A DNA stretch of 64,000 nt, taken from the NCBI GenBank assembly GCA_964597575.1, contig CAZQXB010000001.1, positions 338,111-402,110 of the forward strand, in the 5' to 3' direction. The DNA comes from an uncultured Gammaproteobacteria bacterium (lineage in GTDB: Bacteria > Patescibacteriota > Patescibacteriia > Magasanikbacterales > UBA922). Of the stretch, positions 1 to 64,000 are shown one piece after another. Made by a program: the position numbers and the translations under genes. The stretch's first letter is position 1. Every line of letters begins with the position of its first letter. The notes below the pieces were generated by a model that was not told the origin of the DNA, did no database searches, and was given only the letters and a program-made list of their open reading frames with translations.

Positions 1-2368
1 GATCTTTTAAAACAGTCGCTTTGGCTCTTCCGCCCCGCCCCTTCTTTTCTGTGGCAAAAATAGCCTCTGCTTCGGGAAGCGTGATAGAAAAAAGATCATT
101 ATCTTTTGGAATTGAACGAAAATCATCCCCGCGTTTAAGGTATGGGCCAAACCGACCTATGGTTGCGGTAACGGGTAGTCCGTTTGATTCCCCAAGAATA
201 CGGGGGAGGGAGATCACCATTTTTGCCTGTTCAATCGTGAGTGTGTTCGGATCAATTCCCGCGGAAATGGGTGCATGCTTTGGGCCGAAAGTTAAGGCGA
301 CTTTTTTCGCTTTCTTTTTGCTGTCTTTGTCGTCTTCTCCGAGCTGAAGGTATGGGCCAAACCGACCATTGCGTTTCGTAACCGCGAGGCCAGTTGCTTC
401 ATCGGTAAATAATTCTTGCGGGCCTTGTGGTTGGCTCAAAATTTCAAGCGCTTTTTCAAGTGTCATGTCTCCGGGCGGAATGCTTTCAGGAATCGACGCA
501 GTGTTTCCTTCGCCCCCTTCCCCTCGTTGAATGTAGGGTCCGTATTTTCCACTTTTTACGATCACTTCATCGCCTTTGGAATCCTTGCCAAGGGTAATAG
601 TGGGGTAGCTTTCTGCTTTGGTCGCTTTTTCTACTTCTTTGTGAAACGCAAATTGGTGTTTGCCACCATGATAAAACGAACGAATATAGGGTTGCCATTC
701 TTCGACACCCCCAGCAATGCGATCGAGGTCTTCTTCCATGGTGGCTGTGAAATGAACATCGACGAGAGAAGAGAAATGGGCCGATAAATATTCGTCAACA
801 ATCATCCCGGTGTATGTGGGAATAAGGGCGCTGCCTTGCTTAATCGCATACTCACGGTTGAGAATGGTTTCCATAATCGACGCATAGGTCGATGGTCTTC
901 CTACTCCGTTCGCTTCAAGTGCCTTAATTAAACTTGCTTCGCTGTAACGCGCTGGTGGCATGGTGGTGTGTACGTCGCCCCGTACTTCTTTCGGAAGAAC
1001 CTTATCTCCTTTTTGAAGAGGAGGAAGATGGACTTCGGTATGTTCGAGCTCTTCTTCAGGGTTGTCGGCTCCTTCTACATAGGCGCGTAAATATCCTGGA
1101 AAAAGAATTCGTTTCCCTTTGGCTTCAAACGTTGCCGTATCAATAACAATAGTGCTTGATACACGCATCATGTTGGCACTTTTCATTTGAGTTGCAACGG
1201 TGCGTTTCCAAATAAGTTCATAAAGCGCAGCTTCATCGCGCGAAACTTCTTTGGCCACTTCTTCTGGGTGCCGAAATGTTGCTCCCGCAGGCCGAATTGC
1301 CTCGTGCGCTTCTTGAGCTAACTTTGCTTTGGTGGTGAATTGCTTTGCGCTTTCCGCGACATATTCCTTTCCAAACGCCTCCGCTGCTTTTTGAGCGGCC
1401 TTTACGGCTTGGTCAGATAAATGAACAGAATCGGTACGCATGTAGGTAATATAACCCTGTTCGTAGAGTGCTTGAGCTGTCCGCATGGTTTGTTTGGCCG
1501 AAAGGTTCAGCTTCCGACTTCCTTCTTGTTGCAGAGTTGAGGTGACAAATGGAGGATATGGGTGTGATTGATAGGGTGTTTCTGTAACGTCGGTAACGTG
1601 CCATGGTTTTTGGGCAGCCAATTTTTTGCTGAGCGAATGTGCATCTGCTTCAGATAAGAGGGCAATTTCTTCTGGTTTTTTGAGTTTTCCGGTAGCTTCG
1701 TCAAAGTCGTTGCCGCTCGGTAAATGTTTTCCGTCAAGTTCAATCAAGCGCGCTTCAAAAGGCACTGTATCTTTTTCAAGGGTTGCGACAAGGTCGGCGT
1801 AGGTTGCCGAACGAAAGGCTTGGCGTGCGCGTTCTCGGAGTGCCAAAAGATGGACTGCAACTGACTGAACACGGCCTGCAGAAAGACCATAGCGCACTTT
1901 TTTCCAAAGAAGGGGGGAGAGCTCGTACCCTACGAGCCGATCAAGAACGCGACGTGCTTGCTGGGCATTTACTAGGTGAATATTTAAAGGTCGGGGGTTC
2001 GCAAGTGCACCTTCAATTGCGTCTTTCGTTATTTCATGAAATACAAGGCGTTTTACCTTTTCTGGCTTAATATGAAGAATCTCAGCCAAGTGCCAAGAAA
2101 TAGCCTCACCTTCACGGTCCTCGTCCGTTGCGAAGAGAATCTCATCAGCGTCTTTAGCGAGCTTTTTGAGCTCACTAACCGTCTTTTTTTTGGTCGCTGG
2201 AACCTCGTAGGCAGGCAAAAAGGTATCGCCCTCAATATCGACCGCCATATCGCTTTTCGGCAGGTCACGAACATGACCCATACTTGAGGTTACGCGAAAT
2301 TTTGAACCAAGGTATTTTCCAATGGTTTTGGCCTTGGTGGGAGACTCAACAATAACGAGAGTGGGCAT
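1..2368 (-). CDS. topA: DNA topoisomerase I, partial (C-terminus continues beyond the window start)
   Basis: Hand translation of the minus strand from the ATG near 2368 gives MPTLVIVESPTKAKTIGKYLGSKFRVTSSMGHVRDLP (Toprim) and continues without a stop to position 1 (…RFGPYLKRGDDFRS…ATVLKD). It is absent from the ORF track because it has no in-window stop. dprA immediately upstream is the conserved dprA–topA pair. Confidence 0.85.
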   Translation of the reverse strand, partial: MPTLVIVESPTKAKTIGKYLGSKFRVTSSMGHVRDLPKSDMAVDIEGDTFLPAYEVPATKKKTVSELKKLAKDADEILFATDEDREGEAISWHLAEILHIKPEKVKRLVFHEITKDAIEGALANPRPLNIHLVNAQQARRVLDRLVGYELSPLLWKKVRYGLSAGRVQSVAVHLLALRERARQAFRSATYADLVATLEKDTVPFEARLIELDGKHLPSGNDFDEATGKLKKPEEIALLSEADAHSLSKKLAAQKPWHVTDVTETPYQSHPYPPFVTSTLQQEGSRKLNLSAKQTMRTAQALYEQGYITYMRTDSVHLSDQAVKAAQKAAEAFGKEYVAESAKQFTTKAKLAQEAHEAIRPAGATFRHPEEVAKEVSRDEAALYELIWKRTVATQMKSANMMRVSSTIVIDTATFEAKGKRILFPGYLRAYVEGADNPEEELEHTEVHLPPLQKGDKVLPKEVRGDVHTTMPPARYSEASLIKALEANGVGRPSTYASIMETILNREYAIKQGSALIPTYTGMIVDEYLSAHFSSLVDVHFTATMEEDLDRIAGGVEEWQPYIRSFYHGGKHQFAFHKEVEKATKAESYPTITLGKDSKGDEVIVKSGKYGPYIQRGEGGEGNTASIPESIPPGDMTLEKALEILSQPQGPQELFTDEATGLAVTKRNGRFGPYLQLGEDDKDSKKKAKKVALTFGPKHAPISAGIDPNTLTIEQAKMVISLPRILGESNGLPVTATIGRFGPYLKRGDDFRSIPKDNDLFSITLPEAEAIFATEKKGRGGRAKATVLKD

Positions 2369-2441
2369 AGAACAGGTTTTTTTTGGGTTTTCCTTACTAT
2401 ACGTGAGCCACAAAAAAACGTCAATGGAGGCAAAAAATAGC

Positions 2442-3527
2442 CTATGACCGTATATAGTTCATGTTTCCGAGGTTTCGTACCAGTCCGCGAATTTCAAGTA
2501 AGGTAAGGGTTGCGCTCATGGCCATAGCCCCAAGCTCAGTTTTGACCCCGATTTCATCGACATGCATGGGTTCAAGGGAAAGAGCTTGGAGAATGCGAGC
2601 CTCTCCCTCGGAGAGGTCGGCATGGGTTGATTCCGCGGCTTTTTTAGTGAGCATGGGGATTCCAAGTGCTGTGGCAACGTCTGTGGCGTCCGTAACGAGC
2701 CAGGCCCCAAGCTTAAGGAGGTTATTAACCCCGCTTGCCGAAGGGGAGGTGATGTTTTGGGGGACTGCAAATACGTCGCGGCTATATTCAAGTGCTAGGG
2801 CCGCAGTAATAAGTGAGCCTGATTTTATACCGGCTTCTATTACAACTGTTCCAAGCGTCATCCCAGCCACCAGGCGATTTCTTTCTGGAAACATGTATGG
2901 TGCCGCTTCTTTGGTGGGGGGGTATTCAGAAATAACCGCTCCTCCATGCTCTATAATACTGTCTGCGAGCCGTACATGGGCTCGAGGGTAGACTGTTGAA
3001 CGAGCAATGCCAGAGCCGAGAACCGCAATAGTTTTCCCGCCAGCACGAATGGCACTTTCATGTGCCACCCCATCAATGCCGAGTGCGAGACCAGAAACAA
3101 TCGCCATGCCGGCACGAGCCAGATCAGCCGAGAGCATCTGGGTAACTTGTTTGCCGTAAGCGCTCGCGTTTCTTGGGCCGACAATAGCAATCGGGTGTTT
3201 GAGGGGTGCCAGATTTCCTCGTACAAAAAGAACAAGTGGGGGGTCTGCTATGTGGCGAAGCAAAGGGGGGAACGATTCGTCGGTTTGGGTGATTGGCTTA
3301 ATGCCTTCGCGCTGCAATTCTTCTTCAATTTGGTCTGGTACGACCTCTGTCCGCCAACGAAGGAAGGCGGTCAGGGTTTCTTCTGGCCAGCGTAAAGAAC
3401 GTAAATCTGAAGCACTGACATCAAATGCTTGGGCAATACTTCCGCATAAACGACTCAGGTCACGTGCGCGTTTGCGGGTGAAGCCAGGGAAAAAACTGAA
3501 AAGTACCTCCTTTTGCATAGAACTCAA
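2442..3527 (-). CDS. dprA: DNA processing protein DprA/Smf
   Basis: The 361-aa ORF has a Rossmann-like DprA core (IAIVGPRNASAYGKQ…VSGLALGIDGVAHESAIRAGGKTIAVLGSGI…AVISEYPPT…PERNRLVAG) and lies directly upstream of topA. Confidence 0.85.
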   Translation of the reverse strand: MSSMQKEVLFSFFPGFTRKRARDLSRLCGSIAQAFDVSASDLRSLRWPEETLTAFLRWRTEVVPDQIEEELQREGIKPITQTDESFPPLLRHIADPPLVLFVRGNLAPLKHPIAIVGPRNASAYGKQVTQMLSADLARAGMAIVSGLALGIDGVAHESAIRAGGKTIAVLGSGIARSTVYPRAHVRLADSIIEHGGAVISEYPPTKEAAPYMFPERNRLVAGMTLGTVVIEAGIKSGSLITAALALEYSRDVFAVPQNITSPSASGVNNLLKLGAWLVTDATDVATALGIPMLTKKAAESTHADLSEGEARILQALSLEPMHVDEIGVKTELGAMAMSATLTLLEIRGLVRNLGNMNYIRS

Positions 3528-4075
3528 GAGCGAATAAGCTTGGTGAGTGCAATAACACCCTGATCAAGAACTTTTTGCAGATTGCGGCGTTCTAAAAGTC
3601 CAAATTTTTGCAAAACAAATTGAGGGGTGTCAATCTTTTTTTGCTCTGAAGCCGAGGTGCCAATTCCAATGCGAACTCGAGTGAATTGTTTTGTCCCAAT
3701 AGCGTCGATAATAGAGCGGACGCCATTGTGCCCGGCATGACCACGATCTGTTTGAACTTTAATTTCTCCGAGAGGAATATCGATTTCGTCGTGAAGAACA
3801 ATAATATCCTGTGGTCGAATTTTATAAAATGCCCCCATAAGCTGAACTGAATGCCCTGATTCGTTCATGAACGTGGTGGGTTTGAGTAAAAGAACTTTTT
3901 CTTGAGATAGTGTTACGCCAGCGGTGAAGCCGTTAAATTTGCGTGATAATTCCCATGGGCTTACCCCTGCCTCTTTCAAATAGTCGTGAAAGTGATCAAT
4001 TAAAAGCCAACCCGCGTTGTGGCGAGTTTTCGCATAGTTCTTTCCGGGGTTTCCGAGACCGACAATAAGTTTCAT
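3524..4075 (-). CDS. pth: peptidyl-tRNA hydrolase
   Basis: The 183-aa ORF begins MKLIVGLGNPGKNYAKTRHNAGW and contains …HDEIDIPLG…GHNGVRS, the canonical Pth motifs. Confidence 0.9.
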   Translation of the reverse strand: MKLIVGLGNPGKNYAKTRHNAGWLLIDHFHDYLKEAGVSPWELSRKFNGFTAGVTLSQEKVLLLKPTTFMNESGHSVQLMGAFYKIRPQDIIVLHDEIDIPLGEIKVQTDRGHAGHNGVRSIIDAIGTKQFTRVRIGIGTSASEQKKIDTPQFVLQKFGLLERRNLQKVLDQGVIALTKLIRS

Positions 4076-4146
4076 ATAACGAAGACCCTTCTTTCTTCTT
4101 TATAGAGTACCATACAGGTAATGGTACCAGACATTCTTTCTTGTGG

Positions 4147-5580
4147 CTATCGTTTCATTTTGGTCAGCTTGAGAAGGACTGGTGTTCCGAAAAAGTCGAA
4201 TTCTTCACGCATTTTTCTTTCAACGAAGTTTAAGTACGAACGATGAATTGAGGTTTTGTATTTGATGAAGATTTCAAAAACAGGAGGATTGGTACCTACT
4301 TGGCGCATACCCATGAGTTTCGGGTAGCGTGTTCCTTTTCCGCGACTCGGCGCGTGTTCGCGTTGAATTTTTTCAAGAAACCAAGAGAGCTTACTTACCG
4401 GTACTTCGGTGTGGCGTGTCTTCCACGCGTGCATGATATGCGGAAAAATTTGGTGAACGCGATACCCGGTAAGTGAACTCACATACACAATCGGAGCGTA
4501 GTAAAGATTTGGAAATTCACCATAGAGGGCATCACGAATAGCGTTTCGTGCTTGGTCTGAAGTATCTGGGGCAGTATCCCATTTGTTCAAAATAATGATA
4601 ACGCTTTTGGCTCGCTGCTCAATAAGTCCACCAAGTTGCTTATCTTGAGAGCTTAATGGCTCGCTTCCATCGAGTACAAAAAGTACCATATCCGATGTTT
4701 CAATGGCGTCAATACTTTTTTGGATGCCGATTTTTTCAAGCTCTCCAGAAACACTCGCTTTACGGCGAATACCGGCGGTGTCAACGAATACAATATCTTG
4801 CTCTACCTTTTCACCATTTTCTTCTTCGTGAATATAGGTGATGCGGGTGTCGTACGGTTCACGAGTGGTGTGAGCAATAGGGCTCACAATCACTTTTTCT
4901 TCCCCAATAATTTTATTAAATAGGGATGATTTTCCTACATTCGGGCGGCCAATAAGAGTGATGCGAAGTGGTGGTTTTTCTTCTTGAATCACTTGCTTTG
5001 GTCGGCGAGCGCCCGTGTGAAGGATGGAAAAGATTTTATCAAGCAAGTCGCCAGTTTGTCGGCCGGTAGCGGCCGAGAGAGGGAAAGGTTCGCCGAGGCC
5101 TAAACTAAACCATTCTGGTGACATGACCACAGAATCAAGAGTAGGGGAATCGGCTTTGTTCGCAATAAGAAGAACAGGGACTTTTGCTTTTTTGCGTAAA
5201 TGCTCAGCCACTTTTCTGTCTGGGGTAAGCACTCCGCCTTTGGCATCGGTCACAAAAAGAATGACGTCAGCTTCAGCAAGCGCAAGTTCGCACTGGGCAA
5301 GAATGTCTTCTTCAAAAAGTTCCCCTTCGTGGAAGGTGAGACCCCCGGTATCAATGAGCCGAAGTTCGCGTGCGCGCCAGACGATAATGCCGGCATTATT
5401 GGTACGAGTCGTTCCAGGGATATCAGAAACAATCGCCTTGTTTTCCTCAATTAAGGTGTTAAAAAGGGTCGATTTTCCCACATTGGTTCGACCGACGATT
5501 GCCACGACCGGAAGGTCTCGGGTGTCTTTAACGGCAGGGGTTGCCATATGTTTAGGGGCTAGGTTCAGTGAAATCGTCAC
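4147..5580 (-). CDS. der: ribosome-associated GTPase Der/EngA
   Basis: Two tandem GTPase domains (VAIVGRTNVGKSTLFN…DTGG and ITLIGRPNVGKSSLFN…DTAG…NKWD) are followed by a KH-like C-terminus. The true start may be an internal Met. Confidence 0.9.
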   Translation of the reverse strand: MTISLNLAPKHMATPAVKDTRDLPVVAIVGRTNVGKSTLFNTLIEENKAIVSDIPGTTRTNNAGIIVWRARELRLIDTGGLTFHEGELFEEDILAQCELALAEADVILFVTDAKGGVLTPDRKVAEHLRKKAKVPVLLIANKADSPTLDSVVMSPEWFSLGLGEPFPLSAATGRQTGDLLDKIFSILHTGARRPKQVIQEEKPPLRITLIGRPNVGKSSLFNKIIGEEKVIVSPIAHTTREPYDTRITYIHEEENGEKVEQDIVFVDTAGIRRKASVSGELEKIGIQKSIDAIETSDMVLFVLDGSEPLSSQDKQLGGLIEQRAKSVIIILNKWDTAPDTSDQARNAIRDALYGEFPNLYYAPIVYVSSLTGYRVHQIFPHIMHAWKTRHTEVPVSKLSWFLEKIQREHAPSRGKGTRYPKLMGMRQVGTNPPVFEIFIKYKTSIHRSYLNFVERKMREEFDFFGTPVLLKLTKMKR

Positions 5581-7120
5581 CGAGAATAATAAGGATATCT
5601 GTCGTTGAGGCAGCCATTTCTCCGGCGGGGAGTTCGGTCTTCGCGGGAACCCCTAGGCTTTCGGCAGCTTCTTTCACCAGTTCAGGCAGGGCGCGGGCAC
5701 TTACAGGGTAGGCGCCACTTTCAGCTATAGGTCGGTTAAGAGTATTCCCAATTACGCTAATTGTCAAGCCTTTTTCGGTTAAATGTTTGGCAGTGCGGGC
5801 CCCGAGACCCCCCCGCCAGGTCCCATTTTGGATCTCAATTGTGGCAATCGGTTTTACCGGGGTGGTCTGTTCTGGGGTGGTATTGATGACCACAGGGGTT
5901 TCTTCAAAGACTGAAGCAATGGCTTGTTTCATGGCATCAAAATTGCCCGTTACGGGTGAAAGAATGTAGGCCCCCTCAGGGCTAATACTATCGACCAAGA
6001 ACCCTCCTTCGCGATTGTCAAAAACGAGGGTGCGGAGTTCGTCGCGGTTTACTTCTTTAGCCAAGCGAAGGAGTGCGGCGATCTCTCCATAAGACAAATT
6101 TGTTGAAAGATGAGATTCGAATGTCGTGAAAAGTTGATTTATGCGTACCGGATTAGCGAGTACTCCAAATGAAAGCATTTTTTCTTTGACCGCAAGAATC
6201 ATTTTTTGTTGGCGTTTGGCACGAGCAAAGTCAGAGCCCTCGCCATTGTTTCCGTGGCGAGAGCGGGCGTAGATAAGCGCCCGAGAGCCATTCATGGTTT
6301 GTTCTCCTTTTTTAAAAGAAACGGTTTGAAAGGTAAAGTTTGGCCCCGGGTATTCATTATCGGTAAAACTACGCTCAACATCGATCGTAATTCCGCCCAC
6401 TTCATCGATTAACTCTTCAAACGCATAAAAATCAATGCGAGCGTAGTAGTGGATTGGCAGGTCAAAAAAATCCCCAATAGTTTTCGCGGCAAAGGAAGCC
6501 CCTGTACCGGATTTCTTTTTTTCCCCAAGATGGTTTATGGAATTAATTTTTACTCGATTTTCTCCAGGGATGGTTATGGCGAGATCACGCGGAATGGAAA
6601 TCAGAGCGACTTCCTTTGTTGATTGTTTAATGCTCGCAATAATAATAGTATCGGTCAGAAATGGACCGTCATGTCCGGGACCACCTTGACCAAGAAGAAG
6701 GATGTTAATGCGGTCCCGCTTTTCTGCTTTTAATACGACATCGCCACTGAAAACCAATTCTTTAATTCGGCCGAAAAGGGTGGTGGGTCGGGTGGATTCA
6801 CTGCTGGTATCGCTATTATATAATTCTTCTGTTTCGGGTGAGTGAATGGGAATAAATAACCAGATCGTAAACCATAAGAAAAAAATACCCAATCCAATAC
6901 AAAAAAGAAGTCGCCAGGAAAAATGTATTCTTCGATACCAGGGAGTTTTATTTTCAAAAGAGCGAGAAGAAGGGGTTCGGTGGATGGTCTCACTCGTGAG
7001 AAAATTAATTGGCCGAACAGGAATTTTCTGAAAGGGACGACGCTCTTTTTCGTGATGGTCCGGAAAGGTAGACATACAAAGTATAGAGACTAGTATACCG
7101 GAAAAACCAATCGTTTCCAA
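5552..7120 (-). CDS. LytR-CpsA-Psr (LCP) family cell-envelope protein
   Basis: An N-terminal TM helix precedes an LCP core (INILLLGQGGPGHDGPFLTDTIIIASI…ISIPRDL…INSINHLG). The start is uncertain, and the ORF overlaps the der start by 29 nt. Confidence 0.75.
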   Translation of the reverse strand: METIGFSGILVSILCMSTFPDHHEKERRPFQKIPVRPINFLTSETIHRTPSSRSFENKTPWYRRIHFSWRLLFCIGLGIFFLWFTIWLFIPIHSPETEELYNSDTSSESTRPTTLFGRIKELVFSGDVVLKAEKRDRINILLLGQGGPGHDGPFLTDTIIIASIKQSTKEVALISIPRDLAITIPGENRVKINSINHLGEKKKSGTGASFAAKTIGDFFDLPIHYYARIDFYAFEELIDEVGGITIDVERSFTDNEYPGPNFTFQTVSFKKGEQTMNGSRALIYARSRHGNNGEGSDFARAKRQQKMILAVKEKMLSFGVLANPVRINQLFTTFESHLSTNLSYGEIAALLRLAKEVNRDELRTLVFDNREGGFLVDSISPEGAYILSPVTGNFDAMKQAIASVFEETPVVINTTPEQTTPVKPIATIEIQNGTWRGGLGARTAKHLTEKGLTISVIGNTLNRPIAESGAYPVSARALPELVKEAAESLGVPAKTELPAGEMAASTTDILIILGDDFTEPSP

Positions 7121-7187
7121 ACAAAGTCTGTGCGCTTTTTCGGCTTTTATGGTATACTGAACGTGTTGATTTTACCTTTGCGGTGCT

Positions 7188-7691
7188 ATGCCACAACTTG
7201 TAACCACGGAACTCGATACAGGAAAAACACTCCTCGAGTGGGCCGTTCAGGAATACAATCGTCATGTCCGAGGACAGTGGTGGTACATTCTCATTATTAG
7301 TTTCGGTTTAATTTTTGTTGTATACGCTATCCTTAGCGACAATTTTTTGTTTGCACTTTTCATCATTTTGGCTGCTATTGTTTTATACCAACAGTCCGCA
7401 ACGCCTGCCATTACGGTTCCGGTTGAACTCACTGAAAAAGGCTTAGTACTAGGTACTCGCTTCTACCCTTGGGCCGAACTCGCTTCTTTTTCTTTGGTAT
7501 ATGAACCACCAGAGGTGAAATTGTTGTACATTTCGACTGCGCGATGGTTTTTGCCGACGATTCAGATTCCTCTTCATGATATGAATCCGATTGAGGTGCG
7601 AGAAACGCTTTTAGAATTTTTAACGGAAAATGCAGAAACTCCGGAAGAATCAGTGAGTGACACCATTGCGCGTCGTTGGAAACTACTGTAG
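7188..7691 (+). CDS. hypothetical membrane protein (two TM helices followed by a small soluble domain)
   Basis: The 167-aa ORF has two hydrophobic helices (WWYILIISFGLIFVVYAIL / FLFALFIILAAIVLY). No family was recognised. Confidence 0.5.
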   Translation: MPQLVTTELDTGKTLLEWAVQEYNRHVRGQWWYILIISFGLIFVVYAILSDNFLFALFIILAAIVLYQQSATPAITVPVELTEKGLVLGTRFYPWAELASFSLVYEPPEVKLLYISTARWFLPTIQIPLHDMNPIEVRETLLEFLTENAETPEESVSDTIARRWKLL

Positions 7692-8273
7692 CTCGTCTGC
7701 TACAGTAGCCCAGGTGTCCCAATAGATTTTACTTTTCTTTGCTTTTTCGTAAATTTCAGCCGCACTCCAGAGTGTGGCTTCGTTATTTCCGCCGGCAAGA
7801 TTGTGAACAAGACGATAAGGGGAGAGCGGTGGAGTTTCTTTTGTTGGGGAGGAGAGTAGGGCGACGAGCACGTGCGTAGCCTGGCTTTGTTCTGTCCGTG
7901 AAAATTCAGTTTTGTCAGCCTGTACATCGGGGTCGTTGAGGTACGCTTCTTTCGTATACACAATTGCGGTAAGGTTTTGAATGGGAGCGGCATGACTGCG
8001 TTTGAGGTAGGCCGAAACATGCTCACGATGAGTTTGGAGTGTATAATCGTTCGGGTTAAGGGTGCGTTTTCCAACCCCGGCCGATACGGTGCCAAAAAGA
8101 CTGTCTGGGAGAATAATAGCGTGTTGGCCAGGGTAACGATCGGTCTCTCTCGATTGCTCTTTGATCGCCGCGGTAAGCCCCTTTAGGAATGCGGCTTGGT
8201 CAATAACTTTAGTACCAATAGTGATCGCGTCAAAGGCGTTTAAGGTATTACAGATTCCAATAACGATAGCCAT
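7683..8273 (-). CDS. hypothetical protein (alpha/beta; speculative macro-like N-terminal motif)
   Basis: The 196-aa ORF starts MAIVIGICNTLNAFDAITIGTKV. No confident family assignment; an antisense ORF at 7700–8095 is considered spurious. Confidence 0.4.
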   Translation of the reverse strand: MAIVIGICNTLNAFDAITIGTKVIDQAAFLKGLTAAIKEQSRETDRYPGQHAIILPDSLFGTVSAGVGKRTLNPNDYTLQTHREHVSAYLKRSHAAPIQNLTAIVYTKEAYLNDPDVQADKTEFSRTEQSQATHVLVALLSSPTKETPPLSPYRLVHNLAGGNNEATLWSAAEIYEKAKKSKIYWDTWATVADELQ

Positions 8274-8343
8274 ATTTGAGACAAAGGTGAACTATTGACG
8301 AGTACATATATATAGAGTATAATGACCACGTTATATTTTCAAC

Positions 8344-8415
8344 GCACTCGTCGTTCAATGGATAGGACATTAGCTTGCGGAGCTGAGGATCTAGGTTCGA
8401 TTCCTAGCGAGTGCA
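8344..8415 (+). tRNA. tRNA-Arg (anticodon GCG)
   Basis: Hand-folded cloverleaf: acceptor GCACTCG/CGAGTGC, D-stem GTTC/GGAC, anticodon stem TTAGC/GCTGA with loop TTGCGGA (U33, anticodon GCG, G37), T-arm CTAGG-TTCGATT-CCTAG. CCA is not encoded. Confidence 0.7.
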
Positions 8416-8422
8416 CAACAAT

Positions 8423-8456
8423 AAAATCCCCAAATTTGGGGATTTTATTTTTGTTT
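8423..8456 (+). terminator. rho-independent terminator after tRNA-Arg
   Basis: Hairpin AAAATCCCC-AAATTT-GGGGATTTT followed by a T-run. Confidence 0.6.
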
Positions 8457-8458
8457 CA

Positions 8459-8530
8459 TGGAGACTAGGAATCGAACCTAGGGAAGGGTGAAACCGCAAG
8501 GTTTCAATTGCTGAAGAAGAGGATTGGGAA
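8459..8530 (-). other. inverted tRNA-like fragment (T-arm plus anticodon-arm-like hairpin), probable tRNA relic
   Basis: The minus strand reads …GAAACC-TTGC-GGTTTC…CTAGGTTCGATTCCTAG-TCTCCA. The T-arm is identical to the tRNA-Arg T-arm 60 nt upstream, and the hairpin contains the same TTGCGG as its anticodon loop. No matching acceptor or D-arm could be found. Confidence 0.35.
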
Positions 8531-9183
8531 AACCGGCATCCTTTCCCCCGTGCACCTTCTTTTCCTGTATAATGGAAAGTGCTGAAATAAATTCCTGCCG
8601 TCCACTGTATTACTTTGGTATGCCACTAGACCACCTCACCGATGAGGAGCTTGTTCGCGTCGTTTTGGAAAAAGACCCACAAGCATATAGTGAAATTATC
8701 CGCCGCTACGAAGGAAAGCTAACGCATTATGTGCGGAAGTTTATTCGTGATCCCGATGAACGGGCCGATGTTTTGCAAGATATTTTTATAAAAACATATA
8801 GAAATTTACATAGTTTTAAACCAGATAAAAAGTTTTCTTCGTGGGTGTACCGTATCGCACACAATGAGTCGATCAATGCATTAAAAAAATATGCGAAAGA
8901 AGTGGTTTCCTTGGATGAGTATGAATTTGAAATTATTGATAAAGAAATAGACGTAAAAAAAGATACCGATCACACCATTCTCCATGCAGAGATCGCGAAA
9001 GCTCTGGCGCATCTCAAGCCGAAATTTCGAGAGCCGCTCATCCTGTATTTTTTTGAAGAACGAAGTTACGATGAAATTAGTGATATCCTGCGCATTCCGA
9101 GAAGTACGGTCGGTGTTCTCCTCTTGCGCGGCAAAAAAATGCTCAAAGACATTCTCGATAAACATTCCTATGGAAAACGATAA
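8524..9183 (+). CDS. ECF-type RNA polymerase sigma factor (sigma-70 regions 2 and 4)
   Basis: Region 2 (DVLQDIFIKTYRNLHSFKPDKKFSSWVYRIAHNESINALKK) and region 4 (EPLILYFFEERSYDEISDILRIPRSTVGVLLLRGKKMLKDIL) are both present. The likely true start is Met at about 8619 (MPLDHLTDEEL); a TGTATAAT extended −10 lies at about 8565. Confidence 0.85.
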   Translation: MGKPASFPPCTFFSCIMESAEINSCRPLYYFGMPLDHLTDEELVRVVLEKDPQAYSEIIRRYEGKLTHYVRKFIRDPDERADVLQDIFIKTYRNLHSFKPDKKFSSWVYRIAHNESINALKKYAKEVVSLDEYEFEIIDKEIDVKKDTDHTILHAEIAKALAHLKPKFREPLILYFFEERSYDEISDILRIPRSTVGVLLLRGKKMLKDILDKHSYGKR

Positions 9184-10174
9184 TCGCCACACCGTAGAAC
9201 AATCGATCATGGAGAAGATTGCTGCTGGAGAAGTGAAACCCCGTTCGCGGTACATCTTTTTGGCTGAGCATGCAGCACTTGTTGTTGGATTTCTTTTTCT
9301 TCTTGTGGTAGCCGCACTTCTTTCGAGTATTGTTTTGTGGTACACCACATCGTCAGACATGTTTACCTTTTTAGCGTTCGGAAGAGAAGGGGTCCCTGCT
9401 TTTGTTGAATCACTCCCATATGCACTCATGATTGAAATAGTTTTGTGTGTCGTACTCGCGGCAGTGATTCTCCGGCATACCGACTGGTCCTACAAAAAAC
9501 CTCGTGGGTTTGTTATTTTTGCACTGGTTGGAGTTGTTTTTTTAGGAGGAAGCGCACTCGCTGCCACAAGTATTTCTGAGCGGGTGAATGCTCTTGCAGA
9601 AGCCACCCAAAAGAAGCATGAGTTTCTCCGTCCTTTTATTACCGAAGCGCCTGCGGTGCGCACTCGTGGTGTTACCGGCCGAGTGGCCGGAGTAGGGGAA
9701 GGATATGTAACGATTGAAACGGCAGCGGGCCCCATTGCGATCGATGTGGCGACTCTTCCGAATATGGGTTCAACCACTCTTATGCAAGGCGGGTATTTGA
9801 CGGTGGTTGGAAAGAATTCTGGCGAAGTATTTGAGGCTCGAAAAATCCGAATACTTGAGCAGAAAGAGGCGCCGGGGGTGCGACAGCGTGTTGAAGAACA
9901 TTTTGGCTTAGCAAACGATGAAACTTTTGTACAGAAAAGAGCTGTTATTCATCGAGAAAAGGGAAAGAAATATTGCCTGTTTACCTGTGAAAAAGAAAAA
10001 AAAGAGTTGTCGTACTGTGAAGAGTGGTGCGCGGCTCGGTTTCGTACAGGTCCTGAAGATTTGAAACCCTCGCCACTGCTCGAATCTGCTGAGGTTGCAC
10101 CAAGAGAGCGCTCCAGTCAAAAAGAAGAGCAACAAAACCGTAAAGGACCACCTCAATCTTCTTCATATGAGTGA
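9170..10174 (+). CDS. putative membrane anti-sigma factor (multi-TM, co-transcribed with the ECF sigma)
   Basis: The likely start MENDNRH overlaps the sigma stop. Three hydrophobic helices precede a soluble C-terminal domain. The assignment rests on position and is inferred; the long ORF 8984–10174 is an out-of-frame N-terminal extension over the sigma gene. Confidence 0.5.
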   Translation: MENDNRHTVEQSIMEKIAAGEVKPRSRYIFLAEHAALVVGFLFLLVVAALLSSIVLWYTTSSDMFTFLAFGREGVPAFVESLPYALMIEIVLCVVLAAVILRHTDWSYKKPRGFVIFALVGVVFLGGSALAATSISERVNALAEATQKKHEFLRPFITEAPAVRTRGVTGRVAGVGEGYVTIETAAGPIAIDVATLPNMGSTTLMQGGYLTVVGKNSGEVFEARKIRILEQKEAPGVRQRVEEHFGLANDETFVQKRAVIHREKGKKYCLFTCEKEKKELSYCEEWCAARFRTGPEDLKPSPLLESAEVAPRERSSQKEEQQNRKGPPQSSSYE

Positions 10175-10266
10175 GGAATAAAAAGTGAAATATTCATTGC
10201 GCTTCCTTTGTAGTATATATAGATCTAGATCATACCACTGTTTCGCTTACTCTTAACTCAATATGT

Positions 10267-10725
10267 ATGAAAAAAGGTTATATTCTTATACCAGCGTTTG
10301 CGCTTGTGGCACTTTTTGCTGGAGGCACTGCATCTGCTCATGGTGGATTTGGCGGTGGCAGCTTCGGTTTTGGGTTCGGTCTTGATGCTGACACCCGCGT
10401 AAAGATGTTTGAAGAACAAATGGTGAAGCAGTCCACACTTCTTGGAATCACTGTAAGCGATATGAAGGCGGCATGGGCTGAAGGAAAATCAGTGGCTGAA
10501 ATTGCTAAAGAAAAAAATATCTCTGAAGCAGATTTGCGTGCTCGAAGACAGGCACAGCAAGAAGCGGAAATGAAAACCTGGTTGCAACTTCTTGTCACAA
10601 AGGGGCAAATTACCCAAGCTCAGGCAGATGCCCGTTTAACTTTTTGGAAAGAACACGCTGAAAAACGGGTTCTCAATATGCAAAAAAAAGTCCAAAATCG
10701 TCTCGAAAAAAACAAGCACTCTTAG
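10267..10725 (+). CDS. secreted Gly-rich small protein with helical C-terminus, possibly a periplasmic stress protein
   Basis: A signal peptide (MKKGYILIPAFALVALFAGGTASA) is followed by a GGFGGGSFGFGFG tract and then Q/A-rich helices with LTxxQ-like repeats (ITQAQ…). It sits downstream of the sigma/anti-sigma pair. Confidence 0.5.
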   Translation: MKKGYILIPAFALVALFAGGTASAHGGFGGGSFGFGFGLDADTRVKMFEEQMVKQSTLLGITVSDMKAAWAEGKSVAEIAKEKNISEADLRARRQAQQEAEMKTWLQLLVTKGQITQAQADARLTFWKEHAEKRVLNMQKKVQNRLEKNKHS

Positions 10726-10797
10726 GAGTGCAGGCTGGGGTTAGTCTGAACAACTAACCAAGAGTCTAAAATACAGTGGCATACTCGTTCATACTGT

Positions 10798-10828
10798 AAA
10801 GAAGTCCCTAGAGAGGGACTTCTTTATT
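10798..10828 (+). terminator. rho-independent terminator
   Basis: Hairpin AAGAAGTCCC-TAGAGA-GGGACTTCTT followed by TATTT. Confidence 0.55.
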
Positions 10829-10858
10829 TGGTATAGTAGCCGTACGACTTACCTGTCT

Positions 10859-12934
10859 ATGCCTCTTTTGCTTGAAGCCGCGGTTACTGCTTTACCAGGG
10901 GTGGGAAAAACGCTCGCTCGACGCTTGCAGGTTTTAGGTATTCAGACAGTGCGAGATGTGCTGTTTCACCTCCCTTTTCGCTATGATGATTTGCGACAAA
11001 CAAAAAAGATCGCCGATTTAGTCGTGGGTGAGCGCGTAACCGTGAAGGCAACCATAGAGCTTATTGCGGCAAAGCGGAGTCCTCGGAAACGACTCCTTAT
11101 TACCGAAGCGATTGCGTCCGACGAAACCGGAAGGCTACGAATCGTTTGGTTCGGACAGCCCTATATTGCGAAAACCTTGAGTGCTGGAGACACCGTACTC
11201 CTTGCCGGAGCTGTGTCACGGGATATGCTCGGAACCGTGTTTCAGAGCCCGACATTCGAAAAAGAACAAAAAATACCTACGCATACAGCAAGGCTTTTGC
11301 CGGTGTACCCGGCTGGCAGTGGGCTCACGCAAAAACAAATTCGTCTCATCGTTCAGTCGGCACTTCCGGCTCTCCACGAGATCAAAGAAATTTTACCCCC
11401 CTTTGTGCTTACGCGCGCAAAAGTGTTACCGATGCGCGAAGCACTCTACGCCATCCATGATCCGAAAGATCCGAACATGGCCAATCAGGGGCTGAGGCGA
11501 CTTAAGTTCAATGAACTATTTTTACTTCAACTTCGGGCGGAAGATATTCGCCGTACTCTTTTGCAGGGAAAAGCCGCGTCTATTCCATTTCCAGAAAAGG
11601 AAGTAAAGTCGTTTGTAGAGCATTTACCATTTACCCTAACAAATGATCAGCGCGTGGCTGCCTGGGAGATTTTTCAAGATTTAGAAAGTGACAAGCCGAT
11701 GAATAGGCTCCTCCAGGGGGATGTAGGTTCTGGAAAAACCGTTATTGCGGCCATGGCACTTCTGGCGGCAACGCATGCAAAATATCAGGGGGCGCTTATG
11801 GCTCCGACAGATATTTTAGCGAAACAACATGCCGGCACCCTTTTCTCTCTTTTTGGTTCACGAGTTCGACTCGGACTCTATACCCGCACGAGTTGTGAGT
11901 TTATGGGGCAGGAAATCGCGGAAAAAAGTACTGCGGCTAAACGCCGTGCTTTTCTCGAGATGGTAAGAAAAGGAGAGATTGATGTGGTTGTGGGAACGCA
12001 TGCGCTTTTGACAGAGCGGATTACTTTTCAGGCCCTTGCGCTCGCTGTCGTTGATGAACAGCATCGCTTTGGGGTAACCCAACGAAAGCTTCTGAAAGAG
12101 GCTGCTGGGGCACTGCAACGAGAGCCACACTTTCTCAGTATGACCGCAACGCCTATTCCTCGTACGCTCGCACTTGCGGTATATGGTGATTTGGATTTGT
12201 CATTTTTAAAAAACAAACCCGCAGATCGAAAACCAATTATAACGAAACTCGTCGAGCCAAGAAATCGTGAACAGGCCAATGCTTTTTTAAGAAAGGAAAT
12301 TCAATCGGGTCGGCAGGTGTTTGTGATATGCCCTATGATTGAAGAGCAAAATGGTGGAGATGAGAAAAAGACTGTGCTTGCGGAGTATGCCAGGTTATCG
12401 AAAGAAATCTTTCCTGATCTGCGAGTGGGGTATGTGCACGGCAAAATGCCCGTCAAAGAAAAAGATGCTTCAATGCAAAAATTTGCTTCTGGAGAGGTTG
12501 ATATTTTGGTCGCAACCTCCGTCGTAGAAGTGGGAGTAAATATTCCAAATGCGAGTGTTATGGTTATTGAAAATGCTGAACGATTTGGTTTAGCCCAACT
12601 CCATCAATTTCGCGGACGAGTGGGTCGGAGTTCGCACCAGTCGTATTGTTTCTTGTTTCCCGGAGACACAAGTCAAAAAGCAAATAAACGTCTTGAATTA
12701 TTTGCCTCAACGAACGATGGATTTCGTTTGGCCGAGTACGATTTAGAAGAACGCGGCCCAGGGGAAGTATACGGGAAAGCGCAGAGCGGGCTTATGGAAT
12801 TAACACTCGCGACATTAAAAGATACAGACCTTGTGGTGCTCGCTCGTGAGCTTGCGAAAACCATTGATCCTCATGAATATCCGATTCTTAAAAAAGAGCT
12901 CATGATTACTCGTGAGCGCGTTCACCTTGAATAA
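10859..12934 (+). CDS. recG: ATP-dependent DNA helicase RecG
   Basis: The 691-aa ORF has a wedge domain and helicase motifs (LLQGDVGSGKTVIAAMALL, VVDEQHRFGVTQR, QLHQFRGRVGRS). Confidence 0.9.
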   Translation: MPLLLEAAVTALPGVGKTLARRLQVLGIQTVRDVLFHLPFRYDDLRQTKKIADLVVGERVTVKATIELIAAKRSPRKRLLITEAIASDETGRLRIVWFGQPYIAKTLSAGDTVLLAGAVSRDMLGTVFQSPTFEKEQKIPTHTARLLPVYPAGSGLTQKQIRLIVQSALPALHEIKEILPPFVLTRAKVLPMREALYAIHDPKDPNMANQGLRRLKFNELFLLQLRAEDIRRTLLQGKAASIPFPEKEVKSFVEHLPFTLTNDQRVAAWEIFQDLESDKPMNRLLQGDVGSGKTVIAAMALLAATHAKYQGALMAPTDILAKQHAGTLFSLFGSRVRLGLYTRTSCEFMGQEIAEKSTAAKRRAFLEMVRKGEIDVVVGTHALLTERITFQALALAVVDEQHRFGVTQRKLLKEAAGALQREPHFLSMTATPIPRTLALAVYGDLDLSFLKNKPADRKPIITKLVEPRNREQANAFLRKEIQSGRQVFVICPMIEEQNGGDEKKTVLAEYARLSKEIFPDLRVGYVHGKMPVKEKDASMQKFASGEVDILVATSVVEVGVNIPNASVMVIENAERFGLAQLHQFRGRVGRSSHQSYCFLFPGDTSQKANKRLELFASTNDGFRLAEYDLEERGPGEVYGKAQSGLMELTLATLKDTDLVVLARELAKTIDPHEYPILKKELMITRERVHLE

Positions 12935-12940
12935 AATATA

Positions 12941-14296
12941 TTAGGCGTGGCGGATAAGATCACTCATTGAACCGACCGGTAAAACCGTCAGTCCGGAAAT
13001 GGGTTTCGTTGGTGCCGCACTTTTTGGGGTAATAACTCGAGTCATTTTTAAATTCAAACATTCTTTGAGGCGTTTCTCTGCTTGGCGGACACTTCGTACT
13101 TCGCCACCCAAGCCAACCTCGCCAAATACTGCCATGTCATTGCCGAGTGCTTTGTCTTTGTATGCGCTCGCGACGGCGAGTGCGACTGCCAGGTCGGCTG
13201 CAGGTTCAGATGCTTTAATACCCCCAACCACATTTACATGAACATCGTATTGGCCAAGGGGAAGCCCGGCCCGGCGCTCCAGCACTGCAAGGAGCATGTG
13301 GAGACGGTTCACATCAAAACCGCTCGCTTTTCTTACGGGGTAGCCGAACATGGTTTTAGTCACCAAGGCCTGAATTTCTACAAGAAGGGGACGTGTACCT
13401 TCGAGTAAACAGGTAATGACTGACCCCGGCACGCTTTCTCCGCGTTCTTTCATCATGGCAAGGGAGGGGTTGGTTACTTCTTTTAATCCAAGTTCCGTCA
13501 TGTCGAACATCCCCACTTCATCAGTTGAGCCAAAACGGTTTTTCACTGCACGCAAGATACGCATATTGTGGTGGCGGTCGCCCTCAAGATAGAGAACCGT
13601 ATCTACTAAGTGTTCTAATGTTTTTGGTCCAGCCACATTCCCGTCTTTCGTCACATGTCCAATAAGAATAACGGTTGTACCAGAATGTTTAGCTGCGGTA
13701 AGGAGTTGGACGGTTGCGGCGCGTACCTGTGTAATATTTCCGGGTTCGCCAGGCACTTTATCGGAAAAGAGGGTTTGAATAGAATCGACAATAGCGAGAG
13801 GCGGCTTGGTTTGGCGAATCGTTTCAGCAATGGCTTCAACCATGGTGGCGTTTCCCAGTTGAATATCCTTTGTACCAAGCCCCAGGCGGTGAGCGCGGAG
13901 GGTTATTTGTTCTACAGATTCTTCTCCAGAAATATATACTGTTTTTGGAATAAGGCTGGCAAGTTGAAGAGAGAGTGTGGATTTTCCAATGCCAGGTTCA
14001 CCGCCCAAAAGAAGGAGACTTCCTGGTACAAATCCACCGCCAAGAACACGATCAAGCTCCTGTAGGTTGGTCGTGAGTCGCGCTGCTGCGTCTTGTTGTA
14101 TGTCTTTTAGTGCCGTAACTGGAACTGTGGGGTAGCTACCTTGACCGCTATCACGTGTCTGAAGGTTCATCGGAACCGCTTCTTCGGTGACTGATCCCCA
14201 TTCTCCGCACTCTAAACAGCGCCCAGTCCATTTTTGGAACTGAGCGCCGCATTTACTACAGGCGAATATGGATTTGGGAATTTTTTTGGCGGCCAT
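12941..14296 (-). CDS. radA: DNA repair protein RadA/Sms
   Basis: An N-terminal zinc ribbon (CSKCGAQFQKWTGRCLECGEWGS) is followed by a RecA-like ATPase (LLLGGEPGIGKSTLSLQ) and the KNRFG motif, with a Lon-like C-terminus. Confidence 0.9.
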   Translation of the reverse strand: MAAKKIPKSIFACSKCGAQFQKWTGRCLECGEWGSVTEEAVPMNLQTRDSGQGSYPTVPVTALKDIQQDAAARLTTNLQELDRVLGGGFVPGSLLLLGGEPGIGKSTLSLQLASLIPKTVYISGEESVEQITLRAHRLGLGTKDIQLGNATMVEAIAETIRQTKPPLAIVDSIQTLFSDKVPGEPGNITQVRAATVQLLTAAKHSGTTVILIGHVTKDGNVAGPKTLEHLVDTVLYLEGDRHHNMRILRAVKNRFGSTDEVGMFDMTELGLKEVTNPSLAMMKERGESVPGSVITCLLEGTRPLLVEIQALVTKTMFGYPVRKASGFDVNRLHMLLAVLERRAGLPLGQYDVHVNVVGGIKASEPAADLAVALAVASAYKDKALGNDMAVFGEVGLGGEVRSVRQAEKRLKECLNLKMTRVITPKSAAPTKPISGLTVLPVGSMSDLIRHA

Positions 14297-14311
14297 ACCT
14301 GATGATGAGAA

Positions 14312-15580
14312 TTACCGTGCGCAAGGTGGAGGAGTATTGTCTCGGTATATTCCACCATTAGTATTTTGGTAAAATTCGTAAATCAGTCGACACACTTGCC
14401 CGGTATCGCACGTTCTCATGTTTCTAAGAGCATAATTGAATGCCCCCGTTCCTCCGTGATGGCCAACATATGCCAGATAGTAGACAGACTCTGGGGTACA
14501 GGTGTTTCCAAACGTTCGTTGAATTTTTTGTAAATTCATACGCAGGTAGCCTGTCCCAACCATGGTGCTCACTTCAGCGTTTTTAAGCGACTCATGAGCT
14601 GGGTTTCTCGCTGCACTACAGCCTTTTCCACGAATAATTCCCCCTCTGGTGCAATAGTCAGATAACCGTGCTCCAACGGCTTCGAAGCAACTATTCCTTT
14701 TGGTCTGAAACAGACCGGCGTAACAGCTCTCTTTGTTGACTGCATTTGGATTTTCTCGCGATTCTACCTGGGCGATTGCCTTCAGTAGGCGATAGTCAGC
14801 CGTCAGACAGTTAGCGTACTTCTTCAGAAGGTCCTCATCGTACGATTGTTGTGGCTCTCCATTTTTTCCGATTAAACCCGGGTTATCGAGTGGGCAGGCA
14901 TTAGAATCGATTGGTTTATTCAGTTGGGCACCGGCGGCATATTGGGCAGCGCGTAAGGCACCGTTATGATTTTCTTGAGCGATATCTGAGGCTGTCCATT
15001 TTCTATCACTGTTAGGGTTGGCTGTGATTTTACTTCGTATTGGAGATGCAACAGACTCATCGAGCGGAGGACCATGATAATCAAATTCGATTTCGCTTTC
15101 GTTAATATAGGGAATTGCCAAGGCTCGAAAACGCACCAATTCTGGGTTAATGGCGTATAAAAGAGAGTAAGAGCCCAGAACTAAAAGGAGGCCAGTTACG
15201 GCGTTCGTAATTCTTCCTTTGGCTTGACTAATCGTATCCGGGCTTCCACCAGAAATACTCCACTGAAAACCGCTGATGATAATAATGATGACGGCTACAA
15301 CACCCGAGATGCCGACAGCATAGCGATATATGGCTGCCAAGTATTCCGCAAGAAACGGAATTTGGAGAAATAACTGCCCGTCACCATTTTTTTCAGAACT
15401 TTGTTTCAGAATACTTTCGTCAGTCGTGAACTGAAGTCCGGGGATGGCAATGTTTGGGTCTGGAACAATAAAATCAACATTGTCCGCTACATTGTCTTGT
15501 GCGAAAAGCGCTGTTGGTAAAAAAAGCGTACAGGTGCTGAGGATGCAAAGGGTAAATAGAATTTGACGAAAGCGAGGCAT
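14312..15580 (-). CDS. secreted two-helix (VirB2/TrbC pilin-like) module fused to a family-1 lytic transglycosylase (SLT) domain
   Basis: A signal peptide is followed by PDPNIAIPG and LQIPFLAEYLAAIYRYAVGISGVVAVIIIIISGF…AVTGLLLVLGSYSLLYAINPELV (two hydrophobic helices). The C-terminus carries the SLT signature LLKAIAQVESRENPNAVNKESCYAGLFQ, with ten Cys in the C-terminal domain. Confidence 0.8.
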   Translation of the reverse strand: MPRFRQILFTLCILSTCTLFLPTALFAQDNVADNVDFIVPDPNIAIPGLQFTTDESILKQSSEKNGDGQLFLQIPFLAEYLAAIYRYAVGISGVVAVIIIIISGFQWSISGGSPDTISQAKGRITNAVTGLLLVLGSYSLLYAINPELVRFRALAIPYINESEIEFDYHGPPLDESVASPIRSKITANPNSDRKWTASDIAQENHNGALRAAQYAAGAQLNKPIDSNACPLDNPGLIGKNGEPQQSYDEDLLKKYANCLTADYRLLKAIAQVESRENPNAVNKESCYAGLFQTKRNSCFEAVGARLSDYCTRGGIIRGKGCSAARNPAHESLKNAEVSTMVGTGYLRMNLQKIQRTFGNTCTPESVYYLAYVGHHGGTGAFNYALRNMRTCDTGQVCRLIYEFYQNTNGGIYRDNTPPPCAR

Positions 15581-15586
15581 ACGAAA

Positions 15587-16732
15587 TCAAGGAGATTGTG
15601 GTGCGCGACGGATCCAAGTAAACGGATATGGGTTTCTTCTAATTTTGGCAAAATCAGCAAAGTTTTTTATCTTTGGATTAGCGTTTGGCTGGCGACCCCC
15701 GTCTCCTCCGGCTGCCTCAATCGTTTTTCCATCGCCGATGTACATGATGACGTGGCCAATCGTTTTTCCAGCGTCTCCCGCTTTCCATCCGAGTAAGTCT
15801 CCGGGTTGGAGCGCTCTTCCGTTTACCGTGTTTGTTTCATAATTAATCGAAGGGGTGCCGTCAGAGAGGTTTGGTTCGATTCTTTCTGATTGTGAACCAA
15901 ATATGTTCGCTGTTCCGCCGGGTAATGCGGGAAGTCCTGCACAATCGTATACATATGCTAGCATGCCTGAGCAGTCAAAACAAATATTTCCCTCCGGGCA
16001 GTAGTTGTTGTACTTCGTATATGCCGAATTGGTTTCAGAGTAGGGAGGAGGGCCACCCTTTCCGCCAAAACGATAGGCTACATGACCCTCAAGACTTTTT
16101 ATGATTTGTGGGACGGCTTCAATTCCCCCGGTTTTAGGGCAGAAGAGAGTGGTAGCAAGACCTTGTTCCCTCAAAAAATTTTCATTCGTTACGCGGGAAA
16201 CGATCGGGCGATTACTGTCGCCGCCTTCTTGGTACTCTAAATTTTTAGTAAGGATGTAGGGCACTTCAAGTGCGTAAAATCGAACCAGGTTTGGATTGAT
16301 CGCGTAGAGAATGCTGTAGGACCCTAAAAGGATAATGAGACCGGTAATTCCGTTGGTGATTCTTTTTTTTGCACCACTAATCGTTTCCGGGCTTCCTCCT
16401 GAGGCTGCCCACTGAAACCCGCCAAGAATGATTACGATAACGGCTATGATTCCGGAAATCCCAAGGGCATAGCGGTATATCCCGCGAATATATTCTCCTA
16501 AGAAGGGGATTTGAAGGATAATTCTACCGTCACGTGCATGGCGCTCGGCTGCCCTGCGTTTTATTTCAGCAGCCTCAGTAAACGAGATGCCAGGAATGTT
16601 AATATTCGGATCCGGCGTTATAATTGTAACATCGTCTACGGGGTTGCCGCTTTGGGCAATTCCCGCTTGTGGCAAAATAATTCCGGTAAGAAGAATGATG
16701 CTATAAAGAAAAGGGGAGAATATTTTTTTCAT
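15587..16732 (-). CDS. paralog of the upstream gene: same pilin-like N-module fused to an NlpC/P60 peptidoglycan endopeptidase domain
   Basis: The start was moved to MKKIFSPFLY (residue 62 of the track ORF). The N-module is about 70 % identical to its neighbour (ITPDPNINIPG; LQIPFLGEYIRGIYRYALGISGIIAVIVIILGGF…GLIILLGSYSILYAINPNLV). The C-terminus matches NlpC/P60 (CFDCSGMLAYVYDCAGLP…LQPGDLLGW…GHVIMYIGDGKTIEA). Confidence 0.8.
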   Translation of the reverse strand: MKKIFSPFLYSIILLTGIILPQAGIAQSGNPVDDVTIITPDPNINIPGISFTEAAEIKRRAAERHARDGRIILQIPFLGEYIRGIYRYALGISGIIAVIVIILGGFQWAASGGSPETISGAKKRITNGITGLIILLGSYSILYAINPNLVRFYALEVPYILTKNLEYQEGGDSNRPIVSRVTNENFLREQGLATTLFCPKTGGIEAVPQIIKSLEGHVAYRFGGKGGPPPYSETNSAYTKYNNYCPEGNICFDCSGMLAYVYDCAGLPALPGGTANIFGSQSERIEPNLSDGTPSINYETNTVNGRALQPGDLLGWKAGDAGKTIGHVIMYIGDGKTIEAAGGDGGRQPNANPKIKNFADFAKIRRNPYPFTWIRRAPQSP

Positions 16733-16739
16733 AGCAACG

Positions 16740-17384
16740 TTATAAACCGAGCAATGCCTCCCACCCTTCAATGGTTCGGGGGGTTTCAACTTGTTTGTTA
16801 TCGATAAAGAGCGTTGGTACTTCCTGTATACGGAGTGCGGTTGCAATTTGTTTGGTGGTGTCAAGTTCGCTTTGAACAGATGCACTCGTGGCGCATGCGG
16901 TGATTCTTTCCGCATTCAGCCCTGCTGCCACCACAGCCGCACTAATTGCTTCTTCAGAGACATTGTTTCCATTTTCAAAAATCGCTCGGGTATACAATTC
17001 AAATTTTCCTTGTTTTGCAGCACATAGGCCGTAGAGGTGTGCCTGGTCTGAGGGGGTTGGAATTCGAACCACCGGTAAGCTCTTCCAAATCATTTTTATT
17101 TTTCCAGGATGTTTGTTGAGTACAAGCCAAAACATTTGCATGCTTTCAGCGCATGCGGCACAGCCAAAATCTTCAAATGCAACAATTGTTTTGAGTGCGC
17201 GTTTGTCACCGATCACTGGGTCAAATGGAAGAATGGGAATGGCCACTTCAGTGCGATTCTCTTCGCCTGTATATTCATCCTCTGGATAGAGGGGTTCATA
17301 CTGACTGATGCGAAAGGCTAAAACACCAAGAGCAATGAGAATGGCAGGGCCAAAAGTAAAGAGAAGTTGTTTGTTCGTGATCAT
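16740..17384 (-). CDS. membrane-anchored DsbA-like thiol:disulfide oxidoreductase (thioredoxin fold, CxxC = CAAC)
   Basis: An N-terminal TM helix precedes …IVAFEDFGCAACAESMQMFW… and a DsbA-like C-terminus (…IQEVPTLFIDNKQ). Confidence 0.7.
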   Translation of the reverse strand: MITNKQLLFTFGPAILIALGVLAFRISQYEPLYPEDEYTGEENRTEVAIPILPFDPVIGDKRALKTIVAFEDFGCAACAESMQMFWLVLNKHPGKIKMIWKSLPVVRIPTPSDQAHLYGLCAAKQGKFELYTRAIFENGNNVSEEAISAAVVAAGLNAERITACATSASVQSELDTTKQIATALRIQEVPTLFIDNKQVETPRTIEGWEALLGL

Positions 17385-18613
17385 AGGGAAACACGGAAGA
17401 TACCGTCTTGATTTTTATCAGTAAAGTACACGGCGTTTTCGGTTTCGTTTACGGTGATTGTGTCGATGGTGTGGGTTTCTTCAAGGGTAATTTCCGTCTG
17501 GATACCTGTTTGTATGTCAATTCGAACGAGCCGATCAGGAACCGTTGAGGCAATTGCTGGGGCAAGCCCAGCGCCGGTTTCGAGCTCGGTTGGTACGCCA
17601 CAGTACAGGAATCGTTCGCTTTGAAATGAGCATTTCGACGCCCAGGTGTTAATATTGAGGGCACTTCTATTTTCTCCTAAACTCTCGATATTTCCATCAA
17701 CAACCCAGAGTTCGGGCTTAAAGTCTGAGCGTCCAGAGTACACGCTATAGAGAAGTTTGTTTCCTTGAGGAGACCACTTTGTTTCAAGTCCGCGACCCTC
17801 CACAATGGTCGAAGGAAAATTTTCATTTCGTTCTCCCAAGAAGAGGACTTCTTGGCGGTCAGCGCCTAATTGGTCGCCGGTTCGGGCAATGCCCACAATT
17901 TGTCGATTCGGTGACCAGTCCACAATAACTTTGTCTGCATTTGCCCCAAGAGGGAGAACCGCTGTTACGCCAGTACCGTCAGGGTTCGCGGTTACAAGAA
18001 AGCGATTTTCTTCCGAATATCCAATACTTTTTGCAATAATTTTTTCTCCTCCTGGGGAGAAAGCAAAATCAGTCCATTGTTTTGGTAGAGTGACTTGGCG
18101 TTTGGTGTCAAAATTGTAATAAATATTTGAGCCATCAGGGTATTCCATGATCGATTCATTTGTTTTTGATGACCAAGCCACATCTTGGACGTTATAAAAA
18201 ACTTGATCAGAGAGTGCCGCGAGTGTTCCATTCGGAAGAGCGCGGTAAAATTGCCCGTTGGTTTTATTGTAAAAATGAACACCGCCCCCAGATACTTTCG
18301 TCGTGCCTAGAGCAGGGTCTATGACAATTTTTTCTTCCCTTGGTGTGTCGGTCGTTCTTCCTCCAACCGGAACAGGTGTGGGTGTGCCTGGAGAAACAGG
18401 CAGAGGGGCGACTCCGGTTCCTGGTGTTCGACCGGTTGTAGTACCCGTGCCCGCCTGGGGTAACCCTCCGGGTGAAACAGGCTCTACAATGCCCGGCGGG
18501 GAAACAGGGGCAAGTTTTGATTTAAAAAATACCCGATACAGTGCGTACCCAAGAATAATTACCGCGAGAACAAATACGGCGGCAAAGGCAATGCGTTTTT
18601 GTTGGTCATCCAT
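17381..18613 (-). CDS. membrane-anchored TolB-like beta-propeller protein (PD40 repeats) with a Pro/Thr/Gly-rich linker
   Basis: An N-terminal TM helix (AFAAVFVLAVIILGYALY) and a P/T/G-rich spacer are followed by repeated FSPGGEKI / WSPNRQIV / WSPQGNKLLY PD40-like blades. Confidence 0.65.
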   Translation of the reverse strand: MDDQQKRIAFAAVFVLAVIILGYALYRVFFKSKLAPVSPPGIVEPVSPGGLPQAGTGTTTGRTPGTGVAPLPVSPGTPTPVPVGGRTTDTPREEKIVIDPALGTTKVSGGGVHFYNKTNGQFYRALPNGTLAALSDQVFYNVQDVAWSSKTNESIMEYPDGSNIYYNFDTKRQVTLPKQWTDFAFSPGGEKIIAKSIGYSEENRFLVTANPDGTGVTAVLPLGANADKVIVDWSPNRQIVGIARTGDQLGADRQEVLFLGERNENFPSTIVEGRGLETKWSPQGNKLLYSVYSGRSDFKPELWVVDGNIESLGENRSALNINTWASKCSFQSERFLYCGVPTELETGAGLAPAIASTVPDRLVRIDIQTGIQTEITLEETHTIDTITVNETENAVYFTDKNQDGIFRVSL

Positions 18614-18657
18614 AGAAAGAAAGTTACACGGGTAAGGGTTGGTATATAAAATTTCTT

Positions 18658-19536
18658 TTACGACTGCTGACTTTCCAGGTATTGCCGTCGCTCTTGGCGA
18701 ATTCTCTGCTCTTCCTTGGTAATTTCTTCCACCGACGCCGTTGTCTTTTCATTTATTTTTTTTGCCGCTTCTTTCGCGTTTCGGTCTGTCTTGGCTGCTT
18801 TCGCGGGCATCTCACGTATTTCCCAGCCCAGTTTGCGTGAGTATGCGTGAAGGAGGACTCCGACCGCTGCGCCATCGAAAACGGCTGCGAGCCCGTCAAA
18901 GATCCACTTGCGAATTCTTTTTTTCATCATCTTTCGTAAGAGATCGGTTTTCCCTCTGGTTATTGAGGCCACTGCCCCTAACTCTGTTTGGTCGCTCTGT
19001 TGCTGAAGGCTGCGCTGTTTGGCAAGTTTGTTCAGTCGTTCGTCGTATCCTCTGAGAACTGGATCGTTTTGGTTCGTGCCATTTCTTCCATCACCCTCTT
19101 CATTTGATTCGCTCCCACCGCTGCCTCCCGAAACCCGGCTGTTTGATTCTGTTTTTTGATTAGCAAATTGTTCAGATTCAGGAACAGAGAAGGGGTTCTC
19201 AGCTGCGGATTTTTTTGGTTGGTTCGGGTCACCATCTTGAGTGAGCGCTGGGTCTGAATTTACGGAACTCGATGTGGTTGGAGCCACACCTTCGCTTGTG
19301 GGCTGTGGTGAAGCACGTCGTTGCCCGCCTTCGTCTTTTCCCACAAACGCCGGGGAGGCAGTTCCTGTACCACGACTTGAGTTTGCGTAGCCTTTGGGAT
19401 TCGTTTGAATTTCAGATATTGTTTTCTGCCGGCTTTGTTCGGCACGAGCTTCGGCTGATGCGAGGGTCGCCAACGATAGGCCGTAGGCGAGGAATAATTT
19501 TTTAAGCGGGTTCCCCGCACGGTGTAGGGCGGCCAT
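18658..19536 (-). CDS. secreted low-complexity (S/T/Q/E/G-rich) protein with a C-terminal hydrophobic helix
   Basis: A signal-peptide-like N-terminus (LFLAYGLSLATLASAEA) is followed by a long disordered region and a C-terminal WIFDGLAAVFDGAAVGVLLHAY helix. Codon periodicity is plausible, but confidence that it is a real gene is only moderate. Confidence 0.45.
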   Translation of the reverse strand: MAALHRAGNPLKKLFLAYGLSLATLASAEARAEQSRQKTISEIQTNPKGYANSSRGTGTASPAFVGKDEGGQRRASPQPTSEGVAPTTSSSVNSDPALTQDGDPNQPKKSAAENPFSVPESEQFANQKTESNSRVSGGSGGSESNEEGDGRNGTNQNDPVLRGYDERLNKLAKQRSLQQQSDQTELGAVASITRGKTDLLRKMMKKRIRKWIFDGLAAVFDGAAVGVLLHAYSRKLGWEIREMPAKAAKTDRNAKEAAKKINEKTTASVEEITKEEQRIRQERRQYLESQQS

Positions 19537-19539
19537 AGC

Positions 19540-19893
19540 TTAGGAAAAGGATGATACAAGAGGTTTTCCTGTACGATGTTCAAGTGTTGCGACAAGTACC
19601 CCATACTCGTCCATAAGATAGTCCACGGTTTCTTTGAGGGGTTCGCCATACAGGAGCGCCTCGCGGGAAAGTTTCATGGCGATCTCTTCGGCTCGAAGAT
19701 CAAGAATTTTTTGTGCTGCTTGCACACTTTTTTCTTCGTCTTGATTTTGAAGTGCTTGTTCAAAAAGTTCTGTGTAGTGGTCGAGCGCTTCGGTAACTTG
19801 TTTTTTTCGAGCGTCATCAACTCTACGCGGTTCAGAGCGTGTCCGATCGCGTTCGAGTTGGCCTGCCCAATCCTGTTCTTGCTCTCTCTCCAT
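19540..19893 (-). CDS. small coiled-coil hypothetical protein immediately downstream of clpC
   Basis: The 117-aa ORF is acidic and helical and sits 3 nt after the clpC stop. Confidence 0.45.
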   Translation of the reverse strand: MEREQEQDWAGQLERDRTRSEPRRVDDARKKQVTEALDHYTELFEQALQNQDEEKSVQAAQKILDLRAEEIAMKLSREALLYGEPLKETVDYLMDEYGVLVATLEHRTGKPLVSSFS

Positions 19894-19896
19894 AGA

Positions 19897-22422
19897 TTAC
19901 AGTAGAGTGAGATGTTCTTTTTTGACAGTAAGGGTGAGTGTTTTTTTTCGTTTGTTTGGTTTTTTCATGGTGGCAAGGAGGAGGTCATGCACCAGTCGCT
20001 CAATCGTTGCGTCAATATGACGGGCTCCGGTTTCAGGCGACCAGGCAGAACGGGCGATTGCCTCTGTTGCTACCGGTTCTGTAACCAAGTCAAGCGCATT
20101 TTTGCCAAGTTCTTTCGCAAGATGTTCTAGTTTGTGGGCGACAATATGCTGCACATCCTCCTTTTGAAGCGGGCGAAAAATATGAACCGAAGAAAGGCGG
20201 CCAATGAGTGGTGCGCCGAATTCATCTTTGAGTTTGGTTTCAATACGTTTGAGGCGCTCTGGAATCATGCCTGCTTCAGATGCACCGCTAAATCCAAAAT
20301 GATGTGCTTTAAATTCTTCTGCTCCGATATTCGTGGTCAGTACAATAATGGCGTGGCGAAAACGAATGTGTTTTCCGCTTGAGTCGGTCAATTCTCCCTC
20401 ATCGAGAATCTGAAAGAGAAGTTTCTGTACGTCAGTATGAGCTTTATCAAATTCATCAAATAAAATAACGGCATGAGGACGTTTTTTAATCGCATCAGTA
20501 AAACGATTACGCTCTTTGTGTCCAATATATCCGGCTGGAGAGCCAAGAAGTTTTGAGACGCTGTGCGCCTCAGCAAACTCATTCATGGAAAAGGTAATAA
20601 GTGCTTGGTCATCCTGAAAGAGCGTTTTGGCCAATTGTTTTGCGAGCTCTGTTTTTCCAACTCCTGAAGGACCGGCAAATAGGAATGAAGCGCGGGGTCG
20701 TTTATCATTCGTGCCGCGTAAAAAACTCCGTTCAAGTGTTTTACCAAGTGACTGAATAACCTCATTTTGTCCAAAAATATGTTTCCCAAGTTCACCAGGA
20801 AGTTCGCTTAAAATATCAAGGTCAGTCTGAATAAGTCGTTGCACTGGAATATGGAGGCGATTACTCGCGGCGCGTGCGATATCCGTGACGGTCACTGCTC
20901 GACGAGGGTTTGCCTCGGGCATTTTCTTTTTTTCATCTCGAGCAAGAATTTTTTCAAGGCGTTCAATGTGTTCTTTAGAACTCACGGCATCTTTTAGACG
21001 CTCTTCACGAATCGCAATTTCCTTTTCTTCACGAAGATTTTCAATGGTGCGAAGAAGATCATGCTTTTTTTTGCTCGCTGCGGTTTCTGGGGTTGCGGCT
21101 CGAACCGCGGCACAGGCTTCGTCAATAAGGTCGATGGCTTTATCGGGTAAATATGCATCATGAATATATTTTACCGACAAATCAATAGCGAGTTGAATGG
21201 CAGATTCCTCAATAGTTACTGTGTGGTAGCGTTCATAGTAGGGAGCCAGGCCTTGGAGAATAGAAAAGGCAACTTCTGGGGTTGGTTCATCAATCGTAAC
21301 CGTCTGAAACCGACGCTCGAGGGCAGGGTCTGAAGTAATAAATTTTTGATACTCATCAAATGTGGTGGCACCGATACAATGCAACTGGCCGCGTGCGAGA
21401 GCTGGTTTCAAGATGTTCGCCGTGTCGAGCGTGCCCATGTTTCCGCCACTGCCGATAATGTTATGAATTTCATCAATAAAAAGAATACATTCCGGGCGGC
21501 GGGTTACTTCTTCAATAAGTTGTTTTAAGCGACCCTCAAATTCACCACGGTACATGGTGCCTGCGACAAGGAGAGGAAGGTCAAGGGCAAAAATCTTTTT
21601 ATGTTTAAGGACAGCGGGTACTTTCCCTTCAGAAATAAGTTTGGCGAGGCCCTCAACGATGGCGGTTTTTCCGACCCCCGGTTCTCCAATAAGTACAGGA
21701 TTATTTTTGGTACGACGACACAGAATATGAATCACTCGCTCAATCTCTTTTTCCCGGCCAATAACAGGGTCTATTTGTTTTTGAACGGTATTCTTGGTCA
21801 ATTCAATGGCGTAGGTTTCGAGTGTAGAGTTCGTTTTTTTGCTTGGCCGCGCTTTTGGAAGTGGTGCTTCTGGAGGCTCTTCGCTTGCATTGTCTTCAAG
21901 AAGATCTTGGATTTGCTCCATTGATTCAGCTACATCGGTCATGTCTGGAAAGCGACTGAGGCCGTGGAAGATTGTTTCAAGTTCGCTAAGAAGGGGTTCC
22001 CGGGAGAGCTTTTTTTGAGCAAAAAGGGTGACAATTTCTCCTGATTCTTCTCGGAGGAGTCCGTGAAGAAGGTGTTCTGTGCCTACATAGGAATGACCAT
22101 GTTCATAGGCAATAAGCATGGCCCTCTCTAGAGCTTTTTTGGCTGCCACACTTAAGGTTGGGGCAATTTCAGTACGTTCTGCTTTGGCGACTGCTTTTTG
22201 CTTTTCTGCATCTTTTAAAACCGTGGCGTATAAGTTTTTTGAAGTTAAATCAAGTCGGCGAAGCACTTCTTCAGCCACAGAACCCGATTCTTCGCTTAAT
22301 CCAAATAAAAGATGAAGGGGGGTAGCCCCAGGTTCTTTTAAGCTGCCGGCCAGGGAAAGGGCTCGGGCAATGGCATTTTTGAGATGGGTCGAAAACTGAT
22401 CAAGAAGTTTTTCCGTATTCAT
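19897..22422 (-). CDS. clpC: AAA+ chaperone ClpC (Clp protease ATP-binding subunit; ClpC/ClpB family)
   Basis: N-terminal Clp repeats are followed by two AAA+ modules (GEPGVGKTAI…; FLFAGPSGVGKTELAK…). The middle domain is short, and an HFGFS loop is compatible with a ClpP-docking loop, which favours ClpC over ClpB. Confidence 0.85.
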   Translation of the reverse strand: MNTEKLLDQFSTHLKNAIARALSLAGSLKEPGATPLHLLFGLSEESGSVAEEVLRRLDLTSKNLYATVLKDAEKQKAVAKAERTEIAPTLSVAAKKALERAMLIAYEHGHSYVGTEHLLHGLLREESGEIVTLFAQKKLSREPLLSELETIFHGLSRFPDMTDVAESMEQIQDLLEDNASEEPPEAPLPKARPSKKTNSTLETYAIELTKNTVQKQIDPVIGREKEIERVIHILCRRTKNNPVLIGEPGVGKTAIVEGLAKLISEGKVPAVLKHKKIFALDLPLLVAGTMYRGEFEGRLKQLIEEVTRRPECILFIDEIHNIIGSGGNMGTLDTANILKPALARGQLHCIGATTFDEYQKFITSDPALERRFQTVTIDEPTPEVAFSILQGLAPYYERYHTVTIEESAIQLAIDLSVKYIHDAYLPDKAIDLIDEACAAVRAATPETAASKKKHDLLRTIENLREEKEIAIREERLKDAVSSKEHIERLEKILARDEKKKMPEANPRRAVTVTDIARAASNRLHIPVQRLIQTDLDILSELPGELGKHIFGQNEVIQSLGKTLERSFLRGTNDKRPRASFLFAGPSGVGKTELAKQLAKTLFQDDQALITFSMNEFAEAHSVSKLLGSPAGYIGHKERNRFTDAIKKRPHAVILFDEFDKAHTDVQKLLFQILDEGELTDSSGKHIRFRHAIIVLTTNIGAEEFKAHHFGFSGASEAGMIPERLKRIETKLKDEFGAPLIGRLSSVHIFRPLQKEDVQHIVAHKLEHLAKELGKNALDLVTEPVATEAIARSAWSPETGARHIDATIERLVHDLLLATMKKPNKRKKTLTLTVKKEHLTLL

Positions 22423-22477
22423 AAGCGTATACCCTGTATGATACGCTTCTTTGGGGGTTTCGTCTAGGGGAAAAGGC

Positions 22478-23371
22478 CTACATTTCGCGGAGTCGGCGAA
22501 TTCTTTCTTCGGCAGGGGGATGGGTGGAAAAAAGCGTTACAAAACTTTTTCCGCGAAAAGGGTTTGCGATGAATAAGTGGGCGGTTGCCGCACTTGCCCC
22601 TGGGAGGGGTGTTTTACTTTGGGATATTTTCTCTAAAGCTCGAGCAAGGCCCTCAGGGTACCGTGTGAGGAGGGCTCCTGAGGCGTCAGCTAAATACTCC
22701 CGTTTTCGAGAAATGGCGAGTTTAATTAATTCTGCCACGATAGGGGAGACGATAAGGAGCGCGATTCCAAGGATTGCGAGAATATTACTTCCTCGATCCC
22801 GATCATCGCGGCTGGTGAGGTTGAAGCGTAAAAACCAATCTGCTAAAAGTGAAAGGGTGCCGACTAAGACAACGACCACGGTCATAACACGAATGTCATA
22901 GTTTTTGACATGAGAAAGCTCATGAGCAATTACCCCTTCGAGCTCCTCATTTTCGAGTGCCTCAAGAAGCCCGGTCGTAACCGCGATCGAAGCGTGTTCT
23001 GGGTCGCGACCCGTAGCAAAGGCATTCAGTGCGCTCGTTGGAATAAGGTGAATTTTAGGGAGGGGCTGCCCATTCGCAAGGCAAAGATTTTCTACAATGC
23101 GATAGAGGTAGGGGTTATCTTCTTTTTTTATTTCCTTTGCTCCAGAAGACCAGAGCGCCATTTTATCCCCGGCAAAATAGCTGGTCAAAGTGAGGATGCT
23201 GGAAAGAGCTACAGCTCCGACGACTGACTCGTAGCCGAATCGGCCGGTGGCATTGAGAAGGATCCCGATAGTAATAATAAGACCCCCGACTAATGCCATG
23301 AGAAACCAGGTTTTGCGTTTGTTACTATCGATCTGGTCGTACATAGAAATTTTCTTCAGAAAAAGTCGCAC
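22478..23371 (-). CDS. htpX: HtpX-family M48 zinc metalloprotease
   Basis: TM helices flank the HEXXH motif (IAHELSHVKNYD). Confidence 0.85.
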   Translation of the reverse strand: MRLFLKKISMYDQIDSNKRKTWFLMALVGGLIITIGILLNATGRFGYESVVGAVALSSILTLTSYFAGDKMALWSSGAKEIKKEDNPYLYRIVENLCLANGQPLPKIHLIPTSALNAFATGRDPEHASIAVTTGLLEALENEELEGVIAHELSHVKNYDIRVMTVVVVLVGTLSLLADWFLRFNLTSRDDRDRGSNILAILGIALLIVSPIVAELIKLAISRKREYLADASGALLTRYPEGLARALEKISQSKTPLPGASAATAHLFIANPFRGKSFVTLFSTHPPAEERIRRLREM

Positions 23372-23404
23372 CTGCGCGGTGCAGATGCTGCTTTGGCGAA
23401 AAGA

Positions 23405-23971
23405 TTAGAACGAAACTTTCACGTTTTCGCGTTCCTTCGGATCGGCAACTTCAAAGAATTCCATGGCTTTGAACGAAAACATGTTGGCAATAATGTTTGT
23501 TGGGACTGTTTCAATAGAAGTATTGAGATCGCGAACTTGACTGTTGTAGAAGCGGCGAGATGCTTGAATTTTATTTTCGGTATCAGAAAGTTCATCCATA
23601 AGCTGAGCCATATTCTGATTGGCCTTGATTTCTGGGTACGCTTCAACGGCAATCTGCAAACGACCAAGCATGCCTCCGAGGAGGGACTCGCTTTTTGCTA
23701 ATTCTTGGGTGTTGCCAGATGCTTGCGCTGCCATGGCACCTGACCGAGCTTTGGTAATGTTTTCAAGAAGTTCTCGTTCATGGGTGAGAAAACCTTTGAC
23801 GCTTTCAACTAAATTCGGAATAAGGTCATGGCGTCGTTTTAACTGCACATCAATATCGCTCCAGCCCTCTTTCGCTCGATTTCTGAGGGACACCAAGCGA
23901 TTATAAGTGAACACCACCCACAGTACTACCACCGCAATAATAGCGATAAGAATCCACACACCAGTTGTCAT
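23405..23971 (-). CDS. lemA: LemA family protein
   Basis: An N-terminal TM helix is followed by the LemA core (YNRLVSLRNRAKEGWSDIDVQLKRRHDLIPNLVE…). It is paired with htpX as usual. Confidence 0.85.
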   Translation of the reverse strand: MTTGVWILIAIIAVVVLWVVFTYNRLVSLRNRAKEGWSDIDVQLKRRHDLIPNLVESVKGFLTHERELLENITKARSGAMAAQASGNTQELAKSESLLGGMLGRLQIAVEAYPEIKANQNMAQLMDELSDTENKIQASRRFYNSQVRDLNTSIETVPTNIIANMFSFKAMEFFEVADPKERENVKVSF

Positions 23972-24078
23972 AGACAGATATTTAGGGTAATAAATGGAGT
24001 ATCCGACTTGCTCTTATAGGAGCGCTTTCTGTATACTCTACAGGTAATGGTAGCCTGAATAACCTCTTTTCGTCAATT

Positions 24079-25260
24079 ATGGGAACTATCCTCCTTTTTT
24101 TAATTATTCTAACGGCGCTCGTTCTTGTTCATGAACTTGGCCATTTTTTGACTGCGCGTTTTTTCGGAATGAAAGTGCTTGAGTTTGGAGTTGGGTTTCC
24201 TCCCCGAGCTTTTGGATGGTATAAAGATCCAAAAACAGGAAAGCGCGTTTTTGTTTGGCCAAAGAAAAAAACTCCAGGTCTTCAGGATACGGTCGGTGGC
24301 GGTGCTCGGGAAGAAGAAGTGCCCGGTGTTTTATATACCGTGAATTGGTTACCGATTGGCGGGTTTGTCAAAATTAAAGGCGAAAACGGGGGAGACGAAA
24401 AAACGAATGACAGTTTTGCGGCAGCTCCTGTGTGGAAACGACTCATTGTGCTCGTGGCCGGGGTGGTCATGAATATTATTTTAGCGAGCCTTTTGTTCGG
24501 AATCGGTTTTATGAAAGGGCTTCCAACCGATGTATCCGGCGGAATTCCTGAAGGGTCGTCGCTTGTCGGGGCTCCCATGATTGTGGTTCAGGAAGTTGTC
24601 TCTGATTCTCCGGCCGAAAAAGCCGGGGTAAAACCAGGCGACAAAATTGTGCGAATAAATACGTTCGTGCCACCAAACGCTGCAGCCATGAGTGAGTCAG
24701 TTCTTTTAAATGGTGAAAAGCCGCTCACATTAGAACTTTCCCGCGAAGAAGGGCTTGTCGTGGTAGAGGTAATTCCAGGAGTGGTGGAGTCTGCGGGTGA
24801 AACTTCTCCTAAGCTCGGGGTTCGTTTGGCTGATGTTGGGCTCGTGCAGTTTGCTTGGTATAAAGCGATTCCTGAAGGGTTTGTTGCTGCGTTTTGGAGT
24901 TTGCTTGGTATTTTTCAAGCACTTTGGCTTTTAGTTGTCAATCTTGTGACAGGGAAAGGGTTACTTTTCGAAGTCTCTGGCCCCGTGGGGATTGCGACCG
25001 CCGTAGGGCAAAGTGCAGAGCTCGGGATTTCATATCTTATCCATATTGCAGCAATGATTTCACTCTCGCTTGCCGCCATGAATATCCTTCCTATTCCAGC
25101 GCTTGACGGGGGCCGCGCTTTTTTTGTGGCGCTCGAAGGAATTTTCCGACGAAAAATTCCCCCTGCATTTGAAGGTGTGGCACATACGATTGGTTTTGTC
25201 CTTCTCATGATTTTGATTATGGTCGTTACGGGTCGAGATATTCTTAAATTATTTTCTTAA
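24079..25260 (+). CDS. rseP: RseP-like site-2 protease (M50 family, PDZ-containing)
   Basis: HEXXH in TM1 (LVHELGHFLTARFFG), a PDZ region and a C-terminal NILPIPALDGG motif. Confidence 0.85.
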   Translation: MGTILLFLIILTALVLVHELGHFLTARFFGMKVLEFGVGFPPRAFGWYKDPKTGKRVFVWPKKKTPGLQDTVGGGAREEEVPGVLYTVNWLPIGGFVKIKGENGGDEKTNDSFAAAPVWKRLIVLVAGVVMNIILASLLFGIGFMKGLPTDVSGGIPEGSSLVGAPMIVVQEVVSDSPAEKAGVKPGDKIVRINTFVPPNAAAMSESVLLNGEKPLTLELSREEGLVVVEVIPGVVESAGETSPKLGVRLADVGLVQFAWYKAIPEGFVAAFWSLLGIFQALWLLVVNLVTGKGLLFEVSGPVGIATAVGQSAELGISYLIHIAAMISLSLAAMNILPIPALDGGRAFFVALEGIFRRKIPPAFEGVAHTIGFVLLMILIMVVTGRDILKLFS

Positions 25261-25269
25261 CGTCATTTA

Positions 25270-26328
25270 TTGCATATCGCTATTTTGATTTTTATGCATG
25301 AACACCTCGAAACATTTCGGCAAGAGTATCTTGCGGCCATTCAGAACATAACGACAGAAGCAGAACTGGCCTCGTTTACCGAGCTGTATTTTGGACGAAA
25401 AAATGGCAAGTTGACTGAGCTTTTAAAAGGGCTTGGGAGTTTGTCTCCTGAAGAACGTCGTATGCGTGGACAGGAACTCAATGTGTTAAAAACGGAATTA
25501 GAGGCAGTGCAACAAGAGGTTGAGCGAAAGATTCGGAGTGAAGGGTCAAGAGCACGTTTGGCCACAGAAACAATTGACATTACTGAGCCAAAAATTCCCA
25601 GTGAACCAAATGGATCTCTTCACCCGCTGACGACGCTTCGGTATGACCTTGAAGATTTTTTTTCGCGTTTGGGTTTCCGTGTTGTACAAAGCCCAGAACT
25701 TGAAAGTGATTATTTTAATTTCACGGCCTTAAATGTCCCTCCGAACCATCCTGCTCGGGACATGCAAGATACGTTCTATATTAAAGACCATCCTGATTGG
25801 GTGATGCGTACCCAAACAACGTCGTACCAAGTGCGTATGCTTCGGGAATACGGTGCGCCATTAAAAATGGTTACTATTGGTCGTGTCTTCCGTAACGAAG
25901 CTACCGATGTTCGCCATGAGCACACCTTTTATCAATTTGAAGGTCTCATGGTTGGAAAAGGGATCTCATTTGCAAATCTCAAAGCCACCCTCCTTGCCAT
26001 GGCCACTCATTTGTATGGAGAGAAAACCGAGGTGAGACTGCGTCCAAAGTTCTACCCATTCGTTGAGCCGGGGGTAAATGGGGAAGTCACCTGCTTCCTC
26101 TGTTCTGGAAAAGGATGTCGGCTCTGTAAAGAGACTGGCTGGTTAGAGGTGTTTGGGGCGGGTATGGTCCACCCGCATGTTCTACAAGAAGCTGGGCTTG
26201 ATCCAAAAGAATATACGGGTTTTGCCTTCGGGTGCGGATTTAATCGCCTGGTCATGCTTAAATACGGTATTGAAGATGTGCGCCACTTTCAATCTGGTGA
26301 TCTCCGCTTTGTTTCTCAATTCTCGTAA
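25270..26328 (+). CDS. pheS: phenylalanine--tRNA ligase alpha subunit
   Basis: Class II core (FNFTALNVPPNHPARDMQDTFYI…GFAFGCGFNRLVM). The likely start is MHEHLE at about 25297. Confidence 0.9.
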   Translation: MHIAILIFMHEHLETFRQEYLAAIQNITTEAELASFTELYFGRKNGKLTELLKGLGSLSPEERRMRGQELNVLKTELEAVQQEVERKIRSEGSRARLATETIDITEPKIPSEPNGSLHPLTTLRYDLEDFFSRLGFRVVQSPELESDYFNFTALNVPPNHPARDMQDTFYIKDHPDWVMRTQTTSYQVRMLREYGAPLKMVTIGRVFRNEATDVRHEHTFYQFEGLMVGKGISFANLKATLLAMATHLYGEKTEVRLRPKFYPFVEPGVNGEVTCFLCSGKGCRLCKETGWLEVFGAGMVHPHVLQEAGLDPKEYTGFAFGCGFNRLVMLKYGIEDVRHFQSGDLRFVSQFS

Positions 26329-26331
26329 TGT

Positions 26332-28779
26332 ATGCTCGTCTCATTTTCTTGGATTCAGTCATTTATTAAGCAGGGAAAAAAACTCGACCCGGAAAAAGTC
26401 GCGGCTCTTTTGACTCAAAAAACAGTTGAGGTCGAAGGCATTATTCGGGCCGGAGAACACTTGGAGAACATTGTCGTTGGTGAAATTATTGCGGTCGCCG
26501 CTCATCCGAATGCTGATAAATTGAAAGTGTGTAGAGTGTCTGTTGGTAAAGAAACACTCTCCATCGTCTGTGGCGGATCAAACGTGGTAGAAGGTATGCT
26601 CGTGGCTGTCGCAAAAGTCGGTGCGCGCGTACGCTGGCATGGAGAAGGAGATCTTATTACCCTTGAACCAGCAGAAATTCGCGGTGTGGCGTCGAGTGGT
26701 ATGATTTGCGGAGCTGACGAAATTGGGCTTGCGAGTGAATTTCCGAAAAAGGGTGAAAAGGAAATACTCGATCTTTCTGACCTTCATGTAAAGCCTGGTA
26801 CTTTGCTTGCTGAAGCGCTCCACAAAACAGACATTGTTTTCGATATTGATAATAAATCATTATCAAATCGCCCCGACCTTCTTTCCCATGTTGGGTTAGC
26901 ACGAGAAGTCGCTGCCTTAACGAAAACAGATTTTAATATTATTACCGCCAAGCGACCGGGCATCATGCCAGCGAAAGGTTCGACTGCGCCACGAATTGTG
27001 GTCGAGAGCGCAAAAGATACGCCACTCTTTGAGGCGGTTGCGATTAGCGGCATTACGAATATTCCTTCTCCTTCTTGGCTTACGGAAAAATTAACCACGC
27101 TTGGTATCGCCTCTATTCACCCGGTGGTTGATGTGACGAATTATGTCATGCTCGAATACGGTCAGCCACTTCATGCCTATGATGCAGCCAAAGTACAAGG
27201 AAAAAAACTTGAAGCACGGCGTGCTAAAGCACATGAAGAGGTGACGACCCTTGATGGGAAGAAACGAAAACTTTCACCAGAAATTCTCGTCATCGCAGAC
27301 GCCGAGAAAGTGGTTGGAGTTGCCGGTATTATGGGTGGAAAAGAAACAGAAGTAGGAGAAACGACAACATCGATTCTGCTTGAGGCTGCGAACTTCACCG
27401 CCGGAACCATTCGTCGTGGTACGACCATGCTTGGGCTCCGAACCGATGCGTCAACCCGTTATGAAAAATCACTTGACCCTTGTAGTGTGGGGGTCGGCCT
27501 CACGCGCGCAGTAGAACTTCTCCGTAAAATATATGGACCGAGTATTCAGGTGAGTAAGCTGGCAAGTAAGGGGAAACTCCCGTCCATGCCAAAGCCACTT
27601 CTTGTATCGTGGAAGTATGTTGAAGAGTTTCTTGGAACCCCAATTCCTATAAAGGAAGGCATGGATATTTTGCTTCGTCTTGGGTTCGGGGTAAAAAAAC
27701 ACGGTAAGGACCAGCTTTCTGTTGGAATTCCAACCCGTCGCGCTACTAAAGATATTTCTCGAGTGGAAGATATTGTTGAAGAAATTATTCGGGTGTATGG
27801 ATATGACAAGATCAAACCAGTGTTTGGTTCGGTCACCATGAGTGCTGCCCCAATTGACCCAGTCTTACTACTCGAGCGTAAATTTCGAGAGGTGCTGTCG
27901 AGCCAGTACGGAGCCAACGAGGTGTATACCTATTCGTTCGTTCGGGAAACAACACCAAAACATTTTGGCGTAAAGGATGATACGTATATCCGCCTTGATA
28001 ACCCGATCGCAAGTGATCGTCCGCTTCTGCGCCGTCATCTTTTGGAGAGTGTGTGTGAGGCGGCAAAAGGAAACATTCGCCGTGTTGATTCTCTCCGTTT
28101 ATTTGAAACAGGAGTGGTTTTTCGAAAAGAAACCTCGGGTGAACTAGCGCAAAAAACAGGAACCGGGCGTTTGCCGCACCAGCCTCTTCATAGCGCGTTT
28201 TTATTTGGTCAAAAAGGGGAGGTGACGCCATATAAAGAAGCATACGCCGTTCTTTCTGGGCTCATGCGCCGTTTACGGTATCGTTTTTCTTTAGAAAGAA
28301 AGAATTTGCCATCATTCCTTCACCCCGGCCGAGGTGCGGTCATTGTTCAAGATGGTGAAGCGGTTGGATATATTGGTGAACTTCATCCGGATGTTATCGA
28401 AGCAGAAGGATTACCGTATCGTGTGGCTGCGTTTGAGGTAGATCTGGTTCGCTTGGCATCGAAAGAGCCTCAGCCGATTCGATATGTTCCGATTCCTGTG
28501 TATCCAGACATTGTCCAAGATATTGCTCTTGTTGTTTCCGAAGAAGTAACGCACGAAACAATTCAGCAGGCTCTTTCTTCATTCAACCCTCTCATTTCTC
28601 GCGCTGAACTTTTCGATGTCTACCGAGGTGAGCATATCGCGAAAGGAAAAAAGAGTTTGGCATACCACTTGACCTATCGATCCGTTGAAAAAACACTTAC
28701 GACCTCTGATGTTGATGCGGTTCATCGTGAGCTTCTTCGGTTTTTGGAGAAAGAGTTTGGGGCAACTGTGAGAGAATAG
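26332..28779 (+). CDS. pheT: phenylalanine--tRNA ligase beta subunit
   Basis: The 815-aa ORF has a tRNA-binding N-terminal domain, B3/B4 and B5 domains and an anticodon-binding C-terminus. It lies directly after pheS. Confidence 0.9.
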   Translation: MLVSFSWIQSFIKQGKKLDPEKVAALLTQKTVEVEGIIRAGEHLENIVVGEIIAVAAHPNADKLKVCRVSVGKETLSIVCGGSNVVEGMLVAVAKVGARVRWHGEGDLITLEPAEIRGVASSGMICGADEIGLASEFPKKGEKEILDLSDLHVKPGTLLAEALHKTDIVFDIDNKSLSNRPDLLSHVGLAREVAALTKTDFNIITAKRPGIMPAKGSTAPRIVVESAKDTPLFEAVAISGITNIPSPSWLTEKLTTLGIASIHPVVDVTNYVMLEYGQPLHAYDAAKVQGKKLEARRAKAHEEVTTLDGKKRKLSPEILVIADAEKVVGVAGIMGGKETEVGETTTSILLEAANFTAGTIRRGTTMLGLRTDASTRYEKSLDPCSVGVGLTRAVELLRKIYGPSIQVSKLASKGKLPSMPKPLLVSWKYVEEFLGTPIPIKEGMDILLRLGFGVKKHGKDQLSVGIPTRRATKDISRVEDIVEEIIRVYGYDKIKPVFGSVTMSAAPIDPVLLLERKFREVLSSQYGANEVYTYSFVRETTPKHFGVKDDTYIRLDNPIASDRPLLRRHLLESVCEAAKGNIRRVDSLRLFETGVVFRKETSGELAQKTGTGRLPHQPLHSAFLFGQKGEVTPYKEAYAVLSGLMRRLRYRFSLERKNLPSFLHPGRGAVIVQDGEAVGYIGELHPDVIEAEGLPYRVAAFEVDLVRLASKEPQPIRYVPIPVYPDIVQDIALVVSEEVTHETIQQALSSFNPLISRAELFDVYRGEHIAKGKKSLAYHLTYRSVEKTLTTSDVDAVHRELLRFLEKEFGATVRE

Positions 28780-28849
28780 TAGAGCTAAATGAAAAGCTGT
28801 GGTATAATAAATACATTAAGTCTATAGCACTCTTCATGAACCTGTCGGC

Positions 28850-29218
28850 ATGTTAAGAGATGCAAGGAGTTATATGTACGGTAGTAGTCAAGATCTTCTC
28901 TATATTGTTCTTTCTATTTGTATCGTGTGGTTTACGGTATTCCTGTGCTGGTTATTGTACCAAGCTGCACGCGTTCTTCGAAACGCAAATCGTATCGTAG
29001 AAAATGTTACGGATAAGTTAGAACTCATTTCCGAAGCAGTGGGGTTCATGCGCAACAAAGTTGACGGTATCTCGACCAGCATGGGGGCGATGGGGCGGTT
29101 AGTAGCAAGCCTTGTCGAAAAAGTGGTCATTGGTAAACTTCAGAAAAAAATGGACGAAGAGGAGGAAGGAGATAAACCCGAACGACGAACTCGTCGTAAG
29201 GGGGGTCGAAATATGTAG
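28850..29218 (+). CDS. small membrane protein, hypothetical
   Basis: One TM helix (LLYIVLSICIVWFTVFLCWLLY), a helical region and a basic/acidic tail. A TGGTATAAT extended −10 lies about 40 nt upstream. Confidence 0.5.
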   Translation: MLRDARSYMYGSSQDLLYIVLSICIVWFTVFLCWLLYQAARVLRNANRIVENVTDKLELISEAVGFMRNKVDGISTSMGAMGRLVASLVEKVVIGKLQKKMDEEEEGDKPERRTRRKGGRNM

Positions 29219-29314
29219 TGTTCGCGGAAGAAGAAAGTACCCATTGCCAGGCCCGGCAGTGGGTATTTTTATTGGTTGCGGCGAGCCACGAAGTAGGCTA
29301 CACTCTATGGTACT

Positions 29315-32300
29315 ATGGGCTTTACCCACCTTCATGTTCACACCCATTATTCTTTGCTTGACGGCTTGGTCAAACCCAAAGCCCTAGTTAAGGCTGCAAA
29401 AGAACGTGGATTCAAATCAATCTCCCTGACTGACTCAGGGGCCATGTATGGAGCAATTGAATTTTATAAAGCATGTGTCGAAAATGGCATTAAACCCATT
29501 ATTGGATTTGAGACCTACATTGCACCCCGTGGCATGACCGATAAAGATCCAGAAAAAGACAAAGAGTTTTTTCCGCTTATCCTTTTGGCTGAAAACTACG
29601 ACGGATATCGTAACCTCCTTACGCTGTGCTCACTTGCACACACGCAAGGTTTTTTTAACGGGAAACCACGCCTCGATAAAGAAATCTTAGCGAAGTACGC
29701 TGCCAATGTCATTGCTCTTTCCGGAGACATTCACGGTGAAGTTCCGAGTTTACTGAAACAGGGGAGGGTGGCCGAGGCAAAGAAAGCTGCTGAATCGTAC
29801 GCGCGTATTTTCGGGCCCGATCATTTTTACCTTGAACTTCAGGATCATCCAGCAATTCCCGGTCAGATGCAAGTAAATTCTGAACTCATCACGCTCTCGA
29901 AAGAGACGAATATTCCGTTGGTTGCAACGCGTGATGTTCATTATCTAAATCAAGAAGACGCCGAGGCGCAAGATATTTTATGCTGTATTCGTGAAGGTTG
30001 GAAGGTAGAATATACCGACCGTACCGATTACCGCCAGGTCGATCGCTCTCTCAATTCTGAGGAAGACATGCTTTCGCGATTTCGTCATGTGCCAGAAGCG
30101 GTCGAAAACGCCGGAAAAATTGCCGATCGTATTAATATTGTGATTGAACTTGATAAATGGCACTTTGCTCCAGTTACTATCCCTGAAGGAAAAACAGCAG
30201 ACGACGAGCTTCGAGACCGGACATTTGCCAATGTCGGCAAATTTTATAATCCGGTTACGCCAGAAGTGGTCGACCGCATTAATTACGAACTCGACATTAT
30301 TAAAAAGAAAGGATACGCACCGTACTTTCTCTGTGTTGCAGACTATGTGCAATATGCGAAAGATCACGGCATTGTCGAAACAACTCGTGGTTCGGCGGCT
30401 GGTTCGCTTTCTTCGTATGTTCTTGGTATTACGACAGTTGATCCGATTCGGTTCAAGTTACCGTTTGAACGTTTTTTGAATCCATTTCGCCCGAGTCCTC
30501 CTGATATTGATACAGACTTTGCCGATGATCGCCGTGAAGAAATGATTGAATATGTAACAAATAAATATGGAAAGGATAAGGTTGCTCAGATTATTACCTT
30601 TGGAACCATGGCGGCGCGCGCCAGTGCACGCGATGTGGGTCGGGCGCTTGGGTATTCTTATAATTTCTGTGATCAGGTAGCCAAACTTATTCCCATTGGT
30701 GCCCAAGGGTTTCCGATGACCATTACCCGTGCCCTAGCCGAAGAGCCTGATTTAAAAAAATTGTATGATGCGAATCCAGACGTAAAGCGTCTGCTTGATC
30801 TTGCAAAAAAAGTAGAAGGCTGTGCCCGTCATACCTCAATTCATGCGGCCGGGGTGGTTATTTCTCCGACTCCTTTAACCGACTATACGCCAATTCAGTA
30901 CGAAGTTGGTGGCACACGGTTAACAACGCAATACGAAATGAAATCGGTCGAAGCTGCGGGCGTATTGAAGAACGACTTTTTGGGAATTCGTAACCTTTCC
31001 ATTTTGGGAAATGCCGTCCAGATTGTGAAAAAAACAACCGGTGATGAGGTGGATATTTATACACTTCCTCTTGATGACAAGCCAACGTTCGACATGCTTG
31101 CGCGCGGGGAAACCATGGGGGTGTTTCAGATGTCTGGGTCGGGTATGACGCGCTGGCTGAAAGAACTGAAGCCAACCACGATCGATGATATCATGGCGAT
31201 GGTTGCGCTGTATCGCCCAGGACCAATGGAATCCATTCCAGAATACATTAAACGCAAATACCACCCTGAATTTGTAACGTATTTTGATCCACGTTTGAAA
31301 AAGATTTTGGAAGCATCTTTCGGTCTGCTTGTATACCAAGACGACGTCATGTTGACTGCGATTGAGCTTGCGGGGTACGACTGGATGGAGGCGGACAAGT
31401 TTCGTAAAGCCATGGGGAAAAAGATTCCGGAAGAGATGGCTCAGCAGAAGGAAAAGTTTTATAAAGGATGCGCGGAAAAGGGAAAGGTAAAAAAAGATGT
31501 GATTGATGAGATGTGGCATGCCATTGAACCATTTGCGGCCTACGGGTTCAATAAGGCGCATGCCGCAAGTTACGGCATTGTGGCGTATCAAACCGCGTAC
31601 ATGAAAGCGCATTACCCGGTTCAGTATATGACTGCGGTACTTCAAGCTGAAGCAGGGGATGCTGAAAAAATTGCTGCCATCGTGCATGAATGTAAGCGCA
31701 TGGGTATCGAAGTGCTTCCACCAGACGTGAATGAGAGTTTTCGTAATTTTGCCATGGTGTCAAAGCCAGGGGACCCAGGCCGTATTCGTTTTGGTTTACT
31801 TGCGATTAAAAATGTCGGTGATCATATCTGTGAGGTGATTTACGCCGAGAGAAAAAAGAATGGGCCATATAAAGATCTTGAGGATTTTTTGCACCGAGTA
31901 CAAGATAAAGATCTGAACAAAAAATCAGTCGAGAGTTTGGCCGAGGCTGGAGCCATGGATTGCTTCGGGTATGATCGTGGCTTGCTTTTGGCAAACAGCG
32001 ACACGATTCTCGGCTTTGCTCGCGAGTCACGAGAGGCTCTTACGACCAAACAACATTCACTTTTTAGTGGAACCTCTATTGCGATTGATACAAAAGTACA
32101 TTTGAAACCCGCTCCGCCTGCAACCTTGGATCAAAAATTAATATGGGAAAAAACCCTTTTAGGGTTATATGTGTCATCGCACCCATACGCCATGTTTGCT
32201 GATCGACTTCGTCGGGCCACCATTCCTCTCTCTGAAGTGGAAGTACATCCGCGAGATAGTTGGATTACGGTCGGAGGAATTATTGATGCGGTGAAAAAGA

Positions 32301-32797
32301 AGGTGACAAAAAAGGGAACAATTATGCTTTTTGTGACCCTCCAAGACATGTCAGGTGGTATGGAGCTTCTCGTTTTTCCCAAAACATACGAAGCGACCCA
32401 AGCACTTTGGCAAGTAGGTCAAATTATTGCGGTTGTTGGTAAAACACCTAAAGAAGAGGGGGACAATAAAATCTTTGTGGAAAATGTTCACGTGCTCACT
32501 CGGGAAAATGTTGACCTTGTGAGTCGTCAACTGACACTTTCCAGTGGGGGAAATACCAATAGTCATGAGCCGCAAGCACCAAATACGGTGGTAGTTACGG
32601 TCGATAAAGATGCCTTAAAGACACACACGGAAATACTCAAAAAAATATTTACCGATTTTTCCGGAACATACCCTGTGGTATTTCGTATCAATGGAAATAA
32701 TATGCGCACTCAAGTTGTGGTGCGATGGGGTGATGATACCAAAAACGCCCTGGAGGGCGTTTTAGGAGAAGGTTCGGTATCGTTTGAGGCGATGTAG
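29315..32797 (+). CDS. dnaE: DNA polymerase III alpha subunit
   Basis: The 1160-aa ORF has a PHP domain (MGFTHLHVHTHYSLLDG), polymerase core, HhH region and OB-fold C-terminus. Confidence 0.95.
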   Translation: MGFTHLHVHTHYSLLDGLVKPKALVKAAKERGFKSISLTDSGAMYGAIEFYKACVENGIKPIIGFETYIAPRGMTDKDPEKDKEFFPLILLAENYDGYRNLLTLCSLAHTQGFFNGKPRLDKEILAKYAANVIALSGDIHGEVPSLLKQGRVAEAKKAAESYARIFGPDHFYLELQDHPAIPGQMQVNSELITLSKETNIPLVATRDVHYLNQEDAEAQDILCCIREGWKVEYTDRTDYRQVDRSLNSEEDMLSRFRHVPEAVENAGKIADRINIVIELDKWHFAPVTIPEGKTADDELRDRTFANVGKFYNPVTPEVVDRINYELDIIKKKGYAPYFLCVADYVQYAKDHGIVETTRGSAAGSLSSYVLGITTVDPIRFKLPFERFLNPFRPSPPDIDTDFADDRREEMIEYVTNKYGKDKVAQIITFGTMAARASARDVGRALGYSYNFCDQVAKLIPIGAQGFPMTITRALAEEPDLKKLYDANPDVKRLLDLAKKVEGCARHTSIHAAGVVISPTPLTDYTPIQYEVGGTRLTTQYEMKSVEAAGVLKNDFLGIRNLSILGNAVQIVKKTTGDEVDIYTLPLDDKPTFDMLARGETMGVFQMSGSGMTRWLKELKPTTIDDIMAMVALYRPGPMESIPEYIKRKYHPEFVTYFDPRLKKILEASFGLLVYQDDVMLTAIELAGYDWMEADKFRKAMGKKIPEEMAQQKEKFYKGCAEKGKVKKDVIDEMWHAIEPFAAYGFNKAHAASYGIVAYQTAYMKAHYPVQYMTAVLQAEAGDAEKIAAIVHECKRMGIEVLPPDVNESFRNFAMVSKPGDPGRIRFGLLAIKNVGDHICEVIYAERKKNGPYKDLEDFLHRVQDKDLNKKSVESLAEAGAMDCFGYDRGLLLANSDTILGFARESREALTTKQHSLFSGTSIAIDTKVHLKPAPPATLDQKLIWEKTLLGLYVSSHPYAMFADRLRRATIPLSEVEVHPRDSWITVGGIIDAVKKKVTKKGTIMLFVTLQDMSGGMELLVFPKTYEATQALWQVGQIIAVVGKTPKEEGDNKIFVENVHVLTRENVDLVSRQLTLSSGGNTNSHEPQAPNTVVVTVDKDALKTHTEILKKIFTDFSGTYPVVFRINGNNMRTQVVVRWGDDTKNALEGVLGEGSVSFEAM

Positions 32798-32801
32798 TAA
32801 A

Positions 32802-33806
32802 TTAAGTCCGAACATCCACGGACCACTGAGGCTCAGGGGTAAGCGTCTGCCAATCGCTCGGACCAAATTTTTGATACGAGTAATAGCCGGCCACCGCAAT
32901 CATCGCTCCATTATCCATCGAATGCGTTTTGGGCGAGAGTAAACATAGTACATCGGGGAATTCCTCGGTAATTTTTTGTTCAAGCGTGGTACGAAGTTTT
33001 TGATTTGCGGAAACACCGCCAACCAAAAGCACGCTTTTGGGTTTAAATGCACGAGCAGCGCGCATGGTTTTTTCTGTGAGTACATCAACCATCGCCTGTT
33101 CAACACTCGCGCAAAAGTTTGGTACAGATTCACTGGGGTGGTCGCGAAGATGATAAAGTGCTGCTGTTTTAAGTCCGGCGAAACTAAAATCATAATTGGT
33201 ATCCTTTATCATGGGGCGTGGAAAGGGGATTGCCTCAGGGTTTCCTTCCTTCGCTTCTTTCGAAATTTTTGGTCCGCCGGGGTAGTCGAATCCAAGAATT
33301 TTGGCAGTTTTATCGAAACACTCTCCGACTGCGTCGTCGCGGGTTTTTCCTATCTTTATATAATCTCCATGGTCACGCATGAATATGAGCTCAGTGTGGC
33401 CACCGGAAACCACAAGGGCAAGGGCAGGAAATTGAATGGGGTGTTCAAGTTCAACCGAATGAAGATGTCCGTCAATATGGTTCACCCCAACAAAAGGAAT
33501 CTTCCAACTATACGAAAGCGTTCGTGCGGCTTCAAGGCCGACAAGAAGTCCGGTAATAAGGCCAGGACCGCTCGTAACTGCAATAAGATCCGGTTTTGGT
33601 TCGCCTTCTAAAACATGTTCGATAAGAGGGACAATTTGTTCCGCATGTTTACGGCCGGCAATTTCTGGAATGACCCCACCATAGGCCTTGTGAATCTCAA
33701 TTTGGCTAGCAGTTTTTTCTTTGATAATCACAAAACCACTTTCGGTTTTTTCAATAAGAGCAACCGACGTATCGTCGCAAGAAGATTCAATGCCTAAAAT
33801 ACGCAT
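32802..33806 (-). CDS. tsaD: tRNA N6-adenosine threonylcarbamoyltransferase TsaD
   Basis: MRILGIESSCDDTSVALIE…VGVNHIDGHLHS…SGGHTEL… The start was set to the internal Met; the upstream ORF extension runs into tRNA-Glu and is not coding. Confidence 0.9.
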   Translation of the reverse strand: MRILGIESSCDDTSVALIEKTESGFVIIKEKTASQIEIHKAYGGVIPEIAGRKHAEQIVPLIEHVLEGEPKPDLIAVTSGPGLITGLLVGLEAARTLSYSWKIPFVGVNHIDGHLHSVELEHPIQFPALALVVSGGHTELIFMRDHGDYIKIGKTRDDAVGECFDKTAKILGFDYPGGPKISKEAKEGNPEAIPFPRPMIKDTNYDFSFAGLKTAALYHLRDHPSESVPNFCASVEQAMVDVLTEKTMRAARAFKPKSVLLVGGVSANQKLRTTLEQKITEEFPDVLCLLSPKTHSMDNGAMIAVAGYYSYQKFGPSDWQTLTPEPQWSVDVRT

Positions 33807-33974
33807 AAAGATTGACAGATGAGTGCCAAGAAAAGAGCCTCTACACATCCTGCCATATAAACTGTGGTGTCGACAAGGGGTGCTTGTGGCCTTTTCACTA
33901 CAGAGAACATGTAAAGATGGGGATGAGTGAGAACGAAACAAAAACCACCCGACGAAAAGTGGGGTGGTTTTTGT

Positions 33975-34049
33975 TGGTAGCGCCAAGGGGAGTCGAACCC
34001 CTCTTCTTAGGTTGAAAACCTAATGTCCTAACCGATAGACGATGGCGCC
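33975..34049 (-). tRNA. tRNA-Glu (anticodon UUC), CCA encoded
   Basis: Minus strand: GGCGCCA-TC-GTCT…GGAC-A-TTAGG-TTTTCAA-CCTAA-…AGGGG-TTCGACT-CCCCT-TGGCGCT-A-CCA. Confidence 0.8.
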
Positions 34050-34111
34050 AGATGAAAAAGTGCTCATACTATAATTGATTTTTTTCACTTCGTCAATATG
34101 CCCTAGGTTCC

Positions 34112-34140
34112 CTTGTGAGTATTGACAAGTGTGCTCAAAA
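34112..34140 (+). promoter_or_regulatory. putative sigma-70-type promoter upstream of the GC-rich gene
   Basis: TTGACA, 17 nt, then TAGTGT (weak −10). The gene has an AAGGAG RBS 8 nt before the ATG, flanked by two copies of GATTGTCAC. Confidence 0.3.
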
Positions 34141-34268
34141 GTGGTAGTGTACAGGTTACTTGGTAAGTGAGGGAGTTTTAGCTCAACAGAGCAAAAATTC
34201 CAAGAAAAACACCCAAAAGGTTCACGAAAGTGGACCTGTGACTGATTGTCACGAAGGAGATTGTCACC

Positions 34269-35195
34269 ATGGTTCGTTCCATCATCAGCGCGCTCGTCGC
34301 GGTCGTTCTCTGCCTCTTCACGAGCGCCCCGGCCTTCGGGCTGGCGCTCGGCATGGTCGGTGACGAGCAGAAGCTCGACATCCCCGTGTCCGCGTTCAAC
34401 GGCAACGTCGATTCCCGCGCCAGCATCATGGTGCAGGACACCTCTCGGCCTCTCGACACCTCGGCGATCAGCGCCATGCAGGTCCAGTGGGATCGGGCGG
34501 AGCGCCGTTCTCACGTCCACGCCAAGCGAGGTACTCGTCCCTTCAGGTGCCCGCAGTACTACACGAATCGTGATCTGGCCGAGACGATGGCGTTCACGGA
34601 GCGCCGTCTCTCAGACTCGTCTGTCACGGACGATGCTCGGCCCACGCTCTACGGCATGCGCTATGCCGGAACGTTCTGTTCGCTCGGCAAGCCTGCCAAG
34701 CGTATGAACAAGTCGGATCCGACGCCCGCTGCGGACGAGATCGCTCTCATGATCCCTGTCACGAAGCCGGCACCCCTCAGCCCTCCGAAGACCGGCGGCA
34801 TGCGCCTCGATCCCAACGGCGACACCAACTCGGATTTGACCGATAGCGACTATCTCCGTACGTTCGGTGTCTCGATGAACCTCGTCGCACCGAGTCCGAT
34901 CCAGGAGGTCGTCGGCTCGCGTCAGCTCATGGGCACGGACGAGAATGATCCGTCCTGCGCTACCCTCGAGATCCTCTTGGGCCGTGATCACCACCCTCTC
35001 GGTGTGGTCCCGACCCCCGTCTCTTCTCGTTCGTCCGGCGATCGCGTCTCCCTCTTGTCGAATCTCGACCCGGAAAATGCTGGTGCACATGTCTCGCCAA
35101 AGGAGCTCGCCCGACTGATCGGCTTCCGCGCCGCCACATACAAGGAATCGAGCGGCAACTATAGTTATCACTGGTCACCTGGTCCGCCGCGCTAA
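34269..35195 (+). CDS. secreted hypothetical protein encoded in a high-GC island (probable horizontally acquired gene)
   Basis: The 308-aa ORF has an N-terminal signal peptide (MVRSIISALVAVVLCLFTSAPAFG). GC is about 65–70 % with GC-rich third codon positions, against about 45 % in flanking genes. Overlapping ORFs on both strands are stop-free artefacts of the GC-rich DNA. Confidence 0.6.
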   Translation: MVRSIISALVAVVLCLFTSAPAFGLALGMVGDEQKLDIPVSAFNGNVDSRASIMVQDTSRPLDTSAISAMQVQWDRAERRSHVHAKRGTRPFRCPQYYTNRDLAETMAFTERRLSDSSVTDDARPTLYGMRYAGTFCSLGKPAKRMNKSDPTPAADEIALMIPVTKPAPLSPPKTGGMRLDPNGDTNSDLTDSDYLRTFGVSMNLVAPSPIQEVVGSRQLMGTDENDPSCATLEILLGRDHHPLGVVPTPVSSRSSGDRVSLLSNLDPENAGAHVSPKELARLIGFRAATYKESSGNYSYHWSPGPPR

Positions 35196-35296
35196 CCCAA
35201 GCCCGCCACCACGTGAAGGGGAGCCGAACGACGATCTTTATCGTTGTTCGGCCCGCATTATCTCTTGTGGAGTATTCTACTGAAGATAAAGCGGAC

Positions 35297-35324
35297 TTGA
35301 CAGAATAATGTATTCTGGTACACT
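35297..35324 (+). promoter_or_regulatory. putative promoter of the rplJL operon; the long structured L10 leader follows to about 35469
   Basis: TTGACA, 16–17 nt, then TACACT. The leader contains the hairpin CTTCCTTTCGGGGAAGAAG. Confidence 0.35.
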
Positions 35325-35469
35325 GTACGCAAAACCATAGACAGTAGCTTCCACGTAAATGTGGATTAAATATGCTACCGAGGTGACTCCTATTTCTTCC
35401 TTTCGGGGAAGAAGTTTCAAGGTCGAAGTTCTCGGGGTTGTCTGTGGCTACACAGATTTTTTTGTTTTT

Positions 35470-35994
35470 ATGGCTAAAACCAGGCAACAAAAAGAAGAAG
35501 CGCTGAATGTGCTTCAAACCAATCTAAAGAGTGCGAAAGCAACCGTGTTTGCGAATTTTCAAGGGCTCAAAGTAAAAGAGTCTGAAGAACTTCGTGCAAT
35601 CTGCCGCAAAGAACGTATCGTTTACGTGGCAAGCAAAAAAACACTTATCGCTCGCGCGCTTAAAGATGCTGGGTTTGATACGGATGCAGATGCTTTTTCT
35701 GGTGGTGTCGCAGCAGTATTTGCACAAGGTGATGAAGTTGGCGCAGCCAAAGTTATTGCTGATTTTGCAAAGACTCATGAAGTGGTTACCATCTTTGGTG
35801 GAATTTTAGAAGGAAAGTTTATTGACGCAAATAGCGTAAAGGCGCTCGCAAAATTACCAACACGGCAGCAGCTTTTGGGTCAATTGGTCGGTACATTGAA
35901 CGCTCCAGTATCTGGATTCGTCAATGTGTTGGCTGGCAACTTACGCGGTCTTGTTACGGTACTTAATGCCGTGAAAGATAAACAAGCAGCGTAA
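35470..35994 (+). CDS. rplJ: 50S ribosomal protein L10
   Basis: MAKTRQQKEEALNVLQTNLKSAKATVFANFQGLKVKESEELR… The start was moved to residue 38 of the track ORF. Confidence 0.9.
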   Translation: MAKTRQQKEEALNVLQTNLKSAKATVFANFQGLKVKESEELRAICRKERIVYVASKKTLIARALKDAGFDTDADAFSGGVAAVFAQGDEVGAAKVIADFAKTHEVVTIFGGILEGKFIDANSVKALAKLPTRQQLLGQLVGTLNAPVSGFVNVLAGNLRGLVTVLNAVKDKQAA

Positions 35995-36033
35995 GCGGTA
36001 GAAAAATATATTGTTTATTACTCTCTATATTAT

Positions 36034-36444
36034 ATGTCAGAAGAAAAGAAAGTTGTTGAAGTACCAGCGAAATTTCAATCGCTCGTAGATTCAATCGAAA
36101 AAATGTCAGTTCTTGATCTTTCAGAACTCGTAAAAGTTCTTGAAGATAAATTCGGCGTTTCAGCTGCAGCTCCCGCAATGATGATGGCAGCTCCAGCAGC
36201 TGGTGGTGCAGGTGCGGCCGCAGCGGAAGAAAAATCTGAGTTTGCTGTTGAGCTTACTGACGCCGGTGCAAACAAAATTGGCGTAATTAAAGTGGTGAAG
36301 GAATTGACCGGTCTTGGTCTTGCTGAAGCAAAAGGCTTGGTAGATGCAGCACCAAAAGTTCTTAAAGAAGGCGTAAAGAAAGAAGACGCTGAAGCCATGA
36401 AGAAAAAGATCGAAGAGGCTGGCGGAAAAGTAACATTGAAATAG
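36034..36444 (+). CDS. rplL: 50S ribosomal protein L7/L12
   Basis: N-terminal dimerisation region, Ala-rich hinge and C-terminal domain (…[23 protein letters not shown]…). Confidence 0.9.
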
Positions 36445-36464
36445 TCAGCACTGTATTCACAATA

Positions 36465-36492
36465 TAAAAACGCCCTACGGGGCGTTTTTATA
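36465..36492. terminator. bidirectional rho-independent terminator between rplL and the convergent minus-strand gene
   Basis: AAAAACGCCC-TAC-GGGCGTTTTT with A/T runs on both sides. Confidence 0.6.
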
Positions 36493-36515
36493 TTGTGTCT
36501 GAAATAACTTATTCT

Positions 36516-38594
36516 TTAGAAGCTGAACATCGACACGGTGTTATTTTCGAGAACATAAATTGTTCTCTTTGTCTCGTCAACAACCATGCCGGTTGGTTCC
36601 TTCCACGCATCGGCCACGTATTGTGCTTTCATAACCCCATTCTTATCAAGAACGACCACTCGTGCATTTTTTGTATCGAGGACGTAGATATTGCTCAGGT
36701 CCGTATAGGTCCAAATCAATCCACTGCCTGATAAAACAGGGTCGACATCTTGAAGAGAAAAGGCCTGTTCGATTCCGGCAGAAAATTTCCTTATTTTTCC
36801 GGTAGTCTCCATGATAAAAATATCTCCGTCAATCGTAAACGAGTTTGCGTTCGTCAATGGCTCATTCAACTGTTTTACCCAAGTTGTCCCTTTGTCATAG
36901 CCGGCCTGAGTTTTGTTGTGTCGATATATTTGGTTCGTTTCAGTATCAAGTGCGTATAGACGTTGATTATATACCGCCACGTCAACTAAACTTTTTTCTG
37001 GCGCACCGCTCGCAATTTCCACAAGCGCGACAGTACCACTTTCTTTATCGTAATTGGCGAGTCGGTTATTTTCCGCGATAAAGAGAATATTTTCTCCTTC
37101 TTTTGGTACGTAGTGTTTTTTGAGTCCCTTTACAACGCCAATATCCTTTCTTGTGATGGCCTTACTGCTCATGTCAACCATATGCAGGGCAGTGTCGTTT
37201 GGCCCGTAAGCAATGAGTGTGTTTTGAAGCCGGGCCAGAAGAGTTACGTTCGTTTCTGGTCGATCAGTAGTAAGTTTTGCCACAAGTGTTGGAGAGACTT
37301 TGGTCACGTTTCGTAACCGTTCACGCTGTGCAGCCACCCGTTCCAAAAGTTCTGTTCGTTTTGCTTTCTTCTCTCCTGGATCGTCGGGTAAGTTTTGGGC
37401 CATGGTGTCGGCCTCCCCAATGAGCGCAAGTGCTTTGGCTTTATCATTATAAATCGCACTTGCTTCTGCTGCGGTTATTTTGTCGGTAATTGCCTGAACC
37501 GTATCAAGATACGTTTGTGCCACTTGTTCTCGTTCGGCTCGAATGCGATTCACGAAAACAGTCCCTGCAAAGATTGCCAGCAAAAGAATCATGACAATCG
37601 CTAAAATTTTGGTGGTGATAGGGAGGTTGAGAAGATATTGCCTTTTTTCTTCAACGGTATGCGACATGCTTTCAAGGACACTTTCGCGTTGTCCGCCCCA
37701 ATTGGTAATGATAAGAACCCCGCCAAAGAGTAGCTTTCCTGTACCGATAAGGAGCCCCTTGATAAGTTTGGCGAATCCGACCACGATTCTGGCCATGGCG
37801 ACACCAAAACCAGAAAGAATATCTCCGCGAGGTGGTACATCCCGTGTCCGTTTTTGAGGACGAGACATCATTTCCACTTCTTCTGGCTCTTCAATGCCAT
37901 CATCTGTGACAGGAGCTCCCACTCCTTTATTCCCAAGTGTTTCCTCCATTTGTAAAAGAACCCCGCCAAACCCAAGACCGCTGTCCATGTTCTCGAGTGT
38001 TTCTTGGATATTTGCGGCTGCCACTCTCGGTGGTTTTTTTGCAAGCATTTTTTTCATGCGTTCTGGCGGAATATAGTCTGCGGTTCGAGGAGTGACAGCG
38101 TAGAGTATGTCGCCCTTTCCTACCTCGCCTTGCATGATGGCTGGAAAAAGTTGTGTGCCACTCGTGTCAGCGTCGCCAAGAGTGATGTCTTCGAGCTCAT
38201 CATTTTTGCTGTAAAGAAGATGGATGGCGTGTTCTCCGTGGGTGGCAAAAAGAAGGGACTGCCCTGAAATGGCGCCAACAACAATCGAGAGGCGGACTTT
38301 ACGATCGAGAATAAGGTGGTGGCTACGGCGATTGACATATTCAACCGCAAGTTCAAAAGGATGTTTCTCGCCATCGGTTGGAAGAGTGTAATATTGTTTC
38401 TCAAGAGTAGAGATAAGTTCCTGGCATGCTTCAATTGTTTCGGTGGTGCCGTGATCCACTTCAATCACGGCAAAAAAGTAACCATGAGCAAGTTCACGAG
38501 CGGTTGAGGGTTCACTTACGTGAAGAAGAACGTGCAAACGCTCAGAGTCGTTTCCTGATACGAAAAATTCATGAAGGTCAATTCGAGGTGGCAT
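36516..38594 (-). CDS. membrane protein with an N-terminal PP2C/SpoIIE-like phosphatase-like domain and a C-terminal extracytoplasmic domain
   Basis: The N-terminal roughly 250 aa resemble PPM-type phosphatases (FFAVIEVDHG…SIVVGAISGQSLLFATHGEHAIHLLYS…DILYAVTPRT). A TM helix (ILAIVMILLLAIFAGTVFV) is followed by a C-terminal region of about 350 aa that is probably beta-rich. Confidence 0.6.
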   Translation of the reverse strand: MPPRIDLHEFFVSGNDSERLHVLLHVSEPSTARELAHGYFFAVIEVDHGTTETIEACQELISTLEKQYYTLPTDGEKHPFELAVEYVNRRSHHLILDRKVRLSIVVGAISGQSLLFATHGEHAIHLLYSKNDELEDITLGDADTSGTQLFPAIMQGEVGKGDILYAVTPRTADYIPPERMKKMLAKKPPRVAAANIQETLENMDSGLGFGGVLLQMEETLGNKGVGAPVTDDGIEEPEEVEMMSRPQKRTRDVPPRGDILSGFGVAMARIVVGFAKLIKGLLIGTGKLLFGGVLIITNWGGQRESVLESMSHTVEEKRQYLLNLPITTKILAIVMILLLAIFAGTVFVNRIRAEREQVAQTYLDTVQAITDKITAAEASAIYNDKAKALALIGEADTMAQNLPDDPGEKKAKRTELLERVAAQRERLRNVTKVSPTLVAKLTTDRPETNVTLLARLQNTLIAYGPNDTALHMVDMSSKAITRKDIGVVKGLKKHYVPKEGENILFIAENNRLANYDKESGTVALVEIASGAPEKSLVDVAVYNQRLYALDTETNQIYRHNKTQAGYDKGTTWVKQLNEPLTNANSFTIDGDIFIMETTGKIRKFSAGIEQAFSLQDVDPVLSGSGLIWTYTDLSNIYVLDTKNARVVVLDKNGVMKAQYVADAWKEPTGMVVDETKRTIYVLENNTVSMFSF

Positions 38595-38684
38595 ACGGTT
38601 TGTTCTACTTTGACATCAGTTCACCGCTTCATTATACTACGCGTACATGGCCCAAGGCAAATAGGGGACTGGGCTTTAAAAGAT

Positions 38685-39287
38685 ATGCTTGAACACCTCT
38701 TTGGTTCAAAGACGCGAGTGAAATTATTACGTTTTCTTTTCCGGCACGAATTTGAGGCGTTTTATGTTCGCGAACTTGCACGCCTTCTTGAAACTCAAAT
38801 GAATGCTATTCGGCGAGAAATCGCCATCTTAGCATTGGCCGGGCTTGTGAATGAAGTAGAAGCACCAGGGCATGCGAAAGATGAGCCCGGAGCCGGAGTC
38901 GATCGGAGAAAATATGTGCAACTGAATACAGCTTCACCGCTCTATCCAGAGCTTCAGTCACTTATGATGAAGGCTCGACTTCTCGAGGAACAGCAATTTG
39001 TAGAAGAGTTGAAAACACGCGCAGGAGATTTAAAACTCCTTATGCTGACCGGGCGATTCACCGGGGCGCTTCAAGCACAAACAGACATGCTTCTTATTGG
39101 CGCAGTGAAAGAGCGAGCCTTGGCCGAACTTATTGCACATTACGAAAAGGAGCTTGGTTTTGATATCCGTTATACGGTTATGGCCGAAAAAGAATTCTGG
39201 GATCGACGCCATGTAATGGATAAGTTCATCTACACCTTATTCGAAGGAAAGCATGTCATGGTTTTGAACACACTTAATGTTCGTTAG
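38685..39287 (+). CDS. winged-helix transcriptional regulator-like protein
   Basis: An N-terminal wHTH (KTRVKLLRFLFRHEFEAFYVRELARLLETQMNAIRREIAILALAGLV) is followed by a C-terminal domain of unknown function. The start is an internal Met of the track ORF. Confidence 0.5.
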   Translation: MLEHLFGSKTRVKLLRFLFRHEFEAFYVRELARLLETQMNAIRREIAILALAGLVNEVEAPGHAKDEPGAGVDRRKYVQLNTASPLYPELQSLMMKARLLEEQQFVEELKTRAGDLKLLMLTGRFTGALQAQTDMLLIGAVKERALAELIAHYEKELGFDIRYTVMAEKEFWDRRHVMDKFIYTLFEGKHVMVLNTLNVR

Positions 39288-39289
39288 GT

Positions 39290-39688
39290 ATGATACTGGT
39301 TCTTTCCCCGGAAGATGGTCGTGCTCTGTCTGTTCTCTCTGTATCTGAAAAAGATGGGGAAGAGGGGCTTTTGACATTTACGAAAACAGTGGATACGCAT
39401 AGCTCATGGCTCTCTGTAGTCCACGAAGCGCTTCAGTCATTTGGGGTTGAACTAAAAGATATTACCGCAGTCGTTGTGGTTTCTGGTGCCACGAGTTTTA
39501 CCGGCAGTCGGGTGGCATATACTATTTCGAACACGCTGGCTTATGCACTTTCTGTTCCGATTGCTGAAATATCAAAAGAACAGTGTACTGAATCCGAAAT
39601 ACGCCAAACGGTAAAAGGAGCATCTCTTCACACCTACGTTTTACCTCAGTACACGAGCGAGCCAAATATTGGACGTGTCTCTCTTTAG
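39290..39688 (+). CDS. tsaB: short TsaB/YeaZ-like protein (N-terminal Kae1/TsaB fold only)
   Basis: MILVLSPEDGRALSVLSV…ITAVVVVSGATSFTGSRVAYTISNTLAYALSVPI matches the TsaB N-terminal half. At 132 aa it is short, and it overlaps the next gene by 20 nt. Confidence 0.5.
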   Translation: MILVLSPEDGRALSVLSVSEKDGEEGLLTFTKTVDTHSSWLSVVHEALQSFGVELKDITAVVVVSGATSFTGSRVAYTISNTLAYALSVPIAEISKEQCTESEIRQTVKGASLHTYVLPQYTSEPNIGRVSL

Positions 39689-41195
39689 ATCTATGCTTAC
39701 CCCGTACGGACGCTATCGTTTGTACGAGATCCTTCCCGGACTCTCAATTTGGGCAACACTGATTGGGGCTTTTGTGCTTTCCGCTCTGTTTCCGCTCGCC
39801 ATGATTTATGCCATTATTCTGTTTGACATTTACTGGGTACTGAAAGTATTTCATTATTCTTTCTACTTACTCGTGGCTTGGCGCCGGTTTCATATTGTCC
39901 GGCATGTTGATTGGGAAACAAAATTAAAGCAGGAAATTCCGGCCTGGAAAACGAAAAAGCATCTTATCTTTCTTACTCTTTATAATGAATCATGGGATGT
40001 GGTCGAAACGGCACTCGCAAGTATTGCAACCGCGGTATACGACCCTTCTGTTTTTACGATTGTGGTCTGTGGGGAGGCGCGTACGGCTGAACATTATCAT
40101 GATATTTTTCCTAAAATAAAAAATCGTTTTGCCGGAGCATTTGCAGATATTGTCGGTACGCTTCACCCGACAGACTTGCCCGACGAGATTCCGGGAAAAG
40201 GGTCGAACTTGCATTATGCAGAAGGGCAGATGGTTTCGTACGTCGAAAAGAAAAAGTGGAATCCAGATGATGTGATCGTAACCATTTTTGATATTGATAC
40301 CGTGTGTCACGGTTCATACTTTGCGTACCTTACTTATATCTACTGTACTCACCCTAATCCAACTCGAAGTTCGTATCAGCCGGTGGCGCTTTATAATAAT
40401 AATATGTGGGAGTCTCCGGCCATGCTTCGGCTTATGGCGTTCGGAACCACCTTTTGGCTCATGACGGCGCTGGCTCGCCAAGATTCGCTCGTTACTTTTT
40501 CATCGCATTCCATGAGCTGGCGAGCCATTCTTGATGCCGGATTTCACGATAAAAGAATTGTGAGTGAGGATTCTCGTATTTTTTATCAGTGCTATTTAGC
40601 CTATGATGGAAAGTATGAAGTAACACCGCTCTATATTCCGGTATCAATGGACACGGTGCGCGATGATCGCTGGTGGCAAAGCATGGTGAATTTGTATAAA
40701 CAGCAGCGTCGTTGGGCGTGGGGGACTGAACACATTCCGTTTCTTTTGTATGAATTCAAGAAAAAAGGAAACCGCATTCCGTGGTACAGTAAGGTAAAAT
40801 GGCTTTTTATGGAGTGGGAAGGAAAATGGTCTTGGTGCACTGTTGCGCTTTTGATTACCGTGCTCGGGCGGCTCCCACTTTACCTGGCCCCAGAGTCCGT
40901 TCGTCAGAGTGCTCTCTATTTTAATGCGCCGACCATTCTTGAGACACTCATGACGTTAGCCATGGTTGGGCTCTTATTGTCGGCGGTTTGCAGTTTTCCA
41001 CTTCTGCCTAAAAAACCAGCATCGCACCCGCGCCATGCCTATGTTATGATGGTCGTACAGTGGTTACTCCTCCCATTTTCTCTTATTTTTGTGAGCGCCA
41101 TTCCCGCGATTGATGCGGTAACGCATCTGATGCGAGGAAAATATCTCGGGTTTAATGTTTCTCAAAAGAAGCGCCAAACTCCAAATTCTCTATGA
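39669..41195 (+). CDS. membrane-bound family-2 glycosyltransferase (cellulose/hyaluronan-synthase-like, processive type)
   Basis: TM helices flank a GT-A domain with DID and the Q(Q/R)xRW motif (QQRRWAWG), plus C-terminal TM helices. Confidence 0.75.
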   Translation: MDVSLFRSMLTPYGRYRLYEILPGLSIWATLIGAFVLSALFPLAMIYAIILFDIYWVLKVFHYSFYLLVAWRRFHIVRHVDWETKLKQEIPAWKTKKHLIFLTLYNESWDVVETALASIATAVYDPSVFTIVVCGEARTAEHYHDIFPKIKNRFAGAFADIVGTLHPTDLPDEIPGKGSNLHYAEGQMVSYVEKKKWNPDDVIVTIFDIDTVCHGSYFAYLTYIYCTHPNPTRSSYQPVALYNNNMWESPAMLRLMAFGTTFWLMTALARQDSLVTFSSHSMSWRAILDAGFHDKRIVSEDSRIFYQCYLAYDGKYEVTPLYIPVSMDTVRDDRWWQSMVNLYKQQRRWAWGTEHIPFLLYEFKKKGNRIPWYSKVKWLFMEWEGKWSWCTVALLITVLGRLPLYLAPESVRQSALYFNAPTILETLMTLAMVGLLLSAVCSFPLLPKKPASHPRHAYVMMVVQWLLLPFSLIFVSAIPAIDAVTHLMRGKYLGFNVSQKKRQTPNSL

Positions 41196-42697
41196 CGTTT
41201 TTGCATGAGCCAAAACAAAAACATCGAGGACGCTTCATTCTTATTGGCTGTGCCGTGTTGTTTTTTTTACTTCTCCTTGCCGGCCTCGTACTCCTGTTTT
41301 TGTGGAAGGCGGGCAAGATTCATGTTCCAGAAAAAGTAGTGCAAAGTACGGCTGAGGCAGTGGTCAAAAGACTTCAAGAACGATCACCTTCTTCAACTAT
41401 TTTCGCGGCCGAAGATGTGCCGCTTCTTCTCGGATTCCGTGAGCCAAAAACCTACTTGCTTCTTTTAGAAAATAATACTGAATTGCGGCCAGGTGGGGGT
41501 TTTATTGGTTCCTATGCCGTGGTCACGCTCGATAGTGGTCGACTCACCGTTGATACGATTGAAGGGTCCGAGCATGTAGATCGAGCAACGACCCCTGGTT
41601 CAAGTGTTCCTCCAGAACCATTGAAACAGTACCTTGGTGTTCCAGCTTGGTATTTTCGTGATGCGAATTGGTCGCCAGATTTTGCCGAAGGGGTGGCCGA
41701 GGTATTACGCGCGTATCGTCGAGCCGGAGGAGCAAAAGCTTCTGAAATTGATGCGGTATTTGCCATTACCCCAACGGTGCTTGAGGGGCTGCTCCGTTTA
41801 ACCGGTCCGCTTACGGTTGAGGGGAGTGTTTTTTCGGCAGAAACCGTCACACAAAAATTGCAATATGAAGTAGAGTACGCGTATGTGGATCGCGGTCTTA
41901 CTGCGAGCGAACGAAAAAATATCCTTTCTCCTTTTTTTACGGTTTTGGTTCGAGCAGTTGCACGAGATGCGTTTTTACGTCCGACAGAATATCTTGATTT
42001 AGGAAAACGGCTCGTGGAGGAAAAACAGATTATGGCGGTTTCGTCTGATCATACGATTGCAGAAATTATTGAGCGTGAAGGTGCGGGTGGACGAGTTTCA
42101 ACTTCAACTTATGGAGATTATGTTCTTTGGGTAGATGCGAATTTGGGGGCGCTCAAAACGGATCACGCCATGCGTCGTCGCTTAACGTATGAAATTATTC
42201 CAGAAAAAAATGGCTACAAGGCAACGGTGCGAATGGCGTATCGGCACACAGGGACGTTTGATTGGCGAACCACGAGATATCAAACGTACGCACGAGTGTT
42301 TGTGCCAAAAGGCGCCATCTTTTCTGGGGTCGAAGGAGTACATCGCAATGGTCGGCTGATTGCGCGAAATGATGTTGCCGTCGGTGAAGAATTAGGTAAG
42401 GTGTGGTACGGTTTGTTTTTTAGTGTAGAGCCTGGGGAAACAAAAGAACTGTCTTTTTCCTATGTCTTACCACCACAACTTGTTGAAGATATAAAAAATG
42501 GCACATACGATCTTCAGGTCCAAAAACAATTAGGGGTCGTTCCGTACAGTTTGACGCTCGCTCTTGATTTTGGTACTAGTATCCTACAGGCATCTCCACC
42601 TGAAGATCCAAAAGAATGGGGAAATTCGGTCTACACCTTTCAGGGTATGTTCCCTCGAGATATGTTTTTTCATGTGATGGCGGCGCCTCGTGAATAA
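41192..42697 (+). CDS. membrane-anchored extracytoplasmic protein (DUF4012-like) partnered with the GT2
   Basis: An N-terminal TM helix (FILIGCAVLFFLLLLAGLVLLFLW) precedes a large soluble domain. It overlaps the GT2 stop by 4 nt. Confidence 0.5.
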   Translation: MTFLHEPKQKHRGRFILIGCAVLFFLLLLAGLVLLFLWKAGKIHVPEKVVQSTAEAVVKRLQERSPSSTIFAAEDVPLLLGFREPKTYLLLLENNTELRPGGGFIGSYAVVTLDSGRLTVDTIEGSEHVDRATTPGSSVPPEPLKQYLGVPAWYFRDANWSPDFAEGVAEVLRAYRRAGGAKASEIDAVFAITPTVLEGLLRLTGPLTVEGSVFSAETVTQKLQYEVEYAYVDRGLTASERKNILSPFFTVLVRAVARDAFLRPTEYLDLGKRLVEEKQIMAVSSDHTIAEIIEREGAGGRVSTSTYGDYVLWVDANLGALKTDHAMRRRLTYEIIPEKNGYKATVRMAYRHTGTFDWRTTRYQTYARVFVPKGAIFSGVEGVHRNGRLIARNDVAVGEELGKVWYGLFFSVEPGETKELSFSYVLPPQLVEDIKNGTYDLQVQKQLGVVPYSLTLALDFGTSILQASPPEDPKEWGNSVYTFQGMFPRDMFFHVMAAPRE

Positions 42698-42703
42698 TGT
42701 TGT

Positions 42704-43711
42704 ATGTTTATTAAAAAAGTTGGCATCGACCTTGGTACCACCAATGTTCTCGTGCATATCCCGAAGCGCGGCATTGTGATTAACGAACCTTCCGTGGTTG
42801 CCATTAGTCGAGTTGACGGAAAAGTGCTCGCTGTTGGAGCAGAGGCAAAAGACATGATCGGCCGCACGCCTGATAGTATTATCGCGGAGCGACCCCTCAA
42901 AGACGGGGTTATTGCCAATTACCGTACGACCGAAGCCATGCTTCGTTATTTTATTAACAAAGCGATTGGGGGATTTCGTTTGTTTCGCCCGGAAGTGATG
43001 ATTGCGGTGCCTGCCGGTATCACGTCAACAGAACGTCGTGCTGTTATTGATGCGGCACTCGCCGCCGGGGCCCGGGCAGCATACATTATTAAAGAACCGA
43101 TCGTGGCGGCTATCGGAGCTGATATTCCGATTGGCTCGGCCTCAGGGCACATGATTATCGATATCGGCGGAGGAACTGCTGAAATTGCGGTTATTTCACT
43201 CGGAGGCATTGTTTCGTGGGGTTCGGTTCGCATTGGCGGTACGCGTTTTGACGCCTCGATTGCCGAGTATATTCGTCGTAAGTACGGCTTAGCTATTGGT
43301 GAGCGCACGTCGGAAGACGTGAAAATTACGATTGGTTCGGCCATGTTTATGAATAAACCGCTCACGATGGAGGTGAAAGGGCGCGACATGATTACGGGTC
43401 TTCCGCGCACTATGACGATTACAAGTGACGACACGACCGAGGCATTGCAACAAGATTTGGAAGGGTTGATTGAAGCGGTAAAAAAAGTACTCCACGATAC
43501 TCCTCCTGAACTTTCAGCAGATGTGATGGATAAAGGAATTATGATGTCCGGAGGTTCGTCCCAGCTCCGTAATCTTGATGAACTTATTTCGCAGTCAACC
43601 GGGGTGCCATGCTATGTTGCTGATGAACCCCTTCTGTGTGTAGTGAAGGGAACGGGGATTGCGCTTGAAAATTTGGATGCGTATAAACGCAGTGTTTTGG
43701 CTACGCGCTAA
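42704..43711 (+). CDS. mreB: rod-shape-determining protein MreB
   Basis: VGIDLGTTNVLVHIPKRGIVINEPSVVA…, an actin-like ATPase of 335 aa. Confidence 0.9.
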   Translation: MFIKKVGIDLGTTNVLVHIPKRGIVINEPSVVAISRVDGKVLAVGAEAKDMIGRTPDSIIAERPLKDGVIANYRTTEAMLRYFINKAIGGFRLFRPEVMIAVPAGITSTERRAVIDAALAAGARAAYIIKEPIVAAIGADIPIGSASGHMIIDIGGGTAEIAVISLGGIVSWGSVRIGGTRFDASIAEYIRRKYGLAIGERTSEDVKITIGSAMFMNKPLTMEVKGRDMITGLPRTMTITSDDTTEALQQDLEGLIEAVKKVLHDTPPELSADVMDKGIMMSGGSSQLRNLDELISQSTGVPCYVADEPLLCVVKGTGIALENLDAYKRSVLATR

Positions 43712-43712
43712 T

Positions 43713-44036
43713 ATGGACCTTCAAGAACTGCAAAAGCTTCAAGAAGCGTATGATGCAAAATATTACGATGCGCGGCATGCCGTCGATGAACTATCATGCG
43801 TTCGCCATGTTACTCTTCATCTGGGAAAATTGCTCGGTAAAATTTCTGGGTTTATTGAGGTGAAAGAGCACGGAACAGAAAGTTCCTCTCGTGCGGTTCA
43901 AACAGAAGTGATTCCTGACCTTCTTTTTTGGGCACTTCATTTGGCAAATCGATATCACCTTAATTTGGAAGAGGTGTACCAAAATCGTCTTAGTCAAAAT
44001 AAAGAAAGAATTGAGAGTCAGAAAAAGGATGTATAG
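43713..44036 (+). CDS. MazG-like nucleotide pyrophosphohydrolase domain protein
   Basis: The roughly 107-aa protein has a helical EExxE-type arrangement (…LLFWALHLANRYHLNLEEVY…). The start was taken at MDLQELQ. Confidence 0.55.
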   Translation: MDLQELQKLQEAYDAKYYDARHAVDELSCVRHVTLHLGKLLGKISGFIEVKEHGTESSSRAVQTEVIPDLLFWALHLANRYHLNLEEVYQNRLSQNKERIESQKKDV

Positions 44037-44042
44037 AAATAT

Positions 44043-45164
44043 ATGATCATCGGCATTGATGCCTCACGCGCCAATCACGACAAAAAAACGGGCGTGGAAT
44101 GGTATACGTGGCACATGATAGAAGAATTAAAAACACTCGTTCCAAATACCGACCGAGTTGTTTTGTATTCTGATACACCCCTTACGGGTGATATCGCCAA
44201 GCTCCCTCCGCATTGGGAGAGCCGAGTATTAGGGTGGCCTCCAAAAAAAAGATGGACACAAATTCGTTTCTCTTGGGAAATGTTTCGACGTCCACCTGAC
44301 GTATTATTTGTTCCGGCTCATGTTCTTCCTTTGATCCATCCTAAAAAAACCGTGCTTACCATTCACGATGTTGCTGGAGCCTATTTTCCGAAAGCATATA
44401 GTCGGTTTGAGCGCTGGTACAGTGTCTGGTCGGCGACGTTCGCTTTGCGAAAACAAGCCCAGGTTATTGTGCCAACAGAGCATGTCCGATCTGACCTGAT
44501 TCGGCTCACAAAAAAACCTGAACGAGTTGGGCAGATCACTGTCGTTCCTCACGGAGTTGATCCGTCTTTTGGTGTTCCTCATTCCGAAGAAGAAAAGAAA
44601 CGCGTTCGCTCAACCTATCATCTTCCAGAAACATATATTTTATTTGCCGGTCGATTAGAGGAAAAGAAAAATGTCGCTGGGCTTATTCGTGTCTATAATG
44701 CGTTTCGTCAAAAGTATCCAGAGCAAAAAGAAGCTTTGGTGCTCATTGGAAAACCCGGGTTCGGATACGATGCTGTGAAAAAAGAAATAGATCATTCGCC
44801 ATTTAAAAAAGATATTTTTGAATTGGGTTGGGTCAGTGCCGAGGATCTACCAGTACTATTTCAAGCAACACGAGCCTTTGTTTTTCTCAGCTGGTACGAA
44901 GGTTTTGGTATTCCGCTTCTTGAGGCATTTCAGTCTGGGGTCCCCGTGCTTTCATCGAATCGATCGTGTTTGCCTGAGGTTGGAGGGGAGGCATGCGTGT
45001 TTATTGACCCAAAAGACGAAGGGTGTGCTGTTGACAGCCTCTATACACTCCTGACTTCAGAAGAGATGAGGCAAAAATATACACAGGCAGGTTTTTCGAG
45101 AGTCCGAGAGTTTGACTGGAAAAAATCGGCAATGCAAACCCTTCGTGTTATTCGTTCGGCATAG
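44043..45164 (+). CDS. family-4 (GT-B) glycosyltransferase
   Basis: ILFAGRLEEKKNV…EGFGIPLLEAFQSGVPVLSSNRSCLPEVGGEA. Confidence 0.8.
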   Translation: MIIGIDASRANHDKKTGVEWYTWHMIEELKTLVPNTDRVVLYSDTPLTGDIAKLPPHWESRVLGWPPKKRWTQIRFSWEMFRRPPDVLFVPAHVLPLIHPKKTVLTIHDVAGAYFPKAYSRFERWYSVWSATFALRKQAQVIVPTEHVRSDLIRLTKKPERVGQITVVPHGVDPSFGVPHSEEEKKRVRSTYHLPETYILFAGRLEEKKNVAGLIRVYNAFRQKYPEQKEALVLIGKPGFGYDAVKKEIDHSPFKKDIFELGWVSAEDLPVLFQATRAFVFLSWYEGFGIPLLEAFQSGVPVLSSNRSCLPEVGGEACVFIDPKDEGCAVDSLYTLLTSEEMRQKYTQAGFSRVREFDWKKSAMQTLRVIRSA

Positions 45165-45228
45165 GGGCCCTCGACGTTTTTCCATTTCCACGCTACCCTA
45201 GGAAAGGAGGAGTATTCTTGTTGTTTTT

Positions 45229-46884
45229 ATGTCTGATCATTTAAATGCTGCTCACGCCTTTGTAAAAGCGCTGGAACATGAGGGGGTGGAGTATTGCTTT
45301 GCTGTTCCTGGGGAAGAAAATTTAGATTTGCTTGAGGCACTCCGCACCTCTTCAATACGCCTTATTACCACTCGCCACGAACAGTCGGCGGCATTTATGG
45401 CGGCAACCATTGGCCGCCTGACCGGAAAACCTGGTGTGGTGATGACAACGCTTGGACCAGGGGCGACCAATTTAGCGACAGCAGCAGCCTATGCCACGCT
45501 TGGGGCCATGCCTCTGTTTATGGTTACTGGGCAAAAGCCGATTAAAATAAGTAAGCAAGGGCATTTCCAAATTATTTCGGTCGTCGATATCATGAAACCG
45601 ATTACAAAATATACCCGACAAATTGTGAGCGCCACCACAGTTCCAGCCCGAGTACGGGAAGCTTTTCGTGTTGCTATGGAAGAACGGCCAGGGGCAACTC
45701 ACTTAGAATTACCAGAAGATATCGCCGCTGAAGAAGTCGGGGAGTTGCCACTCTTTCCGAATGGGAAAATTCGACGCCCTGCCGCAGAAGAAAAGGCTGT
45801 GGCGTTAGCCATAGAAATGATTGAGGGGGCAAAGCGACCGCTTATTGTGATTGGTGCAGGTGCCAATAGAAAACTCGTTTCAAAAAGCCTTCGAGAATTT
45901 ATTGATAAAACAGGTATTCCGTTTTGCTCAACACAGATGGGAAAAGGTGTCGTCGATGAGCGCCATGAACTTTCTTTGGGGTGTACGGCCTTATCTTCAG
46001 GAGATTTTGTTCATTCGGCTATTGCAGAATCAGACTGCATTATCAATATCGGCCATGATGTAGTTGAGAAGCCGCCATTTTTGATGCGCCATGATGGGCC
46101 GAAAGTGATTCATGTGAATTTTAATTCGGCAGCCGTCGACGATGTCTATTTTCCTCATTTAGAAGTTATCGGGGATATTGGAAACGCACTTTGGCAAATG
46201 ACGGAAAAAATAACCACGCAAACGGTTTGGGATTTTGCCTCCATGAAAAATACGAAAATAAAGTTAGAGGCTCACATTGCTCGCGATAGTGCGGCTCCTG
46301 ATTTTCCCATTCGACCGAGTCGGTTTGTGGCAGATATTCGGGCCGCCATGCCGGCCGATGGAATTGTGTGCCTGGATAATGGGATGTATAAACTGTGGTT
46401 TGCTCGTCAGTATAAAACCTATGAGAGGAATACCTTACTTCTCGACAACGCACTTGCGACGATGGGGGCCGGGCTTCCGGCTGGGATGGCTGCAAAACTG
46501 ACGAATCCAGAAAAAGCCGTTCTGGTCGTTGCTGGTGACGGAGGATTTCTCATGAATGTTCACGAACTTGAAACGGCTGTTCGGCTGAAGCTCAATTTAA
46601 CCATAGTCGTTCTTCGTGACGATGGATACGGCATGATTCAGTGGAAACAAGCAGCTTCAGGTATGGATTCATTTGGTTTAACATTTGGGAACCCTGACAT
46701 GGTTGCGCTGGCTAAAAGTTTTGGGGCCGAGGGGTATCGCATCAATCAGACTAATGAATTATTACCACGCCTTTCCTCGTGTCTTACTACGCCTGGGGTG
46801 CATGTTGTCGATGTACCAATTGATTACGCGGATAATATAAAGATTTTGACTCACGAACTTCGCGAAATCATGTCTGCCTCATAA
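45229..46884 (+). CDS. thiamine-pyrophosphate enzyme, acetolactate-synthase-like
   Basis: Three-domain TPP enzyme (N-terminal GVEYCFAVPGEENLDL…, central domain, C-terminal TPP-binding GDGGFLMNVHELETA). Confidence 0.8.
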   Translation: MSDHLNAAHAFVKALEHEGVEYCFAVPGEENLDLLEALRTSSIRLITTRHEQSAAFMAATIGRLTGKPGVVMTTLGPGATNLATAAAYATLGAMPLFMVTGQKPIKISKQGHFQIISVVDIMKPITKYTRQIVSATTVPARVREAFRVAMEERPGATHLELPEDIAAEEVGELPLFPNGKIRRPAAEEKAVALAIEMIEGAKRPLIVIGAGANRKLVSKSLREFIDKTGIPFCSTQMGKGVVDERHELSLGCTALSSGDFVHSAIAESDCIINIGHDVVEKPPFLMRHDGPKVIHVNFNSAAVDDVYFPHLEVIGDIGNALWQMTEKITTQTVWDFASMKNTKIKLEAHIARDSAAPDFPIRPSRFVADIRAAMPADGIVCLDNGMYKLWFARQYKTYERNTLLLDNALATMGAGLPAGMAAKLTNPEKAVLVVAGDGGFLMNVHELETAVRLKLNLTIVVLRDDGYGMIQWKQAASGMDSFGLTFGNPDMVALAKSFGAEGYRINQTNELLPRLSSCLTTPGVHVVDVPIDYADNIKILTHELREIMSAS

Positions 46885-46921
46885 GACTGACTTTGGTTTT
46901 GTCGGGTTTATCTCTATACAT

Positions 46922-48283
46922 ATGTTGAACGTTATTCATCCGGGAACCGGAGAGGTTATTCAAACGTATCCGCTTCACTCTAAAGAAGAAGTAGAGACTC
47001 GACTGAAGAGGGCAAGCGAAACTTTTTTGACTTGGAAATTACTCTCATACCGAGAACGGGGGGCGCATCTGAAGCGTGTGGCCGAGGTGCTTCGTGCAAA
47101 GAGTGAGGTTTTGGCGAAACTCATGACGGACGAAATGGGAAAACCTATGAAACAAGCGCGAGCCGAAGTAGAAAAATCTGCCTGGGTTCTTGAGTATTAT
47201 GCAGAACAGGGTGAGCGTATTCTCTCAGAAGAAGGTATTCAAAGCGATGCGACCAAAAGTTACGTTCGTTTTGATCCAATGGGAATTATTTTTGCGATCA
47301 TGCCGTGGAATTTTCCTTTCTGGCAAGTGTTTCGATTCATTGCGCCGGCCGCTATGGCTGGAAACGTGGGGCTTTTAAAACACGCGTCGAATGTTCCGGG
47401 CTGTGCTTTGGCGATTGAAGAAGTATTCCGATCGGCCGAAGTGCCAGACGGGGTCTTCCAGTCGTTACTTATTCGGGGTGGGGAAGCAGAAGCGCTTATT
47501 CACGATGAGCGTATTGCGGCTGTAACATTAACAGGAAGTGAGGCTGCAGGGAGAGCGGTGGCAAGTGCTGCGGGTGCAGCTCTTAAAAAAACAGTATTAG
47601 AGCTCGGGGGAAGCGACCCCTTTATCGTGCTTCGTGATGCGAATATTTCAGATGCTATTGCTGTGGCCACTACTTCACGTTTACAAAACGCTGGTCAAAG
47701 CTGTATTGCGGCCAAACGATTTATTGTTGAAGAAGAGGTTGCTGACGCATTTATCAGTGGACTGAAACAAGCATTTGAAACCATTAAGGTAGGGGATCCC
47801 TATGATGAGACTACCGAATTTGGCCCGCTTGTTAGTAATGAGGCAAGAAATGAAATTCATACGCAGGTAACTAAAGCGCTTGAGGCAGGTGCGCGCTGTG
47901 TTACAGGGGGAACATCGCTTTCCCGTCCCGGATTTTTTTACGCCCCAACCATTCTGACCGATATTACGAAAGACATGGCGATTTATAAAGAAGAAGTATT
48001 TGGGCCGGTTGCCCTTGTGTTTCGGGTAAAGAATCTCGCTGAGGCGCTCCAGATTGCGAACGATACCCCTTTTGGTCTTGGTGCTGCTATTTGGACTGTT
48101 GACACGGCTAAAGCTGAAGAGGTGGCGAAAGATATTGTGGCCGGCACCGTTGTTATTAATGGTATGGTGAAATCTGACCCCCGTTTGCCGTTTGGAGGCA
48201 CAAAGATATCCGGCTATGGGCGAGAGCTCTCTTCGTATGGAATGAAAGAGTTCGTACATATCAAGACTGTTTGGATTCGCTAG
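46922..48283 (+). CDS. NAD(P)-dependent aldehyde dehydrogenase (succinate-semialdehyde-DH-like)
   Basis: ALDH fold with catalytic Cys/Glu region (ELGGSDPFIV…QSCIAAKRF) and FGLGAAIWT. Confidence 0.85.
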   Translation: MLNVIHPGTGEVIQTYPLHSKEEVETRLKRASETFLTWKLLSYRERGAHLKRVAEVLRAKSEVLAKLMTDEMGKPMKQARAEVEKSAWVLEYYAEQGERILSEEGIQSDATKSYVRFDPMGIIFAIMPWNFPFWQVFRFIAPAAMAGNVGLLKHASNVPGCALAIEEVFRSAEVPDGVFQSLLIRGGEAEALIHDERIAAVTLTGSEAAGRAVASAAGAALKKTVLELGGSDPFIVLRDANISDAIAVATTSRLQNAGQSCIAAKRFIVEEEVADAFISGLKQAFETIKVGDPYDETTEFGPLVSNEARNEIHTQVTKALEAGARCVTGGTSLSRPGFFYAPTILTDITKDMAIYKEEVFGPVALVFRVKNLAEALQIANDTPFGLGAAIWTVDTAKAEEVAKDIVAGTVVINGMVKSDPRLPFGGTKISGYGRELSSYGMKEFVHIKTVWIR

Positions 48284-48323
48284 AACTGGAATTTTTTCAG
48301 AAACGTGCTATACTCTACCTTGT

Positions 48324-49271
48324 ATGGAGACCCTCATTGGCCACGAATCTATTCGGGCATACTTTGAAAAAGCTGAACAAGCTGGTGCCCTCCATCACGC
48401 GTACATGCTCGTTGGGCCAGAAGGGGTAGGGAAACGCACATTTGCCCGCCTCGTATCTGCGCGTCTTCTTGGGGTTAAGCCAGAGGCTTTACGTCAACAC
48501 CCAGACGTGTTCGAACTCGTTCGTGGGGTGGACGAAAAAACCGGCAAAACCAAGAAATACATTTCGACGGATGACATTCGTGGGCTTTTGGCCCGATTAT
48601 CAGAAGCGTCTTTTTTGGGAGGCTACCGTGTAGCCTTTATCGACGGGGCAGAGGATCTCAGTATCGGCGCGGCCAATGCGTTTCTTAAAACGCTTGAAGA
48701 ACCAAAAGGCCGAACCATTCTTTGGCTTATTGTCGAAGATGAAACACGGGTTCCGCTCACCATTCGCTCTCGCTGTCAGGTGGTTATGATGCCGCGAGTA
48801 CGCACCTCGCTTATCTCGGACGCACTCATACTTCGGGGAGTACCAGCGAAACAGGCAGAACAGGTGGCCCGCATTTCACTTGGGCGGCCGGGTATAGCGC
48901 TCGAGGCTCTCGAGTCTACAGAGGAACGTCATTGGTTTGAAACAGAAGTTGAGCGGTTTCAGGCGCTCTTCGGAAAAAGTTTTCATGAAAAACTCACCCT
49001 TGTAGAAGAGCTTTTCGGGGATAAGACAGATCATATTGGAGCGCGTGAAACACTTTCTGTTCGTTTAGGGCTTTGGCAGTTAGCGCTTTCTGATATTGTA
49101 CGTACGAGTCGCGGGCTTCCATCACGAATTCTTTCTGAAGAAAAAAAACTTCCGATTGAAGGTGAGAGTGCCGTTCGTATTGATAAGGCTATTCGTTATT
49201 CCAAGCAATATATGGAAGCGAATGTACACCCCCGATTACTTATTGAACATATTCTCCAAGTTATTCCATAA
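48324..49271 (+). CDS. holB: DNA polymerase III delta' subunit
   Basis: AAA+ clamp-loader-like (HAYMLVGPEGVGKRTFARL). Confidence 0.8.
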   Translation: METLIGHESIRAYFEKAEQAGALHHAYMLVGPEGVGKRTFARLVSARLLGVKPEALRQHPDVFELVRGVDEKTGKTKKYISTDDIRGLLARLSEASFLGGYRVAFIDGAEDLSIGAANAFLKTLEEPKGRTILWLIVEDETRVPLTIRSRCQVVMMPRVRTSLISDALILRGVPAKQAEQVARISLGRPGIALEALESTEERHWFETEVERFQALFGKSFHEKLTLVEELFGDKTDHIGARETLSVRLGLWQLALSDIVRTSRGLPSRILSEEKKLPIEGESAVRIDKAIRYSKQYMEANVHPRLLIEHILQVIP

Positions 49272-49275
49272 TTTT

Positions 49276-50367
49276 ATGCGTATCGTTGCATCTCGGTTAG
49301 CCTTTCTTCTTATCGCGGTTGTCGTTCTCGGAGCGGGTTGTGATTTTTTTAGTGGCAACAAGCAAAATACCAGTGCCGGTCCTGTTGGTATGTTTGTTTC
49401 AAGCGACCAGGGAAGCACTTGGAAACCCATTGTTTCATACCCTACCACTCAAGGCGTTCGTTCTCTTTCCGGAGTGAGCGTTTTTCGTTTAGTTGATGAT
49501 CCGGCTGCTTCTAATTCTTTTTACTGGCTTTCTCGGGAAAGTGGTCTTTTCTTTACGACCGATGAGGGTGCATCTTGGCAAGGGGCCAGGCTGCCTGTGG
49601 CAAATGCCTTTGTATACGACATAGCGGTACATCCTGAAAATAAATGTGTGGTGTACGCTTCGCTTGGAAGTGTCGTGTATAAAACAGATGATTGTACGCG
49701 AACTTGGACAGAGGTGTATCGTGAATCACGAACCAATACTAGAATTGCAGCACTTGCCATTGATCCGTTCGCTCCGGACTCTGTAGTTATGACAGCAGAT
49801 AATGGCGATATTTTGCAAAGTGTCGATGCGGGGGAAACGTGGGCGACGATGTATCGGTTCAAGGTTCCATTTTCTGCGGTAAAACCAGACCCTATTCAGG
49901 AAGGTGTTTGGTATGGAGCCTCTCGCAAAAAGGGGTTGTACCGAAGTGATGATGGTGGAATTACCTGGGAACCGCTACAGGCAAATATGAAATCATTCTC
50001 CGGTTCTGCAGATTTCCGACGTTTAGTTATTCATCCGAAAAAAGCCGGAGTCTTGTATTGGGTGTCGGCGTATGGTATTTTGGTCTCGAATGATAGTGGA
50101 GAGACATGGCGTCCTATGAAACTGGTAACCCCTCCCGGAAGTGCGCAGATTTATGGTTTTGCGGTGAATGTGAACAATGATAATGAAGTATACTACACTG
50201 CCACCATTAATCAGCGTTCCACCTTTTATCGGAGTGCCGATGGAGGCGAGAGTTGGAAGACACAAAAGCTTCCTTCCGGTCAGGTGCCAACCGCGCTTCG
50301 GGTGCATCCTGCCGAAGGAAAGGGGAATCTTCTCTATGTTGGTTTCAATTATTTACCAAAACAATAA
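49276..50367 (+). CDS. lipoprotein with BNR/Asp-box repeats (beta-propeller)
   Basis: Lipobox VLGAGC, then repeated S/T-x-D-x-G-x-T-W boxes (SSDQGSTW, TTDEGASW, SVDAGETW, SDDGGITW, NDSGETW, SADGGESW). The start was set to MRIVASRLAF. Confidence 0.65.
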   Translation: MRIVASRLAFLLIAVVVLGAGCDFFSGNKQNTSAGPVGMFVSSDQGSTWKPIVSYPTTQGVRSLSGVSVFRLVDDPAASNSFYWLSRESGLFFTTDEGASWQGARLPVANAFVYDIAVHPENKCVVYASLGSVVYKTDDCTRTWTEVYRESRTNTRIAALAIDPFAPDSVVMTADNGDILQSVDAGETWATMYRFKVPFSAVKPDPIQEGVWYGASRKKGLYRSDDGGITWEPLQANMKSFSGSADFRRLVIHPKKAGVLYWVSAYGILVSNDSGETWRPMKLVTPPGSAQIYGFAVNVNNDNEVYYTATINQRSTFYRSADGGESWKTQKLPSGQVPTALRVHPAEGKGNLLYVGFNYLPKQ

Positions 50368-50393
50368 AGCAACACTCAAAAATATACTATCTT

Positions 50394-50945
50394 ATGAATC
50401 CTGTTCTCGAACATAAAGAATCGTTTGAAGCCGTCTATGCTCACTTGAAGCATGATGTGGCAAGTTTGCGCACCGGGCGTGCGACACCGGCTCTTGTGGA
50501 AGATGTTTCGGTTGAAGCGTATGGGAGTCGTCAACCAGTGAAGGCTGTTGCTTCTATTTCTGTCCAAGATGCGAAAACCATTGTGGTTGAACCTTGGGAT
50601 AAGAGTTTACTCCAGGCGGTCGAAGTCGGCATTAGAAATTCCGGGCTCGGAATTAGCCCGGTAAACGATGGAAAACTTATTCGGGTATCTCTTCCAGAAC
50701 TGACTGCAGATCGTCGCCAAGAACTTATTAAGGTGCTTGCGCAAAAATTAGAAGCTGCCCGCATTGCGATTCGCCAAGCACGCGAAGAGGTGAAAAAAGC
50801 GATTGAGCATGGCGAAGACAATGGTCAGATCACCGAAGATGAAAAATTTGGGTATTACGAAGACCTCGAGCTTCTCGTCAAAGAGCATAATGAAAAAATA
50901 AAAATGGTGGGAGAGGAAAAGGAAAAAGAAATTACGACGATTTAA
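50394..50945 (+). CDS. frr: ribosome recycling factor
   Basis: MNPVLEHKESFEAVYAHLKHDVASLRTGRATPALVEDVSVEAYG…, 183 aa. Confidence 0.9.
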   Translation: MNPVLEHKESFEAVYAHLKHDVASLRTGRATPALVEDVSVEAYGSRQPVKAVASISVQDAKTIVVEPWDKSLLQAVEVGIRNSGLGISPVNDGKLIRVSLPELTADRRQELIKVLAQKLEAARIAIRQAREEVKKAIEHGEDNGQITEDEKFGYYEDLELLVKEHNEKIKMVGEEKEKEITTI

Positions 50946-50960
50946 AAAGAATAGGTGATT

Positions 50961-50990
50961 AAAAACCTACCCATCCGGGTAGTTTTTTAA
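50961..50990 (+). terminator. rho-independent terminator after frr
   Basis: AAAAACCTACCC-ATCC-GGGTAGTTTTTT. Confidence 0.55.
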
Positions 50991-51000
50991 TCTGAGACCC

Positions 51001-51030
51001 TTGACTTTTTTCACTTTTTTTTGGTAATAT
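51001..51030 (+). promoter_or_regulatory. AT-rich sigma-70-type promoter driving the second GC-rich gene
   Basis: TTGACT, 18 nt, then TAATAT. Confidence 0.45.
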
Positions 51031-51073
51031 TTTGCCGGGTTACAGATGTGACCCAGAAAAGAGATACCTGAAA

Positions 51074-52075
51074 GTGATAACCGCAGTTTGGCGGCTCCTC
51101 GGAGCCGCAATATTCTTCTTCGTTGTGGCACTCTCTGCGTGCGGCAACGACCCCGTGGATTCGGGGGGGGCGCCGACGACGCCGGCGGTCGAGAGCTTCA
51201 TGAAGAGTCTCTCCGAGGCGTGCCCCGTGGGCAACCTGGAGAGCAAGGCCGAGCGCGACGCGTGCGCGTGGGCTCTCCCTGCTCGGGTGGCCGGGGTGCA
51301 GAACCCGCGGCGCCAGATCGTGTGGGGTGGTCAGAAGGAGGGGGCGGGCCTCCTCCCCTATGACATCGGTCACGTGACCGAGTTCGACAGCGCGCGCGTC
51401 TTCCCGATGCTCTATCTGTCGACGTTCGCGTTCGAGAGCCGCTACACCTGCACCCGGGAGGTCAATCCGAACGACGGCATCGAATACGAGGTCTGCCAAG
51501 TTCCGAGCCGTTTCCGCGAGCTCGATCCAGGCGAGTACGCGTACCCGTTCTGGCACGCACCAGGAAAGATCAAGTCGTACACGCAGGCAAGGAAGATCAT
51601 CTTCTACTTCCAGGCTGGGGTTTGGGTCGCAGCGCTCCGGTCGAACGATCTCGACCCGAACCGTATCGTGACTCCTCGTGAAGATCGTGGGTGGGAGTGG
51701 GAGGAGGATGGGGAGAGGCAGCCTCGGGTGACCAGTTTCACCTACGTGTTCTCGCCAGGGAACGAGTACGTGGCAGAGCTGAACACGGCGTATCAGGCAC
51801 TCGCGCTCGCAGAGCGAGATCGGAACTGCATGAGCTGCCACGAGCCGGACAACAAGGGTGCGATGCCCAAGCTCGAGCTGCTGCGCTATCCGGTTCAGGC
51901 ACTGTCGGGCAGGAAGGATCTGATCCGGATCCTCGAGGACAATACGATGCCCCCTGCCGTTGGCATCGGGGATTCCGAGGCGCTCGACAGGATGAAGGCA
52001 CTCGCGCTCGAGTTCAATCGTGTCGCGGACAAGGCGTACGCCTGGGAAGATGGGGTAGGGAGAGGGGGGGACTGA
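51074..52075 (+). CDS. putative lipoprotein with a CxxCH heme-c-type motif, encoded in a second high-GC island
   Basis: A GTG start is proposed, because the track start lies inside the −10 box. The protein has a lipobox (VVALSAC) and CMSCHEP near the C-terminus. GC is about 65–70 % with a strong GC third-position bias. Confidence 0.55.
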   Translation: MITAVWRLLGAAIFFFVVALSACGNDPVDSGGAPTTPAVESFMKSLSEACPVGNLESKAERDACAWALPARVAGVQNPRRQIVWGGQKEGAGLLPYDIGHVTEFDSARVFPMLYLSTFAFESRYTCTREVNPNDGIEYEVCQVPSRFRELDPGEYAYPFWHAPGKIKSYTQARKIIFYFQAGVWVAALRSNDLDPNRIVTPREDRGWEWEEDGERQPRVTSFTYVFSPGNEYVAELNTAYQALALAERDRNCMSCHEPDNKGAMPKLELLRYPVQALSGRKDLIRILEDNTMPPAVGIGDSEALDRMKALALEFNRVADKAYAWEDGVGRGGD

Positions 52076-52106
52076 GAGTCACGGAGGGGTTCCCCACGAG
52101 GTTCTG

Positions 52107-52152
52107 ATTCTTTCACCGGAGGCATGCACGCGATTTGCGAGCATGCCTCTGT
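52107..52152 (+). terminator. rho-independent terminator after the GC-rich gene
   Basis: GGAGGCATGC-(13-nt loop)-GCATGCCTC followed by TGTTTTCTTTTC. Confidence 0.55.
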
Positions 52153-52179
52153 TTTCTTTTCTTGACACTTTTCCGGTTC
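52151..52179 (+). promoter_or_regulatory. promoter of the glyQS leader
   Basis: TTGACA, 17 nt, then TATACT. Confidence 0.4.
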
Positions 52180-52184
52180 GTCGA

Positions 52185-52358
52185 TATACTTATTTTTACG
52201 CGATACCACAATGATCTGAGGTGGCACTCAGGGAGTATGTGTCGCACAACTGAGCTAAAAAGTGTCCTAGTAAATTACTAGGAAACTTGGGTGGAACCCC
52301 CCGAAATAACCGGGGCCCAAGGCCGTTTTTATCGGGCCTTTTTATTTTTTTTTAGGCC
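52185..52358 (+). ncRNA. putative T-box riboswitch leader (glycine-type) with terminator
   Basis: The roughly 175-nt leader contains AACTTGGGTGGAACC, which matches the T-box consensus AANNNGGGTGGNACC. It is followed by alternative hairpins and AAGGCC…GGCCTT plus a T9 run immediately before glyQS. Confidence 0.45.
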
Positions 52359-52376
52359 TTGTCTTACCTAAACGGT

Positions 52377-53756
52377 ATGTCCAAACAAGTCTCGTTAGAA
52401 GAAATTGTATCGCTTGCAAAACGTCGTGGATTCATTTTCCCCGGCAGTGAAATTTATGGCGGGCTTGCCAATAGCTGGGATTACGGTCCACTTGGCCACA
52501 TGCTGAAACAAAATATTAAAGCCGCATGGTGGAAATTTTTTGTCCAAGAGCGGGAAGATATGGTACCCATGGACACGGCCATTATCATGAACCCAAAGGT
52601 GTGGGAAGTGTCTGGGCATTTAGAAAATTTTAGTGATCCACTTGTTGAATGTAAAGTGTGCCACCACCGTTTTCGTGCCGATCATCTTCTTGAAGCTAAA
52701 GCTGCAGAACCTGGCTACGACAAAGAAACACCCCGTGATATCCAAGAAATTCCCTGCCCTAATTGCGGCGGGCAACTGACAGGTCAGAAAAATTTTAACT
52801 TGATGTTCAAAACGTTTCTTGGGCCGACAGAAGATTCAACCTCAGTTGCATATCTTCGCCCCGAAACTGCGGCCGGCATGTTTGTGAATTTCAAAAATGT
52901 ACTTCAAGCAAGTCGTCGTCGTCTGCCATTTGGTATTGCGCAGATTGGAAAAAACTTTCGTAACGAAATTACACCTGGGAATTTTATTTTCCGTACCCGC
53001 GAATTTGAAATTGGAGAATTCGAATATTTTATCAATCCGAAAGATTGGGAAGGGGTATTTGAAATGTGGCTTTCAGAAATTAAACGTTGGTGGAAAGATG
53101 TCATGCAAGTCAACATGGATAATTTGGTGTGGCATGAAATTCCAGACGGTGAGCGAGCGCACTATTCCAAACGTACCATGGATATTGAGTATAAGTTTCC
53201 GTTCGGTGTAAAAGAGCTTCATGGTATTGCGTATCGGACAGACTTTGACCTTGCTCGCCATATGAAGGGGAGTGGAGAAAGTTTGGAATATCTTGATCCG
53301 GTCACCAATGAAAAATTTGTTCCTCATGTGATTGAACCAACATTCGGTATCGATCGTATGCTTTTGGTATCACTCCTTGAGGCCTACCATGAAGAAGAAG
53401 CGCCAACTTCTGAAGAAGGGGAGACTGACAAACGTGTAGTCATGAAGTTTCCGAAACATTTAGCCCCATACAAAGTGGCCGTTCTTCCGTTATCGAAAAA
53501 ACCAGAATTATCAAATGTGGCCAAGGAACTTGCTCAGACCCTTCGAAAAAATTTCATGGTTGATTACGACGAAACTCAATCGATTGGGAAACGGTACCGC
53601 CGTCAGGATGAAATTGGGACCCCATTTTGTGTCACCGTTGATTTTGATTCATTGAATGATAAGGCGGTAACGGTGCGTGATCGAGACACCATGACACAAG
53701 AGCGTATTGCCATGGCAGAATTGTCACAATATATCGCAGGAAAACTCGCACAATAA
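52377..53756 (+). CDS. glyQS: glycine--tRNA ligase (alpha2 homodimeric type)
   Basis: MSKQVSLEEIVSLAKRRGFIFPGSEIYGGLANSWDYGPLG… The track ORF starts 18 nt earlier at a TTG. Confidence 0.9.
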   Translation: MSKQVSLEEIVSLAKRRGFIFPGSEIYGGLANSWDYGPLGHMLKQNIKAAWWKFFVQEREDMVPMDTAIIMNPKVWEVSGHLENFSDPLVECKVCHHRFRADHLLEAKAAEPGYDKETPRDIQEIPCPNCGGQLTGQKNFNLMFKTFLGPTEDSTSVAYLRPETAAGMFVNFKNVLQASRRRLPFGIAQIGKNFRNEITPGNFIFRTREFEIGEFEYFINPKDWEGVFEMWLSEIKRWWKDVMQVNMDNLVWHEIPDGERAHYSKRTMDIEYKFPFGVKELHGIAYRTDFDLARHMKGSGESLEYLDPVTNEKFVPHVIEPTFGIDRMLLVSLLEAYHEEEAPTSEEGETDKRVVMKFPKHLAPYKVAVLPLSKKPELSNVAKELAQTLRKNFMVDYDETQSIGKRYRRQDEIGTPFCVTVDFDSLNDKAVTVRDRDTMTQERIAMAELSQYIAGKLAQ

Positions 53757-53759
53757 TCA

Positions 53760-55025
53760 TTGGCTATGTTTGAACAATACTCTCTTAAAAATAACGCCCG
53801 CGTGATTCTCGTGCCTCAGGAAGATACGCGTTCAGTAACGGTTCTTATTAAGTATCCGGTTGGCTCTCGCTACGAACCGGAAAAACTCTCTGGCGTTTCA
53901 CACTATATCGAACACCTCATGTTTAAGGGTACGGAAAAAAGAAAAAATACACTCACTCTTACCCGTGAAATCGATCGCCTCGGAGCGGCCTATAATGCCT
54001 ATACAGGCAAGGAGTATACAGGGTATTATATAAAAGTAGATGCAGAATATACAAAAACCGCTCTCGACATTCTCTCGGACATGCTTTTTCGGTCGAAGTT
54101 TGACTCTAAAGAAATGGAGCGTGAAAAAGGACCGATTGTGGAAGAGCTCCGCATGTACCGCGACAACCCGATCATGAATATCGATAATATTTTTGAAGAG
54201 CTCATGTTCGACGGATGTGCCCTCGGTCGCGACATTGGTGGAACACCGAAACATGTAATGAGTTTTACGCGTCCGGACGTGATGAAGTTCAAGGAAACAT
54301 TCTACGGGCCAAATAATATGACGATCATTGTGGCTGGAAAAATTGTTCCAGAAGCGCGCCAGATGATCGAAACCTATTTTGGGCAGGAAAAGAATAAAGG
54401 AAAACCAAGTCGTGTTTTTTCGGCAGGAGTATTCGGATCAAAAGAAAAAAGCAAACGACTCGTGATTCAAAAGAAACAGACGGATCAGGCACAGCTTATG
54501 CTTGGATTTCCCGGGTTTGCGTATAATGCCAAAGAGCTTGCGGCCGTTGCAGTCATGAACACTATCTTAGGGGGATCTATGAGTTCGCGATTATTTATTT
54601 CTGTGCGCGAACGCCATGGGCTGGCCTACACTATTCGTAGCGGCCACGATAGCTTTCAGGATGCGGGGTACGCCTATGTGCGTGCCGGGCTTGAGCCAAA
54701 AAATATCAATAAAGCCTTAGCACTTATCCAAAAGGAAATTCAAAAAATGATTGATACACCGGTATCAGCGAAAGAGTTAGCTGATGCAAAAACTCACATT
54801 CACGGAAGTTTGGTTCTTGCCTTAGAAGATTCAAGCGAGCAGGCTGATTGGTATGCGCGGCAAGCACTGTTTGCTCCGTATATTCAAACCCCAGAAGAAC
54901 GTTTGAAGGAAATTGATCGTGTTACTGCGATCGATATTCAGCGGATCGCTAAAAAGATCTATAAAAAACAAGAAATGCGGCTAGCCATTATCGGTGATGT
55001 GGAATCAAAAAATATTGATTTTTAA
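53760..55025 (+). CDS. M16-family zinc peptidase (insulinase-like)
   Basis: HxxEH inverted zinc motif (GVSHYIEHLMFKGTEKR). Confidence 0.8.
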   Translation: MAMFEQYSLKNNARVILVPQEDTRSVTVLIKYPVGSRYEPEKLSGVSHYIEHLMFKGTEKRKNTLTLTREIDRLGAAYNAYTGKEYTGYYIKVDAEYTKTALDILSDMLFRSKFDSKEMEREKGPIVEELRMYRDNPIMNIDNIFEELMFDGCALGRDIGGTPKHVMSFTRPDVMKFKETFYGPNNMTIIVAGKIVPEARQMIETYFGQEKNKGKPSRVFSAGVFGSKEKSKRLVIQKKQTDQAQLMLGFPGFAYNAKELAAVAVMNTILGGSMSSRLFISVRERHGLAYTIRSGHDSFQDAGYAYVRAGLEPKNINKALALIQKEIQKMIDTPVSAKELADAKTHIHGSLVLALEDSSEQADWYARQALFAPYIQTPEERLKEIDRVTAIDIQRIAKKIYKKQEMRLAIIGDVESKNIDF

Positions 55026-55035
55026 TTTTTCCCTT

Positions 55036-55788
55036 ATGAGCGCCTCGTATATTTTCGGTAATTGGAAAATGTACCTCGATTATACCGAGTCGTGTATTTT
55101 GGCAAGTCAACTTGCGGAAGCCACTCCAGAAGTCGGAGAGGCTACTGTTGCGCTCTTTCCGACAGATCTCGCTATTGCCGACACAAAACGTATTTTAGAG
55201 GGAACGCCTATGCTACTCGGTGCGCAAAACTGCGCGTGGGTACCAAAAGGAGCGTACACTGGAGCCGTGTCTGCGCACATGCTTGCGGATATGGGTTGCG
55301 CCTATATCCTCGTGGGGCACTCTGAGCGACGGCATGTGTTTGGTGAGGATGATAACGATGTTCGAAAAAAGATCGAAGCGTGCCTCGATGCTGGGGTAGT
55401 ACCTGTCGTATGCGTTGGTGAAACCAAAGAAGAAAAAGAAACAGGGAAACGAGAATACCGTTTGAAAAAGCAGGTCATGAAAGCCTTTGAGGGTTTAGAG
55501 ATTGATCGAGATGCTCAGGTAATTGTAGCGTATGAACCCGTGTGGGCTATTGGTACGGGCGATGCATGCTTACCAGCAGATGCCGATGATATTCACGGAT
55601 TTTTGCTTCAAGAGATTGCGCTCTACACTCAAAAAAATATCCCGATCATCTATGGGGGGAGCGTGACGAGCGAAAATGTGGTATCATATCTCTCGCTTAA
55701 AACGGTAAGTGGTGTATTGGTTGGCAGTGCCTCGACTTCGTATGCGTCCTTTTGTGCGCTCGTTGAAGCCTCCCGTGCGGTTTCCTAA
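55036..55788 (+). CDS. tpiA: triosephosphate isomerase
   Basis: IFGNWKMY…, …ILVGHSERR…, …YEPVWAIGTG…. Confidence 0.9.
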   Translation: MSASYIFGNWKMYLDYTESCILASQLAEATPEVGEATVALFPTDLAIADTKRILEGTPMLLGAQNCAWVPKGAYTGAVSAHMLADMGCAYILVGHSERRHVFGEDDNDVRKKIEACLDAGVVPVVCVGETKEEKETGKREYRLKKQVMKAFEGLEIDRDAQVIVAYEPVWAIGTGDACLPADADDIHGFLLQEIALYTQKNIPIIYGGSVTSENVVSYLSLKTVSGVLVGSASTSYASFCALVEASRAVS

Positions 55789-55794
55789 TGTCGT

Positions 55795-56706
55795 ATGGTG
55801 TACACTCTTTTTCCTCTCGTCATCACTCTTGTGTCGCTTGCAGTTATTCTGATCATTGTTGGTCGGCGTTTTTCGCAACTGTCACTTCTTGATGTGGAAA
55901 GTTTGCCTGAGGTAAAAGAAGAAAAGAAAAAGGATGATTTTTTGCGGAAGAGGGTCGAGGCGAAAGCGAAAGAGGCTTCGGTTACGCGGCACAAACGGTT
56001 ACGACCGGTATTTGAGTATTGGAAAAAAATCCAACAAGCATTTCGGAAATATGTGGGTCAGGTGGAGCGTGCCATTATGCATGAGCGCGAAAAATCGCGT
56101 CAGGAAGAATCACCAAAAGATAAACGGGAACGACAAGGTGAGGTGCAGTCGCTCGTGGCTGAAGCGGCATATGCTGAAGCGCAAGGTGATTACCAGGGGG
56201 CTGAGAAAAAGTATATTGCCGCAATTCGTTTAGATACGAAATATCCAGACGCATATCGTGGGCTTGCGGAAGTGTATCGGAAGCAAGGGCAGCTGACCGA
56301 AGCCAAAGAAACGTATCAATTCTTGCTTCAGCTTGACCCAAACGATGATACGATTCCTGCTCGAACAGCGGAAGTTTTTGCTGAGAATGGGGAGATAGAA
56401 AAAGCCATTCAATATTACGAAAAAGCCGTCTTGCTAAATCCGAATATCCCTCAGCGCTTCCTTCGTCTTTCCGAACTCATGATGCAGCTTCAGCAATACC
56501 CAACTGCCCTTGAGGCAATTCGGCAGGCATTGGAACTGGAGGCACAAAATCCCAAATACCTTGACATGCTCACAGAAATCAGTATAATGGTGGGGAATAA
56601 AGAAGAAGCCAAAGCAGCGTGGGAAGAGCTTCGTCGCGTGAATCCAGATAATCAAAAGTTGGACATGCTCAAAGATAAAATAGAGCATTTGGGGGAAGAA
56701 AAATAA
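55795..56706 (+). CDS. membrane-anchored tetratricopeptide-repeat protein
   Basis: An N-terminal TM helix is followed by multiple TPR units (…AEAQGDYQGAEKKYIAAIRLDTKYPDAYRGLAEVYRKQGQ…). Confidence 0.7.
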   Translation: MVYTLFPLVITLVSLAVILIIVGRRFSQLSLLDVESLPEVKEEKKKDDFLRKRVEAKAKEASVTRHKRLRPVFEYWKKIQQAFRKYVGQVERAIMHEREKSRQEESPKDKRERQGEVQSLVAEAAYAEAQGDYQGAEKKYIAAIRLDTKYPDAYRGLAEVYRKQGQLTEAKETYQFLLQLDPNDDTIPARTAEVFAENGEIEKAIQYYEKAVLLNPNIPQRFLRLSELMMQLQQYPTALEAIRQALELEAQNPKYLDMLTEISIMVGNKEEAKAAWEELRRVNPDNQKLDMLKDKIEHLGEEK

Positions 56707-56717
56707 AAGAGAATCAT

Positions 56718-56800
56718 GGAAGGGTACCGAAGTGGTCAACCGGGGCAGACTGTAAATCTGCTGGCTTACGCCTTCGTGGGTTCGAATCCCCCCCCTTCCA
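56718..56800 (+). tRNA. tRNA-Tyr (anticodon GUA), type II with long variable arm
   Basis: GGAAGGG…GCAGA-CTGTAAA-TCTGC-(long variable arm)-…TTCGAAT…CCCTTCC-A. Confidence 0.8.
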
Positions 56801-56823
56801 CAAGGAAGTTTTATTTCCTTCGT

Positions 56824-56897
56824 GCCGCCTTAGCTCAGCTGGTAGAGCAACAGTTTTGTAAACTGTGGGTCGTCGGTTCAAGTCCGACAGGCGGCTC
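56824..56897 (+). tRNA. tRNA-Thr (anticodon UGU)
   Basis: GCCGCCT-TA-GCTC…GAGC-A-ACAGT-TTTGTAA-ACTGT-…GTCGG-TTCAAGT-CCGAC-AGGCGGC-T. Confidence 0.8.
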
Positions 56898-56898
56898 A

Positions 56899-56928
56899 AA
56901 AAAACGCCCTCATCTGGCGTTTTTTGGT
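56899..56928 (+). terminator. rho-independent terminator after the tRNA pair
   Basis: AAACGCC-CTCATCT-GGCGTTTTTT. Confidence 0.5.
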
Positions 56929-56976
56929 TGCACCTGCTATACTCTTCGTAGGTGTATTTATCTATTTTATTCGTAT

Positions 56977-57328
56977 GTGTAAATGCGGAAAAGGTGGGGT
57001 TTCCCATGTTGCATGGGGTTTGGTATTAATTGGAGCTTTGAACTGGGGGCTTGTTGGTATTTTTGATTTCAATTTGGTTAATTGGCTTCTTGGGAACTGG
57101 CCAATGGTAGAAAGAGTGGTGTATATTTTAGTCGGAATCGCAGCCGTGTATGGACTCGTAACCGTGTGCCGATGCTGTATGAAAGGTGCAGGCGCAAGTG
57201 GTTGCGGTTGCAATGGTGGCGCATGTGGCGCGAAGGGGATGGGTGGTGCATGTCCAATGTGTGGTAAATCTCCTTGTATGTGTGGCAAAAAAGATGGCGC
57301 CATGAACGGGCAGAATCAAATGAAATAA
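56977..57328 (+). CDS. DUF378-family small membrane protein with a Cys/Gly-rich, metallothionein-like C-terminal tail
   Basis: The DUF378 signature LVLIGALNWGLVGIFDFNLV is present. The tail CRCCMKGAGASGCGCNGGACGAKGMGGACPMCGKSPCMCGKK has 12 Cys in 45 aa. The start is ambiguous: ATG at 56977, or the upstream TTG used by the track. Confidence 0.6.
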
Positions 57329-57355
57329 TTTTCTCTAAAAGAAAAGAGAAGAAGA

Positions 57356-57386
57356 TGCGCTCTCTTTGCGAGAGCGTTTCTTTTTT
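57356..57386 (+). terminator. rho-independent terminator
   Basis: GCGCTCTC-TTTGC-GAGAGCG followed by TTTCTTTTTT. Confidence 0.5.
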
Positions 57387-57394
57387 CTAAAAAT

Positions 57395-58252
57395 ATGCCA
57401 GAACTTCCGGAAGTTGAAACAATCCGTCAAGATTTGCGACAGAAAATTTTACATATCCCAATACATGAGGTAGAGGTTCGTCGTGTCAGTATGGTACAAG
57501 GAAGGGTGGGGCATTTTCAAAAGGAGCTTCAGGGTAATTCAATTATTGAAATAGACCGCATTGGGAAACTCATTTTATTTCAGTTGAAAAATGGTGGCTA
57601 TGTGGCAGTACATTTAAAAATGACTGGACAACTATTGTACCGCTTTGACGACAAGTTAATCGCCGGTGGACACACCTTTCCACCGGTTCACGCTGAGCTG
57701 CCCAATAAGCATTCGCACATTATTATTACATTTAAGAATGCATCTACACTTTTCTTTAACGACATGCGGTTATTTGGGTACATGCGTTTTATTACCGATG
57801 AAGAGCGGGAAGAGATTGGTAAAAGGTATGGGCCAGAACCTTTGGATAAAGAATTTACGGCCGACTATCTTTCTTCTGTTTTGAAAAAAAGGAATATTTC
57901 TGTGAAAGCCGTGCTTCTGAATCAAGAACTCATTGCAGGAATTGGGAATATTTATGCCGATGAAACGTGTTTTGTGGCAGGTGTTCGCCCGGGAAGAAGA
58001 GCTAAGAGTATTACCAAAGCTGAAACCAAAAAATTAGTAGAAGCAGCCAGAAAAGTAATTCGGTTGGCGATTAAACAGCGAGGCACGACGTTTAATGACT
58101 ACCGTGATCCAGAAGGCCGAAAGGGAAATTTTGTGAAATTTTTGAAAGTGTATGGGCGAGGAGGAGAGCCATGCGCGGTTTGTGGCACGGCGCTTACACG
58201 TACGGTGGTGGCTGGGCGGGGGACGGTATTTTGTAAGAGCTGTCAAAAATAG
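57395..58252 (+). CDS. mutM: formamidopyrimidine-DNA glycosylase
   Basis: N-terminal MPELPEVET, H2TH region and a C-terminal zinc finger (CAVCGTALTRTVVAGRGTVFCKSCQ). Confidence 0.9.
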   Translation: MPELPEVETIRQDLRQKILHIPIHEVEVRRVSMVQGRVGHFQKELQGNSIIEIDRIGKLILFQLKNGGYVAVHLKMTGQLLYRFDDKLIAGGHTFPPVHAELPNKHSHIIITFKNASTLFFNDMRLFGYMRFITDEEREEIGKRYGPEPLDKEFTADYLSSVLKKRNISVKAVLLNQELIAGIGNIYADETCFVAGVRPGRRAKSITKAETKKLVEAARKVIRLAIKQRGTTFNDYRDPEGRKGNFVKFLKVYGRGGEPCAVCGTALTRTVVAGRGTVFCKSCQK

Positions 58253-58363
58253 AGCTTTCTTAGGGTTTTTTATCCTTATTTTTCCATTTTATGGCTAAAA
58301 TAAGACATATTGACATGTATGAGTAATTTCTATACAATAGAGCTGTTTTTCAGATAAAGATCA

Positions 58364-58437
58364 CGCCGTTGTAGCTCAGTTGGTAGAGCGCGTCCATGGT
58401 AAGGACGAGGTCACCAGTTCAATCCTGGTCAATGGCT
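58364..58437 (+). tRNA. tRNA-Thr (anticodon GGU)
   Basis: GCCGTTG-TA-GCTC…GAGC-G-CGTCC-ATGGTAA-GGACG-…ACCAG-TTCAATC-CTGGT-CAATGGC-T. Confidence 0.8.
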
Positions 58438-58476
58438 CAAAACAAATACCCCCATTTATGGGGGTATTTGTTTTGT
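58438..58476 (+). terminator. rho-independent terminator after tRNA-Thr(GGU)
   Basis: AAACAAATACCCCCAT-TTAT-GGGGGTATTTGTTT followed by TGTT. Confidence 0.55.
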
Positions 58477-58612
58477 TGCAATTTGTACTTAGGGTTGAAC
58501 TGGTGAAGGGTTTGGGAACCGGTAGGTTTCCACCTCATGCAGGGGGGATGGTTGAGAAGGGGTGGAAACCCTTTCGGAAGAGGAGCGAAGCGACGAGTGA
58601 AATGCCCGGTCA

Positions 58613-61282
58613 ATGGGTGGCTCAAATGGGTGTGTTCTTTCGCCTGTTTTGAAGAAGTTTTTGGGTGTATTTCGACACCTTCTTTTATTTGTGGTACTAT
58701 TGCTCCAAATATATCTTATGATGAACTATATAAAATTTTCTCACCCTTTTCGGTTTTTCTTTTATTTTAGTACAATTTTGATTGCGCTTGGAATTGGTTT
58801 CCTTCCGTTTTTCCATACTTCTCTTCAGTCGGCCACCTGTCCCACGCTCGTGCCTGGGGATCTATATAAAGTACCTGGAGTATCGACGGTCTATATCTTA
58901 AATGAAGAAAGCAAAAGCGTGTATTATCCGAATAGCCCGGTTTTTCAATCGTGGCATGATCCAAACACGGCTGTCATTCATCAAATCGACCCGAGCTGTG
59001 CAGATCTTTATCCAACCCCTACTCGACCACCATACGGCGTGAATTATCGCCCCGGAACACTCATGAAAAACCCCTCCAGTGCTCGCGTGTATGCCATTAG
59101 TCGAGGTGGAGTACTTCACCCTATTCCCTCAGAAGGTGTAGCGAGAAGTGTTTATGGTCTCAATTGGGCCCGCCTTGTGAAAGATGTCTCTCAAGTGTTT
59201 TGGCAAAATTACCGTATTTCCACTTCATCGGTTCAAATGGGTGTTCCCCCAGAAGGTATGCTTGCGTCTCGTGGAGAAAACGAGGTATATGAGTTTCGAA
59301 ATAATGCCTGGGCACGAGTAGCGGGTACCATTCCTTTATTTGCGCGATCAACGGTAGTGCCCATGGACACCATCCTTTTTTCAAATTTTCAAGTCGGAAC
59401 GCAGTCAGTGGCGGCGGACACTTTAGGGGCAAATGTGGCAAGAACAGGGGAAGAGGATTTAAACGACCTCCAAGAGTGGAATGATTTGTATATCGCCCTC
59501 AACCAATCGAATAGCGGGTCAACGTCTTCTACGACCTCTTCCCCTACGTCTACATCCTCAAACACTGCGTCGTCCTCAACACCATCAACTGGTACACCAT
59601 CGTCTACCCAACCAACGGTAAGAAGTGGTGGTAGTGGAGGAGGAAGCGGCGGTGGCGGAAGTCCACCCCCTCCACCACCTTCGACTGCGCCAGATATTAC
59701 CCTTGATAGCTCTGTTTCTACAAGCACCATTGCACTCGGTGGAATAATTAACATTACCTACAGCTATCAGAACGCTGGGGATGCTGATGCGAGCGGTGTT
59801 GTGATTACGGCCACTGTTCCAACGGGTACAACATTTAGGGCAGCAAGCAGCAGTTCTTGGAGTTGTAGTGATGGTGCTGCTGCAGGAACCGCCTGCGCCC
59901 ATACTGTTTCAAGCCTTTCTCTTGGTGTAACAGGAACTGCAGCGTTTGTGTTAAATACGCTTTCTGCAAGTGTGGGGACTGTTATTGTGAGCGCGAGCGT
60001 TGTCGCCACTGAAACAGAATCGAATTCTTCAAATAACGCTGAAACAACGACAGTGACTGTGATTGCCACAAACTTGTCGGTCACAGCGACATCGACCTAT
60101 TCCCGCGTTATGCCGGGTGGGACAATTGTATACACCTTAAGTTATAGAAACTTTGGTACGGCCGCTGCAACAGGTACCACCATTACCGTACCCGTACCTA
60201 CGAGCACTACTTTCCGGAGTGCCTCAAGTACGGGAACATGGAGTTGTGCTGACGGCTCTGTGGGTGGAACAAGTTGTGTGGCAACCATCGGTGCTTTAGC
60301 TGTGGGAAGCGCTACGTCAAGTATCAATTTTGCGGTTCGTTCCGTAAATGCATTTGTTGGAACCGCTACGGCTACGGTTACTATTGCTGATGCTGGGACT
60401 AACGGAAGTGATTCCAACACCTCAAACAATGCGGTGGCGCACCCTGTTCGTGTTGCTTTCCTTTCGGATAGTGATAACTATATAACATCTCTTGCCTCAG
60501 ACCTTGATCAGTTTTCAGATACGAGTTCCTCGACCTATGCGAGTTTAGGTTCGTATAAAATGATGCCAGGAACCGGAACAACATTTATTGTGTTAAACGG
60601 CGTCCTAGGCTTTCCCTCAGGGGCAACAGACCCAACGATCTCTCACCCAACTCCTTTGCCAGCGAGCACCTCGACACCTCTCCGATATGCACACACTCAG
60701 CTTGTGAGTGGGGATGGTTCATCTGAACCAGCCGGAATTTTCGGGGAAGTTAATGGGCGACTCTTTTCAGCTACAAATGGTTTTTATGCGCGTTCTCGTG
60801 TATCGCGCGCCACCAATAACTTTGGTGCACGCGGAACCATTCTTATGATGGGGACAAACTTTGGTTCACCTGGGTTCGAGCCATCATTTCTTGAAAATGG
60901 TATCGGGTATGGCTTTAACAGTACGTTTGCTACCTCAACCGGTTACCATTTCTTCTTGCGTTCAGGTACGTATGATACGGGTGATCCTTCTATTGGTTTA
61001 ACTGATGTGGCGCTTGGGTCGACGGCTCCACGCGATGACCGAATGTACGAAGCTACCATTATCGTCGAAGCCGGAGCAACAACGGGTACAGCTCGATTGC
61101 TCGATTTATCAGATCCGGATAATCCGGTAGTCGCCGATTCTCGTACGTTTACTGTGCCAAGCTCAACCGGGGTCTTTTTTCCAGAAGTGAACGCGTCACC
61201 TGGTCCAGCAGCTTCGGGTCAAACCCCGCAGACGTTTAGAATTTACACTATTAATGGAACCCAGTACTTGCCGAATAACTAA
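58613..61282 (+). CDS. large secreted/cell-surface protein with DUF11-type tandem repeats and a Ser/Thr/Gly/Pro-rich linker
   Basis: An N-terminal hydrophobic anchor or signal is present (the probable start is the Met of MMNYIKF… at about 58718). A low-complexity tract runs SSTTSSPTSTSSNTASSSTPSTGTPSST…SGGGSGGGGSPPPPPPS. Two DUF11-like repeats follow (…TYSYQNAGDADASGVVITATVPTGTTFRAASSSSWSCSDGAAAGTAC… and …TLSYRNFGTAAATGTTITVPVPTSTTFRSASSTGTWSCADGSVGGTSC…), then a roughly 300-aa C-terminal domain. Confidence 0.7.
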   Translation: MGGSNGCVLSPVLKKFLGVFRHLLLFVVLLLQIYLMMNYIKFSHPFRFFFYFSTILIALGIGFLPFFHTSLQSATCPTLVPGDLYKVPGVSTVYILNEESKSVYYPNSPVFQSWHDPNTAVIHQIDPSCADLYPTPTRPPYGVNYRPGTLMKNPSSARVYAISRGGVLHPIPSEGVARSVYGLNWARLVKDVSQVFWQNYRISTSSVQMGVPPEGMLASRGENEVYEFRNNAWARVAGTIPLFARSTVVPMDTILFSNFQVGTQSVAADTLGANVARTGEEDLNDLQEWNDLYIALNQSNSGSTSSTTSSPTSTSSNTASSSTPSTGTPSSTQPTVRSGGSGGGSGGGGSPPPPPPSTAPDITLDSSVSTSTIALGGIINITYSYQNAGDADASGVVITATVPTGTTFRAASSSSWSCSDGAAAGTACAHTVSSLSLGVTGTAAFVLNTLSASVGTVIVSASVVATETESNSSNNAETTTVTVIATNLSVTATSTYSRVMPGGTIVYTLSYRNFGTAAATGTTITVPVPTSTTFRSASSTGTWSCADGSVGGTSCVATIGALAVGSATSSINFAVRSVNAFVGTATATVTIADAGTNGSDSNTSNNAVAHPVRVAFLSDSDNYITSLASDLDQFSDTSSSTYASLGSYKMMPGTGTTFIVLNGVLGFPSGATDPTISHPTPLPASTSTPLRYAHTQLVSGDGSSEPAGIFGEVNGRLFSATNGFYARSRVSRATNNFGARGTILMMGTNFGSPGFEPSFLENGIGYGFNSTFATSTGYHFFLRSGTYDTGDPSIGLTDVALGSTAPRDDRMYEATIIVEAGATTGTARLLDLSDPDNPVVADSRTFTVPSSTGVFFPEVNASPGPAASGQTPQTFRIYTINGTQYLPNN

Positions 61283-61288
61283 AGGAGT

Positions 61289-61630
61289 ATGTCAGAAAGA
61301 AAAAGGCCTTCGTTTGAGGTGTTGCAAGGAGGTAAAAAAGAAGTGGGCGAAGAGGTGAATCCTAGCAAAGAAAGAACAATATCCGCTATACAATTTCATG
61401 AAAGAATGAGAGGGAAAATTCGTGAGATGGTTCTTTTAGATTCCGATCGTATCCTTTCAGATGAAGAGGTGGATTTTCTGGCAGAGCGTATTCCTGTTTT
61501 GGCCATGAAACCAAAAGCCTCTCTTGAGGTACACAAAAAATTAATCGCTCTCAAAGAAATAAATGATCGCTTTCCAGAACTTACTCATCTTTTTTACAAA
61601 AGTGGCAAAGAGGATGGGGGAGACGAATGA
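61289..61630 (+). CDS. small hypothetical protein immediately downstream of the surface protein
   Basis: 113 aa, charged and helical, starting 7 nt after the preceding stop. Confidence 0.4.
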   Translation: MSERKRPSFEVLQGGKKEVGEEVNPSKERTISAIQFHERMRGKIREMVLLDSDRILSDEEVDFLAERIPVLAMKPKASLEVHKKLIALKEINDRFPELTHLFYKSGKEDGGDE

Positions 61631-61659
61631 CGGGAAATGATAGAGGCCTCTATCATAAA

Positions 61660-61697
61660 AAAAGCCGACACACACATGTCGGCTTTTTTTATTTTTA
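61660..61697. terminator. bidirectional terminator between convergent genes
   Basis: AAAAAAGCCGACA-CACACA-TGTCGGCTTTTTTT. Confidence 0.55.
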
Positions 61698-62150
61698 AAC
61701 ATCAAGTGGCCCTGCACGCCGAAGAATAAGGTCAGGGTCATTCTTCCAATCCATGCCCGGGACATCGACATAGAGTTCAATCTCATTTCCATCAGGATCC
61801 TCAATATACAAACTTTGAGTGATGGTATGATCGGTCCCTGCATAGGGAATATTATTTTTTTCAAGTGTTTTTATTGCCGAGAGGAGCTCTTCTCGAGTAT
61901 CTCCGATTTTTAAACCAAAATGGTATAAACCAACGCGAAGACCCTCTGGGATCGGCTGTGCGCTTTCCCCAACTTCAATTAAGAGAAGTTCATGGTGTGT
62001 TCGTCCGCCCGAAAAGAGGGCGATCCCTCGAAAATCTTTTGCGGAAATACGTTTCCATCCCAGGATGTGTTCATAAAAATGGGCAGACTTTTCAGCATTT
62101 CGAACATAGAGTACTAGGTGTCCGAGCTCTTTTATGCGTATTTCATTCAT
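61695..62150 (-). CDS. VOC/glyoxalase-bleomycin-resistance family protein
   Basis: GHLVLYVRNAEKSAHFYEHILGW…GLYHFGLKIG…EDPDGNEIELY. Confidence 0.8.
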   Translation of the reverse strand: MNEIRIKELGHLVLYVRNAEKSAHFYEHILGWKRISAKDFRGIALFSGGRTHHELLLIEVGESAQPIPEGLRVGLYHFGLKIGDTREELLSAIKTLEKNNIPYAGTDHTITQSLYIEDPDGNEIELYVDVPGMDWKNDPDLILRRAGPLDV

Positions 62151-62285
62151 AAGCGTTGTTTTAGAAATTAGGCATTTTATACTGTATCATCTCTAATCAT
62201 TAGTGCCAAAAGGATCTGTCTGTGAGCTTTCTTTTATATAGGAGGTTACGGGTTTAATTTCCAAAAAAAGAAGCCCTACTTACCC

Positions 62286-62314
62286 CTTGACAAAATCGCA
62301 GATTTGTGCTATAC
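62286..62314 (+). promoter_or_regulatory. near-consensus sigma-70 promoter, followed by a roughly 170-nt 5' UTR, for the RRM protein gene
   Basis: TTGACA, 17 nt, then TATACT. The UTR contains the hairpin CCCAACCTCATGTTGGG and a further GC-rich stem. Confidence 0.5.
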
Positions 62315-62487
62315 TGAAATTTCCCAACCTCATGTTGGGCAAAACCAGGGTACGCTAGGTTTTCTCAATGGTTCCCAAATTTTCGATATTTTGTTACTCT
62401 CCGTGCACGCGGATGTAGCCGAGTAAAAGAGAACAGTGGTCCGTGAGAAGTTCTCTACGAGCTCGGTGTTACATTCATAATTTTCGT

Positions 62488-62796
62488 ATGGAAAATAAAT
62501 TGTTTATCGGTGGGCTCTCATACAGCACTACTGAAGAAAGCTTACGCAACGCGTTTGCTCAGGCTGGTACCGTTACTTCTGTCCGCATCATGATGGACAA
62601 AATGACCGGTCGCCCTCGTGGTTTCGGTTTCGTTGAAATGGCTACTGACGAAGAAGCTCAGAAAGCAATTCAAATGTTCGATGGACAAGAGCTCGATGGC
62701 CGCAAGATTGCAGTCAACATCGCTCGCCCACTCGAAGACCGCCCACCTCGCCGCAACAACTTCGGCGGTGGTAGCCGTGGTGGCAGCCAGTACTAA
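62488..62796 (+). CDS. RRM-domain RNA-binding protein with a Gly/Arg-rich tail
   Basis: RNP-2 LFIGGLSY and RNP-1 RGFGFVEM, with tail RPPRRNNFGGGSRGGSQY. Confidence 0.85.
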   Translation: MENKLFIGGLSYSTTEESLRNAFAQAGTVTSVRIMMDKMTGRPRGFGFVEMATDEEAQKAIQMFDGQELDGRKIAVNIARPLEDRPPRRNNFGGGSRGGSQY

Positions 62797-62842
62797 GAGG
62801 TTTTGGGAGAGCGCACGTGCATGCCGCTTTACCACTCTTACC

Positions 62843-62880
62843 AAAAACCCCTTTCGTCTCTGACGAGGGGGTTTTTGTTT
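62843..62880 (+). terminator. rho-independent terminator after the RRM gene
   Basis: AAAAACCCC-TTTCGTCTCTGACGA-GGGGGTTTTTGTTTT (bulged stem). Confidence 0.5.
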
Positions 62881-62943
62881 TGGGCTTGTTTTTTCTTTCT
62901 CCTGTGGTAGGATTAAAAAACAATCCTATAATATTTACCATAT

Positions 62944-63762
62944 ATGAAAATTGCGCTTATTGCTGTGGTTTTTCTCGTTTTGGGTGCTGCAGGAGCTGGC
63001 ACCTATGTATCGGTTATGAATAAAAAAGCGGCCGAATCTCGCCTAGAATCTGCCAATGAAAAGACGGCCGATCAGGGGGAGAGTGGTGCTGTAGTGGAGG
63101 AAGAAGTCGCTGTTTCCGGTACTGTTGCGGTTTCACCTTCTCAAAAAACCGGAGCTGCTGCAGCTGCAAAAGTGGCTGTGGTTGTAAATGGCGTAAAGTT
63201 GACCGACGTACAAATTGCTGCCCTGGAAAAAAAATACAGCACCCCTATTGCCGGAGGGAATTATTGGTATGACAATAAAAGCGGTGCCTGGGGGAAGGTA
63301 GGCGGCCCAACTGAAGGGTACCTGGAACCTGGGGAAACCATTGGTGGGTCTTTGCAATCCAATGCATCTGGGTCTGGAGCTACCGGCGTGTTTGTGAATG
63401 GTCGTGAACTTCATCCAACTGATGTAAAAAACCTGAACACTCTTTTTGCCGCGTTTGGCACGGCTACTGCCCCAGGGCGTTACTGGGTCGATGGTCAGGG
63501 AAATTTTGGGCTTGAGGGTCAGTCTGCCTCACTTGGCAACTTACTCCTTATGGTGCAGGCTGTTTCCAAAAAGAGTGGAGGAAATTCGTTTTACTACAAG
63601 TCGAACGGGTCAGATTACACTACCTTTGGCGGTGGCGGTGGGTTTAGCTATTTTGGGTCAAAAAATGACTACAATGGCTCAAGTAGTGTTTTTGTGGATG
63701 AAAATGGAAGTGTAAACATTGATTACCAGCCAAAAAGCAGTGATTATAGCTCAGATTACTAG
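62944..63762 (+). CDS. secreted Gly/Ser-rich hypothetical protein with W-containing repeats
   Basis: Signal anchor MKIALIAVVFLVLGAAGAG, then repeats GGNYWYDNKSGAWGKVGG / GRYWVDGQGNFGLEG and a GGGGFSYFG tail. Confidence 0.5.
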   Translation: MKIALIAVVFLVLGAAGAGTYVSVMNKKAAESRLESANEKTADQGESGAVVEEEVAVSGTVAVSPSQKTGAAAAAKVAVVVNGVKLTDVQIAALEKKYSTPIAGGNYWYDNKSGAWGKVGGPTEGYLEPGETIGGSLQSNASGSGATGVFVNGRELHPTDVKNLNTLFAAFGTATAPGRYWVDGQGNFGLEGQSASLGNLLLMVQAVSKKSGGNSFYYKSNGSDYTTFGGGGGFSYFGSKNDYNGSSSVFVDENGSVNIDYQPKSSDYSSDY

Positions 63763-63785
63763 GAAAAAAGCCCTGGTTTTGCCCC

Positions 63786-63814
63786 TTGACAGCCAAATTT
63801 TCCTATGATACAAT
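63786..63814 (+). promoter_or_regulatory. sigma-70 promoter for rpmG
   Basis: TTGACA, 17 nt, then TACAAT. Confidence 0.45.
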
Positions 63815-63834
63815 GGGCGCACTAATGTTTTCGT

Positions 63835-64000
63835 ATGTCACAAGATAATCTCGTAAAACTTGAATCCGAAGGTGCTGAAGAAACTGGCACAGGGAAGGGC
63901 CACATGCTTTTCACTCGCAAGAATAAAAAGACTTTGAAAGATCGTCTCCGCTTGCGCAAATATAACCCAGTTGCCAAACTTCATACTTGGTACAAAGAAG
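63835..64000 (+). CDS. rpmG: 50S ribosomal protein L33, partial (runs off the window end)
   Basis: …TGTGKGHMLFTRKNKKTLKDRLRLRKYNPVAKLHTWYKE matches the L33 pattern (TGxxxY/F-T-KNK…KL-L-KY-P…H…KE). There is no in-window stop, so it is absent from the ORF track. Confidence 0.7.
   Translation, partial: MSQDNLVKLESEGAEETGTGKGHMLFTRKNKKTLKDRLRLRKYNPVAKLHTWYKE

Follow-up and report, generated by a model that had tools for sequence, protein, structure and literature searches.

VirB1-type hydrolases such as PrgK (pCF10), TraG (pIP501) and TcpG (pCW3) cut the wall of the producing cell locally, and BdbDC of Bacillus subtilis serves the competence pseudopilin ComGC. The clpC gene of B. subtilis lies in the order ctsR-mcsA-mcsB-clpC-radA-disA, and in Firmicutes it directly abuts radA. 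The T4SSs of Patescibacteria contain essential arrays of VirB2-like pilins, and a recognisable VirB1 is missing from most such genomes (PMC12102498). The essential T4SS cluster of Candidatus Southlakia epibionticum encodes VirB4 and, next to it, lysozyme-like, Cys-peptidase and DD-peptidase proteins, and its PF18895 pilins are separate from them (PMC10633639, PMC12102498). These enzyme classes are the ones that are fused to a pilin-type hairpin in the locus described here, which belongs to Candidatus Magasanikbacteria (Patescibacteria/CPR), an ultra-small bacterium.

The window, i.e. the whole 64-kb stretch of DNA that was analysed, contains six co-directional minus-strand genes (g1 to g6) between clpC and radA, and the tight packing reported in the earlier note is confirmed, as the gaps from clpC to radA are 3, 3, 44, −4 (an overlap), 7, 6 and 15 nt. 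The first gene of the array, clpC (19897–22422, minus strand), encodes an 841-aa AAA+ unfoldase with the domains Clp_N, AAA, AAA_lid_9, AAA_2 and ClpB_D2-small, while the last, radA (12941–14296, minus strand), encodes a 451-aa protein with the domains Zn_ribbon_LapB, AAA_25, ATPase and ChlI/Lon_C. A promoter and terminator scan of the block gave chance-level results, and its status as an operon is inferred from the spacing.

In species-level genomes of Magasanikbacteria the conserved order is clpC-(g1)-g2-g3-g4, followed by one to three large proteins carrying the anchor module described below, and then radA. The clpC gene is co-directional and at most 3.2 kb upstream of g3 in 58 of 58 relatives, g4 directly follows g3 in 75 of 77 loci from species-representative genomes, and the slot between g4 and radA holds a module-bearing hydrolase in every locus reaching that far; separate look-ups of module proteins led back to the same slot. 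Relatives of g3 are present in 515 GTDB species genomes, and g1 to g6 are not chance ORFs, as they are conserved in hundreds of species. The genes are co-conserved as a unit, as the earlier note supposed, and a scattering over unrelated loci was not seen among the relatives. The block is vertically inherited core genome of the lineage, found across the order at a constant position. An accessory island newly acquired between clpC and radA is therefore very improbable, and the earlier picture of an accessory unit placed inside a housekeeping operon is not supported. The extra genes do resemble an insertion because clpC abuts radA in Firmicutes, but the block is at one and the same site in every informative species genome of the order, its GC (0.46–0.49) equals that of the flanks and the rest of the window with no compositional anomaly, neither the block nor its borders contain mobility genes (no integrase or transposase, nor repeats or tRNA at the borders), and a check of viral contigs gave no relatives.

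The same comparison bears on whether the genes form one system at all. They might instead encode proteins with separate tasks (a DsbA of general use, a surface propeller unrelated to it, and ordinary autolysins), and their adjacency would be kept only because small genomes are rarely rearranged. The flanking lemA, htpX, recG, PGM and IMPDH are often conserved close by too, and the array is not rigid, since g1 is dispensable (present in 41 of 65 loci) and radA, the next conserved gene past the slot in 45 of 52 relatives, is missing there in the other 7, where recG follows; moreover, contacts between proteins of the block are deduced from adjacency only. Against this stand, in the window, the start-stop overlap of g3 and g4 and several gaps of fewer than ten nucleotides, the g3-g4-hydrolase order, which stays constant where the flanks vary and the upstream lemA-htpX spacing drifts by kilobases, the position of Cys-rich substrates directly after the oxidoreductase g4, and the confinement of module proteins to the slot within the stretches examined. 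We consider such a collection of independent genes quite unlikely.

The first product, g1 (19540–19893, minus strand), is a soluble helical protein of 117 aa with no hydrophobic segment, TM or signal peptide and no Pfam or NCBIfam match. Where present, its family always lies immediately after clpC, and in one locus it is fused to the C-terminal end of ClpC; g1 is probably an optional, ClpC-linked cytoplasmic partner and not part of the envelope. The g2 protein (18658–19536, minus strand; 292 aa) consists of a low-complexity N-terminal part rich in S, A, G, N and E, a TM at about residues 211–229 and a K/E-rich helical C-terminal tail of about 60 aa. Counterparts of identical architecture (170–770 aa) occupy the same position in nearly all 65 loci sequenced between clpC and g3, their equivalence being judged from position and architecture because sequence homology across loci is undetectable. 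A TM near the C-terminal end is found by a hydrophobicity cut-off in 55 of the 63 counterparts of at least 150 aa, an N-terminal signal peptide is missing in 63 of 64 relatives, and cysteine is almost absent (median 0). As the long acidic low-complexity part has neither a signal peptide nor more than rare cysteines, it is likelier to be cytoplasmic than secreted, and g2 is, on its sequence features, probably mostly cytoplasmic. The proposal in the earlier note that all six products are membrane-bound or extracytoplasmic is thus not borne out for g1, nor probably for most of g2.

The g3 protein (17381–18613, minus strand; 410 aa) contains a TM helix (residues 3–29), a Pro/Gly-rich disordered stalk (41–88) and a beta-propeller (93–410), which is predicted to be extracytoplasmic and is probably seven-bladed; the AF2 model has a mean pLDDT of 85.5. 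Over more than 100 Magasanikbacteria proteins it shares about 50% identity, with C328 and C338 invariant. A Foldseek search of the PDB ranks the tricorn propeller and WD40 propellers first (E 2e-11 and weaker), i.e. generic propellers only. Its identification as a TolB orthologue was rejected, as the TolB N-terminal domain, TolQRA and Pal are all missing. The g4 protein (16740–17384, minus strand; 214 aa) is a DsbA-like thiol:disulfide oxidoreductase anchored by a TM at residues 6–24, and the first 4 nt of its gene overlap the end of g3; it matches Thioredoxin_4 (2e-22, 80 bits) and DSBA (3e-9) in Pfam and contains the motif C75-A-A-C78, the CxxC being retained in 78 of 81 relatives. No DsbB/BdbC-like partner was found in the block.

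The remaining two proteins each contain a signal peptide, an anchor module and a wall hydrolase. g5 (15587–16732, minus strand; 381 aa) ends in an NlpC/P60 endopeptidase domain (15704–16078; 39.5 bits), in which DCSG (Cys254) and GHV (His327) align with the active-site Cys and His of NlpC/P60 enzymes of known structure. A g5 start at 16915, given by the longest ORF, was rejected in favour of the ATG at 16732, which matches the gene call of the source contig. The Cys-rich g6 (14312–15580, minus strand; 422 aa) carries, after a disordered linker, an SLT-type lytic transglycosylase domain (14321–14992; Pfam SLT 33.2 bits), in which VES aligns on IES of Escherichia coli MltE and Glu273 (codon 14762–14764), within the motif QVES, is the predicted catalytic residue. 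The AF2 model of g6 (pLDDT 88.2) comprises a helix (2–20), a strand (70–74), two helices (76–108 and 114–144), a second strand (154–157), a low-confidence region (163–188) and a helical domain (197–420), and its best PDB folds are MltE (4hjy) and MltF. As read from these alignments, the catalytic motifs of both enzymes are intact, and a wall-remodelling role, one of those put forward in the earlier note, fits the domain content; the earlier domain assignments for g3 to g6 (propeller, DsbA-like protein, pilin-like proteins with wall hydrolases) also stand by Pfam and AF2.

The anchor module (g5, 16253–16624, about residues 37–160; g6, 15101–15469, residues 38–160; both minus strand) is about 120 residues long and centred on a VirB2-type two-helix hydrophobic hairpin with a short basic loop (Pfam T4SS_pilin), which in g5 is preceded by a conserved ectodomain strand and followed by a second one. 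The T4SS_pilin scores are 34.9 bits for g5 and 34.8 bits for g6, above the Pfam cut-off of 26.6, while a fold search of the g6 hairpin returned generic helical hairpins only, with no preference for pilins. When the window was scanned in all six frames with the module HMM, no copies other than those of g5 and g6 came up, and within 10 kb of the block in relatives the module occurs nowhere but in the slot. A profile made from these two copies has 33,293 matching protein clusters at E≤1e-3, of which 6,504 also pass E≤1e-10. The two modules are 64% identical, whereas the catalytic domains are unrelated. Likewise, paralogues within a genome share 56–93% identity in the module but have C-terminal parts without detectable similarity in 10 of 12 pairs, which indicates that the module is the constrained, partner-facing part.

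Among 81 proteins of the slot (380–970 aa), 79 contain the module, in each case followed by 191 or more residues, and 55 of the 79 have more than 70 aa N-terminal to the hairpin. Their Pfam domains are T4SS_pilin (56 proteins, E≤1e-3), SLT (17), GDSL (13), VanY (13), Amidase_2 (10), M15_4 (7), M15 (7), C39_2 (6), M23 (4), and GH18, NlpC/P60 and CHAP (1 each), with Exo_endo_phos (2) and Metallophos (1) joining GDSL as occasional non-wall domains. The module is conserved, whereas the heads change from one species or paralogue to the next. Cysteine makes up 2.44% of these proteins (median 14 per protein), against 0.47–0.49% in ClpC and RecG. The turnover of heads and the occasional non-wall domains are no less compatible with an arsenal aimed at a host than with housekeeping autolysins.

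The reading we favour, at about even odds, is a vertically inherited Magasanikbacteria envelope operon of membrane-tethered wall-remodelling enzymes and their helpers, VirB1-like in action. The hairpin would be embedded in the cytoplasmic membrane and keep its basic loop on the inner side, so that the preceding segment and the following enzyme would both face the wall. Judging from adjacency, g4 may oxidise the cysteines in which the enzymes are so rich, and those of the g3 propeller, while g3, perhaps with the bitopic g2, may dock on the ectodomain strands of the module and hold or gate the enzymes; g1 would be a ClpC-associated cytoplasmic protein outside the surface machinery. The enzymes would act locally on the wall of the cell that makes them, either in growth or separation or, by analogy with VirB1-type hydrolases in Gram-positive conjugation, to make an opening in it for machines that span the envelope, for example the patescibacterial T4SS.

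Alternatively, the module may be a true VirB2-type pilin module, and the patescibacterial T4SS may extract these proteins from the membrane and display or deliver their heads at the contact between epibiont and host, breaching the wall and envelope of the latter. A constant N-terminal part with a hypervariable enzymatic C-terminal part is the layout of polymorphic effectors, GDSL esterase/lipase, Exo_endo_phos and metallophosphoesterase heads accompany the wall enzymes, the hairpin exceeds the T4SS_pilin cut-off, and the pilin arrays and scarcity of VirB1 noted above, like the enzyme classes shared with the S. epibionticum cluster, would suit such a tool. However, the gaps that follow the two enzyme genes in the window (6 and 15 nt) contain no immunity-like gene, proteins of this size whose hairpin is flanked by domains at either end are hard to fit into a VirB2-type filament, and a constant site among housekeeping genes in every species suits a core cell function. 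The secretion or pilus ATPases for which the earlier note suggested searching are also absent nearby: no T4SS or T4P ATPase was found in the 64-kb window or, in three Pfam-labelled relatives, among genes called up to 10 kb from the block. As no T4SS gene lies near the block in these stretches, the link to T4SSs rests on family membership and analogy, and we regard a host-directed weapon or feeding tool as rather unlikely.

The searchable literature yielded no account of this gene unit or of hydrolases tethered by a pilin hairpin, in keeping with the earlier suggestion of an undescribed system. Its closest counterparts, the patescibacterial VirB2-like pilins (PF18895; Wang et al. 2023, PMC10633639; Quinonero-Coronel et al. 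2025, PMC12102498), share its phylum, its hairpin sequence family and its tandem, fast-diverging paralogues, but are small (about 126–185 aa in S. epibionticum), stand-alone and encoded within the virB4 cluster, whereas the module here is part of large enzymes, has additional ectodomain strands on both sides and lies apart from T4SS genes in the stretches examined. SEML1_0006 and SEML1_0007 of S. epibionticum, essential in Tn-seq, come from the same phylum and fall into the same enzyme classes (lysozyme-like, Cys peptidase, DD-peptidase/M15-M23), but they are adjacent to virB4, their pilins are in separate genes, and the available text gives no PF18895 match for them. PrgK, TraG and TcpG are likewise membrane-anchored and extracytoplasmic, and their pair of SLT and NlpC/P60-CHAP domains corresponds to the activities of g6 and g5; however, they combine both domains in one chain with a single N-terminal TM inside a T4SS operon, while g5 and g6 are separate chains outside any T4SS cluster, each with a pilin-type hairpin and a catalytic type that varies between species. 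The modular type IV pilins PilB and PilC of Streptococcus sanguinis (PMC8179133) also carry a functional module grafted on the C-terminal end of a pilin, but the likeness is one of concept, as they belong to a superfamily unrelated to VirB2 and the grafts are adhesins, not wall enzymes. Among the helpers, g3 recalls TolB of Tol-Pal in its extracytoplasmic beta-propeller, in the weak PD40-type repeat matches of some relatives and in its wall-related context, but it is TM-anchored and its organism is monoderm, while g4 resembles the substrate-dedicated DsbA/BdbD proteins as a TM-anchored CxxC thioredoxin-fold protein encoded beside Cys-bearing exported clients, differing from them in that no partner is visible in its block and its relation to the clients is inferred.

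From clpC to radA, the ORF list and the gene calls of the source contig agree on eight co-directional genes, which bears out the six closely packed minus-strand genes that the earlier note had described between these two. The array comprises clpC (19897-22422), g1 (19540-19893; 117 aa), g2 (18658-19536; 292 aa), g3 (17381-18613; 410 aa), g4 (16740-17384; 214 aa), g5 (15587-16732; 381 aa), g6 (14312-15580; 422 aa) and radA (12941-14296), all on the minus strand. The successive spacings are 3, 3, 44, -4, 7, 6 and 15 nt, from which the operon structure is inferred, and a promoter and terminator scan gave signal no better than that of shuffled sequence. The longest ORF of g5 would start at 16915 and overlap g4; an independent gene call has g5 begin at the ATG at 16732. 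No Pfam family matches g1, g2 or g3, while g4 matches Thioredoxin_4 (2e-22) and DSBA, g5 T4SS_pilin and NLPC_P60, and g6 T4SS_pilin and SLT. Ahead of the array, within 22478-25260, lie lemA-htpX (M48 protease) and, divergently oriented and facing the array, an RseP-like M50 site-2 protease that carries a PDZ domain; together with ClpC these form a clustering of envelope and proteostasis genes; lemA-htpX lies 2-4 kb further upstream in relatives.

The g3 protein has an exact match on an NCBI contig and on Logan contigs, and its homologues share about 50% identity across the full length, those with names being mostly Candidatus Magasanikbacteria or Patescibacteria. Conservation was scanned among g3 relatives with one genome per GTDB species, and the window proteins were mapped on all ORFs of the best 80 of 515 g3-bearing stretches, where the gene order is the same everywhere. 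A co-directional clpC lies at most 3.2 kb upstream of g3 at all 58 loci with enough sequence, and g4 follows g3 immediately at 75 of 77. After g4 come one to three large proteins in the interval up to radA (hereafter the slot, which holds g5 and g6 in the window), radA being the next conserved gene at 45 of 52 loci, while at 7 of 52 the slot leads to recG with no intervening radA. Because the order is the same at all these loci and look-ups seeded with other proteins reached the same slot, the block is part of this order's core genome, inherited vertically, and is not an accessory insertion. The GC content of the block (0.46-0.49) equals that of the remainder of the window, and no tRNA, repeat or mobility gene was seen at its borders. 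The proposal of an accessory apparatus dropped into a housekeeping operon thus gives way to a gene order constant across relatives, with GC like that of the flanks and no mobility genes, and a recent insertion between clpC and radA is contradicted. A mobile island is ruled out by the unshifted GC, the absent mobility genes and the fixed position; a phage holin-endolysin-like cassette is ruled out as well, since scanning viral contigs turned up no relatives and the core chromosome conserves the block. Many relatives bearing the locus (L006-L085) have record titles that name an 'uncultured Gammaproteobacteria' or a 'Methanosarcinales archaeon' TPA assembly, which are probably taxonomic mislabels.

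Elsewhere in the window, two isolated plus-strand genes of high GC (34269-35195 and 51032-52075; bins of 0.576 and 0.612 versus about 0.46) encode products with a signal peptide or lipobox (LSAC), have no Pfam match and no overlapping Rfam match, and are possible horizontal acquisitions. The sole matches of the Rfam scan are tRNAs, with two sub-threshold leaders on the plus strand: an L10 leader (35317-35473; 40.4 bits versus 44) and a T-box leader (52202-52322; 39.3 bits versus 93, E 8e-7), the latter a short way ahead of a gene for a class II aminoacyl-tRNA synthetase at 52359. Large ORFs without a Pfam match lie at 36516-38594 (minus strand, 692 aa), 39669-41195 (plus strand, 508 aa) and 8984-10174 (plus strand, 396 aa), the last of which, by the gene calls of the source contig, follows a gene for an ECF-type sigma factor.

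An alignment of the 81 slot proteins of the window and its relatives revealed a common conserved stretch of about 120 residues (the module), with the consensus IPGLxFS...YLxIPFLGEYI, a hydrophobic helix, SGGxxExIxxAKKRI, a second hydrophobic helix and GSYTILYTINPxLVxF. With the g6 module as its only seed, a search found it in 79 of the 81 proteins. At least 191 residues (median 270) follow the module in every one of the 79, and more than 70 precede it in 55, the N-terminal extensions of relatives being upper bounds, as their ORF starts are first-start calls. Six-frame translations of the whole window contain the module in g5 and g6 only, and within 10 kb either side in relatives it occurs in the slot only. 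It belongs to the T4SS_pilin family (PF18895), the profile scoring 34.9 bits with g5 and 34.8 bits with g6 against a cut-off of 26.6 and matching 56 of the 81 slot proteins at E<=1e-3, while TrbC (PF04956) reaches only 13.6 bits, under its cut-off. The AlphaFold2 model of g6 and a hydrophobicity scan agree with pilin topology, that is, a signal peptide and two hydrophobic helices separated by a short basic loop (SGGSPDTISQAKGRI in g6). g5 and g6 exceed the size of small stand-alone pilins (precursors of about 70-190 aa), as do the slot proteins of relatives (360-970 aa). The module yielded only chance-level matches in a PDB sequence search, and Foldseek with the g6 model returned no pilin, its hairpin matching generic helical hairpins only.

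Among window ORFs of at least 300 aa there are no T4SS families and no virB4 cluster, and none of the labelled genes within 10 kb at L001, L002 and L004, three of the relatives' loci, is a T4SS gene. The T4SS or type IV pilus ATPases for which the earlier note had proposed to look are likewise absent from the 64-kb window and from these labelled flanks. Among protein clusters represented at 50% identity, a profile of both window modules matched 33,293 at E<=1e-3, of which 6,504 remain at E<=1e-10, almost all of the best 150 matches being 300-1,100 aa long. At a further locus (L086, 10001-17365; ENA ERZ23495671 scaffold_370), three adjoining genes of 822, 543 and 1057 aa carry tandem T4SS_pilin hairpins, with no VirB4 within 10 kb; among the representative tandem-hairpin proteins, P0144 has 7 matched stretches, P0141 (1147 aa) 11 and P0172 10. 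Proteins of this type amount to pilin 'arrays' joined in one polyprotein each.

Downstream of the module, the slot proteins carry C-terminal enzyme parts (heads), whose families are nearly all peptidoglycan-acting. Pfam, run on all 81, identified T4SS_pilin in 56, SLT in 17, Lipase_GDSL_2 and VanY in 13 each, Amidase_2 in 10, Peptidase_M15_4 and Peptidase_M15 in 7 each, Peptidase_C39_2 in 6, Peptidase_M23 in 4, Exo_endo_phos in 2, and Glyco_hydro_18, NLPC_P60, CHAP and Metallophos in 1 each. The AlphaFold2 model of g6 (pLDDT 88.2) consists of a signal-peptide helix (2-20), a short strand (70-74), two long helices (76-108 and 114-144) connected by the basic loop, another short strand (154-157), a linker modelled with low confidence (163-188) and a helical domain (197-420). 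The two strands flank the hairpin on its outer side and may pair into a small juxtamembrane element. The helical domain finds its best solved-structure matches in the lytic transglycosylases MltE and MltF, MltE being closest. Both enzymes look active because their catalytic motifs align to those of solved enzymes, Q-V-E273-S of g6 to the I-E-S motif of MltE, and D-C254-S-G and G-H327-V of g5 to the active-site Cys and His in NlpC/P60 enzymes of solved structure. Membrane-anchored SLT (g6) and NlpC/P60 (g5) domains with their catalytic residues are thus present, as in VirB1-like proteins; a location within a T4SS cluster was not found among window ORFs of at least 300 aa or in the flanks of L001, L002 and L004.

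g5 and g6 share 64% identity in their modules but have unrelated catalytic parts. Across 12 within-genome pairs, module identity ranges from 56 to 93%, with no detectable similarity between the C-terminal parts in 10, as at L036, where modules 93% identical precede unrelated C-terminal parts. The two modules of one genome are mutual closest relatives in the sample in 10 of 21 pairs. The module is the constrained part, possibly homogenised within genomes, whereas the heads have undergone repeated replacement. A conserved N-terminal part followed by a variable enzymatic C-terminal part is the layout of polymorphic toxins, seen in these 10 of 12 pairs, and the turnover of heads, together with the non-wall domains among them, speaks for the main rival reading, a host-directed role with the partner's envelope as the target of the heads, which a T4SS would possibly present. 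Polymorphic toxins would carry a cognate immunity gene downstream of each enzyme, but g5 and g6 are separated by 6 nt and g6 and radA by 15 nt with no ORF between, and in most relatives the slot runs directly into radA; the absence of immunity genes, the large size of the slot proteins and the housekeeping location make a host-directed role a rather doubtful one. A homology search with g6 returned 10 proteins only.

Among the remaining genes, g4 is a putative DsbA-like oxidoreductase with a thioredoxin fold (Thioredoxin_4, 80.4 bits; DSBA, 37.4 bits), a membrane anchor (TM 6-24) and the motif C75-A-A-C78, the CxxC being kept in 78 of 81 relatives. Cysteine makes up 2.44% of the slot proteins (median 14 per protein), against 0.47-0.49% of ClpC and RecG and 0.2% (median 0) of the g2 counterparts. 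That a DsbA-like gene directly precedes cysteine-rich exported enzymes supports, but does not prove, that these would be clients of g4. The g3 model (pLDDT 85.5) comprises an N-terminal TM helix (3-29), a disordered Pro/Gly-rich stalk (41-88) and a beta-propeller (93-410) which matches only generic propellers among solved structures, the tricorn propeller and WD40 propellers being best; PD40 is matched by some g3 relatives, and two cysteines of g3 are invariant. g3 is not a TolB orthologue, as it has the TM helix, stalk and propeller instead of the TolB N-terminal domain; no tol or pal genes lie near it. At L002, an extra propeller-like slot protein (14506-15588; 360 aa) shows weak PD40 and Aladin matches and lacks the module.

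g2 counterparts, equated by position and architecture only, occupy the clpC-g3 interval at nearly all of 65 loci, and jackhmmer found no sequence link among them across loci. They contain an acidic low-complexity N-terminal part of 100-650 aa and a K/E-rich helical tail after the TM segment; by our own hydrophobicity cut-off, 55 of the 63 counterparts of at least 150 aa have one or two TM segments near the C-terminus, 15-150 aa (typically 60-90) from the end. The earlier note took g2 for a secreted protein, which disagrees with the missing N-terminal signal peptide in 63 of 64 counterparts, and the bulk of g2 is probably cytoplasmic. An anti-sigma factor was rejected, there being neither an anti-sigma domain nor an adjoining sigma factor. 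g1 has no hydrophobic segment, its homology search returned only itself, and its family occurs at 41 of 65 loci, invariably right after clpC. In one relative (L028, 1972-4761), ClpC carries a g1-like domain (residues 842-927) fused to its C-terminal end, which suggests that g1 is a ClpC partner, an assembly or stop-codon artefact being possible; g1 most likely belongs with ClpC.

The best-supported reading, to which we give about even confidence, is that the block is a membrane-tethered wall-remodelling module. The hairpin would hold the enzymes on the outward-facing side of the membrane, g4 would fold them, g3 and possibly g2 would scaffold or gate them via the conserved module, and the enzymes would cleave peptidoglycan locally, in the manner of the SLT+CHAP VirB1-type hydrolases. 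That the genes are conserved neighbours without a common function is improbable. More speculative still, and quite improbable, is that the slot proteins are modular VirB2-type pilins, assembled or presented by a T4SS, whose interchangeable heads (lytic transglycosylase, endopeptidase, amidase, carboxypeptidase, esterase or phosphoesterase) digest the host envelope on contact, with g3 and g4 as dedicated assembly factors. This would be, to our knowledge, a class not known for T4SS pili, and through it the T4SS and pilin arrays of CPR bacteria, essential yet of unexplained function, would gain a concrete feeding role.

CPR/Patescibacteria make up a large share of bacterial diversity, and an order-wide gene set of this kind bears on how peptidoglycan, whether of the cell itself or of a host, is opened or remodelled by ultra-small monoderms. 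Alongside the wall-cutting enzymes, the block encodes a dedicated oxidoreductase and a propeller protein, and it follows an unusual evolutionary mode in which a conserved membrane module has had its catalytic heads swapped repeatedly. Physically fusing a pilin-type hairpin to enzyme classes found beside VirB4 in Saccharibacteria, it serves as a kind of 'Rosetta stone' linking the two. Were it no more than a housekeeping autolysin operon of the lineage, it would still help to annotate hundreds of genomes that list these proteins as 'hypothetical'.

The literature search found no paper on hairpin-hydrolase fusions or on the clpC-radA block. The patescibacterial T4SS, of which PF18895 pilins are a known component (PMC10633639, PMC12102498), is akin to the MPF-FATA type of monoderm conjugation system and is often found close to dnaA. 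VirB2-like genes form arrays, and most genomes bearing them have no recognisable VirB1 (PMC12102498). For Ca. Southlakia epibionticum, the one species in which the T4SS and VirB2-like pilins were tested, the T4SS cluster with its six small pilins proved essential to growth as an epibiont (PMC10633639, PMC12857230, PMC11665869). g5 and g6 resemble T4SS pilins in hairpin family and topology but differ in being large and outside a virB4 cluster. The VirB1-type hydrolases (SLT+CHAP) of Gram-positive conjugation share the local peptidoglycan cleavage proposed for the block enzymes, which, unlike them, are not in a T4SS cluster. In the structure-based annotation table of PMC10633639, SEML1_0006 is assigned two lysozyme-like domains and a cysteine peptidase and SEML1_0007 a DD-peptidase (M15B-M23-like); both adjoin VirB4 (SEML1_0008) and were scored essential, and the enzyme classes that this table lists for them match those fused to the hairpin in Magasanikbacteria.

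Follow-up and report, generated by a model that had tools for sequence, protein, structure and literature searches.

Within the window, the whole 64-kb stretch of DNA analysed here, which comes from an ultrasmall bacterium of the Patescibacteria type, two adjacent minus-strand genes encode proteins that join a common N-terminal pilin-like module to two different wall hydrolase domains. The upstream gene (15587..16732, minus strand) encodes a 381-aa protein organized into a signal peptide, the pilin-like module, a linker and an NlpC/P60 endopeptidase, with Pfam matches at aa 80-136 (PF18895) and aa 219-343 (PF00877). The downstream gene (14312..15580, minus strand) encodes a 422-aa protein with a signal peptide, the pilin-like module, a disordered linker and a family-1 lytic transglycosylase, matching PF18895 at aa 80-135 and PF01464 at aa 253-388. 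The upstream open reading frame can be extended back to 16915; public gene callers choose the 381-aa form, and a protein identical to its product in public assemblies (P0014) is likewise called as 381 aa. All motifs quoted in the initial annotation were found in place in the two minus-strand reading frames. Both products begin with a predicted Sec signal peptide. In the upstream protein it comprises aa 1-26 (16655..16732, minus strand; MKKIF...AGIA, followed by QS) with a hydrophobic segment at aa 3-26, the cleavage site being placed by eye with the A-x-A rule rather than by a dedicated predictor; in the downstream protein it comprises aa 1-27 (15500..15580, minus strand; ...TALFA, followed by QD), with a hydrophobic segment at aa 6-27, a model helix at residues 3-18 and an inferred cleavage site.

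The module common to both proteins consists of 138 N-terminal residues, located at aa 28-166 of the upstream protein (16235..16651, minus strand; module HMM positions 1-138, E 1e-74) and aa 28-165 of the downstream protein (15086..15499, minus strand; module HMM E 9e-77). AlphaFold models it as a two-helix hairpin plus a two-stranded sheet (pLDDT 86.9), and the mean pLDDT of the downstream protein is 83.5. Its elements in the downstream protein are arranged as a PDPNIxIPG extension, the strand LQIPF, helix 76-109, the loop SGGSPDTISQAKGR, helix 114-144, INPELVRF and the strand (I)PYI. The helices are hydrophobic and joined by a short loop of net positive charge (K+R 2 versus D+E 1, from hydropathy and charge counts), so that the signal peptide is followed, as in pilins, by two hydrophobic helices with a short positive loop. 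Such a VirB2/TrbC-like two-helix organization had been suggested in the initial annotation, together with an HMM check. The VirB2-like part holds: both proteins match PF18895 (T4SS_pilin) above its gathering threshold (34.8 and 34.9 bits versus 26.6, E about 2e-8) and the hairpin is present in the AlphaFold model, whereas PF04956 (TrbC) remains below threshold (13.6 and 12.0 bits versus 27.9). Multi-repeat relatives match both PF18895 and PF04956, the latter at 1e-28 to 1e-42. No pilin was matched by sequence when the family profile was compared with solved structures, and the pilin identity of the module is assigned by HMM similarity only. Sub-threshold NCBIfam matches in the hairpin region were also obtained to the Mbov_0395 family (NF045849), a 'pilin-like conjugal transfer protein' of mycoplasma ICEs. 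These matches (E 1e-5 and 4e-3) score 25.1 and 16.9 bits, below the curated cut-off of 40, and members of that family are small, covering about 80 profile positions, without an enzyme; they hint at a wider monoderm pilin-like family.

The two proteins are paralogous over their N-terminal 185 residues, to which their similarity is limited (95/185 identities, 51%; 70% positives; BLASTP E 2e-58). The pairwise alignment proposed in the initial annotation thus extends well past the signal peptide, and the figure of about 70% identity given there agrees with 72.5% over the 80 aa of the LQIPF...LVRF block. At the DNA level this block is 66% identical, with 89% identity at second codon positions and only 39% at third positions. 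Because the DNA, and third codon positions above all, have diverged this far, the pair points to an old duplicate maintained by purifying selection rather than a recent copy. Among 48 sampled SLT and NlpC fusions the two modules group together with bootstrap 100/100, a mutual closeness in line with duplication and subsequent replacement of the C-terminal domain. The duplication and domain swap envisaged earlier is therefore compatible with the data, but not as a one-off event, since the two genes represent one combination within a large family. No third copy of the module was found among the other open reading frames of the 64-kb window.

Behind the module, a flexible linker of about 25-45 residues, disordered at residues 164-188 in the AlphaFold model of the downstream protein, leads into the enzyme domain. 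The initial placement of NlpC/P60 on the upstream and SLT on the downstream paralog is confirmed by Pfam matches above the gathering threshold (PF00877, 39.4 bits versus 23; PF01464, 33.2 bits versus 21.3). In the NlpC/P60 domain (15704..16078, minus strand; aa 219-343), Cys254 of DCSG and His327 of GHV align with solved NlpC/P60 chains at FDCSG and HV.Y.G, and each of the two is retained by at least 85% of 39 homologues. The lytic transglycosylase domain (14315..15013, minus strand; aa about 190-422; pLDDT above 90) has MltE (EmtA) 4hjy (probability 0.99, E 0.027) and MltF as its best Foldseek matches in the PDB. Its Glu273-Ser274 and Gly289-Leu-Phe-Gln292 line up with the ES and GLxQ motifs of EmtA, and E273-S274 and GLFQ are kept in at least 85-90% of homologues, Y371 in at least 85%. 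Both domains are therefore predicted, from conservation of their catalytic residues, to be active enzymes. They share the ES...GLxQ and Cys...His motifs with EmtA/MltE-type lytic transglycosylases and C40 endopeptidases, and the transglycosylase fold matches as well; compared with the solved enzymes, however, they are only weakly similar (E 0.02-0.1), differently tethered and rich in cysteine, with 10 cysteines in the lytic transglycosylase and 5 in the NlpC/P60 domain.

The pair occupies a compact chromosomal slot with intergenic gaps of 6-15 nt. A DsbA-like thioredoxin (16740..17384, minus strand; 214 aa; Pfam Thioredoxin_4 and DSBA) ends 7 nt before the first fusion gene, and in nearly every related locus with a visible upstream flank a DsbA-like gene lies immediately upstream of the fusion gene or genes. 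Its start is overlapped by 4 nt by the stop of U410 (17381..18613, minus strand), a 410-aa protein of unknown family with a hydrophobic segment in its N-terminal part and a stretch rich in Pro, Thr and Gly, which has no match in Pfam, NCBIfam or the PDB; U410 homologues hold the same position in related loci. On the other side, RadA/Sms (12941..14296, minus strand; identified by Pfam) follows the SLT fusion gene co-directionally after 15 nt and forms the usual downstream border. Every extended-module gene with visible flanks shows the order U410-type protein, DsbA-like protein, one or two fusion genes, RadA and RecG, RadA being missing from the slot in two loci. In the loci examined, this extended-module subfamily always lies in housekeeping surroundings (ClpB, DsbA-like, RadA, RecG) and not beside VirB4. 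Neither an immunity-like gene nor a small open reading frame was found between the slot genes, here or in related loci.

We then placed the pair within its family. Clustered at 50% identity, the long fusion proteins found with the module profile form about 150 or more clusters; of the 33,010 representatives that this search returned at E<=1e-3, 262 reach E<=1e-30. Nearly all of the best 150 matches are 350-1100 aa long, and 161 of 165 full modules have more than 100 aa behind them. Pfam cargo among the best 150 comprises SLT (20), Amidase_2 (19), VanY (19), M15_4 (11), C39_2 (11), GDSL_2 (10), NlpC/P60 (8), M23 (5) and CHAP (2). Across the family at least ten cargo domain types are found in one fixed chromosomal slot, which in different genomes holds a glycosidase, an amidase, a DD-carboxypeptidase-type enzyme, an endopeptidase, an esterase or a phosphoesterase. 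Relatives carry enzymes on either side of the hairpin, with Exo_endo_phos, Metallophos and M15_4 at the N-terminal side and VanY, SLT and others at the C-terminal side. Two pairs of relatives resolve the junction: P0007 and P0009 share 88% module identity and P0015 and P0038 share 79%, each with unrelated cargo, and identity within both pairs runs at 80-96% until ...PY(I/V) and falls to 10-20% directly beyond. At the level of sequence, these comparisons demonstrate that the enzyme cassette is swapped by recombination just past the (I/V)PY(I/V) strand while the module is kept. Module identity also exceeds cargo identity among orthologues (64-70% versus 41-48% for SLT; 65% versus 56-60% for NlpC). 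The pair is one variant of a locus that is polymorphic among Magasanikbacteria-like Patescibacteria. In the literature searched, no description was found of a fusion between a pilin module and a wall hydrolase, which agrees with the initial statement that this is not a described architecture; in sequence databases, however, the architecture is abundant and its Pfam matches are precomputed.

The connection to type IV secretion is carried by relatives. The 64-kb window contains no VirB4, VirB6, PrgI/VirB3, coupling protein or relaxase and otherwise only housekeeping genes; the locus has no integrase or mobile-element borders and its chromosomal synteny is conserved. Searches of plasmid, phage and virus collections returned no relatives of the module. 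Among free-standing relatives, by comparison, the closest one, P0002 (131 aa), lies directly after VirB4 together with PrgI and a TraC-like gene, and P0037 and P0041, homologues of the NlpC fusion with a pilin core and NlpC/P60, sit in the same T4SS locus as VirB4. Location in a T4SS cluster is accordingly a property of relatives only (loci L014, L015 and L017). The wall breaching by a conjugative system or T4SS proposed in the initial annotation therefore loses its local basis, this locus having neither T4SS genes nor plasmid, phage or viral relatives, and retains the tie that relatives provide between the module and T4SS loci. The single polypeptides found here contrast with Southlakia epibionticum, whose pilins and wall hydrolases are separate proteins encoded together in a T4SS cluster that is essential (PMC10633639 text and Table S2; PMC12102498). 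The T4SS and the pilin array have both proved essential in the only species studied by genetics so far. Relaxases are absent from most patescibacterial T4SS clusters (PMC12102498). Recent reviews describe the role of T4SS and pilin arrays in Patescibacteria as unknown (PMC11665869, PMC12857230), and a role in breaching host envelopes has been proposed for lytic transglycosylases of this group (PMC11665869). No demonstration of a pilus made by any patescibacterial T4SS was found in the literature.

Comparison with known systems places the pair closest to patescibacterial VirB2-like pilins such as the essential array SEML1_0014-0019 of Southlakia epibionticum, with which it shares tandem genes, above-threshold membership of PF18895 and a signal peptide preceding a hairpin of two hydrophobic helices and a short loop. 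Those pilins are stand-alone proteins of 125-185 aa inside a T4SS cluster, whereas the present proteins add an N-terminal extension, a two-stranded clasp and a 215-257-aa enzyme and lie in the DsbA-RadA housekeeping slot. Rather than small stand-alone subunits of about 100-190 aa, they are 422 and 381 aa long, with the enzyme behind the hairpin. The free-standing pilins P0002 and P0003 stop a few residues past the common INPEL motif. CwlT (ICEBs1), TraG (pIP501), PrgK (pCF10) and TcpG (pCW3) are likewise membrane-anchored extracytoplasmic enzymes, but they combine both activities in one polypeptide behind a simple N-terminal anchor and belong to conjugative elements; in the present pair each activity has its own gene with a pilin-like hairpin, at a non-T4SS chromosomal site, and the cargo varies between genomes. 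Polymorphic toxins share the conserved N-terminal region, the sharp junction and the unrelated C-terminal domains. They differ in that the present locus has no neighbouring immunity gene or cassette array, its family's cargo is nearly all murein-active, and its N-terminal region is a membrane hairpin and not a known toxin-export domain.

Taken together, these features are compatible with wall hydrolases that are tethered outside the cytoplasm by their hairpin and linked to the pilin system of Patescibacteria, a reading to which we give an even chance. The proteins would be exported by Sec and their signal peptides cleaved, leaving the 138-residue module as the next segment. Its core would form a VirB2/TrbC-type hairpin, clasped on the outer side by a sheet of the LQIPF and (I/V)PY(I/V) strands. 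Because relatives carry enzyme domains on either side of the hairpin, both protein ends are expected to lie outside the cytoplasmic membrane, which would tether the cysteine-rich enzymes at its outer face. The 10 and 5 cysteines, together with a syntenic DsbA-like gene 7 nt upstream, argue for extracytoplasmic oxidative folding, probably with the DsbA-like protein as oxidant. One enzyme would then cleave the glycan strands and the other the peptide stems of the murein wall. As judged from sequence relationships, the module is probably more than a passive anchor, since it is homologous to pilins encoded beside VirB4 and is more conserved than the enzymes. It would probably bring the hydrolases into the pilin pool or the apparatus of a patescibacterial T4SS and so allow local wall opening, of the cell's own wall for the apparatus and/or of the host wall at the contact site. 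As counterpoints to the T4SS tie, a VirB2-type filament would have difficulty accommodating 215-257 residues of globular cargo on each subunit, and with a linker this short the enzymes could simply be working on the wall of their own cell.

A simpler possibility, which we consider somewhat unlikely, is that the pair are plain housekeeping autolysins that reshape the wall of their own cell as it grows and divides, with the pilin-derived hairpin as a mere membrane anchor and no functional T4SS tie. The stable slot amid ClpB, DsbA-like, RadA and RecG genes in all loci examined, the window free of T4SS genes, the lack of relatives in plasmid, phage or viral collections, the 6-15-nt gaps with no immunity-like gene by the pair and the short disordered linker, suited to a nearby own wall, would all be expected of such enzymes. 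A passive anchor should drift, yet the module is better conserved than the enzymes, including its extracytoplasmic motifs and loop; functionally non-equivalent enzymes in an orthologous slot are also unusual for core autolysins, and close relatives of both the module and the NlpC cargo are encoded beside VirB4. The same homology to pilins next to VirB4 can be carried further, to minor pilins whose module is pulled out of the membrane to be incorporated into a VirB2-type pilus or to cap it, so that interchangeable hydrolases are carried to the host envelope during epibiotic attack. The fusion point coincides with the exact pilin C-terminus, at which P0002 and P0003 end just past INPEL, strong module conservation suggests specific protein contacts, and polymorphic C-terminal cargo is expected of host-facing functions. 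The proposed host-envelope breach by lytic transglycosylases (PMC11665869) and the essential pilin array and hydrolases of the S. epibionticum T4SS cluster point the same way. This is nevertheless quite unlikely: the literature holds no demonstrated pilus for the phylum, fold searches with the module are non-specific, bulky cargo is difficult to square with the helical packing of pilin subunits, and the extended-module genes lie outside T4SS loci.

Release of the enzymes is another route to a host- or competitor-directed function. Polymorphic toxin-like effectors would use the N-terminal region as a trafficking or pro-domain and free the hydrolase near (I/V)PY(I/V) to kill or lyse other bacteria. 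A conserved N-terminus, a sharp junction and unrelated C-termini on near-identical modules are formally the polymorphic-toxin signature, and the cargo is mostly wall-degrading, with esterases and phosphoesterases in addition. We regard this as highly improbable, given a syntenic locus of just one or two genes with neither an immunity gene beside it nor an array of orphan cassettes downstream, here or in related locus maps, and with no processing protease or cleavage motif identified. The literal form of the initial proposal, a VirB1-like hydrolase pair that, like CwlT, PrgK, TraG and TcpG, would serve DNA transfer by a conjugative T4SS, has scarcely any probability left. Monoderm T4SS hydrolases do pair glycan-strand cleavage with an NlpC/P60- or CHAP-type peptidase (PMC12102498), and the proteins are membrane-anchored as that model predicts; the missing relaxase, coupling protein, VirB4 and VirB6 in the window, the conserved synteny with no integrase or mobile-element borders, the lack of plasmid relatives and the rarity of relaxases in patescibacterial T4SS clusters (PMC12102498) all speak against it.

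The preferred reading, hydrolases tethered by a hairpin and tied to the pilin system, frames the hypothesis that murein hydrolases and pilin-system proteins act as one unit at the cell envelope. It is made testable by the covalent joining of a pilin-type module to wall-cutting enzymes, the better conservation of that module and the swapping of unrelated enzymes at a fixed locus. A bolder extension, unlikely in our estimate, treats the pilin as a display scaffold: a VirB2-like subfamily bearing interchangeable murein hydrolases would enter a pilus or its tip, and the appendage would drill the host's or the cell's own wall. If so, the DsbA-RadA slot would be a polymorphic 'warhead' locus adapting the epibiont to different host walls, and exposed pilin ends would sometimes bear esterases or phosphoesterases as well. 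Were the module only an anchor, the locus would still neatly illustrate how autolysins of reduced genomes exchange cassettes. As regards annotation, surveys scoring PF18895 matches as 'VirB2 pilins' are likely, judging from the inclusion criteria in PMC12102498, to take in these 350-1100-aa enzymes.

The two fusion genes are co-directional on the minus strand and separated by 6 nt: an upstream ORF of 381 aa (P0014; 15587–16732, start as in public gene calls) and a downstream ORF of 422 aa (P0004; 14312–15580). The upstream frame remains open for another 61 codons (16733–16915, minus strand), up to an ATG at 16915; this extended form would overlap the DsbA-like gene at its 3′ end, and neither start (16732 or 16915) is preceded by a clear ribosome-binding site. 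Since promoter and terminator counts across 12.8–20 kb did not exceed shuffled expectation, operon structure is read solely from gaps of 6–15 nt and one 4-nt overlap. In both proteins, T4SS_pilin (PF18895) exceeded its Pfam gathering score; SLT (PF01464) passed its threshold in the downstream protein and NlpC/P60 (PF00877) in the upstream one. The N-modules align well past the signal peptide (95/185 identical residues, E = 2e-58, BLASTP), with the alignment confined to the N-terminal 185 residues. The core block from LQIPF to LVRF is 72.5% identical over 80 aa, in agreement with the ~70% claimed in the initial annotation, whose quoted sequence motifs are all present. The corresponding DNA is 66% identical, reaching 89% at second codon positions. 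The block is an old duplicate kept by purifying selection; recent tandem duplication or gene conversion is rejected, as third codon positions are just 39% identical.

Each protein opens with a hydrophobic signal-type segment with an A-x-A-like end (…LFA↓QD and …GIA↓QS; cleavage sites placed by eye). The AlphaFold model of the 422-aa protein (mean pLDDT 83.5) comprises a strand (aa 70–74), two long helices (aa 76–109 and 114–144), a further strand (aa 154–158), a disordered linker (aa 164–188) and a confident helical domain (aa 190–422), whose best PDB matches are the lytic transglycosylases MltE (EmtA) and MltF. Modeled alone (90 sequences, pLDDT 86.9), the module adopts the same hairpin as in the full-length model, and at its open end LQIPF and (I)PYI pair as the strands of a small sheet. 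An N-out/C-out hairpin is predicted because the loop between the helices, SGGSPDTISQAKGR, carries a net positive charge. This topology is independently supported by relatives bearing enzymatic domains on either side of the hairpin: Exo_endo_phos, Metallophos and Peptidase_M15_4 on the N-terminal side and VanY, SLT and others on the C-terminal side. Residues E273-S274, G289-LFQ292 and Y371 of the lytic transglycosylase, and C254 and H327 of the peptidase, are present and conserved among homologues. The lytic transglycosylase and NlpC/P60 cargo domains contain 10 and 5 cysteines, respectively, and the DsbA-like gene (16740–17384, minus strand) lies 7 nt upstream of the first fusion gene.

The proposed TrbC/VirB2-like nature of the N-module was upheld through PF18895, which passed in both proteins, and not through PF04956 itself, which stayed sub-threshold. 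A holin or an unrelated anchor had been the alternative, and Pfam and NCBIfam gave no competing family for the module; NCBIfam returned sub-threshold matches to a mycoplasma ICE pilin-like protein. DUF6112 reached E = 0.033 and FtsK_4TM E = 0.03 in relatives, and both stayed sub-threshold. Fold searches with the module yielded non-specific matches, and the family profile found no solved pilin among PDB sequences. The module is a putative pilin at the HMM level only.

A word-index search with the module alone gave just 3 relatives, and an exhaustive profile search of representative clusters with the 138-position module was required. At E ≤ 1e-3 it matched 33,010 representative clusters, of which 262 reached E ≤ 1e-30; the top 150 are almost all 350–1100 aa long. 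More than 100 residues follow the module in 161 of 165 full-module proteins, and in 77 of the 165 more than 100 precede it too. A Pfam census of the best 150 of the 33,010 matches recorded SLT (20 proteins), Amidase_2 (19), VanY (19), Peptidase_M15_4 (11), Peptidase_C39_2 (11), Lipase_GDSL_2 (10), NlpC/P60 (8), M23 (5), M15 (5), CHAP (2), Glucosaminidase (1) and Exo_endo_phos (1). The module is therefore a general carrier for murein-active enzymes and not peculiar to the window pair. The earlier proposal of modular duplication followed by domain swap holds as to an old duplication with exchanged cargo, and has to be widened to many cargo types beyond these two. Scans with the module located 6 loci in the genome collection and 9 in metagenomes. 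Named relatives are Candidatus Magasanikbacteria or Patescibacteria, and from these homologue names the window most likely derives from a Magasanikbacteria-like patescibacterium of class ABY1. Two free-standing 131-aa pilins (P0002 and P0003) align to the hairpin core only and terminate a few residues past the shared INPEL motif; only the fused subfamily has the PxPxIxIPG extension at the N-terminus and the strands IPFLxEY and (I/V)PY(I/V).

Two pairs of fusion proteins locate the junction between module and cargo. P0007 and P0009 have modules 88% identical and tails without a BLAST match to each other, and the modules of P0015 and P0038, 79% identical, bear NlpC/P60 in one case and a VanY-like peptidase in the other. 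In a sliding window over both pairs, identity falls from 80–96% to 10–20% directly past …PY(I/V): cassettes have been exchanged at a defined junction, leaving near-identical modules with unrelated tails. In a bootstrapped neighbor-joining tree of 48 modules, the SLT-type modules P0004–P0007 and the NlpC-type modules P0014 and P0015 form one clade in 100/100 replicates. Within it, the SLT-type and NlpC-type modules are each monophyletic (bootstrap 98 and 96); the module was therefore duplicated before these genomes diverged, with no homogenization since. The tree also counters a recent duplication or conversion, pairing P0004 with P0014 in 1/100 replicates. The module is consistently better conserved than the enzyme, both among SLT orthologues (64–70% vs 41–48%) and among NlpC fusions (65% vs 56–60%).

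Placing reference proteins and the module HMM on all fetched loci disclosed a common order: ClpB … U410 (a 410-aa protein; window 17381–18613, minus strand), DsbA-like, one or two fusion genes, RadA (window 12941–14296, minus strand) and RecG on the opposite strand. Every extended-module gene with visible flanks in these loci occupies this slot. Its cargo is NlpC/P60 plus SLT in the window and L004; a VanY-like LAS peptidase plus a different, AYNAG-type SLT in L005, L018 and L019; SLT alone in L002, L003, L020 and L021; SLT plus a Metallophos–module–VanY protein in L012; VanY in L013; NlpC/P60 plus M15_4 in L016; and M15_4–module in L023. Elsewhere the slot holds module–GDSL (L011), module–CHAP (L022), module–M23 (L024), module–Amidase_2 (L006, L009 and L026) or module–C39-like (L008). 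In L010, Exo_endo_phos–module and module–VanY genes enclose a gene of 360 aa (11189–12271) that gives a weak signal for a beta-propeller. In L007, the module of one fusion (850–2904) is followed by both SLT and a GDSL/SGNH esterase, a combination reminiscent of an O-acetyl-peptidoglycan esterase acting ahead of a lytic transglycosylase. In L020 and L021 the interval from the SLT fusion gene to RecG has no RadA match; RadA is therefore not an obligatory slot border.

U410 contains a hydrophobic segment in its N-terminal part as well as a stretch rich in Pro, Thr and Gly. It overlaps the DsbA-like gene by 4 nt and has no family match in Pfam, NCBIfam or PDB. The U410–DsbA-like pair (window 16740–18613, minus strand) holds the same position in L002, L008–L013 and L019–L026. 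In essentially all related loci the pair comes ahead of the fusion gene or genes, suggesting a functional unit with three parts. The records of L006 (CAYSQU010000029.1), L009 (CAZKAD010000039.1) and L011 (CAZFUL010000001.1) are titled 'uncultured Gammaproteobacteria bacterium' and bear the Patescibacteria-type U410–DsbA–fusion–RadA slot; these titles are probably taxonomically wrong.

Relatives connect the module to type IV secretion. The closest free-standing relative, P0002, directly follows VirB4, together with PrgI and a TraC-like gene and next to dnaA, the layout of the canonical patescibacterial T4SS locus (PMC12102498). P0037 and P0041, homologues of the upstream gene (E = 1e-51 and 1e-48), consist of an N-terminal domain, pilin core and NlpC/P60 and lie in loci of the type PrgI, TraC-like, VirB4, 342-aa gene, fusion, 533-aa gene, dnaA. 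The conserved flanking genes (L015, 8972–9997 and 11663–13264; L017, 8969–9997 and 11610–13211) contain neither a Pfam match nor the module and are candidates for further T4SS-associated components. Relatives built of repeats, with as many as 11 pilin cores per polypeptide, match both PF18895 and PF04956, which ties the module family to classical TrbC/VirB2. Three of them, P0084 (1147 aa), P0166 (966 aa) and P0088 (822 aa), have 7–11 tandem cores each (E down to 1e-80 for PF18895 and 1e-42 for PF04956) and look like 'pilin polyproteins'. T4SS loci of class ABY1 often include recG, radA and comF (PMC12102498), and both window genes would satisfy the VirB2 inclusion rule of that study (PF18895, i-E < 0.001, coverage >50%).

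We give an even chance to the pair being extracytoplasmic wall hydrolases on a pilin-hairpin tether, members of a polymorphic cargo family with a functional link to the pilin/T4SS system of Patescibacteria. In the essential T4SS cluster of Southlakia epibionticum, six PF18895 pilins (SEML1_0014–0019) are separate from SEML1_0006 and 0007 (multi-domain lysozyme/cysteine-peptidase, M15-like) (PMC10633639, PMC12102498), whereas pilin and hydrolase are fused in the present lineage, a Rosetta-stone type argument that the two act together. Extended-module genes were never found beside VirB4 among the loci examined, and plain anchored autolysins are a possible though doubtful account. That the proteins are cargo pilins borne on a pilus is unlikely; the literature on patescibacterial T4SS reports no pilus demonstrated in the phylum. 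Release as polymorphic effectors seems improbable.

An analogue of conjugative VirB1 is scarcely credible: the 64-kb window encodes neither VirB4 nor VirB6, and no coupling protein, relaxase or integrase. The conjugative/T4SS setting proposed by the initial annotation is thus not borne out there, and its interpretation is supported in part only, the observation itself being confirmed. The window is ordinary chromosome, with topoisomerase I (TopA) at its left edge and genes for DprA, Pth, Der, LytR, a sigma factor, RecG, RadA, ClpB, HtpX, LemA, RseP, PheST, DnaE, TsaD, L10/L12, MreB, RRF, a ProS-type tRNA synthetase, Fpg and tRNAs; it contains no additional module copy. A mobile-element or phage-lysin origin of the module was rejected, with no relatives in plasmids, phages or IMG/VR. 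A full-text search, covering few subscription journals, gave no mention of pilin–hydrolase fusions or of this slot.

Several other features of the window were recorded. Two stretches (34269–35195 and 51032–52075, both plus strand) have a locally higher GC content (0.53 against ~0.46), several overlapping ORFs and no Rfam match; their longest ORFs are signal-peptide or lipoprotein-like and belong to no Pfam family. Large ORFs without a Pfam match encode 692 aa (36516–38594, minus), 508 aa (39669–41195, plus), 396 aa (8984–10174, plus) and 292 aa (18658–19536, minus). The last lies between ClpB and U410, a position whose size varies among related loci (111+314, 416 and 771 aa). A protein of 889 aa (58613–61282, plus strand) contains two DUF11 repeats and is probably a large surface protein.

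Follow-up and report, generated by a model that had tools for sequence, protein, structure and literature searches.

A GC-Rich Single-Gene Insertion Between tRNA-Glu and rplJ in Candidatus Magasanikbacteria, Probably Acquired Horizontally

Organization of the tRNA-Glu/rplJ Region

We analyzed a stretch of 64,000 nucleotides (hereafter, the window) from a metagenome-assembled genome of Candidatus Magasanikbacteria (Patescibacteria; the source organism is not a Saccharibacterium). The region of interest lies between two landmarks. On the left is a minus-strand tRNA-Glu gene (anticodon UUC; 33975..34049), which was detected by ARAGORN and by Rfam (tRNA, 59.9 bits) and has a promoter-like site, TTGACG-17-TATAGT, at 34096 to 34068 according to a promoter scan. 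This tRNA gene has 97% identity to its counterpart in L001, which together with L087 represents two contigs of another metagenome (GCA_013558375.1). On the right, a plus-strand promoter-like site of rplJ (TTGACA-16-TACACT with TG) is followed by the L10 leader (35297..35473 for both), rplJ (35470-35994), and rplL (36034-36444). The leader itself (35317-35473) matched RF00557 with 40.4 bits, slightly below the gathering score of 44, and passes the threshold in the loci of relatives. A Rfam search of 12 related loci identified only tRNA, the L10 leader, and one tmRNA.

Between these landmarks, a plus-strand ORF starting with ATG (34269..35195) encodes a putative secreted protein of 308 aa. A putative promoter for this gene (34122..34150, plus strand; TTGACA-17 nt-TGgTAGTGT, extended -10-like) was read from the sequence; it is AT-rich and native-like, and its TTGACAA and GTGGTAG are kept in L001 and L087. 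This candidate was missed by a simple consensus scan, and its -10 hexamer matches at 3/6 positions only. The possibility that it is a copy of the rplJ promoter was rejected because the alignment was unconvincing. The predicted 5' UTR (34151..34268, plus strand) has a GC content of 40% and contains a GTGAC-loop-GTCAC inverted repeat and the ribosome-binding site (RBS) AAGGAG (34254-34259), located 9 nt 5' of the ATG. Both repeat arms and the RBS are kept in L001 and L087, where the loop differs (UUCG). However, the 5' UTR folds no better than shuffled sequences, and the candidate GTGAC/GTCAC hairpin is unsupported by folding. These observations agree with the native-like, AT-rich promoter, RBS, and flanks described in the earlier note, with the promoter being a prediction.

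Downstream of the ORF, a GC-rich 3' UTR (35196..35259, plus strand) forms the right edge of the high-GC segment and ends in a 13-bp hairpin (arms 35223-35235/35240-35252; loop CUUU), for which folding gave -27.4 kcal/mol and z = -4.2. The right arm and the sequence downstream are kept in L001. This structure had been described as a terminator hairpin. A stable hairpin is indeed present, but its designation as a terminator is unsupported: the hairpin lacks a U-tract, as CCGCAUUAUCUCUUGU comes next, and a scan for intrinsic terminators gave no call.

Base Composition of the High-GC Segment

Island calling by GC content delimited a segment at 34221-35240 with a GC content of 0.62 on a base of 0.46. 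In 200-nt windows, the GC content was 0.40-0.47 at 34000-34299, 0.59-0.67 at 34200-35199, and 0.40-0.46 from 35200 onward. The 308-aa ORF has GC1/2/3 of 0.61/0.51/0.77, while the GC3 of rplJ is 0.33. Relative to a background of 42 non-overlapping ORFs in the window (GC 0.465±0.021; GC3 0.415±0.032, maximum 0.477), this ORF deviates by +7.8 sd in GC and +10.9 sd in GC3. Its relative synonymous codon usage (RSCU) is correlated with that of GC-rich genomes (r = 0.74-0.82) but not with that of host genes (r = -0.12). Such values of GC3 (z = +10.9) and RSCU are expected for an acquired gene, and the reported jump in GC between tRNA-Glu and rplJ (62% vs 46%) is confirmed.

On the 5' side, the rise in GC begins right at the start codon of the ORF, and the flanks are native-like; an edge at this position is equally expected from constraint on the ORF itself. 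On the other side, the GC-rich stretch runs about 55 nt beyond the stop codon. The anomaly was previously described as confined to one ORF and its 3' hairpin. This description holds for the segment, but the anomaly is not unique in the window, as a second single-ORF island was found at about 51041-52160.

A Second GC-Rich Island in the Same Window

The second island has a GC content of 0.63, lies 17 kb from the first, and contains a plus-strand gene (51074..52075; GC3 0.78-0.80) that encodes a 333-aa putative lipoprotein (lipobox LSAC) with a CxxCH motif. Its organization is the same as that of the first island, namely, an AT-rich promoter, an ORF that is GC-rich from the signal peptide on, a GC-rich 3' UTR, and a hairpin. 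The two islands are also alike in GC (0.63), GC3 (0.78-0.80), codon usage (RSCU r = 0.75), and in encoding a putatively exported protein without a Pfam family. However, an hhalign comparison (probability 0.2%) revealed the proteins themselves to be unrelated, and only the second has traceable relatives. Its sole homologs, with 37-42% identity, are in the non-CPR contigs L083 and L084 (62-63% GC) and L088 (69-77% GC). These contigs carry genes for Ser/Thr kinases, and some also have ECF sigma and flagellar genes. By analogy, the second island may be taken as a same-window precedent for a GC-rich origin of the first.

The 308-aa Protein

The N-terminus of the 308-aa protein consists of MVRS, IISALVAVVLCLFTS, and APAFG-L, and is kept in the three orthologs (i.e., those of the window, L001, and L087). 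The only hydrophobic segment is located here (KD15 maximum 2.64 at residue 4; none elsewhere). This arrangement, with APAFG|LA after the hydrophobic segment, fits a Sec signal peptide of about residues 1-24, in line with the signal peptide named in the earlier note; alternatively, the segment may be an uncleaved signal anchor. Alignment of the orthologs revealed the conserved motifs HAKRGTxPFRCPxYY, RYAGTFCSLGKPAKR, PSCxTLE, TPVSSRS, and WxPGPPR.

The search against Pfam yielded only a sub-threshold match to DUF6742 (E = 0.2), and no match was found in NCBIfam, PDB sequences, PHROGs, PADLOC, or the IMG/VR viral contigs. The AlphaFold2 model, generated from a 2-sequence alignment, has a pLDDT of 29.7 and is unusable. 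When 1.84 billion representatives were scanned exhaustively with an HMM, the hits were limited to the ortholog in L001 and an FG-GAP-repeat protein of marginal score (P0002; E = 6e-4, a value that sums over seven repeats in this target). No homolog outside the sub-lineage to which this genome and the sources of L001 and L087 belong was found among these representatives or in 5.8 billion clusters, and neither a homolog search nor an exact-sequence look-up recovered the protein of the window from the public protein collection. Judged from these searches, which cover about 15 billion proteins, the 308-aa protein is an orphan that represents a new family of putative secreted proteins. Residues 120-146 (DDARPTLYGMRYAGTFCSLGKPAKR) resemble one repeat unit (DGRADIVGFGYAGTYVSLGTP) of FG-GAP/VCBS-type repeat proteins such as P0002. 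Unlike those proteins, the 308-aa protein contains this kind of segment only once and does not match FG-GAP or VCBS in Pfam, and this resemblance is a lead rather than a family assignment.

Orthologs and Amelioration

In L001 and L087, the junction of tRNA-Glu and rplJ likewise holds orthologs of the 308-aa protein, with 54-58% identity. Such low identity at an identical junction implies a long residence of the gene and contradicts the earlier view that the acquisition was recent. Between the window and L001, the protein is 54% identical, and the neighboring proteins are 57-96% identical except for a TsaB-like protein (41%). With a dN/dS of approximately 0.5, the protein is fast-evolving, and it varies between co-occurring strains.

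The GC3 of the gene is 0.77-0.81 in the window and 0.64-0.70 in L001 and L087. Among the polarised changes, 33 were S>W and 12 were W>S (p = 0.002), although the use of a GC-rich outgroup biases this count toward S>W. From the per-site rates, the GC content would settle at an equilibrium of about 0.37, which is near the host value. The gene is ameliorating, with its GC content decaying toward the host composition in the sister lineage.

At 4-fold sites, the comparison between the window and L001 indicated that the island gene is 56% to saturation and the neighboring genes are 80-97%; the synonymous divergence of the island is about half that of its neighbors. The synonymous sites of the neighboring genes are nearly saturated, yet the island gene keeps a high GC content. 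To account for this combination, the island must have spread between lineages at a later time or its synonymous sites must be constrained, and one of these may be behind the retained GC.

Between L001 and L087, we found 70 differences in 467 nt of coding sequence, compared to 7 in 365 nt upstream (p = 5e-9 against synonymous sites). This strain-level mosaic block suggests allelic recombination between co-occurring strains. A diversity-generating retroelement was also considered and rejected. Rather than being confined to adenine-templated positions, the L001/L087 differences include every substitution type and are mainly transitions in both directions, and no internal repeat of the variable block, as expected of a retroelement template, was found in the island.

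Distribution Among Magasanikbacteria

The gene is present only in the window, L001, and L087, with no homolog in any of 80 representative Magasanikbacteria loci. In 33 loci, tRNA-Glu precedes rplJ; in 14 of these, no more than 179-398 nt separate the two genes, which represents the empty site, and the others contain unrelated inserts. Examples of the latter include two GC-rich lipoprotein ORFs (L055) and a Cys-rich STIG1-like lipoprotein (L060), and the inserts found in the relatives have no mutual homology by blastn or tblastx. Given these 14 empty sites and the absence from 80 relatives, the gene represents an insertion, and the spot itself is variable. High-GC orthologs at this locus throughout the lineage had been named as a sign of an ancient gene under compositional constraint; only half of this expectation is borne out, as such orthologs exist in the nearest relatives but not across the wider lineage.

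Origin of the Gene

We consider it likely that the segment at 34.22-35.25 kb is a horizontally acquired single gene (i.e., a "genomic islet") from a GC-rich donor. This best explanation, which was also that of the earlier note, draws on the base composition, the insertion pattern, and the analogy with the second island, since no donor homolog was found; homologs in a compositionally matching lineage were identified only for the second island. The donor may have had a GC content of roughly 65-70% and is probably absent from current databases. The more specific proposal of a host-to-symbiont transfer to an epibiont of Actinobacteria is not supported, because the genome belongs to Magasanikbacteria and none of the 1.84 billion representatives provided a homolog outside the sub-lineage.

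The recipient would have been an ancestor of the small sub-lineage that comprises the present genome and the organisms from which L001 and L087 derive; alternatively, the gene may have spread among these lineages soon after arrival. The site of insertion would be the variable spacer that separates the promoter of tRNA-Glu from that of rplJ with its L10 leader. Because neither an integrase nor att repeats were found, uptake was probably by transformation and illegitimate recombination. A native-type promoter would then drive transcription of the gene and a canonical RBS its translation, the Sec signal peptide would direct export of the protein, and the base composition of the gene would slowly drift to that of the host. 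The fast evolution and strain variation fit a surface-exposed or secreted factor that may be involved in interaction with cells or phages.

A different explanation, which we regard as unlikely, is that this is a native lineage-specific gene, possibly de novo or very fast-evolving, with no donor involved and with its GC kept by a constraint or process at the level of the ORF (e.g., selection on the mRNA, or GC-biased gene conversion if the locus is diversifying and prone to recombination). This would account for the lack of a donor homolog in about 15 billion proteins and for a 5' GC boundary that lies at the start codon between native-like flanks. It would also fit orthologs that are 46% diverged yet still high in GC, a synonymous divergence below that of the neighbors, and the signs of mosaicism or allelic recombination between co-occurring strains. 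However, the 33:12 bias toward AT and the equilibrium GC of about 0.37 indicate that GC is being lost rather than maintained, and the GC3 values of the orthologs are already 0.1-0.13 apart. A native origin is also difficult to reconcile with the 80 relatives that lack the gene, the existence of empty sites, the GC-rich stretch extending past the stop codon, and an equally anomalous island 17 kb away that has GC-rich non-CPR relatives.

It is very unlikely that the gene is cargo of a tRNA-targeting mobile element, or a prophage remnant, that integrated site-specifically at tRNA-Glu. The island adjoins a tRNA gene, and a 14-nt direct repeat, AAGGGGAG(T/C)CGAAC, occurs both in the T-arm of the tRNA (33985-33998) and at the base of the 3' hairpin (35216-35229). 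However, this repeat (13/14 match) is near chance, with about 0.2 expected, and is degraded in L001. Moreover, the island borders the promoter (5') end of the minus-strand tRNA-Glu, whereas att sites belong at the 3' end. The island holds one ORF and lacks the integrase expected of a tRNA-integrating island, and no integrase or transposase is present among the nearby products, namely, DnaE, TsaD, L10, L12, a 692-aa protein, an HTH protein, a TsaD-family (TsaB-like) protein, and GT2. PHROGs and viral contigs provided no match, and a terminal inverted repeat (21 nt, 76%) is near chance and not conserved in L001.

The idea that the island is a structured non-coding RNA, or that the true gene is an antisense ORF as annotated by the Logan caller, is highly improbable. 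GC-rich islands of AT-richer genomes are often RNA genes, and the Logan gene calls placed two minus-strand ORFs of 166 aa and 186 aa over the island; however, Rfam found no match inside it, and the 308-aa ORF is a real protein gene. This conclusion is based on the conservation of the ORF, signal peptide, RBS, and hairpin at the same junction in L001 and L087, and on a pN (0.28) lower than pS (0.48). Furthermore, the plus frame follows GC3 > GC1 > GC2 and is intact in three orthologs, with all indels being in-frame, and the substitutions are most abundant at the third codon position (127, vs 88 and 83 at the others). By contrast, L001 has no antisense ORF of 110 aa or more, and the alternative-frame and antisense ORFs of the island have no Pfam domain. 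A database search with the two antisense ORFs gave no hit within a candidate list that reached 8000, which is a weak negative because even the Logan-called self sequences were missed. The earlier classification of these antisense ORFs as artefacts is supported by their lack of conservation in L001 and of Pfam matches.

Finally, despite the abrupt composition change in a metagenome-assembled genome, a chimera in which a fragment of a GC-rich organism was misjoined into a Magasanikbacteria contig is effectively refuted, as the independent Logan assembly of SRR13355621 (a 61.5-kb contig) is identical over 8.4 kb including both junctions except for one SNP at 37660, three contigs carry this neighborhood, and the orthologous islands in the two contigs of GCA_013558375.1 have the same junctions and a conserved promoter, RBS, and hairpin.

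Comparison With Known Genomic Islands

Classical tRNA-adjacent islands and islets, as described by the Lawrence-Ochman model, have anomalous GC content and codon usage, a patchy distribution, and a drift to host composition. The island reported here shares with them the anomalous composition, the tRNA neighbor, the patchiness, and the amelioration, but differs in having one gene only, a native-type promoter, a location on the 5' side of the tRNA, and neither an integrase nor flanking att repeats. In Patescibacteria, individually transferred genes and small genomic islands have been catalogued in groundwater MAGs (PMC12455944). Those cases and the present one have in common that a streamlined CPR genome carries one foreign gene whose composition deviates, that the transfer is not recent, and that the donor often goes unrecovered. 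The present case differs in that no donor can be detected, even at the family level, the product is an orphan putative secreted protein rather than one with a metabolic or restriction-modification function, and the insertion site can be defined against the empty sites of relatives.

The locus provides a clean and well-bounded case of single-gene acquisition in a CPR bacterium, with empty sites, ongoing amelioration, and a traceable second island, although its practical value is modest. It also illustrates an annotation trap in that gene callers can systematically err on acquired GC-rich genes when the surrounding genome is richer in AT, as occurred with the Logan calls. In presumed cell-attached organisms, fast-evolving exported proteins are obvious candidates for partner recognition.

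A broader reading, which we offer as speculation that is probably incorrect, is that the tRNA-Glu/rplJ spacer acts as a lineage-wide, integrase-independent capture site for foreign and often GC-rich genes, many of them encoding secreted proteins or lipoproteins, under native promoters. The 308-aa protein would then be a strain-variable surface factor that sets the specificity of these presumed episymbionts for a partner or host. Recombination in the conserved flanks, namely, the tRNA and the L10 leader, would swap alleles of this protein among related lineages. The unrelated inserts in many relatives, the halved synonymous divergence, and the 467-nt mosaic block are compatible with such a capture site.

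Composition and Organization of the Islet Between tRNA-Glu and rplJ

The window contains a sharply bounded high-GC segment (hereafter island 1) between the tRNA-Glu(UUC) gene (33975-34049, minus strand) and rplJ. Measured in 200-nt windows, GC stays at 0.40-0.47 as far as ~34.25 kb, rises to 0.59-0.67 over 34.2-35.2 kb, and returns to 0.40-0.46 from 35.2 kb. The island caller placed island 1 at 34221-35240 (GC 0.62 vs. a base of 0.46), and both results confirm the compositional jump that the earlier note had described beside this tRNA. The segment matches a single plus-strand ORF of 308 aa (34269-35195), in which GC at codon positions 1, 2, and 3 is 0.61, 0.51, and 0.77; the neighboring rplJ has a GC3 of 0.33. 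Because the 42 non-overlapping background ORFs in the window have a GC3 of 0.415±0.032 (maximum 0.477), this ORF deviates by +10.9 sd. Its ATG is preceded by an RBS (AAGGAG) 9 nt upstream. The flanks carry a promoter-like site for tRNA-Glu (34096->34068, minus strand) on the left and, on the right, another promoter-like site (35297-35324) before the L10 leader (35317-35473; RF00557, 40.4 bits vs. a gathering score of 44), followed by rplJ and then rplL. The 3' hairpin, previously proposed to be a terminator, is indeed stable (13 bp, -27.4 kcal/mol, z = -4.2), but it lacks a U-tract and the terminator scan called no intrinsic terminator there.

An assembly artefact can be ruled out. Over 8,411 nt that include both junctions, the window and a 61.5-kb contig in the Logan assembly of SRR13355621 are identical except for one SNP at 37660, and the same junctions were seen again in a different metagenome (contigs L001 and L087). 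A tRNA-integrating mobile element is unlikely: no integrase or transposase was found among the neighbors in the window and L001, and island 1 lies on the 5' side of tRNA-Glu. A 14-nt direct repeat, AAGGGGAG(T/C)CGAAC, links the tRNA-Glu T-arm (33985-33998) and the foot of the 3' hairpin (35216-35229), but it is probably due to chance, being on the wrong tRNA side for an att site and weak in L001. A 21-nt imperfect inverted repeat is near chance level and not conserved in L001.

Coding Strand and Orthologs

The plus frame shows GC3 > GC1 > GC2, the order expected for a GC-rich coding sequence. The sole database relative of the 308-aa protein in the homolog search is P0001 (full length, 52-54% identity), encoded on contig JACCDG010750227.1 of GCA_013558375.1 (L001). 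Gene order in L001 is the same as in the window, namely, tRNA-Glu (minus strand), the island, rplJ, rplL, a ~690-aa minus-strand gene, HTH, a TsaD-family (TsaB-like) gene, GT2, DUF4012, MreB, and GT4. A partial third ortholog occurs at the same tRNA-Glu junction in L087 (JACCDG011691398.1). Alignment of these proteins shows only in-frame indels; conserved features include the signal peptide, several motifs, and three cysteines of the mature region. Substitutions number 127 at codon position 3 vs. 88 and 83 at the other two, and pN (0.28) is lower than pS (0.48). None of the long antisense ORFs in the window, which had been regarded as artefacts, has a counterpart of at least 110 aa in L001, and a Pfam search of the antisense ORFs gave no match. 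No Rfam family was found inside the island.

In the public Logan calls, this segment carries a 166-aa and a 186-aa antisense ORF (34020-34520 and 34611-35171, minus strand; 1987-2487 and 2578-3138 in the corresponding contig, L085) rather than the conserved plus-strand gene. The 308-aa protein was found in the protein collection by neither homolog search nor exact-sequence look-up, probably because the Logan caller chose these antisense ORFs.

Distribution and Insertion Spot

The best L10 protein matches are Candidatus Magasanikbacteria MAGs (Patescibacteria/CPR; up to 69% identity), and the window is far closer to L001 (84%). No relative of the island-1 protein was found in 80 representative Magasanikbacteria loci. 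In 14 of the 33 loci with tRNA-Glu at most 3.2 kb upstream of rplJ (window and L001 included), the spacer between these genes is only 179-398 nt, a length that barely accommodates the L10 leader plus the pair of promoters, and may be read as the empty site. The rest have inserts of 0.6-3 kb that are mutually unrelated and variable in GC. Taken together, the absence from the 80 loci, the short spacers, and the unrelated inserts argue that the gene is an insertion into a variable spot, limited to one sub-lineage.

Other Magasanikbacteria have high-GC3 ORFs just upstream of rplJ, encoding two orphan lipoproteins (L055, 4630-5121 and 5182-5664), a Cys-rich STIG1-like lipoprotein (L060, 4675-5487, minus strand), a cold-shock-domain protein (L046, 5155-5808, minus strand), and an asparaginase (L022, 4446-5525, minus strand). 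These ORFs are unrelated to one another and to island 1; they suggest a recurrent insertion spot, which may be a lineage-wide gene-capture site. GC-rich stretches of ~450 nt (0.53-0.59 vs. 0.40-0.44) were also observed between tRNA-Glu and the L10 leader (L002, 5201-5720; L020, 5301-5740; L026, 5181-5640; L049, 5461-5880). No convincing ORF, Rfam match, or mutual similarity was found in these four stretches, and they are candidates for either RNAs of no named family or decayed inserts. Near the locus, a PRPP synthetase gene has a GC3 of 0.64-0.81, clearly above its own genome, in several Magasanikbacteria (L041, 3783-4859; L029, 201-1166; L052, 71-892; all minus strand; Pfam-confirmed only in L041, with L029 and L052 assigned by N-terminal sequences), so high GC3 in this phylum is not limited to orphan genes.

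Source of the Island-1 Gene

Codon usage of the 308-aa ORF correlates with that of GC-rich genomes (r = 0.74-0.82) vs. r = -0.12 with host genes. GC3 of the orthologs is 0.64-0.70 in L001 and L087 vs. 0.77-0.81 in the window. The L001/L087 branches have 33 S>W vs. 12 W>S changes (binomial p = 0.002), a count somewhat biased by the use of the GC-rich window as the polarisation outgroup. Per-site substitution rates imply an equilibrium GC of ~0.37, close to that of the host. The gene is thus losing GC.

A second sharply bounded single-gene high-GC segment, island 2 (51041-52160; ORF 51074-52075, plus strand), provides a comparison. It has the same architecture (GC 0.63, GC3 0.78-0.80) and is flanked by frr and by a gene for a class II aminoacyl-tRNA synthetase (Pfam tRNA-synt_2b and HGTP_anticodon). 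The ORF specifies 333 aa, and a lipobox (LSAC) marks the product as a putative lipoprotein. An invariant CxxCH...MPP motif in this protein is weakly reminiscent of cytochrome c, and the modeled structure has an N-terminal domain with a weak likeness to the NTF2/SnoaL-like fold (Foldseek E ~0.01; pLDDT 70). CPR genomes are expected to lack cytochrome c maturation, and a haem-binding motif there would be odd. The only homologs (37-42% identity) are on non-CPR contigs with GC of 62-63% (L083 and L084) and 69-77% (L088), where the genes have native composition and their neighbors include Ser/Thr kinase, ECF sigma factor, and flagellar genes. Island 2 is a clear case of transfer from GC-rich non-CPR bacteria into the genome of the window.

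Because of the codon usage, the GC loss, and this precedent in the same window, we favor acquisition of the island-1 gene from a GC-rich source. Transfer of individual genes into Patescibacteria has been documented (PMC12455944). Island 1 is a tRNA-adjacent single-gene islet in amelioration, a kind already known, and its product represents a new orphan protein family. The protein had no match in Pfam, NCBIfam, PDB, PHROGs, PADLOC, or viral contigs. When all 1.84 billion cluster representatives were searched with a profile built from both full-length orthologs, the only results were P0001 and one marginal match (E = 6e-4), a seven-fold FG-GAP-like repeat protein in which one unit resembles residues 120-146. 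Indirect grounds therefore support the earlier proposal of horizontal acquisition of a secreted-protein gene, but not its 'recent' and Actinobacteria-host parts: the L10 matches point to Magasanikbacteria, and no donor was matched among those representatives.

Age and Evolution

Recency is contradicted by the 54% identity between the window and L001 proteins and by the nearly saturated synonymous sites of the neighboring genes, where 4-fold sites differ by 0.59-0.71 (80-97% of the unrelated-sequence value), the highly expressed rplL being an exception. Island-1 4-fold sites differ by 0.40, only 56% of saturation. This gap fits either of two explanations. The common ancestor of the island alleles may be younger than that of the core genes, which could happen if recombination in the conserved tRNA and leader flanks had carried alleles from one sister lineage to another; or the synonymous sites of the island may be under constraint. 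Island-1 dN/dS is ~0.5 in all three ortholog comparisons vs. 0.02 to 0.30 in the neighbors.

Within the second metagenome, comparison of L001 with L087 shows 7 differences over 365 upstream positions, 70 over the 467 positions that cover the N-terminal half of the gene, and 1 over the 62 that follow (flank vs. synonymous sites, Fisher p = 5.5e-9). This mosaic or hypervariable block (L001 366-832 vs. L087 5001-5470; 15% different, with flanks at ~2%) has the appearance of either a divergent allele or a tract exchanged by recombination. Both contigs end near it, as strain-level assembly breaks would give. DGR-type mutagenesis was ruled out, since the substitution spectrum is general and not adenine-specific.

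Predicted Export and a Neighboring Gene

The 308-aa protein has a single hydrophobic segment, N-terminal and with an APAFG|L site, which predicts export by Sec. The mature protein (~31 kDa) is rich in Ser, Pro, Asp, and Arg, and its AlphaFold model is unusable (pLDDT 29.7). As a working hypothesis, inferred from its predicted export, its fast evolution, its variation between strains, and the presumed CPR lifestyle, the protein would be an interaction factor, either secreted or exposed at the surface. It may be a surface factor that varies among strains and passes from one lineage to another.

Downstream of rplL, a 692-aa gene (36516-38594, minus strand) without a Pfam domain is syntenic in L001 at only 57% identity and appears to encode another fast-evolving protein beside the ribosomal operon.
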